In this document: positions 1 through 55,877 of the stretch, in pieces | Layout of the letters: each line of letters opens with the position of its first letter | How positions within the stretch are numbered: position 1 is the first letter of the stretch | Origin: a virus | Taxonomy: Duplodnaviria; Caudoviricetes | Direction: 5' to 3' (one strand) | Virus record (IMG/VR): IMGVR_UViG_3300050132_000092 | Location: 1-55,877 of that record | Length of the DNA: 55,877 bases | Translations under genes and position numbers: made by a program | The notes under the pieces: model-generated | What the model saw: only the letters and a program-made list of their open reading frames with translations | Told to the model about the DNA's origin: nothing | The model's database searches: none

Positions 1-142
1 GTGCCGCCTCGACAGGTGCCGCCTCGACAGGTGCCGCCTCGACAGGTGCCGCCTCGACAGGTGCCGCCTCGACAGGTGCCGCCTCGACAGGTGCCGCCTC
101 GACAGGTGCCGCCTCGACAGGTGCCGCCTCGACAGGTGCCGC
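1..142 (+). repeat. 15-bp tandem repeat GTGCCGCCTCGACAG (9 copies plus a partial), left contig end
   Basis: Directly visible; the same unit terminates the contig at 55721-55877. Confidence 0.98.
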
Positions 143-211
143 GGCTTTCAGTTCGTTCACATCTGCTTCGACTGTTACCAGTTCTTGTTCTACTTCTTCC
201 AATGATTTCAT
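1..211 (-). CDS. N-terminal part of a junction-spanning hypothetical protein with a (VEAAP)n linker
   Basis: AAGGAG RBS then ATG at 211: MKSLEEVEQELVTVEADVNELKAAAP(VEAAP)n; the same repeat frame continues at the right end into ORF 55476-55697. Confidence 0.85.
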   Translation of the reverse strand, partial: MKSLEEVEQELVTVEADVNELKAAAPVEAAPVEAAPVEAAPVEAAPVEAAPVEAAPVEAAPVEAAPVEAA

Positions 212-222
212 CGATGTTCTCC

Positions 223-420
223 TTACGTGGGGGTGTGTTGCACTGTAATTTCCATGCTGTTCTGCCATACCGCTATCAAGCCTTCAGGACTCATTACCAC
301 CGGCATCTGAAGCAGTTTGCTGTGCAGGTGGTAGGTCTGATTGATGTGCTCGGCGAACTGCGTCATAATTTCAAGCATCTCGTCGCTGGTGTATGTTACT
401 GCTGGTATCTTACGGCTCAT
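223..420 (-). CDS. hypothetical protein
   Basis: ORF 223-462; likely start MSRKIP at 420 after GAGGGGAG; co-directional with neighbours. Confidence 0.6.
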   Translation of the reverse strand: MSRKIPAVTYTSDEMLEIMTQFAEHINQTYHLHSKLLQMPVVMSPEGLIAVWQNSMEITVQHTPT

Positions 421-453
421 TACGTATCTCCCCTCGCCTTTTAAATTTATGTC

Positions 454-483
454 TTGACACACACGGTGTACTTCTTCTATACT
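454..483 (+). promoter_or_regulatory. sigma70-type promoter of tnpB, probably giving a leaderless mRNA
   Basis: TTGACA-18 bp-TATACT; ATG begins 7 nt after the -10; no SD sequence. Confidence 0.7.
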
Positions 484-489
484 TGAAAC

Positions 490-1605
490 ATGAAGCTAAT
501 CGTAAACATTAAATTAAAACCGGACGCCAACCAGCAGCGTGCATTGCAGGCTACTTTGGAACGATGTAATGATGCCTGCAACTGGCTTTCTGTTCTTGGT
601 TTTGAACATGAAACTATCAAGCACTTCGCTCTTCACAAACTTGCATATAAAGACACTAGGTCGAAGTTTGAACTGACTGCACAAGCTACTGTTCGGTGTA
701 TTTCTAAGGTTGCCGATGCCTACAAGTTGCCAAAACCTCTGAAAACACAGTGTAAATTCCACAAGTGGTCTGCACAACCTTACGATGATCGAATTTTTCG
801 TTTTTCCAAGGGTGATTCTGTGAACCTTTGGACTCTGGATGGTCGTCAGAATATTCCTTTTGTCTGTGGAGAACACCAGCGAAAACTCTTGCCGTTCCGT
901 AAAGGCGAAGTCGATCTGATGTTTATTCGTGGCAAGTGGTATATTGGTGTTGTAGTGGATATTGATGAACATGAACCAATTGAACCGCAAGGCGTTCTCG
1001 GTATTGATTTTGGTATTATCAATATTGCAGTTGACAGTACGGGAGAATCTTTCTCTGGAGCGAAAGTAGAGGAACTTCGTCAAAAACACAACAAGCGTCG
1101 TCAGATATTGCAAAAAGTAGGAACCAAGGCCGCTAAACGTCGTTTGCAAAAAATTTCTGGAAAACAAACCCGATTTCAAAGTATCACCAATCATATAATA
1201 TCCAAACAGATCGTCGCCAAAGCTGAACGCTACTCGTTTTCCATCGCCATTGAAGATCTGACAGGCATACGGAAAGCGGGAGATAAGGCCACAAAAGCTC
1301 ATCGGCAACGATTGTCTAACTGGGGATTTTTTCAATTGCGGTCCTTTCTGGAATATAAGGCAAAGCGTGCCGGTATTCCGATTCAAACAGTTGATCCTCG
1401 GAACACCAGTCGTACTTGTCCAGTCTGCGATTTCATCTCTAAGAAGAACCGCCCGACTCAAGCAGTGTTCTGTTGCAAAGTCTGTGGGTATAGTAGTAAC
1501 GCCGACTTTGTGGCCGCTGGCAATATCGCCAGCAAGGTATCTGTAAACATGCCTATGTTCGCACATCAGTTTACCCCTGATGTAGTGGAAAACCTCTGTG
1601 TTTAG
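490..1605 (+). CDS. tnpB: TnpB RNA-guided endonuclease
   Basis: RuvC triad intact (GIDFG, IEDL, NADFVAA); CPVC...CKVC zinc finger; VDPRNTSRTC motif; 371 aa. Confidence 0.93.
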   Translation: MKLIVNIKLKPDANQQRALQATLERCNDACNWLSVLGFEHETIKHFALHKLAYKDTRSKFELTAQATVRCISKVADAYKLPKPLKTQCKFHKWSAQPYDDRIFRFSKGDSVNLWTLDGRQNIPFVCGEHQRKLLPFRKGEVDLMFIRGKWYIGVVVDIDEHEPIEPQGVLGIDFGIINIAVDSTGESFSGAKVEELRQKHNKRRQILQKVGTKAAKRRLQKISGKQTRFQSITNHIISKQIVAKAERYSFSIAIEDLTGIRKAGDKATKAHRQRLSNWGFFQLRSFLEYKAKRAGIPIQTVDPRNTSRTCPVCDFISKKNRPTQAVFCCKVCGYSSNADFVAAGNIASKVSVNMPMFAHQFTPDVVENLCV

Positions 1606-1640
1606 CTGTGAGGTCGTTTACTGGTCACACCTCCGTACTG
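1500..1640 (+). ncRNA. putative omega-RNA overlapping the tnpB 3' end; guide predicted from 1622 (TGGTCACACCTCCGTACTG)
   Basis: Inferred from TnpB biology and the right-end motif; the 5' boundary is a guess. Confidence 0.45.
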
Positions 1641-1887
1641 CTATATTTGGTACACCACATGGAAACTCGTCAGCTATCCTGGCGTCGATCCGCTCTGGCG
1701 CGTCCCGCACGAACGTCTGATTGATTTGCAGCACTTCCATCACTTTGCGCTCCACGTCTGGTGGGATTTTATTGATACCATACAAATAGTTGTAATAACA
1801 TCTGATGGTTATACCAACGCAAGCCGCCATTGATGGTGCGTCAAACTTAATGTCATCCTGTATCTGTTTCAGTCGGTATTTTGTCAT
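1618..1887 (-). CDS. XRE-like HTH protein
   Basis: MAACVGITIRCYYNYLYG..KIP resembles an XRE helix-turn-helix. Confidence 0.55.
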   Translation of the reverse strand: MTKYRLKQIQDDIKFDAPSMAACVGITIRCYYNYLYGINKIPPDVERKVMEVLQINQTFVRDAPERIDARIADEFPCGVPNIAVRRCDQ

Positions 1888-1929
1888 ATCAGGTAAACTT
1901 TCCTCCGTGGGAGCGTCGAAATGCCGGTA

Positions 1930-2397
1930 TTACCGTCCACAAGTCGGACAGTCGCCACCGGTTGCTGTACACCCGCTGAACTGACCGTCGCCCAGATCAA
2001 TACCGGGGCAGGGTGGGTGGATGCCGGTGAGCGTGTAGCCACCACACCCCATAGACTTACTGACGTACCGCTGGCACTTATCGCCGTCCAGTGCACTGCA
2101 TCCGTGGCACTCGTCCACCCATGCCACGTCCTTCTCGTACATGATCCGCACCATATCATCACCCGGCAGTCGAAACTCACCGGCACCGATCTCGTAGGCG
2201 ACCCGATCACCGATGGCTACCAGTGTGACGCGGGGGCCGACCGCCTCGACCATACCGTACAGGACCGGCGAGTGGTCAGCGGAACGGTTCAGGTCGATAC
2301 CGGACAGAATCAGGCCGGGTAGCGTGACGGGTAGCTCCCTGATGAAGCAGAAGTCGCGTACCGGTTTCCAGTTAAGCAGTGAGTAATCAGTCAACAT
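1930..2397 (-). CDS. GroES/Cpn10-like protein with Cys-rich C-terminus
   Basis: PVRDFCFI...GLIL...GMVEAVGP...IGDRV...IMYEKDV matches the Cpn10 pattern. Confidence 0.6.
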   Translation of the reverse strand: MLTDYSLLNWKPVRDFCFIRELPVTLPGLILSGIDLNRSADHSPVLYGMVEAVGPRVTLVAIGDRVAYEIGAGEFRLPGDDMVRIMYEKDVAWVDECHGCSALDGDKCQRYVSKSMGCGGYTLTGIHPPCPGIDLGDGQFSGCTATGGDCPTCGR

Positions 2398-2602
2398 GTG
2401 GTGTGGCCTCCAGTGCCGGGGCGAGTATCCGGCGGGAAAACTCGCTGATAGGCAACGACATTTCGTCGGTAGTCGCTCTGACAGTCACGACCTTGCCGGT
2501 GCCGTCGTTAATGTAGATCAGGTCGCCGACCGTCGATATGCCGATCACCTGTTTGCCGAGCAACCGTTTGACTTCAGTGGTTATGTCGGCTAGCGTCAGC
2601 AT
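2387..2602 (-). CDS. hypothetical protein
   Basis: Overlapping co-directional ORF in an operon. Confidence 0.55.
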   Translation of the reverse strand: MLTLADITTEVKRLLGKQVIGISTVGDLIYINDGTGKVVTVRATTDEMSLPISEFSRRILAPALEATPHVD

Positions 2603-2820
2603 GAACAGCCGCCAGCACAGCCAGCGTTCACATCTGCTACGATAATCAGCATCAGTTGTTCTGCTGTTCCTTCCTCGGCCTCAGCGGCATCCAGTACCTC
2701 TTGATAGTTGCCGTTGCAGTTCCAGGTAGACAGTGTGACGCACACGCTGTCGGGTCCGGCGACGATGCTCTGTACCGATTTGGGGTTGATCCATTTGCCG
2801 TTTGGTAGTTCTATTAACAT
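2596..2820 (-). CDS. hypothetical protein
   Basis: GGAGG RBS, ATG, co-directional. Confidence 0.6.
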   Translation of the reverse strand: MLIELPNGKWINPKSVQSIVAGPDSVCVTLSTWNCNGNYQEVLDAAEAEEGTAEQLMLIIVADVNAGCAGGCSC

Positions 2821-3059
2821 GTTACCTCCGTGTACTCAGCGTCAGTTATTTCCATCCTGTTGTACCACAACTGACAGATAGCCGTCTTGGTGGCGTGCGC
2901 CGCTGCAAATGAGCGGTCGGCGGCAGGCTTGCCGAATTTAGCGACTAACTCTTCGTAGGTCATAAATCATCCGAACAGGCGATCATAGCTAAGATAAAAA
3001 GCACTATCAGCACACCGACTGAAAATCCAATACCCAATGCGACTGCGTGTAACACTGTG

Positions 3060-5804
3060 TCACCTCCCCCACTCATTTCTGATACTACCAGCAGCCATTA
3101 TCTGGCTAACTGTTTTAACCACTCTGGGACGGTGCTGTTCAAATTTGAAGTCCACAAACATATCATAGGAGTAACTTAGCATATTCAAAATATCGCAGTG
3201 GTACACCGGAAAATTCCGCATTTCGTCCAGCATCTTATCGCGGTAGACCGGGCTGATACCGGTGCTGTACCACAGCTTACTGTTGTTCAGCGGCCATTGC
3301 AGTGCCGCTTTCACCCGTTCTTCCAGTGACCTGCCGCCTGGTCTAAGCAGCACCAGATTACCGTGATCGACTGACAGCTTCCGGCCCTTGGCACGGAGCG
3401 CGTCGGCGATGTGAATCTCGGTGGTAGCCAGGCCGACCTTCTCGACGCCGAGTTGCATGATCATGCCGTTCCGTAGATACATCCTCACGATGGCGTCAAT
3501 CGCCTCGCTGTGGGTCATCTGGTCGGCAATCAGGTCTTCCAGATACACGTCGCTGATACCCAGGTCGTCCTCGGTCAGATCGCCACGAGCCGTCGCGGCG
3601 GGCACAATACTGACTACGCCGATTGACCACAAATCACCCTGACCCTTGCCGATGTTGGTGTCGGTGCCGCCCGCTTGATCGATCAGTAGGAATTTAAAGC
3701 GGCCAGGCGGCAGGAACTCCGGTTCGATGGGTTGCATCATAGCGTAATCTAACAACATGTCGCCTTCCGGTGTGGGGTTACAGAGCTTCTGGCTGTTGAA
3801 ATGGCGGCTGGCCTTGCTCTTCTCCCATGTTTTCGGTCCTTCATAAACCGGGTTGCCGTCGCGCTGGCCGTTGTCGCTGGCAGGAATGACGCGCAGCTTA
3901 TAGATCGGGGTGCCGTCTTCCAGTTTCAGGTCGCCGATCCGCTTGACCGGCCCAGCGTGATTGTAATAAGTACCGATCACGCGAATGATGTCAGTGTCTT
4001 GGAGGGTAGACAGGTTGCCAGCCATATCGAATTTACTGAAGACATCATTGAGCACGGCCGGGCTGTTAGCGATATCTTCTGTCTCGATGTCGTCGAATAC
4101 TAAACGCTCAAAGTGTCGGCCTGTCGGCATCCCCTCGGTCAGACCCCATGCTTCAATGGTGGATTCACCACGCGACATGGACTTGCGACGAAAGACTAAA
4201 CCGCCGTCTTCTCCCCATTTTGTAGCTTCCTGAGTTGGGTTCTGCCACATGACATCAGGAAAGCAGTTTATCAACATAGATGATTTTTCACAAAGAATCT
4301 TCAGACCAATTAAAATTTTCTTTGCTGCTGGTCGGGCGTAAGACAGTATTGCAGTACATTTTTCAGGGTATTTTAAGTGGAACTGTAAGGTTTCGGCCAT
4401 TGTGATAATTGTCGAATTGTGTGTTGGTATAAACGACCTGCCAATCAAATACATACCGTCTGTACTATCGACTTGAATACAACTGACAGGTATACTGTCT
4501 ACTGGCTCGACTGAAATAATCTTATTTACGCGACGTAAGCCGAAACCTGCTTTTGGTATTATCCGTTTACGTGGCATTCTGAACGTGGGTAATTCAGAAA
4601 ATGCCCTGTATTGTACTTGCATGAAGGGTCTACGTTCACCTTTATAGTTACCGGTCCATATCCTTACTGTCGGGTTAAGCCCTAATCCTTGGCATAGTTC
4701 AAACACATCGCTTATCAGTTGTAAGTTGGTATTACAAAAGACTGCTTGTGAGTGTTCTTTATGTACTGATCCATCAGTATCCATAAGACCTTCTAATAAC
4801 GAAAGTCTGTCATTAAAACTACTAGTTAAATAGCACTGAGGAATATGTTTATTTTTAAATAATTTGTATTTACGTAAAGAATCACGAAAATCCGAACTAC
4901 CTTTTTTATTCTGAATACCACTACCCAATGACAACGATACCGAGTTACTGTGACCTGTTCGTCTAACAATTATACCAGTGTCACGTAACATTTTTTCCAT
5001 TACATAAGAATCATCAACACTACTTGTAATCCTGACACCATCCGATGCACCGTCGCCCAACCAGACACCTAACACGTAAGGGTCAATCAATAACTCCTTC
5101 TTTTCAAATTGCAGTGGTTTTGTTATTTGAACTGTTGGAAATGGTCTTGAATAAATCCCCTGTGAATGATCAACCTGTGCCATTAACTCACGAGTATTTA
5201 TAGTCGTCGGTGCGTGCCATTTCTTACGAGTGTTCGTTCCATTGATCCGCGTTCTGCTTGGTAAATCGACTGTCCATAGATGGTCACCACTGACCACCAC
5301 TGAGTAATTGTTGCTGAATCGAACACGGTAACAATCCGTGTCAGTAAAAACCTCTGTTTTGGCAATAACTTTAACCGGATCGCCGTCAGGTGAAAACACA
5401 CTGACACCTGGCTGCAATTCTCCATGAGTGGACCATCCTTCGGTGGTTAGCACAGGCTCATTTACATCAACGGCTTTTCCATGACCACGTGCCCATACGT
5501 CCAGCGTGCCGGTCTGCGGGCCTGTTTCGACCATTCGGCACATCTTGACGATAAACGGGTGGTTGAGTATTGGTATCTCAAATAGAAAAAATACGATGAA
5601 AAACAGGTCGTTGAGAATCAAGTCCCTGAGTACACTCTTAGCATAAGCCTGTTTGGTGGCGGCGGGTTGCTGACCGATACGGGCGAACACCGCGCTGTAA
5701 TCGGCAGCATACCAAGTGTCGTGGAGCGCCGGGTCGAACTGGCTCTTACGCATGGCGATGCGCGGATGTTGGGTGAACTCAATCACGGCTGGCGGCCTGC
5801 TCAC
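3060..5804 (-). CDS. terL: terminase large subunit containing an intein
   Basis: Walker A RGHGK/S split by the intein, Walker B LVFDDIE, C-terminal RNase H-like nuclease (IDQA...D); phage packaging context. Confidence 0.88.
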   Translation of the reverse strand: MSRPPAVIEFTQHPRIAMRKSQFDPALHDTWYAADYSAVFARIGQQPAATKQAYAKSVLRDLILNDLFFIVFFLFEIPILNHPFIVKMCRMVETGPQTGTLDVWARGHGKAVDVNEPVLTTEGWSTHGELQPGVSVFSPDGDPVKVIAKTEVFTDTDCYRVRFSNNYSVVVSGDHLWTVDLPSRTRINGTNTRKKWHAPTTINTRELMAQVDHSQGIYSRPFPTVQITKPLQFEKKELLIDPYVLGVWLGDGASDGVRITSSVDDSYVMEKMLRDTGIIVRRTGHSNSVSLSLGSGIQNKKGSSDFRDSLRKYKLFKNKHIPQCYLTSSFNDRLSLLEGLMDTDGSVHKEHSQAVFCNTNLQLISDVFELCQGLGLNPTVRIWTGNYKGERRPFMQVQYRAFSELPTFRMPRKRIIPKAGFGLRRVNKIISVEPVDSIPVSCIQVDSTDGMYLIGRSFIPTHNSTIITMAETLQFHLKYPEKCTAILSYARPAAKKILIGLKILCEKSSMLINCFPDVMWQNPTQEATKWGEDGGLVFRRKSMSRGESTIEAWGLTEGMPTGRHFERLVFDDIETEDIANSPAVLNDVFSKFDMAGNLSTLQDTDIIRVIGTYYNHAGPVKRIGDLKLEDGTPIYKLRVIPASDNGQRDGNPVYEGPKTWEKSKASRHFNSQKLCNPTPEGDMLLDYAMMQPIEPEFLPPGRFKFLLIDQAGGTDTNIGKGQGDLWSIGVVSIVPAATARGDLTEDDLGISDVYLEDLIADQMTHSEAIDAIVRMYLRNGMIMQLGVEKVGLATTEIHIADALRAKGRKLSVDHGNLVLLRPGGRSLEERVKAALQWPLNNSKLWYSTGISPVYRDKMLDEMRNFPVYHCDILNMLSYSYDMFVDFKFEQHRPRVVKTVSQIMAAGSIRNEWGR
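4416..5474 (-). mobile_element. class 3 intein with LAGLIDADG homing endonuclease (353 aa)
   Basis: Starts with Ala (AVDVNEPV), ends PTHN/S; DHLW, VSCIQV and PTHN give the W-C-T signature; LGVWLGDG and LEGLMDTDG motifs; lower GC than the exteins. Confidence 0.88.
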
Positions 5805-6006
5805 TGTACGCTGCCACGGCGGCTCGCCGCAACCACTCGCTGACCGGCTGACCGGCGGCAGCCTCTCGGACGGCCGCTGCCTGCTCCAGACTGAATTTAG
5901 CGGCCAGGGTGACGCTGTACGCCTGGTCGCTGTGTTTAGGGTGTCTTACTGCTGTCACATACGCCTCCGTGCTCCAGTGCAGGTATACCTTGTCGCCGGT
6001 GAACAT
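5779..6006 (-). CDS. small hypothetical protein, possibly ribbon-helix-helix
   Basis: FSLEQAAAVREAA..PVSEWLRRAA pattern; abuts terL. Confidence 0.4.
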   Translation of the reverse strand: MFTGDKVYLHWSTEAYVTAVRHPKHSDQAYSVTLAAKFSLEQAAAVREAAAGQPVSEWLRRAAVAAYSEQAASRD

Positions 6007-6007
6007 G

Positions 6008-6493
6008 TCAAGGGTTTATTTGCGGTGTGGCTACGCGGTGTGCTGTCAGATGTCGTTGATGAATAAGGTGACACTGATATGTTTTTACGTGTTCGTCTGC
6101 TTTTTGCGCAGGTGGTCGGCCTGACGGCAGCTTTACAGAACGTGCTGCCGCCATAATACGATAAACTGATGCTACACCTATTCCGCAGACATCTGCTACG
6201 GCTTGATTGGTGCGACCTTCTGCTCTGAGTGCCATTACGCGGTCGGCTTGAGATAGTGCTGGTTTAGGTCTGTTGTCGTACACACCTGCTGCCTTGGCTT
6301 TAGCTATTCCTTCAAGTGACAGCGTTCTCATATTTATTCGTTTGATGCCGAATTCATGAACCCTCATATGACAAGGAATACAGATTGAAATGATATTGTT
6401 ACTCTCGTCGGTACCACCATGAACTTTTGGAATGACGTGATGAAGTTCCATTGGGTGCAGACCGCCACACAGGCAACAGAATGGTGTTATCAC
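6008..6493 (-). CDS. HNH endonuclease fused to a resolvase-type HTH
   Basis: CLCG..HHVIPKVHGG..NIISICIPCH..VH followed by EGIAKAKAAG...GIGVASVYRI. Confidence 0.75.
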   Translation of the reverse strand: MITPFCCLCGGLHPMELHHVIPKVHGGTDESNNIISICIPCHMRVHEFGIKRINMRTLSLEGIAKAKAAGVYDNRPKPALSQADRVMALRAEGRTNQAVADVCGIGVASVYRIMAAARSVKLPSGRPPAQKADEHVKTYQCHLIHQRHLTAHRVATPQINP

Positions 6494-7062
6494 ACTGCAC
6501 CTCCCGCTGCCAGTTTACAGATGCGATAGACGGTAGCTATACCTATCTGTAACTCGCGGGCTATATCTCGGTGAGGAATACCCTGCCGACGCATCTCCAG
6601 CACCTGTGGTGTGGCCTGCTCTCTGATTACGGGCGTTCGACCTTTGTACAGACCTGCTGTACGGGCGCGGTCAATCCCCTCACTCTGGCGTTCCAACATA
6701 ATTTCCCGCTCAAAGGTGGCAATTGCCGCCAGAATGGTCATCATCATCTTGCCGGTGGGAGTGCTGGTGTCCAGGTTGATATTAAGCACCCGGAACGCGA
6801 CACCTTTAGCAGTGAGGTCTTCCACCATGTTTAGCAGCTTCTTGGTGCTACGGGCAACACGATCCAGCTTGCATACGACCAGCGTGTCGCCCGCTTGCGC
6901 GTAGCTGATTGCTCGTGCCAGCTCCTTACGGTCATCGTCTGCACCAGAAGCCTTCTCCTGATACACGCAGTCACACCCTGCAAAGTTAAGCTGTTGTAGT
7001 TGTGGTGTGAGGTGCTGGTCTGCGGTACTTACTCGTGCGTAGCCAATTAGTTTTGCGCTCAT
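6490..7062 (-). CDS. serine recombinase (resolvase/invertase family)
   Basis: GYARVST catalytic Ser, GDTLVVCKLDRVARS, C-terminal Hin-type HTH. Confidence 0.95.
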   Translation of the reverse strand: MSAKLIGYARVSTADQHLTPQLQQLNFAGCDCVYQEKASGADDDRKELARAISYAQAGDTLVVCKLDRVARSTKKLLNMVEDLTAKGVAFRVLNINLDTSTPTGKMMMTILAAIATFEREIMLERQSEGIDRARTAGLYKGRTPVIREQATPQVLEMRRQGIPHRDIARELQIGIATVYRICKLAAGGAV

Positions 7063-7098
7063 GGTAGCCTCCTACAGTAATTTGTCTGTCTGTAGGGA

Positions 7099-7127
7099 AC
7101 TATATTATCTATTAACCCCCTTGTCAA
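7099..7127 (-). promoter_or_regulatory. promoter of the resolvase operon
   Basis: TTGACA-17 bp-TATAGT on the minus strand. Confidence 0.7.
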
Positions 7128-7402
7128 TGAGATTATAGATCAACTTGTAAAAAATGTGCTGCGCCCAGACGGCGGGGATGCGGCGGCTGCGGCGGCCAAA
7201 GCGAAAAGGTAGGTACGCCGGTCGGCCAAACCATTTGAAAATTATCATTAATACTTACTCATTAGATAGTTATCAGGTAATAAAGTCTAACAATATTATA
7301 TAGTTACGTGTCGAGTCGAGTGGTAACACAACATGCGGCGTGTCTATATAACCATGCTCTACTGATAATACGTCTGTCAGTTCGGCGCTGCTGGATCATA
7401 CA

Positions 7403-7598
<196 letters not shown>

Positions 7599-7603
7599 GC
7601 CGT

Positions 7604-8080
7604 CTACCTGAAGTCGTCCAGGTTCACCGGCATAAAGTCCTTCAGATCGCCATTGAGATTGACGTTCTGCCTTACTACCGGCTCGGCTCGGTCAAAGACC
7701 ATTGCGGCGGCGGCGAGCTTGTTCGTGTGGGTCGGCGCAATTTGTTCAATGATATCAACTACTTGGCCGTTTTTCCCTAGCTTTTGAGTCGTCACGCTGT
7801 CGGCCTTTCCGCGCAACACATCCTGGACGACGGAGTGCGCCAATTTGACCATTGCGGGCCTGGCGAGGCTGTGCTTCTGTACTTTCGCCCTGAAGCGACT
7901 AAGCGTTCCGCTGTCTATCTGTTGCTTGCCAGTTGCCAAACAAAGCGCGTCCGAGGGTGTCAGGCCGTGATTTACCACAAGTTCTATGGCCTTCTGCGTT
8001 TTTCCATAGATTTCGGGCCTTTTGCGCTCTATCGGCACAATAAATAGTCCATCAGGGTCGAAAGGGTCCATAGTCGTCAC
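7604..8080 (-). CDS. probable terminase small subunit
   Basis: Size, N-terminal HTH-like region, ..FDRAEPVVRQNVNLNG tail, position upstream of terL; AAGGAGG RBS. Confidence 0.5.
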   Translation of the reverse strand: MTTMDPFDPDGLFIVPIERKRPEIYGKTQKAIELVVNHGLTPSDALCLATGKQQIDSGTLSRFRAKVQKHSLARPAMVKLAHSVVQDVLRGKADSVTTQKLGKNGQVVDIIEQIAPTHTNKLAAAAMVFDRAEPVVRQNVNLNGDLKDFMPVNLDDFR

Positions 8081-8103
8081 GCCTCCTTAGCATGTACTCA
8101 CAC

Positions 8104-8132
8104 TGTATAACGCTGGCGGGTGCTGGTGTCAA
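8104..8132 (-). promoter_or_regulatory. putative promoter upstream of terS
   Basis: TTGACA-17 bp-TATACA. Confidence 0.5.
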
Positions 8133-8563
8133 GCGTCGCGTGGTCTGGTTGTAGTACATTATTAAATACCCCTCATATACACCGAGCTTTTAAGGTTTAA
8201 GGTAAGATTATTGTTATAAAACAGTAGTTTGCAATAAGACTATTCTTGTCAGGTCGGTTTTTCACTAGCTCTAGTACAGTGACATCTACTATAATCATAA
8301 TATGTGTTATTATATTACTATAGTTGTTATTGTGTACCCTCCACTAATATATAAAAAAAGATAGTAAGGGGTAATGGTATAAGTAGCTGATATATAACAG
8401 TAAAAAGTACCTCAAATTGTATTAGCATACCTTGGTTCTTGGGGGTATAAATGGGGCTGCTGCTATTCCATCAGATAATAAATGGACACGATAACAATAT
8501 ATAATAACATGAGATTTGTTGCATGTATCTGCACCGTTCGCATAATATGTAATAACAAAAACG

Positions 8564-8592
8564 TTGACACGGTTGCGGCTAGTAGCTAATAT
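8564..8592 (+). promoter_or_regulatory. putative rightward promoter
   Basis: TTGACA-17 bp-TAATAT at the end of an AT-rich intergenic region. Confidence 0.5.
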
Positions 8593-8605
8593 TTAGGCTA
8601 GTAGT

Positions 8606-9241
8606 GTGCCGGTCGCCCCGGCTAGGATGGTGGAGAATATGAGGAAATGGGATGACGGTGGATTAAGTAAGAAAAGATTTTGCAAGCGATGTGGTCACTC
8701 GTGGTTGTCTCATACCGGTATGCCTCCTATAATGTGCCCGGCGTGTCAATCTCGCTTATGGAGTCATGCGGAAGTTTTGCAGCGTGTCGCCGTGCTATGT
8801 GCTAAATGTGGTTATTCGTGGCGACCTCATGAGCCTACCCGGCGACCTGTCGCCTGTCCTGGATGCAAGTCGCGGGCGTGGGATGGCTTGCATGATTGTT
8901 GCGGGCGTCTGTTACCGGGTGCCGTGCTGCCGGTCATTGTGCCGGTGGTACTGGCAGGCGTTGCGCCGCCTGCTGAGCCGTGTGGCTTCTGTTTCGGCGA
9001 AGGTTGCCCGGCGTGTGATGATACGAATTTATCATGGTGTAAGTGGTGTTTAGGTAAAGGTTGCGACCGTTGCCCGTCTGCCGTACCGGTCGCCGTGTCG
9101 TCTGTCCCGTGTTTCATGTGTGGTGGTGCTGGTTGTCCGGCGTGTGATCCGTCACCGTATCCTGATACATGTTTCGCCTGCGGTGGTGCTGGTCGTGCTG
9201 ACGGTCTGAAGTGTCCCATTTGCGGCGTGGTGCGGTCATGA
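8606..9241 (+). CDS. Cys-rich multi-zinc-finger protein
   Basis: Two CxxCG.SW...CPxC.S..W ribbons plus several CxxCxGxGCxxC (DnaJ-like) repeats; start uncertain. Confidence 0.65.
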   Translation: MPVAPARMVENMRKWDDGGLSKKRFCKRCGHSWLSHTGMPPIMCPACQSRLWSHAEVLQRVAVLCAKCGYSWRPHEPTRRPVACPGCKSRAWDGLHDCCGRLLPGAVLPVIVPVVLAGVAPPAEPCGFCFGEGCPACDDTNLSWCKWCLGKGCDRCPSAVPVAVSSVPCFMCGGAGCPACDPSPYPDTCFACGGAGRADGLKCPICGVVRS

Positions 9242-9522
9242 GTGCTTATATTACAGTTTACGACGTTCCTTTAAATTTCCGGCAAGCAATGAAATTAGAA
9301 TTGATCCGTGACATGCTGGAACATGGTGGAAGTATAACAGGTCGAAAGGGCTATTATAATTATTTTATCAATCGTGGGTGGATGATAGAAATCAAGGGGC
9401 TTAAATATAATACTGTTGAATTTGAATTTACGGATAAAGGCATGTGGTATTATCGGGAGTTCCGCAAGCTGTACGCTGAAATGCAGGCGGATGTGGTTTT
9501 ATATTACAAGGTACATGGATAA
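9238..9522 (+). CDS. hypothetical protein
   Basis: ATGA overlap with the upstream stop; followed by a GC hairpin at ~9533-9558. Confidence 0.6.
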   Translation: MSAYITVYDVPLNFRQAMKLELIRDMLEHGGSITGRKGYYNYFINRGWMIEIKGLKYNTVEFEFTDKGMWYYREFRKLYAEMQADVVLYYKVHG

Positions 9523-9614
9523 CAGGCAAGGTGCCGGGCGGCTATAAGGTCGCCCGGCGTGGAGTGGTGGGCTAGGTAGTGCGGGGCGTGTGGCTGGCTG
9601 TCAGTATGCCTGAG

Positions 9615-9794
9615 TTATGATCCTTGATGTTGCTTCTGATACAACTCCAACCACGCAAAAGCCAAACCCGGCACCCTGCGTTCTCCGCCCTCCCAGTCCT
9701 GCCACGTTCGGTAAGGGGTGCCGGAAAGTTCTGCCGCTTTTGCCATTGATAGCCCTGCTAATTTGCGCTTTTCTCGGAGTGCTGCGCCGGTCAT
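9615..9794 (-). CDS. XRE-family HTH regulator (59 aa, not in the ORF track)
   Basis: MTGAALREKRKLAGLSMAKAAELSGTPYRTWQDWEGGERRVP; its TAA stop lies in the GTTA core. Confidence 0.85.
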   Translation of the reverse strand: MTGAALREKRKLAGLSMAKAAELSGTPYRTWQDWEGGERRVPGLAFAWLELYQKQHQGS

Positions 9795-9994
9795 TTGGCA
9801 CCAGCATTGTGCCTGGGGACAATAAAAAACCGTCTGCTATTTGGGTGTTTTTGCTTTTGCAACACACGATTGCAAACAGGACACACAACCGTTGCGGCTG
9901 TCATTTCAGGAGTGAACCCAAAGGGATTATCCCCATCGTAGTAGCAAGTATTACTGTGACTGCATTTTTCTGATTTCATCGGTGTTTTAGCCAT
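9791..9994 (-). CDS. small Cys-containing hypothetical protein
   Basis: MAKTPMK...CPVC; overlaps both neighbours; GGGGTGG SD-like sequence. Confidence 0.55.
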   Translation of the reverse strand: MAKTPMKSEKCSHSNTCYYDGDNPFGFTPEMTAATVVCPVCNRVLQKQKHPNSRRFFIVPRHNAGAK

Positions 9995-10197
9995 TTGTTC
10001 CACCCCTTTACAAATCCTGTAATTTGAGCCTGAGATGCTGACAAATACCAAGAGCGCAGTCCGTGGCCGTTACGGCAAAGGTCATCAAGTACCCTGTGTG
10101 CTGTCTCAGCGTTGCAGGCTCCAGGGTCAAGACCTATGTGCCTCATTTCGCCACGTGTTGCCGATATTGCTTGCTCAATCTTTGTCATTTCTCTCAC
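9976..10197 (-). CDS. hypothetical protein
   Basis: GAGGTG RBS downstream of the cassette promoter. Confidence 0.6.
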   Translation of the reverse strand: MREMTKIEQAISATRGEMRHIGLDPGACNAETAHRVLDDLCRNGHGLRSWYLSASQAQITGFVKGWNKWLKHR

Positions 10198-10209
10198 CTC
10201 TTAATTACT

Positions 10210-10260
10210 ACTATACACGCATTGCGTACCTTGTCAACATAAATAATGTGCATTGCGTAT
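10210..10260 (-). promoter_or_regulatory. cassette promoter with two operator-like palindromes
   Basis: TTGACA-16 bp-TATAGT; ACGCATTGCGT within the spacer and GTGCATTGCGTA upstream. Confidence 0.6.
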
Positions 10261-10282
10261 ATTTTTCTAACGGTGGCAAACT

Positions 10283-10345
10283 GATCATAACAAAACGTAG
10301 CAGCAGGCGATGAAGCCCGCTGCTGTCAGTATGCCTGAGTTTTGC
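10283..10345 (+). other. attC-like site (same family as 17420-17483)
   Basis: TAAC-AAAAC-GTAGCAGCAGGCGATGAAGCCCGCTGCTGT...GTT; 47 nt between AAC and GTT in both copies. Confidence 0.65.
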
Positions 10346-10524
10346 AGGCGGTCAATAACTCCAAACAATCCGTTTCCTTTTATGTAGTCAATTCCTTTGT
10401 CTCTTAACATTTCGATATCGCATTGTGTAGCTGTCGGAAGTTCTTTAAATATTACTGGCGCGTGCGAACTTCCTCCCTGCTGCATCCTCTGTATATCTTC
10501 CCAAGTTCTTCCGCATATTAACAT
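10285..10524 (-). CDS. hypothetical protein whose C-terminus is rewritten by the cassette insertion
   Basis: GGAGG leader; the last residues (AAGFIACCYVLL) are read from the attC-like site. Confidence 0.6.
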   Translation of the reverse strand: MLICGRTWEDIQRMQQGGSSHAPVIFKELPTATQCDIEMLRDKGIDYIKGNGLFGVIDRLQNSGILTAAGFIACCYVLL

Positions 10525-10627
10525 CAGTTGCGGGCCTCCTGTCGCCCGGTGTGGGGTGTGGTGCTAGCCTGTAACTGGCGGTGCTAGCCTGTACGCCATA
10601 AAATCAATAAGAGTATAATAATAGCTG

Positions 10628-10801
10628 TTAGTTCTGGCATGGTGTCGCCTCCTGGCCGGTGTGCGGTATGGCTGTAATGCAATCCGCCCGGTTATAGCTC
10701 TGCATGATCCAAGTGCCGGTAAAGCGGAGTACATAGCGCGGTTCACTGTAGCCGGTGTACTCACGGGTTATAGTATAGCGTCGGTCTGCTGGTTGTCTCA
10801 T
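10628..10801 (-). CDS. small phage hypothetical protein (57 aa, not in the ORF track)
   Basis: GGAGGCCCGCAAATG leader; MRQPADRRYTITREYTGYSEPRYVLRF. Confidence 0.65.
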   Translation of the reverse strand: MRQPADRRYTITREYTGYSEPRYVLRFTGTWIMQSYNRADCITAIPHTGQEATPCQN

Positions 10802-10821
10802 TTGCGGGCCTCCCCTGGCTG

Positions 10822-11202
10822 TTAGAAGTCTTGAATAATAAACGATTCGCCGTCGATGTCTATGACTTGCGTGTCGGCGCGTATCTTGTCAAGCGTCGCC
10901 TCGTAATCTATTTCGCCTGGTGTGGCGGGTGTACCCTCCTCTTCGTCGGCTTCTTCCGGTTCTACGTCCCAAACGATAAAATCATCATTGTAAGCGGTTA
11001 TAAACTCTTGGACGCTGGCATATTCGCTGTACTCACAGCACAGCGCGATAACATCAAGCTCTATTTCTTCGCCGGTGTCCTCTTCATACTCTTCCAGATA
11101 GGCAAATAGAGCTTTGCGGCCTGCATAGGTAAAGTTGTCTGCTCGGTTGGCGTCTATAAAGGCGCGTTCAAAATCATATTCGCTGACGGTGGTTTTCATC
11201 AT
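10822..11202 (-). CDS. highly acidic phage protein
   Basis: Conserved leader; EEIELDVIALCCEYSEY; very D/E-rich. Confidence 0.75.
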   Translation of the reverse strand: MMKTTVSEYDFERAFIDANRADNFTYAGRKALFAYLEEYEEDTGEEIELDVIALCCEYSEYASVQEFITAYNDDFIVWDVEPEEADEEEGTPATPGEIDYEATLDKIRADTQVIDIDGESFIIQDF

Positions 11203-11230
11203 TTGCGGGCCTCCTGTCGCCCGTGGGTGG

Positions 11231-12154
11231 TTAGAGTGCTAGGGTGTCGTGCCATTGCGCTATAAAGCGGTTTATTTCTGCGGCGGTAAACGTGTGACAT
11301 CCAGCTTTAACAGTGCCGTCCTCGGCTATGCTATCCAGTATGAAGGCTCCCAGGTGGATCACATGGCCGTTGGTGTGGTAAGGTTCGCCGCGCCGTGACT
11401 GCCAGAATCGCAGTGCTTTAACGGCGTGATCAAGCGGGCACTCTGCACCTTGGCTGGTTAATATGAGGCCGTCGTGGATAGTTATATAGTCGGTTGCGGG
11501 CTGACCTGCTGACAGTTGATCCCATTCGCGTCGCTGGTAACTAGCAGGACACCTGCCTGCGCCGGTCGTCAACCAGATTTTAAACTGTTTGGCGTCGGCT
11601 TTCTGCTGTTTGAGTGCGGCGGCCTGGCGGGTGGCTTCCAGGCGTGCCCGCTCCGCTGCTTTACGGTCGGCGTACTCCGTGACGGTGGCAAGGTCGAGCG
11701 CGTATTCTGGCATGTCTGGCAGTTTGACGTTAAAGCGGGCGGCGTGGGTTTGGATGCGTTCACGCTCCTGGAGATAGGCGGCTATGGCGTCAAGTTTGGT
11801 CTGCTTGCGGGTCCTGGTGGCTGACATAGCGGCGTCAAGGGTCTGTATGGCTTCTCGTGCTGCCGGTATGGTTAGCGCCTCGTGTGTTGCTGCCGGGTTG
11901 CTGCCGGACCAGGAGAAAGCGGGTGTGCGGAATATCCGCTCGCGCTCATGGTTTACCGCCTGCCGTGCGTAGCTGAGGTGCCTGCCGGTACTCGGTGACA
12001 TATTATCTGAACTGATATAAATAACGTCGTCCAGGCGTGCGGCAATAGTGGTACTGTAACTGGTTAGTGTTACGCCGTCGGTTTTGAGATTGCTGCCTTT
12101 GGCGGGTGTTCCGTGTGCCCAAGAATGGGCTACTTGCTGATTGCTGACTGACAT
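11231..12154 (-). CDS. phage hypothetical protein
   Basis: Likely start MSVSNQQVAHSWA after CAGGAGG. Confidence 0.7.
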   Translation of the reverse strand: MSVSNQQVAHSWAHGTPAKGSNLKTDGVTLTSYSTTIAARLDDVIYISSDNMSPSTGRHLSYARQAVNHERERIFRTPAFSWSGSNPAATHEALTIPAAREAIQTLDAAMSATRTRKQTKLDAIAAYLQERERIQTHAARFNVKLPDMPEYALDLATVTEYADRKAAERARLEATRQAAALKQQKADAKQFKIWLTTGAGRCPASYQRREWDQLSAGQPATDYITIHDGLILTSQGAECPLDHAVKALRFWQSRRGEPYHTNGHVIHLGAFILDSIAEDGTVKAGCHTFTAAEINRFIAQWHDTLAL

Positions 12155-12254
12155 GGCGGTGTGCCTCCTGTCTGTTAGAGTGAAAGAATTATTACAGCGA
12201 CGATATAAAATGTTGCGACGGCTACAAGGGCAAATATAAGGGTGAAAAACCATT

Positions 12255-12968
12255 CTATGGTTGACACGGTTGCACCTCCAAACGGTCAAGATAATATTGC
12301 AACTCGTCTGCTAGCTGCTCGGTTGCGTACTCATAGCCGATAAAACACCAAACCTCGTCGCGTCCGTCGTCGTCAAGCGTCCAAGCGTCGCCGTCAAAGG
12401 TGTACGTCCAGCGGATTAGGCCGTAACATTCACCGTTGCACCATTTCTCATAATCGGATAATACAGCGGCGGCATAATTGCGGCGGCGTTCTGGTGGTAC
12501 GTCATCAGGTACGATATAATAGCCGTCTGCGGAGTCAATAGCATAGTCTGATACTGCGTCTGACGGCTTGCCGGGTTTCCGGCTGCTCTTCGTGTCACTT
12601 ACGGTAAATGGACCGGCTGACACACTGCATGATGCCGTACCGGGGCCGTGGTTTGATCCACAATATGATATTGTAAAAACTCGACCAAGCGCAGCACGGA
12701 TGATCCGTTTAAACTCTTCCGGGTCGGGTCGCTGTCCGTAGTGTACGTATGAGTGGTCAAACTGTATAAACTCGCCCTCGTTGTCGTCTAGCGGGTCGGT
12801 GCAGTCGTCATCCTGGCAAAGTGCCGTGATAAGTGCCCGCTTGCCGTCTTTGCTGAGGTAAAGCGCGGCGGTATTATCTAGCGTGCCGGATTCGTCGTTG
12901 AATGGCATTAGAAAGGTATGGCCGTCAATCTCTATGTCATATGTCCGGTGTATTCGTGTGGTGCTCAT
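12255..12968 (-). CDS. phage hypothetical protein
   Basis: 237-aa ORF with GAGGGGG RBS. Confidence 0.7.
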   Translation of the reverse strand: MSTTRIHRTYDIEIDGHTFLMPFNDESGTLDNTAALYLSKDGKRALITALCQDDDCTDPLDDNEGEFIQFDHSYVHYGQRPDPEEFKRIIRAALGRVFTISYCGSNHGPGTASCSVSAGPFTVSDTKSSRKPGKPSDAVSDYAIDSADGYYIVPDDVPPERRRNYAAAVLSDYEKWCNGECYGLIRWTYTFDGDAWTLDDDGRDEVWCFIGYEYATEQLADELQYYLDRLEVQPCQP

Positions 12969-13044
12969 AGCGTCCCCCTCGTGGCATGTGCCTGTCTGGT
13001 GGTGGCAATCGTTCTGCCGGTTGGTGTGGGTGTGTCGTTTACTC

Positions 13045-13227
13045 TCATTGTCTGACCTCCTGTGGTCTGGCTGCGTCTATCATTAATAGAAAAGTTTTAT
13101 GTCTGTCGCACTCGTCTAATGATCCTTTAAAGATTGGTTTAATATCGTTACCAATAAATACACCGTAGCCACTAAAAGGTGCCTGTAATGTTCCATATGT
13201 TTTGTAGGTGTCAATCTGATATTTCAT
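13045..13227 (-). CDS. hypothetical protein
   Basis: CAGGAGG RBS. Confidence 0.55.
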   Translation of the reverse strand: MKYQIDTYKTYGTLQAPFSGYGVFIGNDIKPIFKGSLDECDRHKTFLLMIDAARPQEVRQ

Positions 13228-13314
13228 GGTCTGGCCTCCTGGTATATCGGATTAATTGCTTGCTACAGTTTGGAGTCTACAGGGTTTTGATTTATTGTCA
13301 ACATAATAATCACA

Positions 13315-13569
13315 CTAGCGGTATTTTTCTTTATAGTCAACGAAGCAGACAATTATGCCGCCTTCCTCTTCGGGTAGTACCTTTATGATCCGCCCCTCGT
13401 ACTTAAAAGCGTACCCGCCAAAATTACCGAATGAGTATTGATATAACGGCGTCCTCATTTTGCAGTAACCCTCCGCGCCGTGATAAAGCAAAACTTTCTC
13501 CTGTTTGCCGTTTACCAGGTGTACGCATTTACTGCCTGAATTATTTAGATAATAAGTTCCGTTTCTCAT
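13315..13569 (-). CDS. hypothetical protein
   Basis: AAGGAGG RBS; first gene after a TTGACA-containing AT-rich segment. Confidence 0.6.
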   Translation of the reverse strand: MRNGTYYLNNSGSKCVHLVNGKQEKVLLYHGAEGYCKMRTPLYQYSFGNFGGYAFKYEGRIIKVLPEEEGGIIVCFVDYKEKYR

Positions 13570-13672
13570 TGTCTGGCCTCCTTTTATTTAGCCGATATGT
13601 CACAGTAAACTATATTTTGATTACTTGTCAATGATTATTTTGCACCTGACTATATTTTATTCTGACGCCGGT

Positions 13673-13837
13673 GGATCGTCCGGGTGGTGACGGGCGGATC
13701 GTCCAGGTGGTGACGGGTGGATCGTCCAGGTGGTGACGGGTGGATCGTCCGGGTGGTGACGGGGGCCGGATCGTCCAGGCGCTGACGGGGGCCGGATCGT
13801 CCAGGTGGTGACGGGCGGATCGTCCAGGTGGTGACGG
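13673..13837 (+). repeat. seven 23-26 bp iteron-like repeats GGATCGTCCRGGTGGTGACGG
   Basis: Directly visible; each unit contains GATC. Confidence 0.92.
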
Positions 13838-13956
13838 CTATAAAACCATATATACGGATTATTGAATGTCTAGCTGGTAGCTGGTAGCAGGCGGTCGAGC
13901 AGGTGTAGCCGCCCTGGCGTACACACAGGGCGGCTGGCAGATTTGCAGAATATCGG

Positions 13957-14085
13957 TTGGTCAGCTTTTTATAAAATGCGGTGGGACAATCGTGTGTGGC
14001 GGCTTGGTCAGGTTTTTATAAAATCAGTGTGGACATTTGCGTGCGGCGGCTTGGTCAGGTTTTTATAAAATACGGTGGGACAATC
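13957..14085 (+). repeat. three ~47-bp degenerate repeats with the TTTTATAAAA palindrome (fourth copy at ~14323-14357)
   Basis: TTGGTCAG.TTTTTATAAAAT...GTGGGACAATC recurs. Confidence 0.85.
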
Positions 14086-14333
14086 AGAACGGCAACTCGA
14101 CCGGTTTTCTAAAGCTCTGCACGTACTGGTCGTACATCTCCCGCGTTAATCTGCCGCCATTTACCCAGAACAGTGTGACGACGGTTGGTATGGTGAGCAA
14201 GCGGCCATGTGGAAGGATCGTCGGACTGACCCCATACCATCTCTCTGACTTCCTGCCACGAGTAGCCGGTACGGAATTGATTGTATGATATGGGAGCGGT
14301 GGTGGTCACGGGGGGGTGTCCTTTGGTCAACAT
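14084..14333 (-). pseudogene. probably frameshifted phage hypothetical gene
   Basis: Removing one base at ~14145 turns KWRQI-NAGD into KWRQIKREMYDQYV...ELPF-stop. Confidence 0.4.
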
Positions 14334-14363
14334 TTAGTAAAATGTGGTGGGACAATCATTAGG

Positions 14364-14528
14364 TTATGTCACTCTGCAACAGGTTCGTAAGTTGCCGCTC
14401 TGCGATTTCCTGATTGCACCCTTGTTGCCGATCTTGATCTTGCCCAGCTCGACAAGGCCGGGGCAGAGATTCTTGATCATCATGGCGTTGCGCTGTCTTG
14501 GTTGATACTGTTGGATCTCGTTGCTCAT
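14364..14528 (-). pseudogene. short or truncated phage gene fragment
   Basis: AAGGAG RBS; MIKNLCPGLVELGKIKIG looks like the N-terminus of a longer phage protein and ends abruptly. Confidence 0.35.
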
Positions 14529-14620
14529 GCTGTGCTCTCCTTTTTGGTTTATGCTGCTTGTAATTTTATTATTCAATCTCTTAAAAGATTACCCCTGAAA
14601 AATAGATAGTCAAGACGGCT

Positions 14621-14641
14621 ATCTAATTGATGTTATAAAGC
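14621..14641 (+). other. attI-like simple site at the head of the cassette array
   Basis: ATCTAAT-TGAT-GTTATAA; no hairpin upstream; GTTATAAAGC matches GCTTTATAAC at 15161. Confidence 0.45.
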
Positions 14642-15147
14642 TAAATTTTTACTGTGCCAATTTGCGAAAATGCTTTTTTGAATCCTGCCACGTCTGGCCC
14701 GAGATAAGTCACGACACTGCCCTTGCTAACGTCCTTTGTCTTTGTCCCGTCCGGCTTGTAGTAGTTGGTTCTGCCGTGGATGTAGCATTGCGGGAAAGCA
14801 AGCAATGGCCTGAACCATTCCTCAGAAGTGGCGGCATAGGTAATGCAGCAAGCGGCTTCTACGTTCCGGCTCATGGCGTACTCTCTGACCAGCTTTTTGA
14901 TAAACGCTGCATTGTTTGCCCTGCTGAATGGGTGATTCATCCATACCCGTCCGTACCACGGCTTAGACAGACCATCGTCAGCAGCGGTGAAAAACTCCGC
15001 AGCTTTTACAGTCTGGTTTGCAATCACACTCGATGCAGGGTCAAGGTCGATAAATCCCAATACTTGCCGCGCAGCCTCTATGATTTCAGGTGGTGTGTAA
15101 TATTCCACATTCCCGCTGTCTTGATTGATTTGCTGACATTTGTTCAT
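14641..15147 (-). CDS. phage DNA N6-adenine methyltransferase (cassette 1)
   Basis: EYYTP, IDLDPAS and VWMNHPF (NPPF-like) motifs. Confidence 0.85.
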   Translation of the reverse strand: MNKCQQINQDSGNVEYYTPPEIIEAARQVLGFIDLDPASSVIANQTVKAAEFFTAADDGLSKPWYGRVWMNHPFSRANNAAFIKKLVREYAMSRNVEAACCITYAATSEEWFRPLLAFPQCYIHGRTNYYKPDGTKTKDVSKGSVVTYLGPDVAGFKKAFSQIGTVKI

Positions 15148-15160
15148 AAATTCTCCTTAC

Positions 15161-15233
15161 GCTTTATAACCATCGGCTCGACCAGACCGCCGAAAACCAC
15201 GGCGAACTGGTCAGCCTCAAGCCGTTAGATTAC
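15161..15233 (+). other. canonical-looking attC site
   Basis: R'' TTATAAC, 5-nt spacer, L'' GCT(C)GACC, CGCCG/CGGCG stem, L' GGTCAGC, 8-nt spacer, R' GTTAGAT; extra base at L'' position 4. Confidence 0.82.
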
Positions 15234-15619
15234 TCAACCCACTCGCCTGCCTCTTTATCGTTCATCATGCCATCCAACTGTTCCCTGCTAATTTGATCTG
15301 TAGCCGGTATTTTCTGAATCAAAAGCCGAATCAACTCATATAGATTGTGCTGGTACGGTTCTATGCCTAAAGCGTCACAGCTGATATTTTCCAGACCGGC
15401 TATATTCACCCTGACAGCATCGTAAAGATTGAAATATTCGTTGTATTTTTTGGTCATTTCAACCAACTCTTCCTTCGGTCCAGGCGTCCCTTCATGTCTG
15501 GCGCATGACACATAATGCTCCAGTAAATCAAATGCTGTGGTTGTCGGATAAATCCCGTCTACTGGGTTATCAAGCATTTGACTGATAATTTCACATATTG
15601 CTGTTCTGTCTTTTTCCAT
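15230..15619 (-). CDS. hypothetical protein (cassette 2)
   Basis: AAGGAG RBS; stop adjacent to the R' core. Confidence 0.7.
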   Translation of the reverse strand: MEKDRTAICEIISQMLDNPVDGIYPTTTAFDLLEHYVSCARHEGTPGPKEELVEMTKKYNEYFNLYDAVRVNIAGLENISCDALGIEPYQHNLYELIRLLIQKIPATDQISREQLDGMMNDKEAGEWVE

Positions 15620-15665
15620 GGTGTTTCTCCTTTTTCTTAGTTTGTTTGCATATATGACAGTTTCC

Positions 15666-15689
15666 GTAATCTAACCAGATGTTAGATTG
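15666..15689 (+). other. collapsed attC / simple site ATCTAAC-CAGAT-GTTAGAT
   Basis: Perfect 7-bp inverted repeat with a 5-bp spacer; each half matches its own cassette's other end. Confidence 0.65.
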
Positions 15690-15936
15690 ATCTGCGACGT
15701 TCAAGCTTTTGCGAACGGGTAAACAGGCTTTTATTCTTGCGCCGCTCTTTGCGAGTCTCCCCCGCGAATTGCGAGAGCTTCCCGCCAGAAGTAAGCGACA
15801 CCATAGCCTCGTCCGCTCCGTTGAGCTTTTTTCCAGCAGCCGGGATATACTCGTCTGTGAGCCGCTGGTACTTTGACCGCTCCAGTACATCAACCATTTC
15901 CAAGTTTCTTACCAAATGTCCGGTATCACAGTTCAT
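15682..15936 (-). CDS. hypothetical protein (cassette 3)
   Basis: GGAGG RBS; TAA lies in the GTTA core. Confidence 0.65.
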   Translation of the reverse strand: MNCDTGHLVRNLEMVDVLERSKYQRLTDEYIPAAGKKLNGADEAMVSLTSGGKLSQFAGETRKERRKNKSLFTRSQKLERRRSI

Positions 15937-16102
15937 CTCTTGCCTCCATAATCATCACTCTGAATTTTTTACCGATGTAGTTAGCGCCGACTGAAACATA
16001 AAACATTCCGTATCTGTTGCCATACTCGCCAGCGGGGCGGCACTCAACAGTTTTCACATACTTGAACTGCTCGTAGAACTCTTGGCACCGTTTACATTTC
16101 AT
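15926..16102 (-). CDS. small hypothetical protein (58 aa, cassette 3, not in the ORF track)
   Basis: AAAGGA RBS; MKCKRCQEF...; overlaps the next gene. Confidence 0.55.
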   Translation of the reverse strand: MKCKRCQEFYEQFKYVKTVECRPAGEYGNRYGMFYVSVGANYIGKKFRVMIMEARDEL

Positions 16103-16118
16103 GGCTCGTATCCTTTCG

Positions 16119-16184
16119 CAATCTAACCAGCTTTTTCGACACAGGCGGCAACAGGCCGCCGCTGTTCAGCTAAATACGTTATGC
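16119..16184 (+). other. attC-like site (hybrid arms)
   Basis: ATCTAAC...GGCGGC/GCCGCC stem...GTTATGC. Confidence 0.65.
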
Positions 16185-16448
16185 TTACTTGCTCCACTCT
16201 TTCCTCGTACAAGGGCAAAGTCTTGCCACCGGACAATCATCGCAATAGCCAGGGTTAGTGTCTTTGTCGAGAATGCATCCCCAAGGGCGAGGCGTCTTGT
16301 CATCGCTCCAGTCGTGTGCCACCGGAATATGATTTGCCGCCAGAGTACAGATCTTTTGCAGTTCCTCTTTTTCGGAAGTGATAAATTGATGCTTCTTCGC
16401 TTTGATGTCGTTGTATTCCGCCTCGGTCAACAGATATTGCATAACCAT
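16185..16448 (-). CDS. Cys-rich hypothetical protein (cassette 4)
   Basis: PWGCIL...YCDDCPV..LCP; RBS lies inside the attC. Confidence 0.7.
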   Translation of the reverse strand: MVMQYLLTEAEYNDIKAKKHQFITSEKEELQKICTLAANHIPVAHDWSDDKTPRPWGCILDKDTNPGYCDDCPVARLCPCTRKEWSK

Positions 16449-16495
16449 CTCCTTCGAGCCGTCAAGCGGCTCAACTCGTACCCCGTTATATTTCT
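16439..16495 (+). other. short attC site
   Basis: R'' GCATAAC, L'' CTT(C)GAGC, L' GCTCAAC, R' GTTATAT. Confidence 0.72.
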
Positions 16496-16707
16496 ACCCG
16501 CGTCACCTTGAATGAACAGCTACAGATAGACATGCCCTTTTCATGTGCAAGCTCTTTGACTTTGAGTTTGCGGCCACTTTCAACAATTATTTCCCGCTCT
16601 GCGTAATGAGTTCTTGCCTGATAATTCATTTTCATCCACTCCGATACAGCCTCAAGGGCGCAGTAATTCGGAGTATGCTTGTCAGTTTTTATTTTAATAG
16701 TTGGCAC
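16486..16707 (-). CDS. hypothetical protein (cassette 5)
   Basis: AAGGGGG RBS, GTG start, TAA in the GTTA core. Confidence 0.6.
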   Translation of the reverse strand: MPTIKIKTDKHTPNYCALEAVSEWMKMNYQARTHYAEREIIVESGRKLKVKELAHEKGMSICSCSFKVTRVEI

Positions 16708-16729
16708 GATTCCCCCTTAATAATCCGAC

Positions 16730-16793
16730 ACATAACCATAACGTTCCAGAGGGATGCCGTCAAGCGGCTCAACTCGTACCCCGTTATATTTCT
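16730..16793 (+). other. attC-like site whose right 38 bp duplicate 16458-16495
   Basis: ACATAAC...GCCGTCAAGCGGCTCAACTCGTACCCCGTTATATTTCT. Confidence 0.65.
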
Positions 16794-17278
16794 GATTCCA
16801 CTATTTCGAATACTGCCTTGATTGCTTCCCGCGCTGTTGCTGCTGTGCCGGATTTCGACCAGATAGCAATGCTGATCATTTCAATGCATTCCTTTGCAGC
16901 CTGTTTTCGTGCTGCATTGATTGCCTGCCGTATTTCTACCTCCACGCAATCCAGAGGGTCGCCACTATCACAACCGGAAGAATCCGCACCGTACTCAGTG
17001 TGCAACCATTCCAAACGCTCACACCATCGATTTTGCTCATCATCTTCGCATTGGCCGCAACTTTGGTTTTCCTTCAATCGCTCGTTTTCTGTTTGAATCT
17101 GTATCACTTGCGTTTCCAAAAACACGATCCTGTCAGCGGCCTGCAAAAGTAATGGCTCACCTTCGTTTAATGCAGCCTGTAGCAGTGCGTTCTTTTGTTG
17201 CAAGTTGATCACTTGTGCCTGGATATGGCACGTCATAGTACCGCCAAAGGGCTTGACTGCTTCACATATTAAGCTCAT
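16784..17278 (-). CDS. coiled-coil hypothetical protein (cassette 6)
   Basis: GGAGG RBS; TAA in the GTTA core; DSSGCDSGDPLD motif. Confidence 0.7.
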   Translation of the reverse strand: MSLICEAVKPFGGTMTCHIQAQVINLQQKNALLQAALNEGEPLLLQAADRIVFLETQVIQIQTENERLKENQSCGQCEDDEQNRWCERLEWLHTEYGADSSGCDSGDPLDCVEVEIRQAINAARKQAAKECIEMISIAIWSKSGTAATAREAIKAVFEIVESEI

Positions 17279-17406
17279 TCGTTTTCATCCTCCCAGTTGT
17301 CACACTCTAGACATGTCAGTTGATAGCCACTGCCGACATTGTTTATGTCAACATCGTCGCTTCCGCATTTGAGACAAATAACTTGGAATTTTTTGAAGTA
17401 GACCAT
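17275..17406 (-). CDS. 43-aa zinc-ribbon protein (cassette 6, not in the ORF track)
   Basis: CLKCGS...CLEC; AAGGGGG RBS; ATGA overlap with the next gene. Confidence 0.6.
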   Translation of the reverse strand: MVYFKKFQVICLKCGSDDVDINNVGSGYQLTCLECDNWEDENE

Positions 17407-17419
17407 TGTTCCCCCTTAC

Positions 17420-17483
17420 GAAATATAACAAATCGTAGCAGCAGGCGATGAAGCCCGCTGCTGTTCAGCTAAATACGTTCTAC
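17420..17483 (+). other. terminal attC-like site
   Basis: GAAATATAAC matches GTTATATTTC at 16783; hairpin; ends GTTCTAC. Confidence 0.68.
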
Positions 17484-17657
17484 TGCCCTTAGATTGTTAA
17501 TCCTGTTTGCGATATTACACGTCGGCTCCGGCACTGACAGCTTCTCGGCGCAGGATTTATGCAAAATTCGCAGATGGCCATCTACCGTCACCTCTGCAAA
17601 GTGATTACCCCTTAACTGCTTGCCACAACTCCAGCAGAATCTCACGTGGGGATTCAT
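17469..17657 (-). CDS. small zinc-binding hypothetical protein
   Basis: CWSCG...HKSC; ATGA overlap. Confidence 0.6.
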   Translation of the reverse strand: MNPHVRFCWSCGKQLRGNHFAEVTVDGHLRILHKSCAEKLSVPEPTCNIANRINNLRAVERI

Positions 17658-17881
17658 AACTTACACCCCATCAGCACCAGTTCGCGCATAAAGTCACCGA
17701 TACTGTCACAGCCGCTGGTCTGGTATGCCGCGCTGACCGCAGCCAGTTCTCCGTCACTGTAGCGTTGCATCAGCCGGTGACGGCGGCTGTCGGGCTTACT
17801 GGAACCTACCGGCCTACCGGCTCCTGGACGTGTGCCACCTCGGTGTGGCGGTGTGCTGTCATACTGTGTAGCGATGGTCAT
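17654..17881 (-). CDS. small DNA-binding protein (AT-hook-like GGxRPGAGRP plus RHH-like region)
   Basis: RGGTRPGAGRP motif; AGGAGG RBS. Confidence 0.6.
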   Translation of the reverse strand: MTIATQYDSTPPHRGGTRPGAGRPVGSSKPDSRRHRLMQRYSDGELAAVSAAYQTSGCDSIGDFMRELVLMGCKL

Positions 17882-17918
17882 CTGGTAGCCTCCTAGCAGT
17901 TAGTTAGTTGTTCTGATG

Positions 17919-17965
17919 TGTAGTGTACAGTAATTTGATATGTTGTCAATAGTTATTTTGCACCC
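17919..17965 (-). promoter_or_regulatory. leftward promoter reading into the cassette array
   Basis: TTGACA-16 bp-TACACT; the context GGTGCAAAATAA..ATTGACA also occurs at ~13626-13646. Confidence 0.55.
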
Positions 17966-17970
17966 GCCGG

Positions 17971-20322
17971 TCAGCCCGTACCACTCTGACCCCACGCCTG
18001 ACCGGCGACACTGGCACCAGTCTGAGCGTCCAGATACCGGCGCGTTATATCCGACGCTGACGTAACCTGTGCCAGCAGACCGTCACTACGCACGTACAGT
18101 CGAGGTTTACCGCCTTCCGGCAGACTATTGTGAACACGACCATCCGGCAACGCCTGAGTCAGCACGTAGCCGAGCGATTTCATAATCTCCTTGTATTTAT
18201 TCGGGCTGATGTTCTTGCGACCGTCGAACAGCCGTGACAGCGCCGAGCTGCTGACGAATCCTCCGGCGAATCCTGCCGATCCTTGCGCGATCATCTCCAC
18301 GATAGTCTGCTCGACTACACCCAGACTGGCAACCATCGCCTCGTCGGTGGAACTGGTGCGTGGCGCTCGCTGACAACTGGTGGCAGGGTTTAAAGCGTCC
18401 GGTATGGCGTAGCCCCGCAAATAATGGTTCACCACGGCGTTGCCGCCCGCAAACAGCCAGTCGTACAGTTCGGGAAAATATGAACCGCTCATGCCGTCGC
18501 GCTCCAGGTCGCCCACTTCCTGCTGCCCTGTATAGAATATAGCGTAGCGGCGGTCGGTGCCGGTCTTGCGAATCGCGTCTTTATGGTTGCTGAACAGAAT
18601 AAAATTAGCGCGGTTATCGCCGGTAATCTGGTTGGCTCCCTTGCCCTGAAAGCCGATCCGTTTATTCGTGATCATCGGTTTGAGTGCTTCGATCAGGCTG
18701 CTGCGGTCGTTGGTGTAGACCTCTTCGATGCCGATCAGCAATTTGCCCTGTAACCACGAGTTGAATTTATTGTCGATGTCCTGCGCGTTCGGCAGATCGA
18801 CGTAACGATCACCGATACAATGCGACAGCACTGTGCTTAACATCGACTTACCGTTGCCCTCCATGCCGATCAGTAACGGTGCCCATTGAAACTTGACGCC
18901 CGGATACTGCACGACCGCCGCCATGTAAGCCAGCATGATCGCGTAGTCGTCGGGGTCAGGTAGCATCTGAGCGAGGTGTGACAGGAACCGTGACGGGTCG
19001 CCGGGTTTAATTTCGGTAATCACCGGCATGTAAGTATTAACCATGCGCCGTCCCTGTTCAGTTATCACCGCGCCAGGAGCGCATTCCGGTCTGAAACAGG
19101 TGCTAGCTACTTTGGGAAAGGTGAAGGTGCGCGACTCGGTAAACGCTTCCCAGGCGTTCTTGGTGCCTTTACTGTTGCCCTCTTCGACCATGAACTCATA
19201 GCCGCCATACATCACCCTGAAGCGCCCTTGGTCAAGAATCTCGCCGGTCGGACAGAATACACCGTGGTCAGATGTCACGTAGACGCAACCACGGAAATGC
19301 TGTTGCTGGCCGGTAATGGTCAATATCTGCCCGCCGCCCCGGTATTCGCCTGCCGGTTCATCGGGACGGAGCGCCGGTGCTTCGGTTGGCGGTAAGACGG
19401 TCGGGCCGGTAGCCGGTTCGTCAGCCAGGTGTTCACCGTAGACCGCCGTGCTGGACTTGCCGAATTTACTGATGGTGAGCTGGCCGTAAGTGCGACCGCC
19501 ACCCGCCGACCGGTCCCATTTGTCACGCATCAGGCCCGACTGGCGGAACAGCCGGTCGATGCGGTCACAGTCTCTGCCGGTCCAGAAGCTGAGGTGGCTG
19601 ACCAGCGCGGCGTCGGCTTCGGATTGGCCGTCAGGATCGCAGATACCAGCCCACAGATCGGCAAGCGGAATGGCTGCTGAGAACGGATTGCCACGACTGG
19701 TTAACATGCGTGTTATGAGGGTCGGATCGTCGAGGGGGCCGTGGTAGGCGGGGTCATGTGTGGTAGTCCAGTCTGAAGGCTGTACGGAACTGCCGACTGG
19801 AAAATAGTTTTCTGTGAGCCAATTAATCTGTTGGTCGGCTATGTGCGACATACTGCCGGTGCCGTTGACGAGCGCACAGAACCTTTTACTGGTATAATAT
19901 TCTAACCCCGAATTGTGAATATCGCGGGTGCGGTGTTCTGACGGCGGTGTGGACAGACTGCCGATGATGTGAAGGCCATTACCGGACGAACTGGTTTCAA
20001 TGTAGCATCCGGCAAAATACCGGCAGAGCTGCGTGGCGAGCGGCGACCAGGTGCCGTCAAGCTGGAGGGCGTTGTCGATGTCTACAAAGAATAGATTGTC
20101 TTGCTCGGTGAACGTCAGGCCGACACCATGACCGATACCTGACGCGACCACAGCCTGCGCGTCGGTGTACGACATCCAGATAGCAGGATCGTGGGCGTCA
20201 TGTGCCTTGCCGGTGAGCGGGTGGATAGTTATTTTATCGGTCTTGCCTGGTCGGGTGGCTGAGGGCCGGATGACATAGACGACGTATTGCCGGTGTTGCG
20301 ACACTATGCGCCCGCCACTCAC
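17971..20322 (-). CDS. primase-polymerase (NrS-1-like) fused to an SF3/DUF5906 helicase
   Basis: FVDID, ETSSSGNGLHI, DRLFRQSGLMRDKW, Walker A GMEGNGKS. Confidence 0.88.
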   Translation of the reverse strand: MSGGRIVSQHRQYVVYVIRPSATRPGKTDKITIHPLTGKAHDAHDPAIWMSYTDAQAVVASGIGHGVGLTFTEQDNLFFVDIDNALQLDGTWSPLATQLCRYFAGCYIETSSSGNGLHIIGSLSTPPSEHRTRDIHNSGLEYYTSKRFCALVNGTGSMSHIADQQINWLTENYFPVGSSVQPSDWTTTHDPAYHGPLDDPTLITRMLTSRGNPFSAAIPLADLWAGICDPDGQSEADAALVSHLSFWTGRDCDRIDRLFRQSGLMRDKWDRSAGGGRTYGQLTISKFGKSSTAVYGEHLADEPATGPTVLPPTEAPALRPDEPAGEYRGGGQILTITGQQQHFRGCVYVTSDHGVFCPTGEILDQGRFRVMYGGYEFMVEEGNSKGTKNAWEAFTESRTFTFPKVASTCFRPECAPGAVITEQGRRMVNTYMPVITEIKPGDPSRFLSHLAQMLPDPDDYAIMLAYMAAVVQYPGVKFQWAPLLIGMEGNGKSMLSTVLSHCIGDRYVDLPNAQDIDNKFNSWLQGKLLIGIEEVYTNDRSSLIEALKPMITNKRIGFQGKGANQITGDNRANFILFSNHKDAIRKTGTDRRYAIFYTGQQEVGDLERDGMSGSYFPELYDWLFAGGNAVVNHYLRGYAIPDALNPATSCQRAPRTSSTDEAMVASLGVVEQTIVEMIAQGSAGFAGGFVSSSALSRLFDGRKNISPNKYKEIMKSLGYVLTQALPDGRVHNSLPEGGKPRLYVRSDGLLAQVTSASDITRRYLDAQTGASVAGQAWGQSGTG

Positions 20323-20663
20323 GCCTCACCGCCGACCAGCGTGAGAGCCGCCTGCTGTCTGAGTGTAATCGGTGCTTCCAGTGCGGCAGGGTGGCGGTAG
20401 GCCAGACCCTCGGCGACCACACTGAGTACGCAGGTGCGTACCGCTTCCTCCATGACGGCGTTCAGCAGGTTGTCTGCCGACTGATAGTAATGACAGACCA
20501 GAGCGTATGACACACCGGCTGACCGCGCTACGGCGGTCAATGTGATACTATCGTACCCGTCAGCGGTAGCCAGTGCAACGGCGGCGTTCAGGATGGCGGC
20601 TTTGCGTTCGGCGGGTGTGGTGCCGTAACGCGAGGGGCGGGTGGTCGGTGTGTCTGTGGTCAT
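20319..20663 (-). CDS. TetR-like HTH protein
   Basis: RKAAILNAA...ITLTAVARSAGVSYALVCHYY. Confidence 0.8.
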   Translation of the reverse strand: MTTDTPTTRPSRYGTTPAERKAAILNAAVALATADGYDSITLTAVARSAGVSYALVCHYYQSADNLLNAVMEEAVRTCVLSVVAEGLAYRHPAALEAPITLRQQAALTLVGGEA

Positions 20664-20667
20664 GGTG

Positions 20668-21411
20668 TTAGGCTCCTATACGGTTAAATGCTTCAAATAA
20701 CTTTTGTTCGTCTGTTGTCTTTCCGATAACACGATTGCCTTTAGAACCATTACATCTGCGGTGCGCTGTTTGTACATTGGCCGGTTCATGTGTACCACCT
20801 TTAGATAAAGGAAGTATGTGGTCAAGAGTAGGGTAAAACGGATGACTGTAATGTTCGTCTAAAGTAACTACCGGTTTTCCGCATAATTGACAAATCCAAT
20901 TATCCCGTGTAAATATTTCGCTTCTATATACGTGTGCTACATAAGCGTTATGTTTGCGAACACGGCGTAAGTTTCTACTACGATCACAAACGTCAGGATT
21001 GTTTAATCTCCAAAGTCTATTTCTGGCAATTATTTTTTCACGATTTTTTGTGCGGTACTCTTTATATCTTAAAAGCTGTTCTTCACGATGTTCCTTGTAA
21101 TATTTTCTACTGTACTCAATTTTCACATCTCTAATTTCGTTATATCTTCTCTTGCCTAAGAACTGTATTCTTTCAGTGTTTTCGTTCTTGTATTCTTTGA
21201 TATATTTTTTGAGTTTTTCTTCGTTCTTTAAGTAATGTTCTCTTTGATAAGTTGCCACTTTCTCTTTATTTTCAATAGCGTATTTTCTACTTCTTGCGAG
21301 ACACGCTGTCTTAGTTCTTTTGTAAGACTGTTTTTTCAATTCTCTATGGTGGTGGCACAGCGTGACACCTTCTGCCGCTTCTCTTTTACAAAACTTGATT
21401 CGGCAAATCAT
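20668..21411 (-). CDS. HNH homing endonuclease
   Basis: CQLCG...TLDHILPLSKGGTH..ANVQTAHRRCN; low GC. Confidence 0.88.
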   Translation of the reverse strand: MICRIKFCKREAAEGVTLCHHHRELKKQSYKRTKTACLARSRKYAIENKEKVATYQREHYLKNEEKLKKYIKEYKNENTERIQFLGKRRYNEIRDVKIEYSRKYYKEHREEQLLRYKEYRTKNREKIIARNRLWRLNNPDVCDRSRNLRRVRKHNAYVAHVYRSEIFTRDNWICQLCGKPVVTLDEHYSHPFYPTLDHILPLSKGGTHEPANVQTAHRRCNGSKGNRVIGKTTDEQKLFEAFNRIGA

Positions 21412-21866
21412 AGATTTAACTCGTCAGGTGAGGTAATAAAAGCAGCGTAACCACCCATTGCATTAATCAAGGTAATAAACGCCAACTGTGCTCGTTCCCG
21501 GTCAGTACCAGTATAGTGCCATCCTTTATGTTTGCACTCTAATGCGATAAACCTTCCTTGTGCTGTCAGACCTATGAGATCGGATGATTTAACTATCTTG
21601 TTGATTTTCGCGGAATCGTTTGCCAAGCCCCATCTGATTTGTCGTCCATCAATTATTCCTGCTCCAACATTATTCCGAAAAACCCTGGCAGAACGCCGCG
21701 CCGCCTCCATGCGTACCGCGTTCTGCACCGCAGCCTCACTGCTTGCCGCCTCACTGCCTGGTGCGGCTGTCTGGCTGTCTGGTGTCATGGCGGCTCCCAG
21801 ACTGGTCAGCAGGTCGGTTATGGCGGCTTGGGGGATTTGCCATCTGAGGCACCATGCGTGGATCAT
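21408..21866 (-). CDS. VRR-NUC domain nuclease
   Basis: FRNNVG, SSDLIG, FIALECK and QLAFI..GG motifs. Confidence 0.85.
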   Translation of the reverse strand: MIHAWCLRWQIPQAAITDLLTSLGAAMTPDSQTAAPGSEAASSEAAVQNAVRMEAARRSARVFRNNVGAGIIDGRQIRWGLANDSAKINKIVKSSDLIGLTAQGRFIALECKHKGWHYTGTDRERAQLAFITLINAMGGYAAFITSPDELNL

Positions 21867-22039
21867 TTGTCAGCCTTCGGACAGGTTTCCGCACAAAAAT
21901 CCTGAAAATTCTTATTTGCCTCGAGCGACTTGTAGCTTTTGCTGTTAAATATTTTTCTTATCATCGCGGCGTCTTCCTCTATAGTTGTAGGCTTTCCGCT
22001 TCCCGGTGGTGGAAATCCCCAAAACGGTGATCTGCTCAT
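21863..22039 (-). CDS. hypothetical protein
   Basis: ATGA overlaps on both sides. Confidence 0.5.
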   Translation of the reverse strand: MSRSPFWGFPPPGSGKPTTIEEDAAMIRKIFNSKSYKSLEANKNFQDFCAETCPKADK

Positions 22040-23706
22040 ATCGTAATCCCCCTCTTCTGCAATACTGACGTAATTCGTGAGCACAATTCTTCAGATTCCA
22101 GCTTACCCAACGCCTGCGCAGAAATAATATCCACACCGAACTGGTGGTAGAAAGTGCGCTGCGCCACGCGAACGTGATTACCGACAGCCTTCTGCCAACC
22201 ACCGTACCACGCCATTACTGACCGCAACTCAGCCTGTGCGTCTTGGCGTTCACGGTGTCGTTTGGCTACTGAATTGGCGACCATTTGTGATGCTCCTGAA
22301 CGCTCCATGCCGTGCTTTACTTCGTCAGGGTGTCTATCGACCTTCTGAACTTCTCCCCTCATAACCATCAGCACTGCCGGGTCAATCTCAAACATATCGC
22401 CATCAACCATGTCGGGCGACGTTCTGCCGGTAGGGACCGGTTCCATACCGCAGAACGGGCAATTTATTAGATTTCTCGGAAAAGGAGCGATACACAGTGG
22501 ATTGCAGCATATTCGCATCGGTATTACATCGGGGTCTTTTTCCTTCTTTACGGAATAATCACGCCTGTCCAGCGACCACTCGTGGGGGCGGTCGGGTAAG
22601 CCGTGGCGGATAATATTAGAAGTGTGATCAATAATCAGCGCGGTAGTCTTACCGTCAAGCAGTCTGCAACCACGACCAAATTGTTGTACGAAAAGTCCAT
22701 AAGACTGTGTGGCACGAGCCATACTGACGACTTCGATTGCCGGTAAATCAAAACCTTCCGATATGAGGTCAACCGTCACAAGTTGTAGCAGTTGTCGTGC
22801 CCTGAAGCGTCTCAATATCTCCTGGCGCACGTTGGTTGGTGTTTTAGCGGTGAGTATTTCAGACGGCACGCCCGCCGCGTTGAACATCCTGTTAAACTCT
22901 GTAGCCGTTTCAATGTCAGGCGCAAAGGTGACACCTAGTTTGCCGGGTGCAATTTTCAGATAACTTTCGGCCACATGACCCATGATTGTTGACGCACGGG
23001 TTTTTAGAGCAAGCTGTCCACGAACAAAATCACCATCAGCACCGACAGCGACCGTTGCCAGATCAAGGTCAGACGGTGGGCAGAATATGCGATAATCAGT
23101 CAGGTAGCCCGCAGTAATCAACTCACGCATTCCCGGACCCTCTATCATAATGTCAAACACACCGTCAGCACACCTGCCGAGTCCCTTGCCGTCAGCTCGC
23201 TCAGGTGTTGCTGTAACACCTAGACCACGAGCATTTGGAAACATACTGACAGCCTTTCCCCACTTATTACCAGCACCCTTACCGTCACCTATGAGATGAT
23301 GTGCCTCGTCAGTAACCCATAGAGTTACCTGCTTCAGCCATCTATCCAATTCGGTGCCGCGCCGAACCAATGTGTCCACACCTGCTACGGCACATTTTGC
23401 TGCCGGGTCGTAGAAATCCCGCCCGAACTCCAGATAATGTGATTGAATGATTGAATTAATTATGTTTTTGGGGCCGATAATGCGGTGACGAATTTCGTTT
23501 CTGGCGAGGGTGAGAGACATCTGACTGACAAGCTCCTGCCGGTGAGCAATAGCACAGCAAGCGCCATTATGTTCATTGATAATATCTGAAAATACGAGGG
23601 TTTTGCCGCCGCCGCAAGCTAGCACATATAGCACGTCCCGGTGTCCGTCTTGCCATGCTTGATATATCGCCTGCTTGTCGGAAGATTGATATGGTCTTAA
23701 TTGCAT
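22036..23706 (-). CDS. SF2 DEAH helicase
   Basis: LRPYQ, GGGKT, DEAHH, TATP, EGFDLP and QQFGRG motifs. Confidence 0.93.
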   Translation of the reverse strand: MQLRPYQSSDKQAIYQAWQDGHRDVLYVLACGGGKTLVFSDIINEHNGACCAIAHRQELVSQMSLTLARNEIRHRIIGPKNIINSIIQSHYLEFGRDFYDPAAKCAVAGVDTLVRRGTELDRWLKQVTLWVTDEAHHLIGDGKGAGNKWGKAVSMFPNARGLGVTATPERADGKGLGRCADGVFDIMIEGPGMRELITAGYLTDYRIFCPPSDLDLATVAVGADGDFVRGQLALKTRASTIMGHVAESYLKIAPGKLGVTFAPDIETATEFNRMFNAAGVPSEILTAKTPTNVRQEILRRFRARQLLQLVTVDLISEGFDLPAIEVVSMARATQSYGLFVQQFGRGCRLLDGKTTALIIDHTSNIIRHGLPDRPHEWSLDRRDYSVKKEKDPDVIPMRICCNPLCIAPFPRNLINCPFCGMEPVPTGRTSPDMVDGDMFEIDPAVLMVMRGEVQKVDRHPDEVKHGMERSGASQMVANSVAKRHRERQDAQAELRSVMAWYGGWQKAVGNHVRVAQRTFYHQFGVDIISAQALGKLESEELCSRITSVLQKRGITI

Positions 23707-23738
23707 CGGTCAGTCGGCCTCCTCATTTGGTGAAGCGC

Positions 23739-23767
23739 ACCATAGGACTAACTGACAACCGTGTCAA
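23739..23767 (-). promoter_or_regulatory. leftward promoter in the divergent control region
   Basis: TTGACA-17 bp-TATGGT. Confidence 0.55.
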
Positions 23768-23913
23768 ATGAAAAATGCAGTGTATACGAAATAATTTACG
23801 GAGCGAAAAATAAAATGTTGTGAGGTGCATTTTTATGTTGACACCCGATAGGTTGATATGATTTTATGGTCATACCGAATCACTAGAGGCAATAAATCGA
23901 GAGGGAGGTAATT

Positions 23914-24087
23914 ATGACACCATTAAAAAGAGAGATTGAAATTATCAGACTGGAAGAACGTAGAAGTCACATGGGTATGGGCAACATCGCTCAACTTTCT
24001 TCCGAAGACCGACTGACAGCACAGGCGCAGTACCGGTTAGATGTAAAAGAAATCAACAATCAGATTGCAGTGCTTCGTGCAGGCTAG
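23914..24087 (+). CDS. small hypothetical protein (57 aa, not in the ORF track)
   Basis: GGAGGT RBS; MTPLKREIEIIRL. Confidence 0.6.
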   Translation: MTPLKREIEIIRLEERRSHMGMGNIAQLSSEDRLTAQAQYRLDVKEINNQIAVLRAG

Positions 24088-24123
24088 CAACACGCCGGTC
24101 AACCCGGCCAGGAGGTATACAGA

Positions 24124-24465
24124 ATGAAATTAGACGAACTGACAATCGGTGAGGCAAAACAATTAGCACAGATGTTTAACCAGCAACCACAGCAGGTATC
24201 TGACAACTCGGCGTGGGAAATCGGCAAGAATTACCTTATCCGCACCGTTACAATGACTGATACTGGGCGGCTGGTGGCTGTCACACCTCAAGAACTTGTA
24301 CTGGAAGATGCCGCGTGGATTGCCGATAGTGGCCGATTTTCAGATGCTGTTGCAGCGGCAGAGTTCGGGGAGGTAGAGCCGTTTCCTGATGGTCGTGTTA
24401 TAATTGGTCGGGGTGCTATTGTCGATGCTGTGCAAATTAAATCAGTTCCTAGAAGTAAGAAATGA
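24124..24465 (+). CDS. conserved phage protein (DUF6948-like beta-barrel)
   Basis: IGKNYLIRTVT..TGRL...LEDAAWIADSGRF. Confidence 0.65.
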   Translation: MKLDELTIGEAKQLAQMFNQQPQQVSDNSAWEIGKNYLIRTVTMTDTGRLVAVTPQELVLEDAAWIADSGRFSDAVAAAEFGEVEPFPDGRVIIGRGAIVDAVQIKSVPRSKK

Positions 24466-24728
24466 TAGCGGCTATAGCAAGAGCAGGATTTGATTCGTCG
24501 GGGTCGGGGTCGCGGTCGCGGTCGGGGTCGGGGTCGGGGTCGGGGTCGCGGTCGTGGTCGCGGTCGTGGTCGGGGTCGTGGTCGGGGTCGGGGTCGGGGT
24601 CGCGGTCGTGGTCGCGGTCGTGGTCGCGGTCGGGGTCGCGGTCGCGGTCGGGGTCGCGGTCGTGGTCGCGGTCGTGGTCGTGGTCGCGGTCGTGGTCGCG
24701 GTCGGGGTCGTGGTCGGGGTCGGTATAA
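24462..24728 (+). CDS. Ser-Gly/Arg/Trp dipeptide-repeat protein
   Basis: ATGA coupling to the upstream gene; (TCG-BGG)n array. Confidence 0.65.
   Translation: MIAAIARAGFDSSGSGSRSRSGSGSGSGSRSWSRSWSGSWSGSGSGSRSWSRSWSRSGSRSRSGSRSWSRSWSWSRSWSRSGSWSGSV
24498..24724 (+). repeat. 6-bp repeat TCG(G/C/T)GG array
   Basis: Directly visible. Confidence 0.95.
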
Positions 24729-24784
24729 CCGCAAGTATGTAACAACCCGCCTACGGGCGGTATACCAAACAGGAGGTACACAGA

Positions 24785-24964
24785 ATGAAAGAAGGACTGA
24801 GAAAAATGAGCGACAAGCTGGCAACCGCCATCGTGGAAGAGGGTAAGTTCACCGCTGGCAACAAGTCGGCAGGCGTCAGGTTGAGGGGTCTGTTGCAGGA
24901 GATCAAGTGTTTGGCAACCGAAGTGCGGTCTGCCGTGCTGACGGCAAGCAAAGGAGGTGAGTAA
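24785..24964 (+). CDS. Hc1/histone H1-like small protein (59 aa, not in the ORF track)
   Basis: KFTAGNKSAGVRLRGLLQEIK..A.EVR; CAGGAGG RBS. Confidence 0.65.
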   Translation: MKEGLRKMSDKLATAIVEEGKFTAGNKSAGVRLRGLLQEIKCLATEVRSAVLTASKGGE

Positions 24965-24966
24965 TA

Positions 24967-25998
24967 ATGAGTATACGACTGGATATACCTGCCGACCATC
25001 CGGCAGCAACAAGAGCAGCACGAGCATTTTTCAACGCACTGTTGGAAGAACAGTTGAAAGAGTACGGTCTGACTGACGGACCGGCAGAGTGTGAGTGCCT
25101 ACAGCCAACGAGAGAATATCTTGAACAGAAACTTGGTGAACTTGAAGAACAGTTGGATTTGGGAATGGCGTCTGTCAGCCCGTTTGCCGCACCGCCCGTC
25201 GGTCCTCACGGTGGAGTAATGGTGCCAGTAGAACAGTTTAACAGTGGTACGATTCCACAGCCAGTGACCACACAGATTATGACACCAACACCACCGCTCC
25301 CCACCACTGAGTCACTGCTTGCAGGTAACGGTGTTCCTGGTTATGACGGTGTGCCTTACACGCCACCAACACCACCGATCCCCACGCCTCCCGCCCTACC
25401 GCGTTCCGGTGCCAAGCTGGATGCTGACGGTCTGCCGTGGGATCGCCGTATTCATGCCAGCACTAAGACGCTCAGACAATCCGATGGTAGCTGGAAGTTG
25501 ATACGTGGTGTGTCCGACGAACTGGTACACACCGTTAAAGCCGAGCTGCGATTGGCTATGGGGCAGGCGCAGGCGGTCACACTGCCACCAGCAGCACCGA
25601 CTATCCCTGTACCACCAGCAGGTGTAGGCTTTGCTGATCCGGCAACTAATCCGTCTGCTGTTCCACTGCCGTCTCCACTAGCCCCACCGGCAGTAGACCC
25701 TGACGCTGGTTGGCCGTCACCTCCTGCCGGTCCGGTAGCCGCCGCTGTCATACCGACCCCACCGATACTGACACTCGTGCCACCTGTCGCGCCAGCACCA
25801 CCGGCACCGCCCGCAACCGATCCGTTTCCAGAGTTCGTGCAGTTTTGTACCGCCGGTCAGCAGTCAGGTCGGCTCCAGTATCAGGCTATTGTCGATACCT
25901 GCACGAAATACGGCATCACGCAGTTACCGATGCTCAATGCACGGCACGACCTGATACCGACTATCCGTGCCGAACTGGAGGCGTTATGCAAGCCGTAG
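24967..25998 (+). CDS. Pro-rich phage replication-region protein
   Basis: LDADGLPWDRRIHASTKT motif; directly upstream of the DUF2800 gene. Confidence 0.7.
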   Translation: MSIRLDIPADHPAATRAARAFFNALLEEQLKEYGLTDGPAECECLQPTREYLEQKLGELEEQLDLGMASVSPFAAPPVGPHGGVMVPVEQFNSGTIPQPVTTQIMTPTPPLPTTESLLAGNGVPGYDGVPYTPPTPPIPTPPALPRSGAKLDADGLPWDRRIHASTKTLRQSDGSWKLIRGVSDELVHTVKAELRLAMGQAQAVTLPPAAPTIPVPPAGVGFADPATNPSAVPLPSPLAPPAVDPDAGWPSPPAGPVAAAVIPTPPILTLVPPVAPAPPAPPATDPFPEFVQFCTAGQQSGRLQYQAIVDTCTKYGITQLPMLNARHDLIPTIRAELEALCKP

Positions 25999-27134
25999 GT
26001 CACGCCCGCCTGTCACCCTCAGCCGCCTCGCGGTGGGTGAAGTGTCCTGGCAGTGTACCGCTTGCCGCTCGGTATCCTGAAATCGGTTGCTCCGCCGCTG
26101 CCGAGGAAGGCACGGCAAGCCATTGGATCGGCAGTGAAACGCTGTCGGGCAAGGGGCGCACCATGCAGGCGTGGGTCGGCGTTAAAGCACCGAACGGCAT
26201 TGTGATCGACATGGAGATGGTAGACGGCGCGTATGTCTATGTCGAGGCGGTCAAGCAGGCGGCAGGTGTCAGTCAGGCGCTCACCGTCGAACAGCCGGTC
26301 GCATGTTCGCCAGTTCATGCCGACTGTTGGGGAACACCTGACCTGTGGTACTGGTGTGGCTCGCCGGGGACTGCTCACAGCGAGCTACATGTCTGGGATT
26401 ATAAATACGGCTATGGAATTGTTGAGCCGTTTGAAAACTGGCAGTTGATCTGTTACGCCGCCGGACTGTTAGCCAGTCTAACCGGCGCACAGGATCAGCA
26501 GGTGACTGTCGTATTGCACATCGTCCAGCCGCGTCCGTTCCACAGCGACGGACCGGTGAGAGAGTGGCGGGTTAGCGGGTCAGACCTGCGTGGTTACATT
26601 AACCGCCTGTCACTGGCGGCACATCAAGCCGTGTCAGCCACACCCTGCACGGCAACCGGTCATCATTGCCGCTACTGTGCCGGTCGTCACGCCTGTCCGA
26701 CTCTTGACTTGGCAATTTATGCCGGTATTGATTACATCGGTCAGGCGCAACCGGAAGAGTTGTCGGTGGGCGCAATGGCAATGGAATATAAAGTGCTGGA
26801 GCGGATTGAGGTGCTGATTAAAAGCCGCAAGTCAGCACACGAGTCACGCATGATCGGCATGATTAAAGCCGGTGAGTCGGTGCCGGGTTACACTATCGAC
26901 TACGGCAGCGGTCATGCTAAATGGAATAAACCGGTGGGTGAGATAATTTCCCTCGGTCAGATGATGGGTCTGGAGCTGGTGGGCGAACCGACGGCAATCA
27001 CACCAGCTAAAGCTCTGAAGCTAGGACTCGATCCGGTTCTCGTCAAGGCGTACAGCGAGCGACCTGTTACCGGCACTAAACTGGTGGCAACGGCTGGCTC
27101 ACTGGCTAACAGAGTATTTGGGGTGAGCGTATGA
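25986..27134 (+). CDS. DUF2800 Cas4-like PD-(D/E)XK nuclease
   Basis: HARLSPSAASRWVKCPGS, EEGT..H, WGTPD, DYKYG, CRYC....CP. Confidence 0.85.
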   Translation: MQAVGHARLSPSAASRWVKCPGSVPLAARYPEIGCSAAAEEGTASHWIGSETLSGKGRTMQAWVGVKAPNGIVIDMEMVDGAYVYVEAVKQAAGVSQALTVEQPVACSPVHADCWGTPDLWYWCGSPGTAHSELHVWDYKYGYGIVEPFENWQLICYAAGLLASLTGAQDQQVTVVLHIVQPRPFHSDGPVREWRVSGSDLRGYINRLSLAAHQAVSATPCTATGHHCRYCAGRHACPTLDLAIYAGIDYIGQAQPEELSVGAMAMEYKVLERIEVLIKSRKSAHESRMIGMIKAGESVPGYTIDYGSGHAKWNKPVGEIISLGQMMGLELVGEPTAITPAKALKLGLDPVLVKAYSERPVTGTKLVATAGSLANRVFGVSV

Positions 27135-27391
27135 TGACACGCAAAGAAGCTGAAAGTCAGGGGCTTGTTGTTGACGACACCTGTTATCCGTGGATCGCTT
27201 ACAAAGGAGCACGCTTTAATCCAATAGAACTACATAAATGTCTAACAGATAGAGAAACGGGTTTGGTGGAAGCAACAGAAGGTCTTTTAGCAGCCTGTCA
27301 GCATCACGGTATAAAAACAGGCACAATGTTAAATGCTCAACATAAGATATACGAGGCACGACCAGTATCCGCCTTTGGGCGTAAACCATAA
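27131..27391 (+). CDS. hypothetical protein
   Basis: ATGA overlap; VDDTCYPWIAYKGARF. Confidence 0.65.
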   Translation: MMTRKEAESQGLVVDDTCYPWIAYKGARFNPIELHKCLTDRETGLVEATEGLLAACQHHGIKTGTMLNAQHKIYEARPVSAFGRKP

Positions 27392-27403
27392 CAAGGTGCT
27401 GTA

Positions 27404-28483
27404 ATGAGTCGCCAACGGCAGGAAAACAAGAAAATAGTTTACCGTCTTATCGGAAAATTCGATAGAGATGGTTATCCTGCCGAACTGCCTTGGATTATGG
27501 ATTTTTTGGCTAAAGTAGACATTAACGGGGGCAGAGTAAACACAAACAATCAGCAGGATACGCTCGACACCTTGTGGAAAAGATACGGGGAAAATAACAC
27601 GCCGGTCAACCCGGCCAGGAGGCTACACACAATGAAACACGGAGAAAATCACGTAATTACCGGTAACGCTATCGTCGTTTGGGACGGCATTACCAAACCT
27701 GAAACCATGAAGAACGGTCAGCCTATGGCTAAACCGCAATTCAGCCTGAAACTGGCACTCCAGCCGACCGACAGCAGTGTTGCTGAAATTGACGCTATCT
27801 GTAAAGCGGCACTTCAGACCAGCGAGTTTAAAGGCGTCATGCCGCATGGTGGTTCATGGCCGCTGGCATCAGCCAACCCGCAGATCGCCGACGGGGCGCT
27901 GAACGGTATGGTCACAATCAATCCGAAGACCACACAGCAGGACATCACGCAGAAAGTCTACGACGCTAACGGTCAGTTGCTTAATCCGCTGTCTTACGCC
28001 AGAATGTTGTACCCCGGCGCAATCGTACAGGTTATCGTTCACGCTTTCCCGTTTAACAACGTGCAGAAGGGTATTGCTTTAGGTCTGGACGGCATCAGAA
28101 TTATTGACGCGGCGGCTCCGGCACTGAACATCGGTGCCAGTATGCCTGCCAGTGAGGTCGCAACGGCGTTCGGTGCTCCTGTCGCTCCCGGTATGTTCGC
28201 CGGTCAGCCTGGCATGGCACCGGGTCAGCCGAGTGGTTATCAGCCGCCTGTAGCTCCCGGCGCACCGGGCCAGTACGTGCCGCCACAACAGCAGTACGCC
28301 GCACCGCCGGTACAGCCACCCATGCCGCCGATCACACCGGCTCCTGACTTCTTGCAACCACAGACACCACCTCTGCCGCCTGCACATCAGATGCTGCCCG
28401 CCGCGCAGGGAGCGACTTTTGAACAGCTCGTGGCCGTTGGGTGGACCGAAGCAACACTCAGACAGCATGGTATGATGGTGTAA
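27404..28483 (+). CDS. DUF2815 / T7 gp2.5-like ssDNA-binding protein (probable start at 27632)
   Basis: LYPGAIV...FPFNNVQKGIALGLDGI; strong CAGGAGG RBS before the ATG at 27632. Confidence 0.75.
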   Translation: MSRQRQENKKIVYRLIGKFDRDGYPAELPWIMDFLAKVDINGGRVNTNNQQDTLDTLWKRYGENNTPVNPARRLHTMKHGENHVITGNAIVVWDGITKPETMKNGQPMAKPQFSLKLALQPTDSSVAEIDAICKAALQTSEFKGVMPHGGSWPLASANPQIADGALNGMVTINPKTTQQDITQKVYDANGQLLNPLSYARMLYPGAIVQVIVHAFPFNNVQKGIALGLDGIRIIDAAAPALNIGASMPASEVATAFGAPVAPGMFAGQPGMAPGQPSGYQPPVAPGAPGQYVPPQQQYAAPPVQPPMPPITPAPDFLQPQTPPLPPAHQMLPAAQGATFEQLVAVGWTEATLRQHGMMV

Positions 28484-28490
28484 TGCTTAC

Positions 28491-28523
28491 AGCGGCAGGT
28501 GTGACAGCCTGCCGCTACTTATT
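28491..28523 (+). terminator. hairpin, possibly a weak terminator
   Basis: AGCGGCAGGTGTGACAGCCTGCCGCT followed by ACTTATTT. Confidence 0.55.
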
Positions 28524-28535
28524 TGGAGGGGCATC

Positions 28536-28826
28536 GTGGAGTTTATAGCATTTACTAAACATCTTGATCAGTTTCACCGTGAGTTTGACATCGACACGTC
28601 ACCACATGGTCGTGCTGAAAAACTATTTGAAGAGGTTAAGGAGTTTGATGAAGCAAGAGACAGTAAATCCAAAGAAGACGCTGACGACGAGGCAATAGAC
28701 GTTATGATATGCGCGATTGCCAATGTGATTGCTCGCGGGATATCCAGCCCGCTCGATGCCTGTTATTTTAAGCTGGAGCGAACGGCTGTAAAATATCGTC
28801 TACGTGCTTTGGAAATACATGTATGA
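28536..28826 (+). CDS. MazG-like nucleotide pyrophosphohydrolase
   Basis: KLFEEVKEF...DEAIDV (ExxE/ExxD). Confidence 0.7.
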   Translation: MEFIAFTKHLDQFHREFDIDTSPHGRAEKLFEEVKEFDEARDSKSKEDADDEAIDVMICAIANVIARGISSPLDACYFKLERTAVKYRLRALEIHV

Positions 28827-30721
28827 CCACACCTGTCACCGATTTTGTGTGGGATATTGAAAGCTATCAGAATGTGGCGACCTTCGCCATCAAGCAAGCC
28901 GGTCAGCCGCACCGCTGGCTGTTCGAGATATCCGACCGGCGTAACGATGTCGAGGCGTTGTGCGCCTTCATGCAGACGCTCCGTACCTGGAACAGCAGGA
29001 TGGTCGGCTTTAATAATATCGGTTTCGACTATCCGGTGCTCCACAGTATCCTGATACGACCCGACCAGGCGACTGCCGCCAGCATTAACGCCACCGTCCA
29101 GCATATTATCGACAAGCCGTTTGAGGATCGCTTTGGCCACATCATCTGGGATCGTGATCAAATCGTACCGCAACTCGACCTGTTCAAGATTCACCATTTC
29201 GACAACAAGGCTAAGTTCACCAGCCTGAAGATTCTAGAATTTAACATGCGCTCGGACAGCATCCAGGACTTGCCGTATCCGCCCGGTAGCACCCTGACCA
29301 GTGAACAGATTGACCTGCTTATCCAGTACAACTGGCATGATGTCGAACAGACCGAGGCGTTCTATTGGCACTCGATAGACGCGATCCGCTTTAGAGAAGA
29401 GTTGTCGGTTAAGTACGGGCGGTCGTTCCTTAATCACAATGACACCAAGATCGGCAAGGATTATTTCATCATGCGGCTGGAAGAAGCCGATCTTGGTGTC
29501 TGTTACGATAGCTCTAGCGGCTCGCGGCGACCGAGGCAGACCATCAGACAGTCGATACGGCTTGCTGACGTGGTGCTGCCGTACATCCAGTTTCAGCATC
29601 CTGAGTTCAACCGTATTCTCGGCTGGTTCAAGGAACAGGTAATCGCCGACGCCACTGTGATCAAGGGGCTGTTCACCGACATCTCCTGTACGGTCGGCGG
29701 CTTTCAGTTTGACTTTGGGGCGGGTGGCCTGCATGGATCGGTCAGCAGTCAGACGGTAAGTAGTGACGATTACTGGATAATCAAAGATATTGACGTCAAA
29801 TCTTACTACCCGAACTTAGCTATAGCTAATAATTTTTATCCAGAACATCTCGGCCAACTGTTTCCGGCAATTTACAAAGACGTCTACGAACAGCGGAAAT
29901 CGTATGGTAAAAAAACACCTGAGAACGCCATGCTGAAGCTGGCACTAAATGGCGTGTACGGCGATTCCAATAACAAATATTCCGTCTTCCTCGACACGCA
30001 GTACACAATGAGCATTACCGTCAATGGTCAGTTATTACTCTGCATGTTGGCCGAGCAGTTAATGCAGATACCTGACCTGCAAATGATTCAGGCGAATACC
30101 GACGGATTGACGGTCAGAATACCGCGCAGTCAGCAGGATGCTGTCAAGCAGGTATGCAAATGGTGGGAGGGCTTTACACGGCTGGAACTGGAGGAAGCTG
30201 AGTATGACCACATGCACATTAGAGATTGTAATGGATATTTAGCGCGGTACTCTGACGGTAAGATTAAACGCAAGGGGCCGTATCGCAGCGTGTTCGCACC
30301 ACCACACCTCGACAAGGGGGCAGGTGATCTGGAATGGCACCAAGACCACTCGGCATTGGTCATTCCGATGGCGGTCGAGTCGGCTTTAATTCACGGTGAG
30401 TCGGTCAGGTCGTACATCCTGAACCATGACAATATTCACGACTTCATGCTGCGAACCAAGATACCGCGTAGCAGTCGGCTGGTGATCGGTGAGACGCCTC
30501 AACAACATGTGACGCGCTATTATGTCAGCAAGTCAGGCAGTCCTATGGTTAAAATCATGCCGCCGTTGGCTAAAAAGCCTGGAGTCGAGCGGCGGATTGG
30601 TATTTGCGTGGGGTGGAATGTAAGTGAGTGCAATAACATCCACACGGCTATTGGACAGGATATTGACTTTGAGTATTATATCAGTGAGGCTGAGAAGCTA
30701 TTAAAACCTTTGGAGGGGTGA
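28823..30721 (+). CDS. family B DNA polymerase
   Basis: WDIE and GFNNIGFD exonuclease motifs; DVKSYYPN, KLALNGVYG, NTDG. Confidence 0.9.
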   Translation: MTTPVTDFVWDIESYQNVATFAIKQAGQPHRWLFEISDRRNDVEALCAFMQTLRTWNSRMVGFNNIGFDYPVLHSILIRPDQATAASINATVQHIIDKPFEDRFGHIIWDRDQIVPQLDLFKIHHFDNKAKFTSLKILEFNMRSDSIQDLPYPPGSTLTSEQIDLLIQYNWHDVEQTEAFYWHSIDAIRFREELSVKYGRSFLNHNDTKIGKDYFIMRLEEADLGVCYDSSSGSRRPRQTIRQSIRLADVVLPYIQFQHPEFNRILGWFKEQVIADATVIKGLFTDISCTVGGFQFDFGAGGLHGSVSSQTVSSDDYWIIKDIDVKSYYPNLAIANNFYPEHLGQLFPAIYKDVYEQRKSYGKKTPENAMLKLALNGVYGDSNNKYSVFLDTQYTMSITVNGQLLLCMLAEQLMQIPDLQMIQANTDGLTVRIPRSQQDAVKQVCKWWEGFTRLELEEAEYDHMHIRDCNGYLARYSDGKIKRKGPYRSVFAPPHLDKGAGDLEWHQDHSALVIPMAVESALIHGESVRSYILNHDNIHDFMLRTKIPRSSRLVIGETPQQHVTRYYVSKSGSPMVKIMPPLAKKPGVERRIGICVGWNVSECNNIHTAIGQDIDFEYYISEAEKLLKPLEG

Positions 30722-30724
30722 AGC

Positions 30725-30931
30725 ATGAGACGTAAACCTGATTACACCGGTTATCTGGCACTTATAACAGCGGGTATCGCCATGCTGACAGTCTACTCGA
30801 TTGACCACTATTTCATGCGACCAGCTCTACCGGCACGACCGGTACGCAACATCTGTGCAACGTGTCATTTTCCTGACGACGAGCCGATGTATCCGACGCT
30901 GAACAGCTATAAGAACAGGAGGCGACAGTGA
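30725..30931 (+). CDS. membrane-anchored mini-protein with CXXCH
   Basis: Basic N-terminus, hydrophobic helix, CATCH; GGAGG RBS. Confidence 0.6.
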   Translation: MRRKPDYTGYLALITAGIAMLTVYSIDHYFMRPALPARPVRNICATCHFPDDEPMYPTLNSYKNRRRQ

Positions 30932-31230
30932 GTAAACCCCGAACCAGTCCGGTTTTAAACAACGGTCTCTGTGACTACTGCGGTGAGGTGCTGGTGCAAC
31001 GGAACGACGAACCATATTACAACTGGATTAAGAGAAGGACATGTAACAAGGCTCATGCCGCTTTAATCCGTCAGAAGAACAAACGTGAAGGTGTAGGCGA
31101 CACCACAGCATTAGAACTGAAGTCAGGGGTGGTGAGATATAAGCCAGGGACACCTGAATTTGACAGGCTGGTACTAGCTATGCCGAAACCTTTACGAATG
31201 ACTCCGTTTGCCAACCGACTACTATACTGA
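30928..31230 (+). CDS. hypothetical zinc-binding protein
   Basis: CDYCG...C...H; GTGA overlap. Confidence 0.6.
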   Translation: MSKPRTSPVLNNGLCDYCGEVLVQRNDEPYYNWIKRRTCNKAHAALIRQKNKREGVGDTTALELKSGVVRYKPGTPEFDRLVLAMPKPLRMTPFANRLLY

Positions 31231-31237
31231 GATACAG

Positions 31238-31279
31238 AAAGGCCGGACAGGTTGTGAGACTGTCCGGCCTGTTGTTTTA
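31238..31279. terminator. bidirectional terminator between convergent operons
   Basis: AGGCCGGACAG...CTGTCCGGCCT stem with A and T tracts. Confidence 0.75.
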
Positions 31280-31300
31280 CATTTATAATAAGCCTTGTTG

Positions 31301-32149
31301 CTATTCTACTACCGGCTCTACTGGCGGTACAGTCACGGCGGGCGGTACAACAGGTGGGACAGTTGACGCTAACGCCGCTGTTATTGCTAAAAATAAATCG
31401 ACTTTCTTCTGTGAGGCATCAGCAGCTTCTTTATTTACAGCAGTTATCTGGTCAACTGCCGATAAGACGGTAGGGGCAAGAGCTTGGACGGTCTGTATTG
31501 CCGCTTCGGTCTTAATGGCTGTTGGTGTTTCGCCGCCGGTTAGAGTATTTGTGCCGAGAGCGTGGATGCCAGAAGCCGCCATCGGACCAGCCACCGAAAC
31601 AGCAACAGGAATAGGAATAGCACCAGTAGCCGCTAGATATCCGATACCAGCCGCACCAGCAAGCGAGACAAGTCCCTTACCTGTACTCACGGGGTCGGCC
31701 TTCACATTACCAAAGAATCCGCCGAAAAACGCCTTGATTTTAGCCCACATAGATAACTCTCCTTTTCTGTCTTCAAGATATGATATCGCACCCAGGTGTG
31801 AAACTGTTTCGTATAGCGTATGCGCTTCAACTTCATTGACTCCTGAATCTTCCATTGCTTCAAGAAAGGTATTATCACAAAACACCTTCGGCCATCCGGT
31901 GTCGCGGTATAAATAATCATGAAGGAAAGCCGCGCGCCAGTATTTGCCACCGGGAGGAAGAGTCGGCCAGAGGATTCGGGGCGTGCTGGCTCCGTCGCTG
32001 GTTGTACCGGCCGGAACAGTTATAATCGTACCGTCAGCGCGGGTGAAGGAAAACGGCTCCACCAGTACGAAATTGAGGCCGTCAGCGGTGCTTACCGTAA
32101 GGCTATCGGTACTGAATCCGGTCATAGTTTGCGCTTGCATAACTGGCAA
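31301..32149 (-). CDS. DUF1353 domain fused to a membrane (holin-like) region
   Basis: VPAGTTSDGASTP...AAFLHDYLY...DNTFLEAM; hydrophobic C-terminal half; next to the endolysin. Confidence 0.75.
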   Translation of the reverse strand: MPVMQAQTMTGFSTDSLTVSTADGLNFVLVEPFSFTRADGTIITVPAGTTSDGASTPRILWPTLPPGGKYWRAAFLHDYLYRDTGWPKVFCDNTFLEAMEDSGVNEVEAHTLYETVSHLGAISYLEDRKGELSMWAKIKAFFGGFFGNVKADPVSTGKGLVSLAGAAGIGYLAATGAIPIPVAVSVAGPMAASGIHALGTNTLTGGETPTAIKTEAAIQTVQALAPTVLSAVDQITAVNKEAADASQKKVDLFLAITAALASTVPPVVPPAVTVPPVEPVVE

Positions 32150-32348
32150 TCACCGCAATCCTCATAAAACTCACTGACATAATTCTTATCGCGTTCGCAC
32201 CATTTACCGGTCACAGGGTATCTCCGTAATGACAAAACCACATAAGATTGATGACTCTGATATACTGCCGCAAGGATTCCTCAGACATAATGCAACCACA
32301 TCCATGTATTGCTGAGTGTTCGCATATAGCCGTTAAGGTCTTCTTCGC

Positions 32349-32771
32349 TCATACCGGGCTTCGATATACAGCATTACCGACAGGAAAGCGGGACACCTTG
32401 ACAGCATTACCCTGATTGCCGCCTAGACACCTAATAACACCGTTGGAAATGTCAGGACTGTCACAGAGCGTTACATGGTGCGGCCACACCACCAGACAGC
32501 CGAGAATCGGTTTATCGAGCGGCACGCCCCATGTTTTGAACGATGCCGCCGCCGCGCTATGAGTACCGGGGAATCCGGAAGTGTCACAAACATAGTTGGC
32601 AAAACTTGCACACCATGCGGTTTCGTCTGACTGAGCATCAAGCGTGGTATGTTTGGTATATTCCAGTATCCGCGCTGTTGCTATAGGACCAGGTGTTTCG
32701 TGCACTCCTAATTCGCCAGCAGCTACATCATGTAGTTTCTGGCAAGCTTCTTCTCTGTTCATTGTTTTCAT
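32349..32771 (-). CDS. TIGR02594-like CHAP/NlpC peptidoglycan hydrolase (endolysin)
   Basis: DETAWCASFAN...HV...LGGNQGNAV. Confidence 0.82.
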   Translation of the reverse strand: MKTMNREEACQKLHDVAAGELGVHETPGPIATARILEYTKHTTLDAQSDETAWCASFANYVCDTSGFPGTHSAAAASFKTWGVPLDKPILGCLVVWPHHVTLCDSPDISNGVIRCLGGNQGNAVKVSRFPVGNAVYRSPV

Positions 32772-32836
32772 TTATCCCTCCGATTGGTGATTCTCTGGGG
32801 AGCATTTTGTGAATATATCTGGTGTCATGCGTTCCC

Positions 32837-34654
32837 CTATTGTCCCGTAATATACGAAAACGATATAGTGATGAGTGCTGACCTTGCAGTCCAAGTTGGT
32901 GTGTACACCCTGCTGCTTCCGTTAATCACTGCGCCTGTAGGGTAGTCAGTGATTGAATCGTCAGAAACTGTTGCTACATCATTTATAGCTACTGTATAGG
33001 GCATACCCGTAATGTATGACGTGATCGCGGTTGAGGCTATGGAAGTTGTAGGTATTATTTGTATGGTGCAGAAAACCCGATTTCCTCGCTTGGTGTAGTT
33101 GCCTACATACGTCGATGTGCCGACAATGGTGAAGCCCGTGAGTACCGGAGTGAATGTCCCGCTAGCGTCGGGGCTGATCTGAAAATCAGTTGACACGTTA
33201 GTATTAGTTATTAGCACAAATTGAGGGTTGACCGAATTGGCACCAGGGCTTAATCTGATATTGTTCGTGACACTGCCATTAGTACAATTACTAATGCCGA
33301 AAGCGTAACCTTTGCCGTTGTCGTTGTACAGTTGAGCGTTACCTATTGAGACATTGTTCGCAAAGATCAAATCTTTTAACTGTCCAAGCCCATAGGCTGT
33401 CCCTTCTGAGTTTATGGACACATTCCCTTCTATCTGGACAGGGCCAATTGGTGGGTAGTTAAAAAGAGGCAAGTACGATGTACCACAGTTGACTACAATA
33501 TTATTGAGTAGCCGCAATGGTCCTGCCCCACCAGCAAATTGCCCAGTTGGATCTCCACCCGCGCCATACCAAATACCTTGAACTACAGCAGAATCAATAT
33601 AGTTGTTCTCTGCCGTACCAACCGACATTTCAATACCGGCGTAACTGTTGTATGTTCTGCAATTTTTAATTACCCAATTATTGAAACGCGCAAGGCCATC
33701 ATCTAATACTAGAACATCATCATGTAAACGGGGAGCAACATTAAAATTCAACGCATTAAACCGAGTGTCATGGACATACAGGTTTTCAAATAGTATATTC
33801 TGCATATTCTCTGATATGGCGTTTGCATAAACAGCCTCACCACTAAAACCATAAACTTCAATATCTTTGATTGTTACGTCACTAGAGTTCCACGCCGCAA
33901 TCCCTTTGAAGTTTACCTGCTGCCAATCTCCAGGCGAGACTTGGCTTGCGTTTGGTGTGCCTGTCCAGTCACCGTGTATCTTACCTTTGCCATGAACAAG
34001 GAAGCCACTTCTAGGTACGTCAATATCAGCGGAACCGAACTCAATAAACCCGCGCGTTGCGGCAACGTCTACCCATCTACCTGTTTGCCAACCACTCTTT
34101 TCAGCGGCTTGCGTTGTCGCTACAGCACTCAGCACACCATCAATTTCAAACTCCACATTATCCACATCGTAAGCGGTAAATCTACCGCCTGTGTTTGTCA
34201 CGGTGGTATTCGGCCCAATATATATTTTGCGGTTAGCAGGAATAATAATGTCTCCTGCGAGTGCATACGTTGCCGCTGTGAACGATATGCTGGATGCTGC
34301 AATAGCTCTATTTACCCCGGCTGTGTCAATGCCAAACCATTCAACAGGTCGGACAGTGCTATCGTTGAAACTAAATTTAGTAGTGTTGCCTATACTCCCA
34401 CCCTTCTCCACTTTCAAAGCTCTGTCGGACGGCCACACGCCCTTTAAAGAACAGGTATTAGAGGATATATTGCTGAATGTAGATGAAAGAGCAGAGGTGA
34501 CAACAACAGTCTTATTTGCTACGTCTGCTCTTGTGCCTGCCGAGCAGAGGTCAGTTGCTGTGGTGTAAGTACCGTTCTGCGACATTACCAAAATAGCTGC
34601 ATTCGCCTGAGTTGTGAATAGTAGCAACAGTACTGCGACGATAAAGCGTTTCAT
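32837..34654 (-). CDS. tailspike-like beta-helix protein with a signal-peptide-like N-terminus
   Basis: VEWFG...AI motif, N/I/V-rich beta-helix coils, GTFTP...YTKRGNRV C-terminal domain. Confidence 0.75.
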   Translation of the reverse strand: MKRFIVAVLLLLFTTQANAAILVMSQNGTYTTATDLCSAGTRADVANKTVVVTSALSSTFSNISSNTCSLKGVWPSDRALKVEKGGSIGNTTKFSFNDSTVRPVEWFGIDTAGVNRAIAASSISFTAATYALAGDIIIPANRKIYIGPNTTVTNTGGRFTAYDVDNVEFEIDGVLSAVATTQAAEKSGWQTGRWVDVAATRGFIEFGSADIDVPRSGFLVHGKGKIHGDWTGTPNASQVSPGDWQQVNFKGIAAWNSSDVTIKDIEVYGFSGEAVYANAISENMQNILFENLYVHDTRFNALNFNVAPRLHDDVLVLDDGLARFNNWVIKNCRTYNSYAGIEMSVGTAENNYIDSAVVQGIWYGAGGDPTGQFAGGAGPLRLLNNIVVNCGTSYLPLFNYPPIGPVQIEGNVSINSEGTAYGLGQLKDLIFANNVSIGNAQLYNDNGKGYAFGISNCTNGSVTNNIRLSPGANSVNPQFVLITNTNVSTDFQISPDASGTFTPVLTGFTIVGTSTYVGNYTKRGNRVFCTIQIIPTTSIASTAITSYITGMPYTVAINDVATVSDDSITDYPTGAVINGSSRVYTPTWTARSALITISFSYITGQ

Positions 34655-34664
34655 GTGATCTCCT

Positions 34665-35009
34665 TTAATCCAGTTTCAATGAAGTAGTTACAAAGCCGGT
34701 AGTGCACATAGCCGAATTGACTGTTAAAATACCGGTATTGGTTATACCTGTGCAACGGTAGACCATGTTTGTGCCGCTGTTTACGATTGCATTTCCCACA
34801 AGAGGTATAGCCCCCGCATCAGAAGCGGTGACAGTTACATTGGATAATAGTGCATGCCCGTTGACGGTGGTGGATTGCAGGGCTTTGCCGTTTATCTCAA
34901 GCTGTCTATTTGTTGAATAATTGGTGAATTTAATACTTCCTATCACAGAAGCAGCTTCACAATTAGTGGTTACTAGCAAACAAATTATGATCAACGACTT
35001 TACCAACAT
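34665..35009 (-). CDS. tail-fibre-like small protein with a signal-peptide-like N-terminus
   Basis: TVNGHALLSNVTVTASDAGA fibre repeat motif. Confidence 0.55.
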   Translation of the reverse strand: MLVKSLIIICLLVTTNCEAASVIGSIKFTNYSTNRQLEINGKALQSTTVNGHALLSNVTVTASDAGAIPLVGNAIVNSGTNMVYRCTGITNTGILTVNSAMCTTGFVTTSLKLD

Positions 35010-35010
35010 A

Positions 35011-35358
35011 TCAATGTCCTCCGTTGATTTTTATCCATCCGATAAGAGCTGCCTTTACAGCAAACCACGTGCCTGACAACATTCCTGTTACAAGACCTGT
35101 TATAATTACAACCGACGCTATTTTTTGCGTTCGATTGATGTTTTTAGCCACACTGACCAGAGTGTCTTGTTCATCGCCTTCAAACGGGCAGACATGTGGT
35201 GTCTGAGCTATTTTAGCTATGCGGAAAATAATGAGCACGTCACCCTTAGTTAGAGAATATTCCCGGCGTTCAGATTTTGGATAATCGGCAGCGTCAGGTA
35301 ATATCTGCATGATTACTTCCAGTTTGTCTACGTCCGATTGCTCCGCCAGGTCTGGCAT
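35011..35358 (-). CDS. membrane protein
   Basis: C-terminal hydrophobic helix. Confidence 0.6.
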   Translation of the reverse strand: MPDLAEQSDVDKLEVIMQILPDAADYPKSERREYSLTKGDVLIIFRIAKIAQTPHVCPFEGDEQDTLVSVAKNINRTQKIASVVIITGLVTGMLSGTWFAVKAALIGWIKINGGH

Positions 35359-35367
35359 GTCAGGCTC

Positions 35368-35676
35368 CTATGATATAACTAAAATTTCCCATGTAGCCAC
35401 ACCACCTGTTACTTTTAGTACATATAATCCGTCTACTACTGGTACTGCGGGTGGAGCACCCGTTATCTGGCCGACCGAGTAGTCACCTATCTGTGGTACG
35501 ACTGCACCTGTTCTGCCGTTAAATGAAACAACATAAGAACCGACCACCGCGTTCGCGTTCACCTGCAATCTCTGAAAGAACAGCCGCCACACCGAAGAGG
35601 TGATAACGCTCTGCATATCGCCTTCCACCAACGGAGCGATTATTGGCGGTGGCTGTATGATCACCCCTTCTTCCAA
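35368..35676 (-). CDS. tail/needle-associated protein
   Basis: WRLFF segment and VVSFNGRTGAVV fibre motif. Confidence 0.55.
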   Translation of the reverse strand: MEEGVIIQPPPIIAPLVEGDMQSVITSSVWRLFFQRLQVNANAVVGSYVVSFNGRTGAVVPQIGDYSVGQITGAPPAVPVVDGLYVLKVTGGVATWEILVIS

Positions 35677-36206
35677 TCGTTAGCAGACACGTAAGGCACC
35701 AGTCGCACCGATTCGTTCTGAGTGTACAGACTGTAACTGACCTGACCGAGAATAGTACCTGTAGTTGGTGTAATTGTGACAAGATTCGCACTGGTATCAG
35801 TTTTTATGATAAGCACCGGATTGGCACCTGCGCCGTTAGCTGACGGTATGGAAACATTTACCGTGGCGAGAGTCGCGTCATAGAAACTGATCTGGTCGAT
35901 ACCGTTTGCCAGTCCTGACCCTGTTACGTCTGGACTGGATTCAATCAGAATACCGTTAATGTCATACAGCGCCACGCTGTAGTCGCCACTCAGCCATACG
36001 TCGGCCTTGCCGCTGCCGTCCATCACGACAGGATTGGTGTTAGCCACACTGCCGGTTGCGTCGGTGTAGGTTGCTTTGGGGAACGACTGTGTGGGTCCGG
36101 CGACAGTACCGGGCTGTGCGGTATAGAGCTTGCCGCCTACTAGCGGTGCGCCGGTCGGGTAGACTTCGTACAGCCTGACCATCTGGGAGAGATTTAAGAG
36201 GGACAT
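35661..36206 (-). CDS. tailspike head-binding-like adaptor
   Basis: GGKLYT..GT...TYTD..G...NTNPVVMDGSG. Confidence 0.65.
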   Translation of the reverse strand: MSLLNLSQMVRLYEVYPTGAPLVGGKLYTAQPGTVAGPTQSFPKATYTDATGSVANTNPVVMDGSGKADVWLSGDYSVALYDINGILIESSPDVTGSGLANGIDQISFYDATLATVNVSIPSANGAGANPVLIIKTDTSANLVTITPTTGTILGQVSYSLYTQNESVRLVPYVSANDWKKG

Positions 36207-36210
36207 AGTG

Positions 36211-36615
36211 TCAGACTCCTATGGGTGTGTGGCTGTCAGCAGGGAACAAGTCATCAATGGTCTTTTCGTACTCAGCCCAATCGTTGCCGGAAAAGATGAT
36301 GAACGCCCGTTCAATTACATCTGCTTCCATGTGGGTCTTGTGGTAGGGCGCGTCAGGTGACAAGCCGGGGTCATCAAGCTCGGCTCCTGGCCCACTATCA
36401 AACGCATCCACACTGGCGTCCGTAATACCGAGTTGATTGTTACGGAATTTTTCTATCAGTTCGTGCAGTAGGATAGCCTGACTGAAAGCAACGTTTGGTA
36501 GCTTAGTAATCCGAAATTCTATAGACGTGTCAGTTTCCCAATAGTCACCTACCTGCTCGACATCGTTAAAGCGTTGTTCGGACTGCGGAATGAATTTGAT
36601 ATTAATGTCTTTCAT
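36211..36615 (-). CDS. HExxE metalloprotein-like hypothetical protein
   Basis: VGDYW, LLHELIE, DPG....APYHKTH. Confidence 0.6.
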   Translation of the reverse strand: MKDINIKFIPQSEQRFNDVEQVGDYWETDTSIEFRITKLPNVAFSQAILLHELIEKFRNNQLGITDASVDAFDSGPGAELDDPGLSPDAPYHKTHMEADVIERAFIIFSGNDWAEYEKTIDDLFPADSHTPIGV

Positions 36616-36640
36616 GCAGTCACCATTACCTCATTTTCAT

Positions 36641-38260
36641 TTAAAAAACAATGCCAAACTGCTCGCCTGCTTTAACGGCGTCCGTTGCTTCATCGAACCC
36701 CGACGGATCGTACTTATAATCATCGGCTTCTATACTCTCAGCAACTTCCTTCACCTTACAGATAGCTTCTTTTAATGTGTCGGCGTATGCAACCACAGCA
36801 CCAAAAAACGCGCCGTTTTGATTTGGGATGCAGTAGAACTCCCCGTCGCGTACCGAGTGATTTTTCAGTTTAACATGACACTTATATTTCTTAGGAAATT
36901 TGATGTGCATCTCGTGTTCGCAGTACCACTCGGATGTGAGTACCAGTTCGGCTACAAATTTACCCTGCGGTCTGAGTACCGGCACTTGACCACATGCGAT
37001 CTGATATAATGCCTCAGCCCAATTCTCATAAACCTCGCAAATCACTTCACCAGGAGGACTCGGGCAACGCTCCGTGGGGTCTATATAATACTTTAATCCA
37101 TCTTTTGTAACTCTTATTTCGGTAGATAGATTGCCCCTGCCACCTAACTCTTTTTGGCTTGGTGCAAATGCCTCGTTAATTTCAGCCAGTAAGTCAGGAG
37201 TCTTAGGAAACACCTTGCCTGCAAAACAAATGTCTTTAATTTCATAACCGACAATGCAGTTTTCCGTATATTCACCGTCAACACAGAAACCATCGTAACC
37301 GACTTCAGCCACGGCCTCGATTTTATGCTGGATCAGCACATCCATAGTGTCAGACGCAGTACCGACTCGTTTTACCAAGTCGTCAAGCCACGGGCGTATC
37401 TGCGACATACTGGAGAACTTCTTGCTCTCAAAGTCACCTCGATGAAGATTTTTAAGGAATAGCGTAGTATTGTCGTGCTTGATTAGATATTCCCGAAGTT
37501 CTTTTAGTCCGTGGGCGATATACGTTTCGGCGGCTGGTAGTTTAAGTTCCTTCAGTTTATCCATGAAGTAAATTTTATCAATTTCCAGTTTTTCAGCACG
37601 ACCGCTACCAAACACCTTGTAGCCCTTATGTCTGAGCCAGTGCTGTAACTCCCCGTCGTAGCAATCAGGAAAAACAACTAGATCAGCGTCATCTATATGC
37701 TTCCAGAAGTCGTGAATACGTTTAACCTTGGCGATCCCCATGCCGATTGTGTGCTTCTGGCTGGTCGGGTAGCTATCGCTGTCGGCCAGATAGTACATGA
37801 CCGTCTGGTATTTTTCGGCTAACTTTTCAGCCCAATAGAGATGTAGCCCACCACGGTCGTACACAATAGCGGTCATTTTACTTACGTCTATCGGTTCGGC
37901 AGTCACAGGTGCTGGCTCCCGTAATTCCCCCTCTTGTAATTCAAATCCGTTCTCCCGTTCTTCCGGCGTTATCTTCATAACAATACCTTTGGCGGCAGCG
38001 TAGATGTGGGAGTGCAGACCCTCGGCGGGTACTTTACGCCGTACTTTCGCATAGATGTCAGGCTCAAAGCGCTGGAGCCACGACAGCGCCTGGGTGCGGC
38101 TCAACCACATGCGCTCGTTGTCGGATGGGACAAAGCCGTGCATCGAGTCGTTACGGACGTGCAGACCGTGGCGAGTTTTAATGTGGTCGTGGTTTTCGTC
38201 ACGCTGGCCGATATGGATAGTCTTGCCGACTTTTACGGCTGTTTTAAGGTGTACTGCCAT
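36641..38260 (-). CDS. ATP-grasp ligase (PurD/GARS-like fold)
   Basis: VFGSG..EKLEIDK, LIQHKIE...EVGYDG, YYIDPTER.P.PP pattern. Confidence 0.65.
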   Translation of the reverse strand: MAVHLKTAVKVGKTIHIGQRDENHDHIKTRHGLHVRNDSMHGFVPSDNERMWLSRTQALSWLQRFEPDIYAKVRRKVPAEGLHSHIYAAAKGIVMKITPEERENGFELQEGELREPAPVTAEPIDVSKMTAIVYDRGGLHLYWAEKLAEKYQTVMYYLADSDSYPTSQKHTIGMGIAKVKRIHDFWKHIDDADLVVFPDCYDGELQHWLRHKGYKVFGSGRAEKLEIDKIYFMDKLKELKLPAAETYIAHGLKELREYLIKHDNTTLFLKNLHRGDFESKKFSSMSQIRPWLDDLVKRVGTASDTMDVLIQHKIEAVAEVGYDGFCVDGEYTENCIVGYEIKDICFAGKVFPKTPDLLAEINEAFAPSQKELGGRGNLSTEIRVTKDGLKYYIDPTERCPSPPGEVICEVYENWAEALYQIACGQVPVLRPQGKFVAELVLTSEWYCEHEMHIKFPKKYKCHVKLKNHSVRDGEFYCIPNQNGAFFGAVVAYADTLKEAICKVKEVAESIEADDYKYDPSGFDEATDAVKAGEQFGIVF

Positions 38261-41200
38261 CAGGGTTGCTCCTGTTCTTGCCGGTCGCTCGGCTGTGGCT
38301 GCATCGCACCGCTCACTACCCCTGCACCTGCCGCCTTACTGAAATCACCGAAAACCTGTCTCATTATCTTTGGCGACACTTTCTCACCGCTCATTATCTC
38401 GTTCAGCACAGCGGCTTTCTCAGGATCGAGTAATGCCTGCTTCATTATGGTGCTGACCTGCTCAGTAGACACACCGAGAACACGGTCGCCGATAGCCTGC
38501 ACCAAATTCTTGGATGCTGAATATTTCCAGCCCACACCGCTCGTCACAGCCGCCAGATGCAACGCCTGTTCAGCCAGCGTCATGAACAGATCGGGTTTCA
38601 CCGCGTCCAGTGCGCCTTTTGCATCACGACCAATTATCTCCATGCGGTGAGCGTAGTTCTTGAGTTCCTGTTCCCACTTGGCACCGAACAGCGTTTTTGC
38701 CGCGTAGCCGTATTTCTTGACGATGACGCGGTGAGCTTCCTGTGCGGTCAGCATCGGGTTCTTCATTTTATCGGCACGTTTCGCCAGACCACCGGGATAC
38801 AGTGTTTCTTCGATGTCGCGACCAAACTGCCCCTTAACGAGATTGCGTGCTGGTTCTTCAAGACCGAGTGTTTTAAGAGCCGACTTGTTATCAGCCAGCC
38901 ACTTGGCGGCACCCTCCACGTCCATGACGCCTTTTTTCACATGCCTGCTGACAAGCTGCTCGACCACATGGGGCATTGACATTTCGGCGGCGGCAATCTG
39001 TCCCTGTGATTCCACCAGGTCTTTCGCGCCACGCGGGGTGAACAGTTTGCTCGGCACCTGTTCGGACGTCATTCTCAGACCGCTCGACTCATTGCCTTCC
39101 TGCAATACCTTGGCGACAGCACCTCTGTAGTATTTGTCGAACAGATCCGTCTTGGCTGTTGTAGTGGCGTTGGCTATTTTAGCAGCTATGTCAACAGCAG
39201 GTGTGGCAGCATCGAGAGTGGACTGAAGGGCAGTACGGCGGGCGGTCAGGTTGTCTATGATCGGGTTGGTGGTGGGTTTAGGTGCTTTCACTTGTTTTGC
39301 TACATTAAACGGAATAACAACATCACTCTTGTATTTTGAAAGCCGGTCAGAATAATATCCCTCTTCCATTTCAGAAGGTACATCCACAACATTTTTAACG
39401 ATAAGTGCGTCATGTCCGTCTTTTTTAGCTTGTGTGATTGCTTCTTCGTAATTACCCCATTCACCTTTCACCTTGCCACCAGCATCAATAGTTTTGGGAT
39501 TTGTGATATCTAAACTATGTCCCGACACTTTGCCATAAAGTCTTGCCGGTCGTCGGTCTGTAAAGAAATATGACTCACCATCTGGCATTCCTTTTAATGG
39601 TGTAGCCGAATTGTCGCCCCGATAGTATTTGGTATTATCGCTACCCATCGGCACGTAATCACCAGCCTTCCCCTTACCTTCCAACCACTTTAGCCGGTCA
39701 GCGAGCGATTTGGCGTACATGGTGTCCGACACGCCAGTGTTCTGCATAACCGTCTCACCCTTACCGGCCAGATAGTCGCGCAGATGGATGTTCTGTTCTT
39801 TGACGGACACGGGGGCTGTCTGAGCTTTAGCAATCTGCTCGTCGATACCTGCTATTTCGTCCCTAATATGTGAGGGTATGATAAGTTTCTCACCAACCGC
39901 CATTATGTCACCCTTACCGGCGGCTTCACTTAATACGGCAACCTGAGCGTCAAGAGCGGTGTCCAGTTTGCCTAGCACACGAGCAGTCTGTCGGTCGCCT
40001 GACATCCGAGCTAGTGATATTTCGTCACCCACACTCTGCTGTAGTGCTACGATGCCGTGAACCGTATCGGGTTCCTCTTTAGCGTACTTCATGAAATTGT
40101 TGACCGCTTTTCTGGCTCGCTGCACCATTGGTGTTTTCAGTAGCGCGGCACCTGTACTGTTAAACGTATCTCGGTCAGTCGTATAGCCAGGTATTTCATC
40201 GTACAGACCACTCACTTTAGTCTGAGTGGTGCCCTTGCCTTTTTGCAGTCTGGCTACCTGTGCGTCACCAATTTCACCCTTTGACATTGCAACAGGTAAT
40301 TCTTTCTGTTCGCCAAAAGCACCTTGCATTTTTTCCAGGCTGGCCTTATTGAGTGCTGCGTTGTTATAGGCCAGTTCCGTTGCGAAAGTAGGGTCAGTAT
40401 TCTTGAAATGCTCCTGAAGGCGCAACGCTCCAATATTACCGGTGGCCTGTCCCGGTGTCAGGTGTGCTTTCTGACCGAGAGCGTTTGTAGCGTTCAGACC
40501 GCCGAACAGTTTATTTGACTCAACACCGGTCTGCTTTTCCTGCTGTGCTAGCAACGGCGAGTCGGTTTTCTGGATGTCTTGATACCGTTCCGCCGCCCGA
40601 TACGCTCGGCGTTTATTGGTATACGGCAGACCTTCTTTCATCAGGTTATTCTTAACCGTGCCACCAACTTTACCGACAGCACTCAGACCAGGTTTAAGAC
40701 CGTACAGACCGGCGACATCTCCAGCAAACTCAGCGGCACCTTGCACCAGTTCAGGCTGACCGGTCAGTTGACCGAGTTTATTAACCACACCTCCTGTAGC
40801 ACCACCGATAACCTGACCGGTCATTGACGGTCCGAGAGGTGACTCCATCGGCTTGTAGGGTGTGGTTTCCCGACCCGCAAACTCAGCGGCGTCAGCCACT
40901 CCTTTGCCTTTGTGACGTTCCGACAGATAAGCAGGCAGTTCTTCCGTCAGTCCGTGAACAGCCTTGCCGACAGTATTTGCCAGACCAGTAACACCCTCGG
41001 CAGCAAAACGGAACGGTTCAGCCTGTACGGCTTTCCATTTGTCCCATGCACGACGCGCTGCTGAGGGTTTGTCGGCGGGTGGCGGTGCAGGTGGGGTGCT
41101 GTCAGCAGGCTTACCCGCCGCCGCCGCCCCACCAGGCTTCCACCACGGTTGCTGCTTCATTTCGTTCAACATACCGGACTGACCATTACTACTGAGCTTG

Positions 41201-41307
41201 CCGTAACCCGACGGGTCGGCTTCTTTCATAATAGCGTGACGTTCGTTCCACGGTTTGCTCTGGAAGTCAGGATCACGCATCAGTCCATCGATATTATATT
41301 CGGCCAT
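38260..41307 (-). CDS. large DNA ejection protein (gp16-like) with an inserted ART-like domain
   Basis: Position after gp7/gp20-like genes; LTPGQATG motif; start MAEYNI after GAGG. Confidence 0.7.
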   Translation of the reverse strand: MAEYNIDGLMRDPDFQSKPWNERHAIMKEADPSGYGKLSSNGQSGMLNEMKQQPWWKPGGAAAAGKPADSTPPAPPPADKPSAARRAWDKWKAVQAEPFRFAAEGVTGLANTVGKAVHGLTEELPAYLSERHKGKGVADAAEFAGRETTPYKPMESPLGPSMTGQVIGGATGGVVNKLGQLTGQPELVQGAAEFAGDVAGLYGLKPGLSAVGKVGGTVKNNLMKEGLPYTNKRRAYRAAERYQDIQKTDSPLLAQQEKQTGVESNKLFGGLNATNALGQKAHLTPGQATGNIGALRLQEHFKNTDPTFATELAYNNAALNKASLEKMQGAFGEQKELPVAMSKGEIGDAQVARLQKGKGTTQTKVSGLYDEIPGYTTDRDTFNSTGAALLKTPMVQRARKAVNNFMKYAKEEPDTVHGIVALQQSVGDEISLARMSGDRQTARVLGKLDTALDAQVAVLSEAAGKGDIMAVGEKLIIPSHIRDEIAGIDEQIAKAQTAPVSVKEQNIHLRDYLAGKGETVMQNTGVSDTMYAKSLADRLKWLEGKGKAGDYVPMGSDNTKYYRGDNSATPLKGMPDGESYFFTDRRPARLYGKVSGHSLDITNPKTIDAGGKVKGEWGNYEEAITQAKKDGHDALIVKNVVDVPSEMEEGYYSDRLSKYKSDVVIPFNVAKQVKAPKPTTNPIIDNLTARRTALQSTLDAATPAVDIAAKIANATTTAKTDLFDKYYRGAVAKVLQEGNESSGLRMTSEQVPSKLFTPRGAKDLVESQGQIAAAEMSMPHVVEQLVSRHVKKGVMDVEGAAKWLADNKSALKTLGLEEPARNLVKGQFGRDIEETLYPGGLAKRADKMKNPMLTAQEAHRVIVKKYGYAAKTLFGAKWEQELKNYAHRMEIIGRDAKGALDAVKPDLFMTLAEQALHLAAVTSGVGWKYSASKNLVQAIGDRVLGVSTEQVSTIMKQALLDPEKAAVLNEIMSGEKVSPKIMRQVFGDFSKAAGAGVVSGAMQPQPSDRQEQEQP

Positions 41308-41443
41308 TAGTGCCTCAGTCTTTGAAAAATTCCATAAGCTGCACGTACAATTCGGTGTCTTTTTCAATAATTACTGTTGTGCCGAACTCGGTAGTTTCAA
41401 CTTTATGGACTGGTGAAAGTTCTAACACTAGCGGATCATCGTT

Positions 41444-43198
41444 TTATTTATTCCTGTACTTATCAAGTAGAGAAGAGTGTGACAGCCCACCACTTGCCGC
41501 TGGTGCTGTATCATCAGTTAGACTTGCACTGTCACCTTCGGTACGTTGTCTCTCTAAACTGTCAATCTGTGCTCGATTTGCTTTATGAGCGTTTTTACCA
41601 AGCTGAACTCCTGTGTTCAACACCTTCTCCAGTTCACCCATAGTCATGTCCATATCATGTATTCTTGCCATTTCTTTCGCCTGGTCGATTGATACCTCGG
41701 CTACTCCTAATGAACCAGACTCCACTTTAGCTACTTCATTCGATGTAGATTTTAACACCAGTTTAAGTGACGCCAGATCACCGCTGCCCATATACCGACC
41801 CAATGTGTTAATAGGCATGTTCACCATTTTATTCCAGTTAGCACCATATTTACTTCTCATTGCTTTAAACATTTTAGTATTTTCGTCAATCTTACCCGTG
41901 TACGTGCCGACCAGTGCATCACGTTTCTTAATATCGCGAATAACGTCATTATTGGCTTTCAGATCGGCGCGACCCATAACGACATTTGACCCGTTCGTTT
42001 TACCAGTCTTCACATATTCTGCAAACTCTTTACCGAATGCTCGTTTGCTGGAAGCATCTCTGAAACCGAACGGTGGTATCGCTGTTTTGTCCAGTTTGTA
42101 CATATCGAACCAGACTTTTTTAGTGTCGGCATCCCATTTAGCAAACGGTGGTGTCTCACCATCTACTCGTTTAGTAGCCGCTTCTTTCAGCTTGAAGGTC
42201 ATTTCGGTTTTAGTCGCAGCCGCTTTTGCTTTCTCGGCAATTATCTGTTTTCCTGCAACCATCTCGACTTTCTTCTTGTCCCATGTCGGATTTGCTTTAG
42301 AAATGTCTGCTTTCAGACCGTCATAATATCCGCCTTCTGGTGTCTGTGTCTCTTTGACAGGCTCCCATTTAACCGGCTTGTCGCCCTTCATACCAATTTT
42401 ATAGCCTCCAGGCGGTGTATCAGGAGTAATACCCAGTTCAGGAAACTTAGTCGCTAGACCTTTCAGTTCTTCAGCAGTATACTGTCTGGTGATCTCTGTT
42501 TCGCCTTTACCGGTAACTTTAATACTGTCGAATTTAGGCATCATGTGAGCAACATCAGGATCGTTCTGAGCCTGCTTCATTAACTCCTGAAAACCCTCAT
42601 TATTATTGTTATCAGCTAGTTGTTTACCGAATTCTTTGTAAAGGCTTATTTTAGACGTTGCTCTGGCACTACGTTCCGATGTTTCCTGTGCGGTAATCTG
42701 CTGGTCGTAACCTTGTGCGTCAGCCGCAGTAATCTTACCAGAATTATATAGGTCACGCAGTTTCGCACGCTGTTGGTTGTAGTCGGTAGTAGGTGGTTGT
42801 GGTGGCTGACCAGCAGGAGGTTGACCGGCAGGAGGCTGACCAGCAGGAGGCGATAGTTGATTGGTTACTTGTTGCTGTGGTGGAGTGGTGGGCGGCATTT
42901 GACCTGTAGCGGGTGCAGGCTGACCGGCAGGAGGCGATAGTTGGTTGGTTACAGCAGGCACCTGCGATTGTGCTGAAAGCTGATTGCCATACAGCGCCTC
43001 GGCCACGATGTTAGCCGTAGATTTCTTACGGGCAGTTTCGTCATTAGCCATGTGCATAAGTCGGTTCTGATACCGCTGTTCCTGCACAGCGTCGCCATAA
43101 GCGGCCATCTCGGCGGCGGCTTGCTGTCTGCGCATACCCTCGTCGTTACCGGCGACACCAGCTTTATAAACATCATAGGCGGTCAGCATGTTTTCCAT
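41444..43198 (-). CDS. DNA ejection protein (gp20-like)
   Basis: Synteny; Q/P/A-rich, helical composition. Confidence 0.6.
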   Translation of the reverse strand: MENMLTAYDVYKAGVAGNDEGMRRQQAAAEMAAYGDAVQEQRYQNRLMHMANDETARKKSTANIVAEALYGNQLSAQSQVPAVTNQLSPPAGQPAPATGQMPPTTPPQQQVTNQLSPPAGQPPAGQPPAGQPPQPPTTDYNQQRAKLRDLYNSGKITAADAQGYDQQITAQETSERSARATSKISLYKEFGKQLADNNNNEGFQELMKQAQNDPDVAHMMPKFDSIKVTGKGETEITRQYTAEELKGLATKFPELGITPDTPPGGYKIGMKGDKPVKWEPVKETQTPEGGYYDGLKADISKANPTWDKKKVEMVAGKQIIAEKAKAAATKTEMTFKLKEAATKRVDGETPPFAKWDADTKKVWFDMYKLDKTAIPPFGFRDASSKRAFGKEFAEYVKTGKTNGSNVVMGRADLKANNDVIRDIKKRDALVGTYTGKIDENTKMFKAMRSKYGANWNKMVNMPINTLGRYMGSGDLASLKLVLKSTSNEVAKVESGSLGVAEVSIDQAKEMARIHDMDMTMGELEKVLNTGVQLGKNAHKANRAQIDSLERQRTEGDSASLTDDTAPAASGGLSHSSLLDKYRNK

Positions 43199-44115
43199 CA
43201 GTAACTCCCATAAGCGTTAGAAGTCGGTGGGCCGACTGAAGCAGGGTCATTATAAGTGTAGCCGTAACCACCACCAGCAGGGTTATAGCTCATGTTGTTC
43301 TGTTGAGCGGTTTGGTAGTTATTCAGGTTATTCTGAGCGTTATAAGCCTGTAAACCGCCCATAAGCTGATTAGAGATGCTGTTGACACCTTGTATGGTAT
43401 TCTGCTGACCCTGTATGCCGAACTGACCGCTGTTCGTCGCCGCTGTCATCAGATTATTACCGACCTGATTGGCCATATTCTGACCGGCACTGGACAGTTG
43501 GCTGTTAGCCGTCTGGCCTGTCTGAGCCACGCCAGCCAGACGGTTATATATCGAGGTCTGACCGGCAATCTGTGAGTTATAGGTGTCTTGCTGCTGCTGG
43601 TAGGCCCGGTTATACGCGTTACTGTACTCCTGTGAGCCAGCCTGCTGACCGTAATTAACCAACGCCGTACCGAGATTGCCCGACCCTAGATTACCGGCGG
43701 CAGAACCGGCGGCGGTCAATGCATTCACACCTTGCTGTGTACGGAAAGCGTAACCGGGGTCTTGCTGTATTTTACTCTGGTCGAACTGGAAGGTCGGTAC
43801 GGTGGAAAACTGACCACCCGGTTGCGTACCGGCGGCGAGCTGGTTGACTGCTCCTGTACCTGCCTGTAGCCAGGGGGCGATATTCGCCTGCTGAGTGTTG
43901 AACTGCTGTTGCTGCGTGGCGTTGGCGTTACTGGCAGCAGCTTGCTGTTCGGCAGTGGCGTTAGCAGCAGAACTAGAAGCCGACGTAGCTGCATATATGC
44001 CTGCTCCTGCTGCAACCACGCCGCCTATGACAATAGCTTCAGCAATACCCATGAACCGAGGAGTCATACGACCGTAACCCGTACCAATAATAAATCGTTC
44101 CCAGGGTTTATACAT
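43198..44115 (-). CDS. DNA transfer/pilot protein (gp7-like)
   Basis: PWLQAG..A, DPGYAFR..QG, YGQQ.GSQEY and YNRLAG motifs. Confidence 0.8.
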   Translation of the reverse strand: MYKPWERFIIGTGYGRMTPRFMGIAEAIVIGGVVAAGAGIYAATSASSSAANATAEQQAAASNANATQQQQFNTQQANIAPWLQAGTGAVNQLAAGTQPGGQFSTVPTFQFDQSKIQQDPGYAFRTQQGVNALTAAGSAAGNLGSGNLGTALVNYGQQAGSQEYSNAYNRAYQQQQDTYNSQIAGQTSIYNRLAGVAQTGQTANSQLSSAGQNMANQVGNNLMTAATNSGQFGIQGQQNTIQGVNSISNQLMGGLQAYNAQNNLNNYQTAQQNNMSYNPAGGGYGYTYNDPASVGPPTSNAYGSY

Positions 44116-45160
44116 TAGGTGTCTCCTGTATACGAAAGCCGTTATACCATCCTTTTTCTAATCCTGCACTGATAATCTGCGCTACTGGAAAACTATAATA
44201 TTTTCCGTCTAATGCCATTGCGTATGTCGGCCTTCTGGCTGACAGCAGATCAACATTATGAACGGTAGGGCTGCTTGACAGCGATATTCCACAATGTTCC
44301 GTTCTCATGTAAAGACTGTAGATGTTAGATGATTCAGGGTACGTCGTCAGCATGGGGGTCAGATCACCGAAATACTTAATGAATCCGGTGTACAACTGAC
44401 TGAGATATATTTTCTCGCTGTCGTCTTTCCAGAAGCTATACAATGATCTGATTCTCATGTGGTTATACAGATGCTTGGTGTCATCATAAAATTTCCTAAT
44501 CCACTCCATCTCGTCCACACTGCTGACGCTGAATTGGATACAATTTGCTTTCAGACCGTTGCGTTCCAGATTAGCCAGCGCGGCAAATTTCTGTGCAGCA
44601 ATTTCACCGCTGTAATTCTTTGGGTGTTGCATGGAGAAGTCGGCGTGAAGCAAGCCGTTCTGAACCAGCCCCACCCGCGCACACTCCTGCATAAACAGTG
44701 GGTCGGCAAAGCGCAGCATGTTCGACATCGTGACTACCGGCCAGCTGTTAGCAGTCAATTCACTAACTAACTGAAAGAAGTCCGGCCTGACCGTCGGTTC
44801 GCCACCTGACAACAACATAGCGAATCCCTTTATCTTCAGGTCAATTAGTTTATTATTATAATATTCCGCCGATCTGGCAGGAGTCGGCACGTCATGTGTA
44901 AAACACCACGAGCAGGTCATATTGCAGTCGGCAGTTACCGGCACCAGAATAGCCTTATTGACACCCATCGTGCCGGTATTATAGTGATTTATGACAATAC
45001 TGGCGTCAGGATCGACCAATGCTTCCGACTCGCCGTGAACGTCACAAGTCTTACGTATCCACGCCTGACCGTCTCTGAACAATATCTCAGCCGGTATGCG
45101 GGCGTAGCACTCGTGGCAAATACTTAATGTCTTAATCACCGTGACCCCTCCGCATACCAC
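44108..45160 (-). CDS. radical SAM enzyme with an MJ0619/Tes-like N-terminal domain
   Basis: TLSICHEC...RKTCDVHG, CNMTCSWC, LSGGEPT. Confidence 0.85.
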   Translation of the reverse strand: MVCGGVTVIKTLSICHECYARIPAEILFRDGQAWIRKTCDVHGESEALVDPDASIVINHYNTGTMGVNKAILVPVTADCNMTCSWCFTHDVPTPARSAEYYNNKLIDLKIKGFAMLLSGGEPTVRPDFFQLVSELTANSWPVVTMSNMLRFADPLFMQECARVGLVQNGLLHADFSMQHPKNYSGEIAAQKFAALANLERNGLKANCIQFSVSSVDEMEWIRKFYDDTKHLYNHMRIRSLYSFWKDDSEKIYLSQLYTGFIKYFGDLTPMLTTYPESSNIYSLYMRTEHCGISLSSSPTVHNVDLLSARRPTYAMALDGKYYSFPVAQIISAGLEKGWYNGFRIQETPNV

Positions 45161-47538
45161 CCCATAATAATCCGTTTTACCGGACTGCTGATTCGTAACC
45201 GGAACACTCTATTTTTAGTCCTACCGAGCGACAACCAACGTAACCGCTTGCGGTACTCCCCTATACGCCCCATTGAGCGGATTGACTCAGCACCCCAGGT
45301 GCGCCCGCCGTCCTTACTGAGTGACAGACCGGCGGTAGGCGCTACTTCCGCCGTAGCGAAAATCACCTGGGGTGACGCCGTATAGCCTGTGCCGCCTGCC
45401 GTGATATTCACACTGATCACCGAGCCGTAGCCTACCGTCGCCGTGGCGGTAGCCCCTGAACCGTTGCCATCAGTGGAGCGCAATATCACGGCAGGCGGCA
45501 GAGTGTAGTCGGCACCGTTGTAAGTCACCGTGACTGCCGACACCGCACCAGTCGTCAGCGAGGCAAGCGCGGTGGCCGGTGAACTAACATCATCCAGACC
45601 GACGCCCGACTCGATATCAATCTGCAATTCATCAATAAACAGGTCGTCCAGCGTCTGACCGTCCACCAGATGTTGCGTAATCTGCTCGCTGATAATCGGC
45701 AGGCCGGTATCGGTGTTAAATTTGCTGCTGACCTCATAGATATTGCCGCTGAAGGTATCACCGACCAGATGCTTGCCGTAAGCGTTAATGTAACAGTTAG
45801 CCGCGTCCCGGTGAACCAGATCATCGCTCAGGTTACAGGTCGAGCGTTCGTGCCACATCTGGGTCGTGGTGTCGTACACAAAAGTCCAATCGTCTACAGG
45901 ATTGGTAATAACGTAGAAAGTATGCCCCTCGTCACTGTAGCAGTAACCGAAACACTGTGAGTGGTCGGTAGACTGTGCCATCTTATAGACTATTGCTGGT
46001 GGGGTGATCGGTGTCGGCGTGTAGCCGTTCAGTTCTACCACCCCAACGAAGCATGAGCTGTCACCGTCACGCTCGTTCGCCAGGAAGAACGCCGAATTGT
46101 TGCCTCGCGCTATCGACCAGGGAGCCGGTGTGCCGTAATCGACTACAGCGCCTTGCATCCGGCTGAACGGAAAACCTAATGATGTCGGCGTGCCGTTATT
46201 GTAGAAAATCTCGGTGGTAAACTGCTTGATGAAGAATAACTGTTCATGGAGATTCAACAGGCCGGAAACATTATCAGATGCAGCCTGTATCGGCGTGGTC
46301 GCCTGAGCGTTCCACGACAGACCGTTGTACATGTCGGACGCAAAAGCGTTCATGGTGCCGTCAGTTACAATGAAATAACCTTCGATATATTCAACGTGTT
46401 GCGGTGCTAGCGGTGCTGACACACCTTGCGGCGGAGATAACGTAACTGTCGGTGTTGTGCCAGTATAACCTGTTCCGCCGGATATTATATTAATTGCGGT
46501 GACTGAGAAATTAGTAACGACTGCAACCGCTTCTGTCGTGCCACCTGTTCCTGTCACTGTTACAATAGGAGGTGATGTATAACCAGACCCACCTGCCGTT
46601 ACGTTAACAGCGGTAACTGTCGTTGCTGACACGTTTGCTGTTGCCGTCGCCGATCCGCTGCTAAACACTACCACCGGAGCAGTATAACCCGATCCGACGT
46701 CGATAACATTTACGCTGACTACTGAGCCAGAGGTATAGTCATAAATAGGCGTTAATGTATAACCAGGTGCATTTGTTATCGTTATTACAGGGTTAGTATA
46801 GCCTGACCCACCGCTTACTTTAGTTGCTCCAACCATAACACCACCAACAATAACAGCAGTAAAAATGGCACCCGAACCAGTGGGGTCAGTTACGATGATT
46901 GTAGGTGTACTTGCAATACCACTACCGATTGTAGTAACACCTAATCCAGCAATGGCATATCCCAGATTAACGTGCAGCGTCGCTCCTATACCTGTGCCGT
47001 CGGTTATAACTGCTGTAGGTGGAAACGCCAGCAAATAGCCTGACCCTGGGTTAGTCACTGTTACAGACTGAACAGTTGTAGTAGTAGAAGTCAGTGACGC
47101 AGTGGCTTGAATCGCCATGACATCTTCAATAACGGTGAATACCGCAGTCACGACGTTATAAATATAGCCGTTCACACCGTCCACGATCATTAACTGATCA
47201 CCGCCAATACCGGCAGACAACAAACCATTCTGGCTCATAGACACCCGACCAGTAGACGTGTTGAGTGAGCCGACTACAGATACAGTGCCATCAGCCGCCA
47301 CGGCTACCAGTTTATTACTCTCTACGGCGTACAGCACGCCTGCTGCGGTAATCGACCCGCGTACCGGTGCGGTCAGTCCACTGGAGAACAGGCGTTTGCC
47401 CGGTACGCCGACCAGCAGACCGACACCCTTCTCATTCGGGGCGGTAGACAGTTCGGGGTACAAGTTGATAAATCGCTGGCTCTCAAAGGCAGTAGAGCGT
47501 CCGGTGTAGGCGTTTGGGACGAACGCAAGACGGCTCAC
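45136..47538 (-). CDS. P22 gp10-like tail hub / DNA stabilization protein with inserted GSGYT repeats
   Basis: INLYPE, YSDEGHTFYV..P...TFVYD.TT..WHER, LSLSKDGGRTW, GEYRKR..W..LG. Confidence 0.85.
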   Translation of the reverse strand: MSRLAFVPNAYTGRSTAFESQRFINLYPELSTAPNEKGVGLLVGVPGKRLFSSGLTAPVRGSITAAGVLYAVESNKLVAVAADGTVSVVGSLNTSTGRVSMSQNGLLSAGIGGDQLMIVDGVNGYIYNVVTAVFTVIEDVMAIQATASLTSTTTTVQSVTVTNPGSGYLLAFPPTAVITDGTGIGATLHVNLGYAIAGLGVTTIGSGIASTPTIIVTDPTGSGAIFTAVIVGGVMVGATKVSGGSGYTNPVITITNAPGYTLTPIYDYTSGSVVSVNVIDVGSGYTAPVVVFSSGSATATANVSATTVTAVNVTAGGSGYTSPPIVTVTGTGGTTEAVAVVTNFSVTAINIISGGTGYTGTTPTVTLSPPQGVSAPLAPQHVEYIEGYFIVTDGTMNAFASDMYNGLSWNAQATTPIQAASDNVSGLLNLHEQLFFIKQFTTEIFYNNGTPTSLGFPFSRMQGAVVDYGTPAPWSIARGNNSAFFLANERDGDSSCFVGVVELNGYTPTPITPPAIVYKMAQSTDHSQCFGYCYSDEGHTFYVITNPVDDWTFVYDTTTQMWHERSTCNLSDDLVHRDAANCYINAYGKHLVGDTFSGNIYEVSSKFNTDTGLPIISEQITQHLVDGQTLDDLFIDELQIDIESGVGLDDVSSPATALASLTTGAVSAVTVTYNGADYTLPPAVILRSTDGNGSGATATATVGYGSVISVNITAGGTGYTASPQVIFATAEVAPTAGLSLSKDGGRTWGAESIRSMGRIGEYRKRLRWLSLGRTKNRVFRLRISSPVKRIIMGWYAEGSR

Positions 47539-48056
47539 GTGTCACACATCATGTTATTAATCAAGTGTTGCACACGTTTGAATGTACTGGAATGAAGAAT
47601 CATTTTATCTTGGTTCTTCTGCCACCACTCTTTCACCTCATACTTTCCCGTAATAGCCCGTCCAGCACCGACCCAATCACACACCATTTCGGTAACATAT
47701 TTATTTGGCATTTGCAGAGCCACCAAAGAACCGTCATCGTTTTTTAACAACCAGTACTGCCAGTGGTGGTTGTTTCGGTGCTGGTGGAATAACCACGCTT
47801 GATCAAATTCTTGTTCGACGTGCTCTTTTGAATATTTCCAACAATCAAACTCATATTTAAGCCAGCTAGGAAATGTGTCATACGCTTGATGTGGTCCACC
47901 GTAGAAATATTGGCAGTACGGCAACCATTCAGAAGGCAGTAGTTTTGATAAATCGTGTGTCAGCCCACGAAACGGAATACCGAAACGACAACAGGCAATA
48001 AATACAAACCATTTGTGTCGGATAATATACGAAAGATATTTAAAGTGTTTACTCAC
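47535..48056 (-). CDS. DUF5662-like HD-type protein
   Basis: HKWFV, HDLSK, HQHRNNHHWQYW, EMVCDW. Confidence 0.75.
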   Translation of the reverse strand: MSKHFKYLSYIIRHKWFVFIACCRFGIPFRGLTHDLSKLLPSEWLPYCQYFYGGPHQAYDTFPSWLKYEFDCWKYSKEHVEQEFDQAWLFHQHRNNHHWQYWLLKNDDGSLVALQMPNKYVTEMVCDWVGAGRAITGKYEVKEWWQKNQDKMILHSSTFKRVQHLINNMMCDT

Positions 48057-48057
48057 G

Positions 48058-48792
48058 TCAGGATATCCAATCGCCAGACAGAATGTTGTTACTCACTGCC
48101 TGACCGGTGCCGGGAACGTCAATACGACACACCGGCAAGCTATGGTTGATATTCTCGACAACCTGCATGGCGTCACGAGCGGCTTTCATTATGTGCATCG
48201 GTATCGGCCCCTTGCGACCCATCGGCGTCCAGATTTTAGTCGCCAGATTCTGCACAATGCAGTCATAGTAGATCGGTTGAAAAGTAACAATGTCGGCAAG
48301 ATTGACGAACTGGGTGAGATATTTCTGACTGTTAATGAACAACAGGTAGGTGCTCTGGTCGGGAATTGCATAACAGGAGATTTTACCCATCTGCGGCAGA
48401 GCCTGCTGAGTCATGCCGGGATCGTAGTAAATAGCGTCGGGGCGAGCGGTCGTGATCATCTTGTCATCGAACGAGTCGTAAATATCCAGTTCGACGACGT
48501 ACACCGGATAATCGACCAGCGCGGCATCCCTGACGAATGCTGAATCAATAGTAATCGGCTTGTCGGTATTGAAATCACCACCGGTGCCGATAGTATAGAC
48601 GCGCTTATTGGCAACCAGCGGGAAAGACTCCTGTGTGGTGTTGGCTATCATCAGCCGCCGACCAGACCAGGAGTTTAACATCAGATTGCAGTGGCGCAGA
48701 CATTTCATCAGTTCCGAGGCTTCCGGCACCTCGTCAAGACTCGTCGCTCCTATGACTTCCATTGCAGCTACAAACAGGTCTTGAACGAGCAT
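48058..48792 (-). CDS. head-tail adaptor (gp4-like)
   Basis: LRHCNLMLNSW...YTIG.GGDFN; synteny. Confidence 0.7.
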   Translation of the reverse strand: MLVQDLFVAAMEVIGATSLDEVPEASELMKCLRHCNLMLNSWSGRRLMIANTTQESFPLVANKRVYTIGTGGDFNTDKPITIDSAFVRDAALVDYPVYVVELDIYDSFDDKMITTARPDAIYYDPGMTQQALPQMGKISCYAIPDQSTYLLFINSQKYLTQFVNLADIVTFQPIYYDCIVQNLATKIWTPMGRKGPIPMHIMKAARDAMQVVENINHSLPVCRIDVPGTGQAVSNNILSGDWIS

Positions 48793-49070
48793 CCGTTACC
48801 TCACAGTTTTACAGTTCACATCGACTTCTGGTACTTCGTCAAGACTCGTTGCTCCTATGTTTCAATCCTCACCTGTTAAACATCACACTGCTGGACCATA
48901 TAGCAGAGCGTGATATTTCAGGCCTGACAGAAGAGCTTCTTGTGAGTGAGATGCAGATGACAGGGAAATGTAGATTAATCCTGGATTCAATAAAAGATAT
49001 TGCCTTAGCTGCGGAACGAAAGGCGAACAGATAGGCTCGTTCTCACAGGATGCATGCAATTATCAATTGG

Positions 49071-49229
49071 TTATTTTGTAAGAAGAAACCACGCTTGAAC
49101 GGCTACGATAACGGTAATAGCAACAAACATAGCTACTTGAGGGTATTGGCCTAAGTTGTACGCTATATCGCCTGCTGCGCCAGAGGCAAATGCGAGCAGG
49201 AGACTTAAAATGAACATGTACTTTTTCAT
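49071..49229 (-). CDS. small two-helix membrane protein
   Basis: AAGGAG RBS; hydrophobic. Confidence 0.5.
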   Translation of the reverse strand: MKKYMFILSLLLAFASGAAGDIAYNLGQYPQVAMFVAITVIVAVQAWFLLTK

Positions 49230-49367
49230 GTTATCTCCTTTAATTATTCGTGATACCAAATATTGCCGATTCTATCAAATGTCATCCGTTGGTTCAGTCC
49301 ATTTAACGTGAGCCCCGGTTCTGCAAAGATGCTGCCGTCTGTACAGGCGCTCACACTAATACGTGTG

Positions 49368-49886
49368 TTATTCAGCAGATTTCGGTATTGCAGCCACCAT
49401 TTCAGTCAGAGCGGTTTTATTGTCCCGTGGCGTGTGTTTGATACCGGCAGCGTCCAGTTGATCGCGCAACTGCTGGTTGGTCGGCCCTTCCGGTGGCGTC
49501 CACGATGGTTTGGCGACTGGCGCAACCGGTGGCACGACTGGCAGGCCGAAGTCGGCAGGTCCGTCGCCTTTGAGTCGTGCGATAGTAGCATTCAGGCCCG
49601 TAATCACCTCTTCAAAGTCGGTTGTCAGGTCGGCAATCTGCTGGTCTTTAGCAACCAGTGCTTCTTTCAGACTTTTAATCTCGCCTGAATTGTTCACAGG
49701 CACCGGAGTCGCGCCATCCACCAGCACGTTGTAAGGCTTAGTCAGCGGCACAACAGCAGTCTCAACCTCGACATCCGCCTCGTCTTCCACCCATCCTTGG
49801 TTCAGATGAAAGGTTAATGCTTCCTGGCTGCTGACCACGTAAGGTTCGCAGTCTTTCTTATACAGTGTGGTCGCCTTCATTGTCAA
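49368..49886 (-). CDS. hypothetical protein with a C-terminal HeH/LEM-like domain
   Basis: TNQQLRDQLDAAGIKH....NKTAL. Confidence 0.65.
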   Translation of the reverse strand: MTMKATTLYKKDCEPYVVSSQEALTFHLNQGWVEDEADVEVETAVVPLTKPYNVLVDGATPVPVNNSGEIKSLKEALVAKDQQIADLTTDFEEVITGLNATIARLKGDGPADFGLPVVPPVAPVAKPSWTPPEGPTNQQLRDQLDAAGIKHTPRDNKTALTEMVAAIPKSAE

Positions 49887-49987
49887 TACCCCTTTGGCAT
49901 GGCGGGTTTCTTGATGACCTTTTTCTTCTTGGTGACAGCCTTCTTGACTACTGGCTTCTTAGCGGGTTTCGTCAGCATGTTTTCCAT
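49883..49987 (-). CDS. 34-aa Lys-rich peptide (not in the ORF track)
   Basis: GGAGAGG RBS; MENMLTKPAKKPVVKK. Confidence 0.5.
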   Translation of the reverse strand: MENMLTKPAKKPVVKKAVTKKKKVIKKPAMPKGY

Positions 49988-50043
49988 TTTGACACCTCTC
50001 CTGTGGGTTATTATGCTCCTGTATATAACTACCTCTGTCGGAA

Positions 50044-50072
50044 GGTATACCGTGACTGCACGCGGCTGTCAA
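50044..50072 (-). promoter_or_regulatory. putative promoter after the capsid terminator
   Basis: TTGACA-17 bp-TATACC. Confidence 0.45.
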
Positions 50073-50073
50073 T

Positions 50074-50104
50074 AAAAAAGCGGCAGGCTGTCACACCTGC
50101 CGCT
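50074..50104 (-). terminator. intrinsic terminator after the coat/decoration genes
   Basis: GC-rich hairpin followed by a run of T on the minus strand. Confidence 0.8.
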
Positions 50105-50110
50105 CGTTAC

Positions 50111-50365
50111 TTACGCGCCAGCCATGAGTCCTTTAGCAACCAGAACGGCACGCATTTCGTTTACCAGTGTGATTATGGCTGTGGCCTGCGCCGACGTGAA
50201 ACCGTAAGAGGTGAGTGCCGGTGCAGTTGTAACAACAGCCGCCTGAGCAGCACCAGAACGCTGTACTGATGGAACAGCACCATGAAATGCTATAGGATCG
50301 TTAATTGACTGTCCGACGCAAAGACCGTCATCAACATTACCTCTATGATAATGAATCATCTGCAT
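50111..50365 (-). CDS. small virion (decoration-like) protein
   Basis: DGLCVGQS..D.IAFHG...LVNEMRAVLVAKGL; directly after the coat gene. Confidence 0.6.
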   Translation of the reverse strand: MQMIHYHRGNVDDGLCVGQSINDPIAFHGAVPSVQRSGAAQAAVVTTAPALTSYGFTSAQATAIITLVNEMRAVLVAKGLMAGA

Positions 50366-50426
50366 ACTCCTTCGCCGGTTTAGCCCCCGGCTAGGCGAAT
50401 TGTGTGCGTGGTTACGTGTGGCTAGC

Positions 50427-51707
50427 CTATCTCGTTAATCTACAGGCTAATTGTGCCCTGGTAGTCAAGTAGCCCATCAGCACGTCAAACCGTGAGATAT
50501 AGAGGCGGTTAATAATGTCGAAGCCTCGGACGAATGACAGGCTGATACCGTCAGCAGCTTCACGATAAGCCATATCCATGCCTTTAGGCAGGTCGAGGTC
50601 GGCGGTTACAAATGTGAAAGCATCCTTATGGTAGAGAATATTCTGACCATAGGTGGTATTAGCCGCGCCGGTCAGGAAGGTTACTACAGAACCATCGGCA
50701 GCAGCGCCGGAAACATTCTGATAAGCACCGGAAACTACGAGGCCGGGTGACAGAGTGAACACGATGTTACCACCCGCAGGTGCTGTGTAGAACCCCTGTG
50801 TAACCAGCACACCGTTGGCGTATACAGCAGGTGTGTAGTTCGCGCCAGGAGTGGTGTCAGTACCGGACGGAGCAACGACAAACTGTTGCAGAGAGCCATA
50901 ATTGGTCTTGACTTCGGGATGAACCTTGTTGACACCTGCAATGGTGAAGACCGAACCGACAGTAATCGTCGCACCAACCGTCCAGCCGTCAATGGCAATG
51001 CTGGCACCGATCTGATTAACACCGTTAGTTATAGCAGTGACCGCGCCAGCCATTGTACCGTTGGTGTGCGTCGGCACCAGTTCATTCTCAAAGAAGTCGA
51101 AACCAGACAGATGCCCCATTTCGCCGTCAAGGTACTGAGAGCTGATGTTCTTCGACGGATTAAAAGCGTTCTGGAGGCCGTTGACCAGACCGGCAGAAGT
51201 CGGGCTGTCAAGCTGGCAGAAACGCGCTGCGCCTTTAGGTGTGAGCGACTGGTTGAGCAACGTCTTGGCGTTCAGGAACGGCAGGATAGTTGCCGGGGTG
51301 ATACCAGCAGTGCCGACGAACTGATACACGTCGGAATACAGGCGGCTAAACACTTCAGCCTCGATGCTGGCAGCAATTATAGCCATGCAGGGGTCGAGAA
51401 AACGCTCACCGAAGTCGTCGATATTCATGGCCAGGTCGATGGAGTTGATATCCAGATCAGCTCCGACTACAGTTGACACGACCAGCGTTTCAGACTGCTC
51501 GGTAGTAGACTGCGGCTGTGCCACAAGACCACGGCGGGCAACATACTGGTTGGGTAGGCGAATTCTGAGCGTCTGGCCGATCTTGGCACCAGAGTTTGCA
51601 AAGCTGTCATCGTACTGACGGCCCACTGTACCGATAAACGCTGGCTTACTGTGAAGGATCGCTAACGCTTTGCGAGTCACCTTCAAATCTGTTAAAAATG
51701 TACTCAT
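50427..51707 (-). CDS. major capsid protein (P22 gp5 family)
   Basis: GAKIGQTLRIRLP, YHKDAFTFVTADL, RFDVLMG. Confidence 0.9.
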   Translation of the reverse strand: MSTFLTDLKVTRKALAILHSKPAFIGTVGRQYDDSFANSGAKIGQTLRIRLPNQYVARRGLVAQPQSTTEQSETLVVSTVVGADLDINSIDLAMNIDDFGERFLDPCMAIIAASIEAEVFSRLYSDVYQFVGTAGITPATILPFLNAKTLLNQSLTPKGAARFCQLDSPTSAGLVNGLQNAFNPSKNISSQYLDGEMGHLSGFDFFENELVPTHTNGTMAGAVTAITNGVNQIGASIAIDGWTVGATITVGSVFTIAGVNKVHPEVKTNYGSLQQFVVAPSGTDTTPGANYTPAVYANGVLVTQGFYTAPAGGNIVFTLSPGLVVSGAYQNVSGAAADGSVVTFLTGAANTTYGQNILYHKDAFTFVTADLDLPKGMDMAYREAADGISLSFVRGFDIINRLYISRFDVLMGYLTTRAQLACRLTR

Positions 51708-51710
51708 TTT

Positions 51711-52622
51711 TTATCTCCTTTTTTGTCGGTCAGTAGTTCTCAGACGTTCCCTCGCCAGATATTCCGACATGGGTATTTTATCGTCATCCACATCCGTCGG
51801 ACCATTACCGCCGAGCGGTTTAAGAGGGTCAGGCGCATTTGAGACATGCTTCACGACTGGTTGTGGTTTATTTATGATTCCTGCTTCAATTCTTCCAATT
51901 TCTCTCAGTTGGGTTACGGGTGACATCCCGGCCAGTCGCGTCACTTCGGCTCTGTTGTTGGCAAAATGCCTGAGTAACTTTGGCCCGACATCCGATTCAC
52001 GGATGGCGTCCTGCATCGGGCCGGTAAGCGGTAGCTGATTCGGTCCCGGTAGATGAAACGTGTTTGCCAGCGTCATAATGTCAGGATCAAGAGCGGCTTC
52101 TTCGGTCAGTCGCTTGTTAAACGACGCGATAATTTGTGCCTCGCTCTGCTGACGCTGATTCTGCTGAGACTGGCTGGTAAACTCCTGCCTCATTTCATAC
52201 TTGGTTACGTCGATGATATACTTGCGGTCGGCCTGTTTGTACAAGGCGTCGGCTTGCTCGAAGTCGGTGTAATCCTCGAACTGATCGGCTCGCGGCGGCA
52301 CTGGTGCGACAGGTGGACCTTCCGGTGCGGTTGGTGTCTGCGGTGTAACTGGTGCAGCGGGACGCTCGGCGATACCACGGTAATAAGCCGCTTCCTCGCG
52401 GGCGGTAGCAGCAGCAGCTTCAGCAGCCTGGCGACGGACACGCTCGGCTTTCACAGCGGCAACAGGGACGCGGGCAGCAGGATCATCGGCAGGATCAGGT
52501 GTTACCGGGTCCGGTTCGACAGGATCAGGTGTGATCGGGTCGGGCGTTACAGGCTCCGGCGGTGTACCACCACCATTCAACTCAGGATTATCAAAGACCA
52601 GACGCACAAGTTTCCTATACAT
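51711..52622 (-). CDS. scaffolding protein
   Basis: Between portal and coat; SDVGPKLL..A.N..E..RLA, REIGRIEA, MSEY..R. Confidence 0.8.
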   Translation of the reverse strand: MYRKLVRLVFDNPELNGGGTPPEPVTPDPITPDPVEPDPVTPDPADDPAARVPVAAVKAERVRRQAAEAAAATAREEAAYYRGIAERPAAPVTPQTPTAPEGPPVAPVPPRADQFEDYTDFEQADALYKQADRKYIIDVTKYEMRQEFTSQSQQNQRQQSEAQIIASFNKRLTEEAALDPDIMTLANTFHLPGPNQLPLTGPMQDAIRESDVGPKLLRHFANNRAEVTRLAGMSPVTQLREIGRIEAGIINKPQPVVKHVSNAPDPLKPLGGNGPTDVDDDKIPMSEYLARERLRTTDRQKRR

Positions 52623-52713
52623 TTGTTACTCCCCTACTCGCCCTTAGGATGGCGACTCCGTTTGGTATGGTGCTACAAACGCCCGGTACGCGGCGACCGC
52701 TTACTGCAAAAAA

Positions 52714-52923
52714 CTATTTGCCCTTCAGTAATTCTTTAGTATGACGGATAGCTTCCGCTTCACTTTTTGCAATCATTATCTTTTCCCCACCGCGCCCGTA
52801 GGTGCTGACCGAGTAACCATTGTCAGCCTCGGTGATGCGTACACATTTCTTCTCGCGGTACTGGCTGACCGTCGGTTCGGCTGGTGGGTTGCTCTTGCGA
52901 GTGACTTTCTTTTTAGTTGCCAT
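52714..52923 (-). CDS. hypothetical protein
   Basis: Co-directional small ORF. Confidence 0.55.
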   Translation of the reverse strand: MATKKKVTRKSNPPAEPTVSQYREKKCVRITEADNGYSVSTYGRGGEKIMIAKSEAEAIRHTKELLKGK

Positions 52924-52924
52924 A

Positions 52925-55315
52925 TTAATCCCCCATCATCTGTTGGTCGGCAGCGTGAGTGCCTGCCGGGCTGTGCAATTCGGCCAGAATACCGAGCACC
53001 GCCTTACGGACTTCCTTAGTCTGTTCGTCCTTCGACTCAGCCATTTCTTTAGCCAGCTTAACCAGTGCCACTTTCTGCTCAATTAACCCTTTTTGCTGCC
53101 GAATTTCCTCGGTTTTAGATTTTTGCTGCATGAGAATTAACTGTGGTGGTGGTGGCGGCTGGTACGGCTTCTCGCCTTCGTGCAGTTGCACCATTCCCGG
53201 TGGCATGGTCTTCCTAATACGGGCGGCAAGTTTCTCTCCCTGTACGTTATCCATGATGCCTTCTACCAGCAGGTCGCCGCCGATCTTGCCGATCTGTGGG
53301 ACGCTGTTGATCAGCGACATCATCTGCTGTGAGGCTTCCTGACGGGCGGTAGCGTAAGACGGGCCGATTGTGACCACAACCTCGTAGCGACCTTCGGTAA
53401 TATCGTTCAGTAGCGCTGTGTCGTCGCCGCGCTGATACATCTCGACCAGCTTCAGCGGATTCATACCGGCATAAGTCGCCGGATAGCGTTGAATCTTCTC
53501 GATAGCCGCCTTGACGGTGGTGTTGATCGGTATGACGTTTTCCGTGTCGTCGATATTGCGAATCCGCACGTCGCGCTCGGTGTCGTACAGCGCCGGTATC
53601 ATGCTGTTCATAACCTTGGCGCTGTATTCGATAGCGCGGTTCAGCTTGTAGGCGTAAACGTAACTGCCCACGTCGGACGGCTTCTGTTTGGCGTACACGG
53701 CTGCACCGGTACGTTCCGGCCCACCCTCGCCGATATCGCCGCCGAAGATGCCGATTACCCGCTTCAAGTCCTCGACGGCAAGTGCCGCCTGGTTAAACAG
53801 TGCGACCGGCGGATCGCCGGGACGCTGCCGCATCGGCGGTGGAGCTGGCGTACCTGATTCGGTATCCATATTGTAAAGCAGGAAGGGGTTATTCTTGACG
53901 TTGGCGTTCTTGTAGTCGTCCTCGTAGCCTTCGACCTGTCGTGCCGTCATCATATAAGGAGCTTTGGGAGCCATCGCAATCGCTTCGGCTACCGCGGTCT
54001 TGCAATAGTTCACCATCTTTTGCGCGTCACGAGCATCGCGAATAAGACCCTTCACATAGCTCTTACCTTCGATATTCTGCGTGATGCCGAGCACCTGAAT
54101 GATTGGAATATACTCACCAGGAACATCCTCGCCGTCCAGCATCTTAGCCGTGTGGTCTTTATCTGACATGTCCTTGGACTTAGCCACACCCAGAATTGCT
54201 GTAGCGGTCAGCGTGTATTTCTTGACCGCTTTAATGTAAGTCGGGCGGGTTTTAACGATGGTGGGAGCGGCAGGTGGCATACCCATCTGTGCTGGTGGAG
54301 CGGCAGGTGCGCCTGGCTGCATCGGCAGCATTCCCATTGGTGGAGCGGCTGGCGGTCCTGTAGGCGGTGTCGGCGCACCTGCTGGTGGCATACCGGATGC
54401 CATCGGGGGTCCGGCTGGAGCAGCAGGTGGTTGACCTGGTTGCTGTGCGGGTGGAGGAACAGGCAAAGGAGCGAGCATACCGACAGGGGGAGGGGCCATG
54501 TGGCTGTCGCTCGACTTTGCCTGACTGGTGCTAGCCGCCGCTATCAACTCGTCGGCTTCTTCTTGAGTGATCACCTGACCGTCTTCCATCAGGCACATCA
54601 TTACTTTTTCCGACTTGACAACGAAATATTCAGCGACCGTTACACAATCGCGGTCGTAATAGAGTTCGTCCTTCATGCCGAGTCCCGACTTAATCAGATC
54701 GGACGGCCACTCGGCTTCCGGCCATTCCGACTCAAACATATCGCGGGTGTACTTGGTGAGAATGAAACCGAATTTGGCGTCGGCCCCGGCTTCGTCTTTG
54801 CGTAGCGGATCGAGATAGACGTTGAAGGGATTGGGTACTGACTCCAGATACATTTCTTGGATGAAGGGATTTTCTTCACAGTAGCGGGTGTTGACACGCC
54901 ATGCACCGTAACCACAGGCTACTTGGCTCTTACCGGCGGTCATGTAGATGTCCTCGCCGTTAGAGCGGTATTCAGTATCGGAAATGATGCCGGAACGAAT
55001 CTTGGCTATGTGTTGAGAGGATTTGTGATCACCAGGCTTGACTTTGGCGCGTGCTCGGCTGTGGAGCATTTCACCAACGACCTGATTAACGAAGACAGGA
55101 AACAGAGGTACTTTGAGGCAGGGGCGACCTTCCAGCTTGCGACGTTTGATTTCCTCGTCGTCCCAGTGGTTGTCGCCGTTAAGCATTTTCAGACAGTCAA
55201 CGGCTTCCTTGCGGTTATGTTCGTCCGATTCGACGCACCGCTTCAACTGCTTCTTGGCTTTATCAAGAAACTTCTGGAGTGGTGTTTCACTGCTGTCTTT
55301 CTTTGGTTTAGACAT
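52925..55315 (-). CDS. portal protein (P22-like) with a Pro-rich insertion
   Basis: RPCL, GYGAWRV, PGEYIPII, GLIRDARDAQ..VNY, GRYEVVVTIGPSYAT.RQEA. Confidence 0.92.
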   Translation of the reverse strand: MSKPKKDSSETPLQKFLDKAKKQLKRCVESDEHNRKEAVDCLKMLNGDNHWDDEEIKRRKLEGRPCLKVPLFPVFVNQVVGEMLHSRARAKVKPGDHKSSQHIAKIRSGIISDTEYRSNGEDIYMTAGKSQVACGYGAWRVNTRYCEENPFIQEMYLESVPNPFNVYLDPLRKDEAGADAKFGFILTKYTRDMFESEWPEAEWPSDLIKSGLGMKDELYYDRDCVTVAEYFVVKSEKVMMCLMEDGQVITQEEADELIAAASTSQAKSSDSHMAPPPVGMLAPLPVPPPAQQPGQPPAAPAGPPMASGMPPAGAPTPPTGPPAAPPMGMLPMQPGAPAAPPAQMGMPPAAPTIVKTRPTYIKAVKKYTLTATAILGVAKSKDMSDKDHTAKMLDGEDVPGEYIPIIQVLGITQNIEGKSYVKGLIRDARDAQKMVNYCKTAVAEAIAMAPKAPYMMTARQVEGYEDDYKNANVKNNPFLLYNMDTESGTPAPPPMRQRPGDPPVALFNQAALAVEDLKRVIGIFGGDIGEGGPERTGAAVYAKQKPSDVGSYVYAYKLNRAIEYSAKVMNSMIPALYDTERDVRIRNIDDTENVIPINTTVKAAIEKIQRYPATYAGMNPLKLVEMYQRGDDTALLNDITEGRYEVVVTIGPSYATARQEASQQMMSLINSVPQIGKIGGDLLVEGIMDNVQGEKLAARIRKTMPPGMVQLHEGEKPYQPPPPPQLILMQQKSKTEEIRQQKGLIEQKVALVKLAKEMAESKDEQTKEVRKAVLGILAELHSPAGTHAADQQMMGD

Positions 55316-55415
55316 CTACGGTTGCTCCCATTTTAGCGAACCGATTTTCGTGCCACCCCCGTTGGGCTACACGTATTGCGACGTATACTTATACGAAAAT
55401 AATGTGTTGTCAACA

Positions 55416-55450
55416 TAAAAATAGCGGTAGTTAATAAAAACTACCGCTAT
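55416..55450 (-). terminator. intrinsic terminator
   Basis: ATAGCGGTAG/CTACCGCTAT stem plus a T tract on the minus strand. Confidence 0.7.
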
Positions 55451-55475
55451 CTGGTGTCATAAGTCGGCATGATGT

Positions 55476-55877
55476 TTACAGGCGGCTGTAACCTGTTTCA
55501 AATGGTTCGGCAGGTGAATAGCTAGAATAACCATCACCATCCAGATATTCAACATAATAACCATTAATAGCAGGTTGGTGTTTCTGCGTCCAGACGTCAT
55601 CCACCACACGCTGTGAGCCAATCAATCCAAGAATCAAGACATTGCCCTGTATAGCGGTTATTTTGGCTGCCCTCACCTGTTTGTGACACTGGTACAACGG
55701 TAAGTCGGCACGCTGTATGACGACAGGTGCCGCCTCGACAGGTGCCGCCTCGACAGGTGCCGCCTCGACAGGTGCCGCCTCGACAGGTGCCGCCTCGACA
55801 GGTGCCGCCTCGACAGGTGCCGCCTCGACAGGTGCCGCCTCGACAGGTGCCGCCTCGACAGGTGCCGCCTCGACAGG
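55476..55877 (-). CDS. C-terminal part of the junction-spanning protein
   Basis: (VEAAP)n-VVIQRADLPLYQCHKQVRAAKI...GYYVEY..DGYSSYSPAEPFETGY, open to the contig end. Confidence 0.85.
   Translation of the reverse strand, partial: PVEAAPVEAAPVEAAPVEAAPVEAAPVEAAPVEAAPVEAAPVEAAPVEAAPVVIQRADLPLYQCHKQVRAAKITAIQGNVLILGLIGSQRVVDDVWTQKHQPAINGYYVEYLDGDGYSSYSPAEPFETGYSRL
55721..55877 (+). repeat. 15-bp tandem repeat (10 copies plus partials), right contig end
   Basis: Same unit as 1-142. Confidence 0.98.

Follow-up and report, generated by a model that had tools for sequence, protein, structure and literature searches.

Integron recombination is thought to leave the incoming attC site intact and to create no duplication. 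Cassettes can also be inserted outside integrons, at secondary sites referred to as attG, as described in a preprint that was reportedly published later as Loot et al. 2024. The solo cassette discussed below, which lies at a GTT within an ordinary gene and outside any integron, is what such an insertion yields, but the canonical attC x attG reaction leaves attC whole and without duplication; in the available portion of the preprint, neither the word 'duplication' nor the word 'microhomology' appears (bioRxiv 10.1101/2022.09.11.507474). According to the accessible part of PMC3458562, replicative resolution of the first strand exchange is an established route of cassette recombination. In the delta-attI-type cassettes of class 1 and 2 integrons, attC is wholly replaced: the far-end site carries a copy of 14–18 nt of the recipient end, in this case attI, which stops at the G/TT crossover, so that direct repeats of the recipient arm flank the cassette. 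Lastly, clusters of attC sites without an integrase (CALINs) have been found in virulent phages, where the attCs are intact and recombination-proficient as far as the available sections of PMC9892861 describe them, with no mention there of hybrid arms or flanking duplications.

The window analyzed here, a stretch of 55.9 kb (55,877 nt), is a complete phage genome with terminal repeats and has no tyrosine recombinase. Its cassette region comprises eight sites, four of which are hybrid or collapsed. All three sites described in the following are hybrid attCs, whose outer arm was copied from the insertion site of the respective cassette. The three events are alike and concern the solo cassette A, the block of cassettes 4–6 and cassette 5, which is nested within that block.

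We consider the region to consist of genuine integron gene cassettes that were captured by this integrase-less phage with terminal repeats. The attC hallmark, an imperfect palindrome in which an R'' box (RYYYAAC) pairs with an R' box (G/TTRRRY; consensus as quoted in the available part of PMC9892861), is displayed by the intact members of the attC families concerned, with several R boxes deviating from the strict consensus at one or two positions. The boxes read (C/T)ATAAC ... GTTAT/GTTAG in the first family (fam1), CCATAAC ... GTTATCC in the third (fam3, in contig L075) and TTATAAC ... GTTAGAT in the site at 15164–15230. By hand alignment, it is the 5' half of the + strand that carries the extrahelical bases in the site at 15164–15230, in the fam3 site of L075 and in the sites of L007 and L068. 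We take the + strand to be the attC top strand, judging by how the sites are oriented relative to intI in one MAG and by which side carries the extrahelical bases, compared with the class 1 aadA7 site; the cassette ORFs lie on the - strand, antisense to it. Owing to the GCAGCAGC repeat, fam1 can be paired by hand alignment in two registers, one canonical (GTA(G)CAGC / GCTGTAC) and the other with a perfect 10-bp stem. Moreover, the same cassettes recur in new contexts with G/TT borders: A in G003, G005 and run X3, 4 and 5 in X3, and 6 in G002. The cassette donors are integrons of Geobacter-like Deltaproteobacteria. The Geobacter MAG G006 encodes an IntI (TIGR02249, 316.7 bits, cut-off 265) with a fam1-like attC 1.2 kb from intI, its top strand directed away and another attC in between, and a near-identical fam1 attC is found in an array of the Deltaproteobacteria MAG L050.

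Several sites provide the context for the three events. A weak attC-like site (14586–14638, + strand) precedes a Dam methylase cassette (profile match of 39.1 bits, cut-off 28.1), which lies 3' of it, has a homolog in array L045 of a Geobacter MAG and ends in a well-paired attC of its own (15164–15230; z = -4.7 for the fold of 15170–15234). It is followed, within 14586–15687, by a 129-aa cassette whose attC has collapsed to ATCTAAC-CAGAT-GTTAGAT (15669–15687).

Three pairs of direct repeats had been noted in the original prediction, and re-reading the sequence confirmed them as exact: 9597–9616 and 10322–10341 (GCTGTCAGTATGCCTGAGTT), 16161–16180 and 17460–17479 (GCTGTTCAGCTAAATACGTT), and the 38 nt of 16458–16495 and 16756–16793. 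Beyond these, and with tandem arrays and repeats in ribosome-binding regions set aside, the only exact direct repeat of at least 20 nt at a distance of 100–5000 nt in the 55.9-kb genome is a 27-mer (24089/27596). The motif shared by both 20-mers, GCTGT-N12-GTT, occurs seven times on both strands, at just five distinct sites genome-wide, with four of the seven occurrences being the 20-mer copies themselves; shuffled sequences contain 2.55 on average and reach seven in 4 of 100 cases. As the motif is rare at that distance, yet present in both 20-mer targets, the outcome of insertion seems to depend on the GCTGT microhomology. The claim that both 20-mers follow the same attC left arm holds for their second copies, which are preceded by a 40-nt block that is 98% identical (10287–10326 versus 17425–17464). 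Of the first copies, A1 follows native phage sequence and B1 the left arm of another, intact attC.

Could such repeats have arisen as artefacts of assembly, or as target-site duplications of a transposon? The contig is of metagenome origin, and Logan contigs of the likely source run do break at repeats of 30–38 nt. Yet, the repeats are shorter than the reads, every junction is covered by contigs of the source run at an even depth of 41–50, run X2 contains identical pieces across 16135–16303 and 16673–16849, and exchanging the two fam1 branches restores no intact arm. A transposon, in turn, would not be expected to leave duplications of unequal length (20, 20 and 28 nt); terminal inverted repeats are absent, the elements have integron borders (attC, G/TT), and none of the nine cassette ORFs scanned (of 11 listed) matched a transposase family. 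We therefore regard this explanation, in either form, as scarcely credible.

The recipient site of the solo cassette, A1 (9597–9616, + strand), lies in native phage DNA, at the 3' coding end of a 79-aa gene that is read on the - strand and whose old reading frame continues with NSGILTASHTPRTT to its stop; the 20-mer has no other match in the viral_contigs set. A1 ends with its G/TT at 9614/9615, where cassette A begins (9615–10326, + strand; starting with TTATGATCC). This cassette bears three ORFs on the - strand, of 73 aa, 86 aa and 59 aa, the last of them HTH-like (HTH_31, 24.6 bits, under the cut-off of 27), and has its own promoter-like site (TTGACA-16-TATAGT, 10237–10210, - strand). Its homologs in two unrelated viral contigs, G003 (L005) and G005 (L007), start at the same TTATGA behind a different upstream attC. 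A contig of run X3 is about 94% alike over 9639–10326 and diverges exactly after 10326, going on as ACTAAGGCCGTTAT. At this point, the hybrid attC A2 (10285–10341, + strand) switches from a fam1 left part, which comprises the R'' box TCATAAC and the stem-loop up to GCTGT (10322–10326), to a 15-nt copy of A1 ending in GTT. A2 now encodes the new tail of the phage gene, AAGFIACCYVLL, with its stop.

In the block, the recipient is an attC of a second family (fam2; 16121–16184, + strand), which contains copy B1 and has its crossover at 16178/16179. Its arms had been described as unpaired, a reading that did not survive: its minimum-energy fold is a full hairpin that includes the R boxes. Cassette 4 (16179–16485, + strand) carries an 87-aa ORF on the - strand and its own short attC (R'' 16439–16445, R' from 16485). 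In run X3 it starts at 16178/16179, and X3 record 18 spans 16178–16489 with one difference before entering other DNA. Because this match extends to 16489, the first 38-mer copy (16458–16495) is native to cassette 4. Cassette 5 (16486–16785, + strand; 73-aa ORF on the - strand) is indeed flanked by the 38-mer, as originally predicted, but does not lack a start of its own, since TTATATTTCT also begins the homologous cassette in run X3, where cassettes 4 and 5 occur in reversed order with borders at 16178/16179 and 16485. As this start is its own, the truly duplicated part of the 38-mer amounts to 28 nt, up to the G of GTT. The hybrid attC at its end has a fam3 left arm (16730–16759) and continues after GCCG (16756–16759) with a copy of the right arm of cassette 4, up to the G at 16783. 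Cassette 6 (16784–17464, + strand) carries ORFs of 164 and 43 aa on the - strand, and its initial sequence, TTATATTTC, forms the complement of the R'' of this cassette (GAAATATAA, 17421–17429). Its homolog in G002 (60% aa identity over 58 residues) lies behind another attC, begins with TTTTATTTCT and has an intact fam1 attC at its end. In the window, cassette 6 ends in the hybrid attC B2 (17423–17479, + strand), in which the fam1 left part extends to GCTGT (17460–17464); the next 15 nt are copied from the fam2 right arm of B1. B2 overlaps the last three codons and the stop of a native 62-aa gene.

The original prediction called for intact donor versions of these left arms, and they exist, with different right ends. 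Searching with the fam1 left arm alone, that is irrespective of the right arm, we obtained eight distinct outside copies (in five viral contigs, two metagenome contigs and the X3 contig, besides one duplicate of L005), all of which continue as GCTGT-ACTNAAGCC-GTT and read ACTNAAGCCGTT after GCTGT where A2 does not. Both fam1 copies in the window break after GCTGT, and their next 15 nt equal those immediately left of the cassette or block in question. Likewise, viral contig L075 contains an intact fam3 attC that matches 16730–16759 without a difference and then reads ATAAGTCCGGCACCCCTGAACTGAAGCCGTTATCC, and the X3 homology at this site also ends at 16759. The right arms thus reproduce sequence at the left boundary of the insert concerned, as predicted, although native phage DNA was copied only for the solo cassette; the block and cassette 5 received theirs from the right arm of the neighboring attC.

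These comparisons also bear on the view that nothing happened in the phage, i.e. that the repeats reflect family likeness among neighboring attCs or arms that were already in place on arrival. AttCs within one array are often alike, as illustrated by the 19-nt arm repeats in the Geobacter array L045, and the fam2 right arm is a family trait: it recurs in viral contig L067, where it belongs to an intact attC whose left arm is related, and the fam2 family thus occurs in another phage besides the window. The condition that the original prediction had named as refuting it, an intact family with these exact right arms, therefore applies to B; this leaves B2 a hybrid, since the left arm of B2 belongs to another family. 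Against this view, left and right arms come from different families in all three sites, other right arms are present in all eight of the unbiased outside fam1 copies and in the fam3 relative, A1 lies within a native phage gene rather than an attC, and it is not credible that three inserts would match their own left borders over 20, 20 and 28 nt by chance. We consider it very improbable and close to refuted.

The junctions themselves are asymmetric. All left junctions are canonical G/TT crossovers, with the starts of homologs from other phages and runs coinciding to the base; in this respect, the predicted strand exchange at G/TT is borne out. The right junctions are non-canonical: the incoming attC is kept from R'' to a microhomology of 4–5 nt (GCTGT, GCTGT and GCCG), in agreement with the predicted switch at short microhomologies, and is followed, up to the G of GTT, by 13, 13 and 24 nt of a recipient right-arm copy, so that the insert is flanked by direct repeats of the recipient arm. 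In each event, the arm was donated by the site that borders the same insert at its opposite end.

The best explanation, to which we would assign an even chance of being correct, is an insertion made by IntI in which a template switch, guided by microhomology, sealed the second junction. A host IntI would exchange bottom strands at the R boxes in the usual way, leaving a junction for replication to resolve. The growing strand may then have left the recombinant strand before its end and, at the microhomology, moved onto an unbroken recipient site, either on a sister phage genome or in the partner within the synapse. The product would have one site-specific and one microhomology junction. The phage could not do this alone, as it has no tyrosine recombinase; it was replicating DNA, for which we take the complete genome with its terminal repeats as support. 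A microhomology of 4–5 nt is weak for a template switch, which counts against this route, as does the outcome of the search for an empty allele, an intermediate or a close relative of the phage, none of which was found.

The original prediction also considered an exchange at the L box. In a form proposed for delta-attI, IntI would recombine L' with L', and the excised circle with its hybrid attC would re-enter a naive copy of the recipient by R-box exchange. The duplicated segments in A and B do share the geometry of the fam2 right arm, in which an L'-like 7-mer (GCTGTNN) is separated from GTT by a spacer of 10 nt, and L-box exchange has already been proposed for delta-attI1-11 cassettes (in the accessible part of PMC12901181). 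But a cut after position 6, equivalent to that in the R box, would keep the sixth base of fam1, A, where the hybrids have C and T; in the third hybrid, the two parts meet at the loop, behind GCCG, and not at an L box; and re-entry of a circle into the same type of site would be needed three times. Since the junctions of A and B fall no later than position 5 of the L' 7-mer and the third lies at the loop, integrase cleavage at the L box fits the sequences poorly as their source, and we consider such an exchange improbable.

A two-step origin deserves more attention, although we think it somewhat unlikely. Here, canonical insertion would have left an intact attC, whose right arm was later overwritten by a short conversion patch templated by the site on the opposite side of the cassette; variants include an abortive IntI excision synapse of the flanking sites, or unequal recombination between inserted and uninserted genomes at the microhomology. 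The end product would be the same, and the variable left end-point of the patch (L' box in A and B, loop in cassette 5) is in keeping with it. Furthermore, canonical insertion with intact arms does occur in other phages, and slippage at folded attC hairpins is a known cause of attC loss, according to the part of the preprint available (bioRxiv 10.1101/2022.09.11.507474). What argues against it is the constant direction in three of three cases, with the left site as donor and the right site as recipient, and that the canonical intermediate was not seen in runs X1–X3. In addition, B2 took its arm from B1, 1.3 kb away, past two nearer attCs, which is expected if copying was tied to the insertion of the block.

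Insertion followed by a template switch is not general to phage DNA, given that fam1 attCs at array ends in other phages have intact arms in all five viral contigs. As all three events occurred in one genome, a lineage-specific cause, such as the replisome or a recombinase among the unannotated genes, is a possible alternative. Be that as it may, this one phage shows a reproducible alternative product in three independent natural events, for each of which the donor, recipient and junction are exactly defined. We tentatively suggest, with considerable doubt, that this reflects a second, undescribed outcome of IntI recombination, in which a site-specific first exchange is followed by a switch of replication onto the recipient within the synapse, so that the cassette inherits the right arm of the recipient. 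If true, this should be frequent in replicating phage DNA with its many target copies, and cassettes such as orphan methylases and small regulators would become fixed in virulent phage genomes. The L box and spacer are damaged in A2 and B2, and the loop and right stem are lost in the hybrid of cassette 5; judging from this damage, the hybrids are probably poorer excision substrates, and the hybrid and collapsed sites suggest a way in which an integrase-less phage may retain its cassettes. Should the route be linked to target replication, integron-bearing hosts infected with phage would offer a simple experimental system for studying atypical Holliday junction resolution. These data also document cassette movement between Geobacter-type integrons and several unrelated phages.

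With the replicative attC x attI resolution, the proposed route would share a single bottom-strand exchange followed by replication, into which a template switch could fit; yet, as far as the available part of PMC3458562 describes it, the whole bottom strand and its entire new complement are present in that product, whereas here at least the last ten nucleotides of attC were not copied. With the CALINs (PMC9892861, in the sections available), our phage shares the lack of an integrase, attC-bounded cassettes that include an orphan DNA methyltransferase, and an array that adjoins hairpin- or terminator-like DNA with GTT motifs. The closest published analogue is the group of delta-attI-type cassettes: in the phage, too, the far-end site carries a short copy of the recipient end (18–28 nt), which stops at the G/TT crossover and gives rise to flanking direct repeats in all three cases. 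Unlike in these cassettes, the recipient was another attC in two cases and a secondary site in a phage gene in one, the left arm of the incoming attC was kept, with the whole stem in two cases, and the setting is an integrase-less phage genome. Since it was attCs or a phage gene that supplied their arms, and since the left part of the incoming attC persists, the phage hybrids are an analogue of this group and not members of it. Even so, they provide a concrete, testable model for the delta-attI cassettes of clinical integrons, and if the same process operates in bacterial arrays, it would explain the origin of these cassettes as well as part of the likeness of attC arms within one array.

Three attC sites in the cassette region are hybrids, which join the left arm of one attC family to a right arm copied from the recipient site. 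The first (A2, 10285–10341) closes the solo cassette A, at whose left end lies the copied 20-mer (A1, 9597–9616), and the second (B2, 17423–17479) closes the block of cassettes 4–6, with its copy likewise at the left (B1, 16161–16180). The third, nested in that block, is the attC of cassette 5 (16486–16785) and is linked to a 38-mer at 16458–16495 and 16756–16793. The 38-mer and both 20-mers were recovered as exact repeats where the original prediction had placed them, and the 40-nt block common to A2 and B2 is 98% identical between the two sites. A scan of the whole genome for exact direct repeats of at least 14 nt, with copies 100–5000 nt apart, returned mostly tandem arrays or repeats of ribosome-binding regions; beyond these and the three hybrid-linked repeats, it yielded only one repeat of at least 20 nt, a 27-mer (AACACGCCGGTCAACCCGGCCAGGAGG) at 24089–24115 and 27596–27622, whose copies lie 3.5 kb apart and outside the cassette region. 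The pattern GCTGT-N12-GTT occurs seven times on both strands of the genome, and four of these occurrences are the repeat copies. Family likeness, assembly error and transposition were considered as sources of the repeats, and all were rejected.

The cassettes reside in a phage genome of 55,877 bp (the whole IMG/VR record) with direct terminal repeats and a completeness rating of 100%. Phage families account for the backbone genes that flank the cassette region; a 783-aa protein is a primase (phrog_1829, E = 4e-124), and three neighboring proteins match PHROGs with no assigned function. Neither an integron integrase (TIGR02249) nor any other tyrosine recombinase (PF00589) was matched in the window (0 matches each). 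Rfam, which is not known to include an attC model, gave no family match in the window. A 15-nt unit (GTGCCGCCTCGACAG) runs in tandem at both genome ends, within the terminal repeats (1–142 and 55721–55877). In the stretch that separates the early phage genes from the cassette array, 7–8 tandem units of 23–26 nt (GGATCGTCCAGGTGGTGACGG-like, 13669–13837) look like the iterons of a replication origin, and a 47-nt unit (TTGGTCAGNTTTTTATAAAATNCGGTGGGACAATC-like) is present in four copies, three in tandem at 13957–14097 and the fourth, 272 nt beyond, at the array's left edge (14323–14369). A further motif, TCA(T/G)TTGCGGGCCTCC, recurs at 10522–10572, 10798–10813 and 11197–11247, where it overlaps ribosome-binding sites and start codons in three consecutive small genes on the phage's − strand. 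On the + strand, 8606–9241 encodes a 211-aa protein that consists of CxxC-rich repeats and matches no PHROG, and an N-terminal motif, ATG.G..TTATATTAC, is common to the + strand genes adjoining it (8302, 9238 and 9491).

The 40-nt block common to A2 and B2 represents the left part of attCs of one family, fam1. In a Geobacter MAG, a fam1-like site and an integron integrase (316.7 bits; cut-off 265) are separated by 1.2 kb, with a further attC between the two and the attC top strands directed away from intI, and in a Deltaproteobacteria MAG a near-identical fam1 site lies within an attC array. Given the orientation of the attCs relative to intI and the MAG arrays, we assign the + strand of the window as the attC top strand, relying in part on comparison with a class 1 attC site. 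The cassette ORFs lie on the − strand in the window, an arrangement also seen in the Geobacter integron; those of all phage cassettes (9600–17480) and of the first three cassettes beside intI (L068, 2560–3933) are antisense to the attC top strand, which renders the phage cassette ORFs co-directional with the neighboring phage genes.

Judging from their homologs, the cassettes behave as mobile units bordered by G|TT. Homologs of cassette A in two unrelated viral contigs share its TTATGA start, each after a different attC; a contig of sequencing run X3, from another study, carries cassettes 5 and 4 in reverse order, with borders at 16485 and 16178/16179; cassette 6 has a homolog in a fourth viral contig, and the Dam methylase cassette (Pfam Dam, 39.1 bits) has one in the Geobacter array. 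Within cassette A, whose last ORF is HTH-like, a strong promoter-like site (TTGACA-16-TATAGT, 10200–10260) sits between two copies of TACGCAATGC, and similar repeats surround TTGAC in the homologous cassettes of two other phages (L005, ~11940–12000, and L007). The promoter-like site, its flanking repeats and the HTH-like ORF together suggest a self-regulated module. The attC of the 129-aa cassette is shrunk to ATCTAAC-CAGAT-GTTAGAT (R'' and R', 5 nt between; 15669–15687), which looks like a hairpin deletion and would represent a route of attC loss unlike that of the three hybrids.

When the fam1 left arm was searched without its right arm, matches were found in five viral contigs, in three metagenome contigs, including a duplicate of a viral contig, and once in run X3. 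These are the intact donor versions that the original prediction had proposed to seek, and all eight distinct outside copies have another right arm than the hybrids: after GCTGT they read ACTNAAGCC-GTT, whereas the window copies read CAGTATGCCTGAGTT in A2 and TCAGCTAAATACGTT in B2. The X3 contig parts from the window exactly after 10326. The arm of A2 stems from A1, which lies within the 3' end of a native phage gene with the usual upstream motif of the phage (families D5 and D6). The old tail of this gene, NSGILTASHTPRTT, ended in a stop just before a hairpin common to the converging + strand gene, and its new tail is read from the attC. Thermodynamic folding of single sites found their central stems and only rarely their R boxes, and since the z-scores of true attCs span −1 to −4.7, folding does not decide whether 9520–9620 is a degenerate attC. 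We treat A1 as native phage DNA; it is situated in the old frame of the 79-aa gene, just upstream of the shared hairpin (9534–9559). In A2 (10290–10345), complementarity between the spacer ACAAAAC and the newly formed R' (GTTTTGC, G plus phage flank) provides an alternative R-box pairing (6/7). The arm of B2 stems from the right arm of an intact fam2 attC (16121–16184), which also occurs, behind a related left arm, in another viral contig. On the − strand, the fam1 hairpin also scores as terminator-like; this reading was rejected, as it leaves the repeats unexplained.

In the third hybrid, the second copy of the 38-mer stands where the fam3 attC of cassette 5 would have its loop and right arm. 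An intact fam3 site in a viral contig (L075) is identical across 16730–16759 and divergent beyond, and the homology of X3 to cassette 5 likewise ends at 16759. The first copy is native to cassette 4, since X3 covers 16178–16489. The final 10 nt of the 38-mer (TTATATTTCT) belong natively to cassette 5 as well as to cassette 6: cassette 5 begins with TTATATTTCT in X3, contrary to the earlier claim that it lacks a matching start of its own, while the start of cassette 6 pairs with its own R'' and its homolog begins TTTTATTTCT. The duplicated part is therefore 28 nt long, up to the G of GTT.

The three events follow a common rule. The left junction is always the canonical crossover; at the right junction, the incoming attC is joined to a copy of the recipient's right arm at a microhomology of 4–5 nt, and this copied arm ends at G|TT in all three cases. 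The arm donor is in each event the site at the opposite end of the same insert, and for B2 this is B1, although two other attCs are nearer. A less likely source of this pattern is canonical insertion with a short conversion patch passing between the flanking sites afterwards; the uniform direction in three of three events and the distant donor of B2 speak mildly against it. Each event comprises one integrase-type and one microhomology junction, and to the most likely origin, an IntI strand exchange followed by a microhomology-guided template switch during replication, we give an even chance. Host IntI would exchange the bottom strands and leave the junction to replication, the established route for resolving the integron recombination junction (PMC3458562). 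The growing strand would then switch at the microhomology onto an unbroken copy of the recipient site, of which many would be present among the phage genomes replicating in the cell. L-box cleavage by the integrase, as proposed for delta-attI cassettes, fits poorly: in A and B the sixth base of the L' 7-mer already belongs to the recipient, which puts these junctions no later than position 5, and the third lies at the loop. The L-box exchange offered in the original prediction likewise fits these positions poorly.

All three events occurred in a single genome; the five other viral contigs with the same attC all keep intact arms and have only cassette and attC pieces in common with the window. 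A megablast of 8500–19500 against GenBank phages gave no match, and the best IMG/VR primase relatives were 36–44% identical and had none of the window's small genes in common. The 20-mer of A had no further match among viral contigs, and no cassette-skipping joint, that is, no empty allele, was found in the contigs of runs X1–X3, from which rare variants drop out; run X2 gave only short, low-depth pieces. In the genome collection, the exact fam1 26-mer had 0 matches, while the 17-nt right-arm motif matched 46 times at 45 loci, which is not above the rough chance estimate of ~140; by flank reading, only three of these matches, at two loci (L045 twice, L050 once), are attC-like. A home-made attC finder based on R''/R' complementarity and fold energy was dropped, as it returned mostly false positives. 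One attC in a Geobacter array (L045, ~940–1017) combines the fam1 right arm (GCTGTACTCAAGCCGTTAT) with an unrelated left arm and 11 extra nt between them, and may represent a bacterial counterpart of the phage hybrids.

Integrase-less attC clusters, including methylase cassettes, are already described for virulent phages (PMC9892861). We found no hybrid attCs with recipient-arm duplication in phages in print, though the supplements of PMC9892861 and PMC12901181 may list similar cases, and neither 'duplication' nor 'microhomology' occurs in the attG preprint (bioRxiv 10.1101/2022.09.11.507474). The nearest analogue comes from class 1 and 2 integrons: the delta-attI-type cassette. As described in PMC12901181, its attC is replaced by a 14–18-nt copy of the recipient attI end, repeats of that end flank the cassette, and its origin is termed largely unknown. 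In the phage, however, an attC or a secondary site takes the place of attI as recipient, the attC is replaced only in part, and the cassettes are hosted by a phage. Because recipient, extent of attC replacement and host all differ, we keep the phage hybrids apart from the delta-attI type.

What the first reader, a model, noticed from the sequence alone, without database searches (positions are those of the whole stretch)
14621..17483. Phage-borne array of integron-like cassettes with inverted genes and no integrase
Seen: six consecutive units each start with GTT and end in ...AAC, followed by a hairpin site (one collapsed). In five units the two ends are exact reverse complements: GTTATAAAGC/GCTTTATAAC (14632/15161), GTTAGATTAC/GTAATCTAAC (15224/15666), GTTAGATTG/CAATCTAAC (15681/16119), GTTATGC/GCATAAC (16178/16439) and GTTATATTTC/GAAATATAAC (16783/17420). 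The sites at 15161 and 16439 have L''/L' boxes with the extra base on the + strand. Known: R''/R' complementarity within one cassette is the signature of integron cassettes that moved as circles, and cassette ORFs normally lie on the attC top strand. Here all eight ORFs lie on the bottom strand, look like phage accessory genes (Dam-like MTase, zinc ribbons), and no IntI is encoded. Inference: this is a phage accessory-gene shuffling system that borrows a host integron integrase in trans, or draws on a phage-specific pool of reverse cassettes.
Basis: partly seen in the sequence, partly recalled or inferred. Interest (0 to 1): 0.9.

Follow-up and report, generated by a model that had tools for sequence, protein, structure and literature searches.

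The report
Backward integron gene cassettes in phage
A complete phage genome carries a row of six swappable integron-type gene cassettes and the docking site for new ones, but no integrase, and every gene points the opposite way from cassettes in bacterial integrons.

Summary
Six units at 14632-17483 are flanked by GTT...AAC inverted repeats. Five pairs are exact (7-10 nt), hairpin sites lie between the units, and all eight ORFs are on the minus strand.

It is a genuine integron-type array:
- The sites belong to an attC family that lies beside true integron integrases in other phage contigs and in Geobacteraceae genomes.
- The left end, 14565-14637, is 90% identical to the attI of an IntI-bearing Geobacteraceae prophage.
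- In an independent metagenome, cassettes D and E occur more than 99% identical but reordered, with breaks at the GTT boxes.

The + strand is the attC top strand, so the genes are reversed and each attC lies 5' of its gene. Four lines support this: the extrahelical base, G skew, attI/intI geometry, and the D attC travelling with D.

No IntI is encoded. An integrase acting in trans is inferred.

Phage CALINs are already published (Qi et al. 2023). I did not find the all-reversed, phage-embedded arrangement in print. Earlier notes of this scan describe it on other DNA.

The parts
14565..14634 (+). attI-like site. It ends at the insertion point G|TT (14632-14634). It holds a hairpin (14603-14625) and, on the minus strand, a TTGACT-16-TAATCT promoter-like element facing leftwards.
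   Evidence: 90.4% identical over 73 nt to L106 729-801. That stretch lies between the start of a Geobacteraceae prophage intI (709, minus strand) and its first cassette GTT (797). The promoter-like element is my reading of the sequence; the scan did not list it.
14633..15224 (-). Cassette A. Dam-like N6-adenine DNA methyltransferase ORF 14641-15147. R'' box 15161-15170. attC body 15171-15223 (UCS catcg, L'' GCTcGACCAG, L' CTGGTCAGC).
   Evidence: Pfam PF05869 39.1 bits (cut-off 28.1) and phrog_111 at 8e-38. The strict L-box/extrahelical-base template hits on the + strand. The R''-UCS-L''/L'-UCS parts match the L103 chromosomal attC. A freshwater-sediment run (X4) holds 14631-14754 and 14792-15171 (0 and 5 differences) in another context.
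15225..15681 (-). Cassette B. ORF 15230-15619 (129 aa, no family). R'' 15666-15675. Its attC is collapsed to 5 nt (15676-15680).
   Evidence: 10-nt exact terminal inverted repeat. No Pfam, PHROG or NCBIfam match. Only one partial relative among 5.8 billion proteins.
15682..16178 (-). Cassette C. Two ORFs, 15682-15936 and 15926-16102. R'' 16119-16127. attC 16128-16177.
   Evidence: 9-nt exact inverted repeat. The attC is 95.7% identical over 47 nt to an attC of the IntI-bearing phage contig L024/L025.
16179..16485 (-). Cassette D. ORF 16185-16442/16448 (phrog_18059). R'' 16439-16445. attC 16446-16484.
   Evidence: In run X3 a 3,733-nt contig holds 16178-16489 with 1 difference. The piece includes the attC on D's right but not the one on its left, and has other sequence on both sides.
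16486..16783 (-). Cassette E. ORF 16486-16707. R'' ACATAAC/CCATAAC at 16730-16742. attC to 16782, whose right 38 nt repeat the D attC exactly.
   Evidence: Direct repeat D1. The same X3 contig holds 16485-16759 with 2 differences, placed 392 nt before cassette D, which is the reverse of the window's order.
16784..17477 (-). Cassette F. ORFs 16784-17278 and 17275-17406 (zinc-ribbon-like, 43 aa). R'' 17420-17429. attC 17430-17476.
   Evidence: 10-nt exact inverted repeat. A homologue of the 43-aa ORF (85.7% over 35 aa) lies in the array beside intI in L051.
17477..17483 (+). R' box GTTCTAC of the last attC. It overlaps the last codons of backbone gene 17469-17657, whose stop codon lies inside the F attC.
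   Evidence: Read from the sequence and ORF list.
9614..10344 (-). Isolated seventh unit. GTTATGATC...GATCATAAC, then a hairpin 97.5% identical over 40 nt to the F attC, then GTT. ORFs are on the minus strand. It is flanked by the 17-nt direct repeat GTCAGTATGCCTGAGTT.

Best explanation
The region is an integron-type cassette array in a complete tailed-phage genome, probably of a Geobacteraceae host. It comprises an attI site, six cassettes (A-F) and their attC sites, but no integrase: a CALIN that keeps its attI.

The + strand is the attC top strand. Every gene therefore lies on the recombinogenic bottom strand, with its attC 5' of the gene rather than 3' of it.

Shown here:
- The sites are members of an attC family used by true integron integrases.
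- The polarity is as stated.
- Whole cassettes occur elsewhere nearly identical but in another order, with breaks at the GTT core.

Inferred:
- Cassettes are cut out and put in by an IntI supplied in trans. The donor could be a co-resident prophage or co-infecting phage of the same family (L106/L024/L027/L051 type) or the host's chromosomal integron.
- That IntI would act on folded minus strands at AA|C, and new cassettes would enter at G|TT 14632.
- The genes are expressed by read-through of the phage's leftward operon coming from the primase side. Each uses its own Shine-Dalgarno sequence, not a Pc promoter at attI.
- In the IntI-bearing relatives the same transcription would run through the array into intI.
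For: (1) Family membership.
- The motif AACGGCTTGAGG..CGATGGTTA of site A-B occurs in 20 viral stretches and 10 genome stretches. Seven of the 10 are in Geobacteraceae, Trichlorobacter or 'Deltaproteobacteria' MAGs.
- It lies beside proteins that pass the integron-integrase model TIGR02249 (cut-off 265 bits): L024 390, L027 410, L051 395, L103 336. L106 scores 199.5 bits for the 236 aa held in the locus.
- Thirteen 51-nt members fold to one hairpin. [quoted passage not shown]

(2) attI. Window 14565-14637 is 90% identical to the intI-to-first-cassette spacer of L106.

(3) Polarity.
- The coding strand of a class 1 aac(6')-Ib cassette reads AAC-5 nt-CATcGAGGGG...CCCCTCATG-6 nt-GTT.
- The window + strand reads AAC-catcg-GCTcGACCAG...CTGGTCAGC-ctcaagcc-GTT.
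- Nivina et al. 2016 place the extrahelical bases opposite the AAC on the bottom strand and report G enrichment of that strand (PMC5027507, passages).
- All 5 of 5 full-size window sites have negative GC skew on the + strand.
- The same template falls on the ORF strand in canonical arrays: Vibrio phage 37 against 3, Shewanella phage 14 against 8, and class 1 0 against 3, where one of the 3 is the true attC.
- It falls on the non-ORF strand opposite intI in L025 (5 against 1), L027 (3 against 1) and L051 (6 against 1).

(4) Mobility.
- One contig of run X3 (another study) holds cassette E, then 392 nt, then cassette D, with 2 and 1 differences.
- Its breaks are at 16485 and at 16178/16489.
- D carries the attC on its right, not the one on its left.

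(5) Phage status. Portal, major head protein, DNA polymerase, helicase, direct terminal repeats and 100% estimated completeness.
Against: - No IntI is in the genome, and no recombination was observed.
- Only 1 of 5 window sites meets the strict L-box/extrahelical-base template. That template has a background of about 12 hits per strand in the 56-kb window.
- Only 2 of 7 R' boxes fit GTTRRRY; the rest share only GTT(A).
- Folding z-scores are modest for three of the five sites (-1.1 to -1.6).
- A MAFFT alignment of 19 heterogeneous sites gave no consensus structure.
- The attC covariance model of IntegronFinder could not be run.
- The shared 43-aa gene in L051 has different boxes and neighbours, with homology ending inside or at the ORF. 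So ordinary phage mosaicism also acts here.
- The exact 38-nt half-site duplication looks like homologous recombination or gene conversion, not a G|TT crossover.
- The reordering rests on a single contig of one run.
- No close relative of the phage backbone was found: primase identity is at most 47%. Gain or loss in one lineage could therefore not be seen.
Confidence: 0.78

Rival explanations
1. The sites are conserved intergenic hairpins at which general (homologous or relaxed) phage recombination shuffles genes, as proposed for promoter/stem-loop cassettes of T4-type phages (recalled from memory, not seen in a call). No integron integrase is involved in this phage; any likeness to attC is ancestral or relic.
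For: - No IntI in the genome.
- Exact 38-nt and 25-40-nt repeats between sites, which could serve homologous exchange.
- The 43-aa gene is shared with L051 without shared boxes.
Against: - Breaks in the X3 contig fall at the 5-nt GTTAT core, not inside the longer shared stretches.
- The terminal 7-10-nt inverted repeats of each unit are what circular cassettes cut at G|TT leave behind; homologous exchange does not predict them.
- An attI 90% identical to one beside a real intI is retained.
- The hairpin family shows compensatory changes and a fixed bulge position.
Confidence: 0.12
2. It is an ordinary, canonically oriented cassette array. The minus strand would be the attC top strand and each gene would be followed by its own attC, so the 'inversion' is a strand-assignment error.
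For: - The R boxes read alike on both strands, so the terminal inverted repeats fit either orientation.
- Only one window site meets the strict template.
- Top and bottom strand folding energies differ by 2.2 kcal/mol or less, and for 2 of the 5 full-size sites the + strand is the more stable.
Against: - Position of the extrahelical base in site A-B and in the 13-member family.
- G skew in 5 of 5 sites.
- attI on the left, with intI beyond it in L106, L024, L027 and L051.
- Cassette D travels with the attC that lies 5' of its gene.
Confidence: 0.05
3. The repeats are chance or purely regulatory palindromes (terminators or operators) with no role in recombination.
For: - One site (17437-17462, minus strand) scores as terminator-like.
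- Counts of promoter-like and terminator-like sites in the region are at shuffle level.
Against: - Shuffle controls.
- Homology to sites beside integron integrases.
- Cassette reordering in another metagenome.
Confidence: 0.03

Closest known systems
CALINs and integrons in bacteriophage genomes (Qi, Rajabal, Ghaly, Tetu, Gillings 2023, Front Microbiol, PMC9892861; abstract and results section read, supplements closed)
   Same: - attC clusters without an integrase in virulent and temperate phages.
- DNA methyltransferase cassettes among the cargo.
- The idea that phages tap the cassette pool. That paper showed phage attCs recombining with IntI1.
   Different: - The complete phage integrons described there are captured pieces of host or class 1 integrons. 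The Vibrio phage record of that paper and a Shewanella M16-3 phage record have cassette genes divergent from intI.
[quoted passage not shown]
- Here all genes are reversed relative to the attCs, an attI is retained, and related phages carry intI inside a phage operon.
- Their Supplementary Table S1 (17 CALINs) could not be read and might hold similar cases.
Classical integrons (class 1; sedentary chromosomal integrons), including the Geobacteraceae chromosomal integron in L103
   Same: - R''/R' cores AAC/GTT.
- A 5-nt spacer and an L box with one extrahelical base.
- A variable hairpin top and G-rich bottom strand.
- attI next to the 5' end of intI in relatives.
- Terminal complementarity of each cassette.
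- The R''-UCS-L''/L'-UCS parts of L103's attC are nearly letter-for-letter those of window site A-B.
   Different: - Genes lie on the bottom strand with the attC 5' of the gene.
- There is no Pc logic: transcription must enter from the far end of the array.
- The ORFs of cassettes C, E and F use the core TAA of TAA|C as their stop codon.
- No intI in this genome.
Inverted integron-integrase group (Treponema and others), defined by Cury et al. [quoted passage not shown]
   Same: intI and the cassette genes point the same way.
   Different: In L024, L027, L051 and L106 intI is opposite to the attC top strand, as in classical integrons. It is the genes that are flipped, not the integrase.
Inverted cassettes of the Vibrio cholerae chromosomal integron and promoter/stem-loop cassettes of T4-type phages (both recalled from memory, not seen in any call)
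   Same: Individual reversed cassettes exist in bacterial integrons. Hairpin-bounded gene modules are shuffled in T4-type phages.
   Different: Here the whole array (8 of 8 ORFs, plus the arrays of four relatives) is reversed, and the sites are attC family members rather than promoter/terminator modules.

Membership tests
Integron cassette array (attC sites) | Each site is bounded by an inverse core ending in AAC and a core starting with GTT (RYYYAAC / GTTRRRY). | tested here: met
   TAAC and GTT are invariant in 19 of 19 aligned sites from the window, L024, L027 and L051. The full RRRY consensus holds in only 2 of 7 window R' boxes.
Integron cassette array (attC sites) | L''/L' stem with an extrahelical base on the arm opposite the AAC of the bottom strand, plus an unpaired central spacer. 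| tested here: inconclusive
   Strict template met by 1 of 5 full-size window sites (A-B), with none on the other strand; the whole-window background is about 12 hits per strand. It is met in the consensus of 13 family members and matches a class 1 attC.
Integron cassette array (attC sites) | Bottom strand enriched in G (Nivina et al. 2016). | tested here: met
   GC skew of the + strand is -0.07 to -0.36 in 5 of 5 full-size sites.
Integron cassette array (attC sites) | The first bases of a cassette are complementary to its own R'', the trace of a circular intermediate cut at G|TT. | tested here: met
   Exact for 5 of 6 units (7-10 nt) and 6 of 7 nt for unit E.
Integron cassette array (attC sites) | Cassettes move as units, with breaks at G|TT. 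| tested here: met
   Cassettes D and E are reordered in one X3 contig, with breaks at 16178, 16485 and 16489. This rests on a single contig; no circular form was seen.
Integron cassette array (attC sites) | Score above threshold with the attC covariance model (IntegronFinder / HattCI). | not testable with these tools
   Rfam 15 gave no match in 13300-17900. The IntegronFinder model is not on hand.
Integron cassette array (attC sites) | Recombination by an integron integrase. | not testable with these tools
   Needs an attC x attI assay.
Complete integron | intI (integron integrase) next to attI. | tested here: not met
   0 candidates for TIGR02249 in the whole record. An attI homologue is present, and intI is present in relatives.
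Canonical cassette layout | The ORF lies on the attC top strand, followed by its attC, and is expressed from Pc at attI. | tested here: not met
   8 of 8 ORFs are on the bottom strand. Cassette D carries the attC 5' of its gene.
CALIN (cluster of attC sites lacking an integron integrase) | Two or more attC sites on one strand within 4 kb, with no intI nearby. | tested here: met
   Five full-size sites and one collapsed site within 2.9 kb, and no intI in the genome.
Inverted integron-integrase group | [quoted passage not shown] | tested here: not met
   In the IntI-bearing relatives the attC top strand is opposite to intI. The definition is from Cury et al. 2016.

The most novel reading that the evidence does not exclude
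Phages of Geobacteraceae may run their own branch of the integron system, a mirror-image cassette pool.

- In this pool the attC precedes the gene and the core TAA|C often serves as the stop codon.
- The cassettes would be exchanged among unrelated phages: this DNA-polymerase phage, a phage with Mu Gam-like and GemA-like genes, and primase-helicase prophages.
- The platform sits inside a phage operon, so the newest cassette is the last gene before intI and transcription of the array runs into intI.
- The same attC family and the same kind of integrase serve normally oriented cassettes in the host chromosome.
- Host and phage would then share one recombination machinery but keep two pools that are each silent in the other's platform.
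Probability: 0.5. Interest if true: 0.8.

Novelty: new variant of a known kind. Interest (0 to 1): 0.65.

Why it matters
Integrons are known as bacterial gene-capture devices, and phages were only recently shown to carry pieces of them.

An array whose genes are all reversed, kept together with its attI in a complete phage, suggests a second, phage-side economy of cassettes: anti-restriction methylases and small accessory proteins. This rests on the reversed layout recurring beside intI in unrelated phages of the same host group.

It would explain how hyperplastic accessory regions of these phages are built. It shows that cassette orientation is not fixed by the recombination chemistry but by where transcription comes from. 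It also makes a clear, testable prediction: an IntI from one phage or prophage mobilises cassettes of another.

For this window alone the gain is moderate. Phage CALINs are published, and this scan has noted the same arrangement on other DNA.

Tried and rejected
- Near-identity searches of 13500-18500 against GenBank phages and E. coli genomes found nothing.
- Primase relatives in viral and metagenome contigs are distant (36-47%) and show no tiled arrays. Gain or loss within one backbone could not be tested.
- The second site pattern had no viral match.
- A MAFFT alignment of 19 sites gave no consensus structure. I therefore built no covariance model.
- The greedy ORF-strand survey of 50 IntI loci was too noisy for a count: it misjudged L027. 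I use only its merged template counts.
- Some of those loci seem to have arrays downstream of intI instead (L039, L045, L052, L065). Not followed.
- Rfam gave no match.
- Promoter and terminator scans were at chance level.
- Cassette B has only one partial relative.
- Cassettes B and D have no close viral relatives.
- Cassette D has 82 relatives, but their contexts could not be fetched.
- The Nemergut et al. 2008 passages did not define the inverted group.
- Literature searches for phage integrons or reversed cassettes found only Qi et al. 2023 as relevant. Subscription journals and the supplements of Qi et al. were not visible.
- Loose ends at 17425 and 17464 in runs X1 and X2 first looked like array variants. 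They are the second copy of the hairpin at 10287-10326 in the same genome.
- Parts of the stretch without cover in X2-X4 say nothing.

Full report
**What is there.** The window is a whole virus record of 55,877 bp with direct terminal repeats and an estimated completeness of 100. It encodes a portal protein, a major head protein, a DNA polymerase, a helicase and a terminase-like protein.

Between 14632 and 17483 lie eight minus-strand ORFs in six units. Each unit begins with GTT and ends with AAC on the + strand. The sixth unit (E) matches in 6 of 7 positions.

Between the units lie spacers of 39-53 nt that can form hairpins. One spacer (B-C) is reduced to 5 nt. Two pairs of sites share their right halves: 38 nt are identical at 16458 and 16756, and 33 nt are 88% identical at 16153 and 17452.

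In 200 dinucleotide shuffles of the window, a chain of three tiled pairs of 9 nt or more never occurred. Five such pairs within 3.1 kb occurred once.

**Links to real integrons.**

- A 20-nt piece of the C-D site occurs in one other viral contig, L024.
  - The site is 95.7% identical over 47 nt.
  - It lies in an array of six units of the same build, next to a 321-aa protein that scores 390 bits on the integron-integrase model TIGR02249, cut-off 265.
  - A Mu Gam-like gene lies upstream of the array and a GemA-like gene (my reading; phrog_286, unknown function) follows intI.
- Two further IntI-bearing viral contigs have the same layout: L027 (410 bits) and L051 (395 bits).
- The motif of site A-B read on the minus strand is AACGGCTTGAGG...CGATGGTTA.
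  - It occurs in 20 viral stretches and in 10 stretches of species-representative genomes.
  - Five of the 10 are Geobacteraceae or Trichlorobacter MAGs and two are 'Deltaproteobacteria' MAGs.
- One of these, L106, is a prophage-like stretch: primase, helicase, minor tail protein, then two cassettes, then intI, all on one strand.
  - The 73 nt between its intI start and its first cassette are 90% identical to window 14565-14637.
  - The left end of the window's array is therefore an attI. The integrase gene that should follow it is replaced by an unrelated small ORF.
- In L103, a 127-kb Geobacteraceae contig, an IntI (336 bits) is followed by an attC whose R''-spacer-L box parts are almost letter for letter those of window site A-B. 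There the following ORFs are on the attC top strand, as in classical integrons.

**Which strand is which.** The R boxes read alike on both strands, so the terminal repeats alone do not tell whether the genes are reversed. Four independent lines do.

1. Extrahelical base.
   - On the coding strand of a class 1 aac(6')-Ib cassette the attC reads GCCTAAC, 5 nt, CATcGAGGGG ... CCCCTCATG, 6 nt, GTTAGAT. The extra base lies on the arm next to the AAC.
   - Nivina et al. 2016 state that on the bottom strand the extrahelical bases lie on the arm opposite the AAC triplet (PMC5027507, passages).
   - Window site A-B has this top-strand form on the + strand.
   - In 13 short family members the consensus fold read from AACGGCTTGAGG has its single bulge on the 3' arm, the bottom-strand form. 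Five of its 14 pairs change on both sides.
2. G enrichment. All five full-size sites have negative GC skew on the + strand. This is the published bias for the top strand.
3. Geometry beside intI.
   - A strict template (AAC, 4-7 nt, 3 bp, one extra base, 3 bp ... partner, 4-10 nt, GTT) falls on the ORF strand opposite intI in known arrays. In the Vibrio phage record the count is 37 against 3.
   - In the Shewanella phage record it is 14 against 8, and in class 1 it includes the true attC.
   - In L025, L027 and L051 it also falls opposite intI (5:1, 3:1 and 6:1 after merging overlaps), but there the ORFs run with intI.
   - In the window alone this test is weak: 1 against 0, with a background of about 12 per strand in 56 kb.
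4. Cassette boundaries, described in the next section.

**Mobility.** One run holds 99% of the sampled words of the array and may be the source sample. Seven others hold less. Contigs of four runs were laid on 11500-20500.

- X3 is a peat metagenome of another study.
  - One 3,733-nt contig (depth 10.5) holds 16485-16759 (cassette E, 2 differences), then 392 other letters, then 16178-16489 (cassette D, 1 difference).
  - This is the opposite order from the window.
  - The pieces start at the G of the GTT boxes, and the D piece ends after GTTAT. The sequence outside them is different.
- The D piece includes the attC to the right of gene D and excludes the one to its left. The attC that lies 5' of the gene in its reading direction therefore belongs to the cassette.
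- X4 is a freshwater sediment run. Short contigs hold the methyltransferase cassette from 14631 (0 differences) to 15171 (5 differences), with other sequence to the left of 14631.
- X2 holds pieces identical to the window, so the same phage is present there at low depth.
- X1 has branches at 14391 and at 16490 (after GTTATA). They lead into sequence that is not in this genome.
- All of this comes from contigs. The reordering rests on one contig.

**Results against, or complicating.**

- The 43-aa zinc-ribbon-like gene of cassette F has an 86% identical homologue in the L051 array. There it has another box, another upstream region and another downstream gene, and the homology ends within or at the ORF.
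- The 38-nt half-site duplication spans the supposed crossover point.
- Both facts point to homologous exchange acting alongside any site-specific reaction.
- Only 2 of 7 R' boxes fit GTTRRRY.
- Three of five sites fold no better than shuffles.
- No integrase is present, and none was tested.

**How it most likely works.** I take the array to be an integrase-less derivative of the phage-embedded integrons seen in L106, L024, L027 and L051.

- Shown: family membership of the sites, the attI homology, the polarity, and cassette-level reordering elsewhere.
- Inferred:
  - An IntI made by a co-resident prophage, a co-infecting phage or the host's chromosomal integron folds the minus strand of the attCs and cuts at AA|C.
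  - It inserts new cassettes at G|TT 14632.
  - The methyltransferase cassette next to attI would then be the latest arrival.
- Expression:
  - Because the genes lie on the bottom strand, a promoter at attI cannot express them.
  - They have their own Shine-Dalgarno sequences and must be read from upstream, on the primase side. A promoter-like site lies at 17949-17922.
  - In the relatives that transcription would run on into intI.
- Packing:
  - In cassettes C, E and F the stop codon is the core TAA of TAA|C.
  - In A, B and D it lies within 10 nt of the end.
  - The backbone gene 17469-17657 ends on a TAG inside the F attC.
- The Dam-like methylase (Pfam 39.1 bits; phrog_111; below the NCBIfam cut-off) fits an anti-restriction role. 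The other seven products have no named function.

**Comparison and novelty.**

- Qi et al. 2023 (PMC9892861; abstract and results read) reported 3 complete integrons, one In0 and 17 CALINs among 10,705 phage genomes.
  - These included methyltransferase cassettes.
  - They showed IntI1 recombining 5 of 6 phage attCs.
- The two of their complete-integron phages that I looked at are the Vibrio phage record of their Table 1 and a Shewanella M16-3 phage record. Both have the classical divergent layout.
- Cury et al. 2016 define the inverted-integrase group by intI lying on the attC strand. That is not the case here.
- My searches found no description of arrays in which all genes are reversed, or of intI embedded in a phage operon. 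Subscription journals and the supplements of Qi et al. were out of reach.
- Earlier notes of this scan describe the same arrangement in other Geobacter-type phages (e1-5984890, e1-5984891, e1-6083666). They agree with what I found. They are not independent evidence, because I reached the same points by my own calls.
- This window adds three things: the attI homology to an IntI-bearing prophage, the contrast with a canonical chromosomal attC of the same family, and a reordered cassette pair in an unrelated sample.
- I rate it a new variant of a known kind, with interest 0.65.

Noticed in passing
window 9614-10344: A seventh, isolated unit of the same build lies 4.3 kb from the array. It runs GTTATGATC ... 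GATCATAAC, then a hairpin 97.5% identical over 40 nt to the F attC, then GTT. It carries two or three minus-strand ORFs, one of them HTH-like by eye. It is flanked by the 17-nt direct repeat GTCAGTATGCCTGAGTT, so a half-site precedes it.
   Followed up: partly
window 13673-13837 and 13957-14085: Two tandem arrays (23 nt x 6.9 copies; 47 nt x 2.7 copies) lie in an ORF-poor stretch just left of the array. They may be iterons of a replication origin.
   Followed up: no
window 15682-15684, 16486-16488, 16784-16786: In cassettes C, E and F the stop codon is the conserved core TAA of the bottom-strand R' box (TAA|C), so the ORF runs to the last base of the cassette. This may explain why the boxes here are GTTA rather than GTTR.
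   Followed up: partly
window 17469-17483: Backbone gene 17469-17657 crosses the last recombination point and stops on a TAG inside the F attC. Loss or exchange of cassette F would change its last residues.
   Followed up: no
L099 (KX853513, Virus Rctr41k) 4680-5678: A GenBank phage record annotated 'xerD integrase-like' encodes a protein that passes the integron-integrase model (383 bits, cut-off 265). All annotated upstream genes run in the same direction as it. It is not among the four records in Table 1 of Qi et al. 2023.
   Followed up: partly
L039, L045, L052, L065 (IntI-bearing viral contigs): In these loci the attC-template hits lie downstream of intI on the intI strand (6:0, 3:1, 4:1, 3:1). 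This would be the inverted-integrase layout, so viral contigs seem to hold several integron geometries.
   Followed up: no
L027 6071-6199: An ORF (6116-6361) starts inside a long attC-like site and reads across the next GTT box. A cassette gene is apparently extended at its 5' end by attC sequence.
   Followed up: no
window 14391 (run X1): In the probable source sample a contig joins the window sequence at 14391 from a different left-hand sequence that is absent from this genome. This may be a relative with another gene, conceivably intI, left of the attI.
   Followed up: partly
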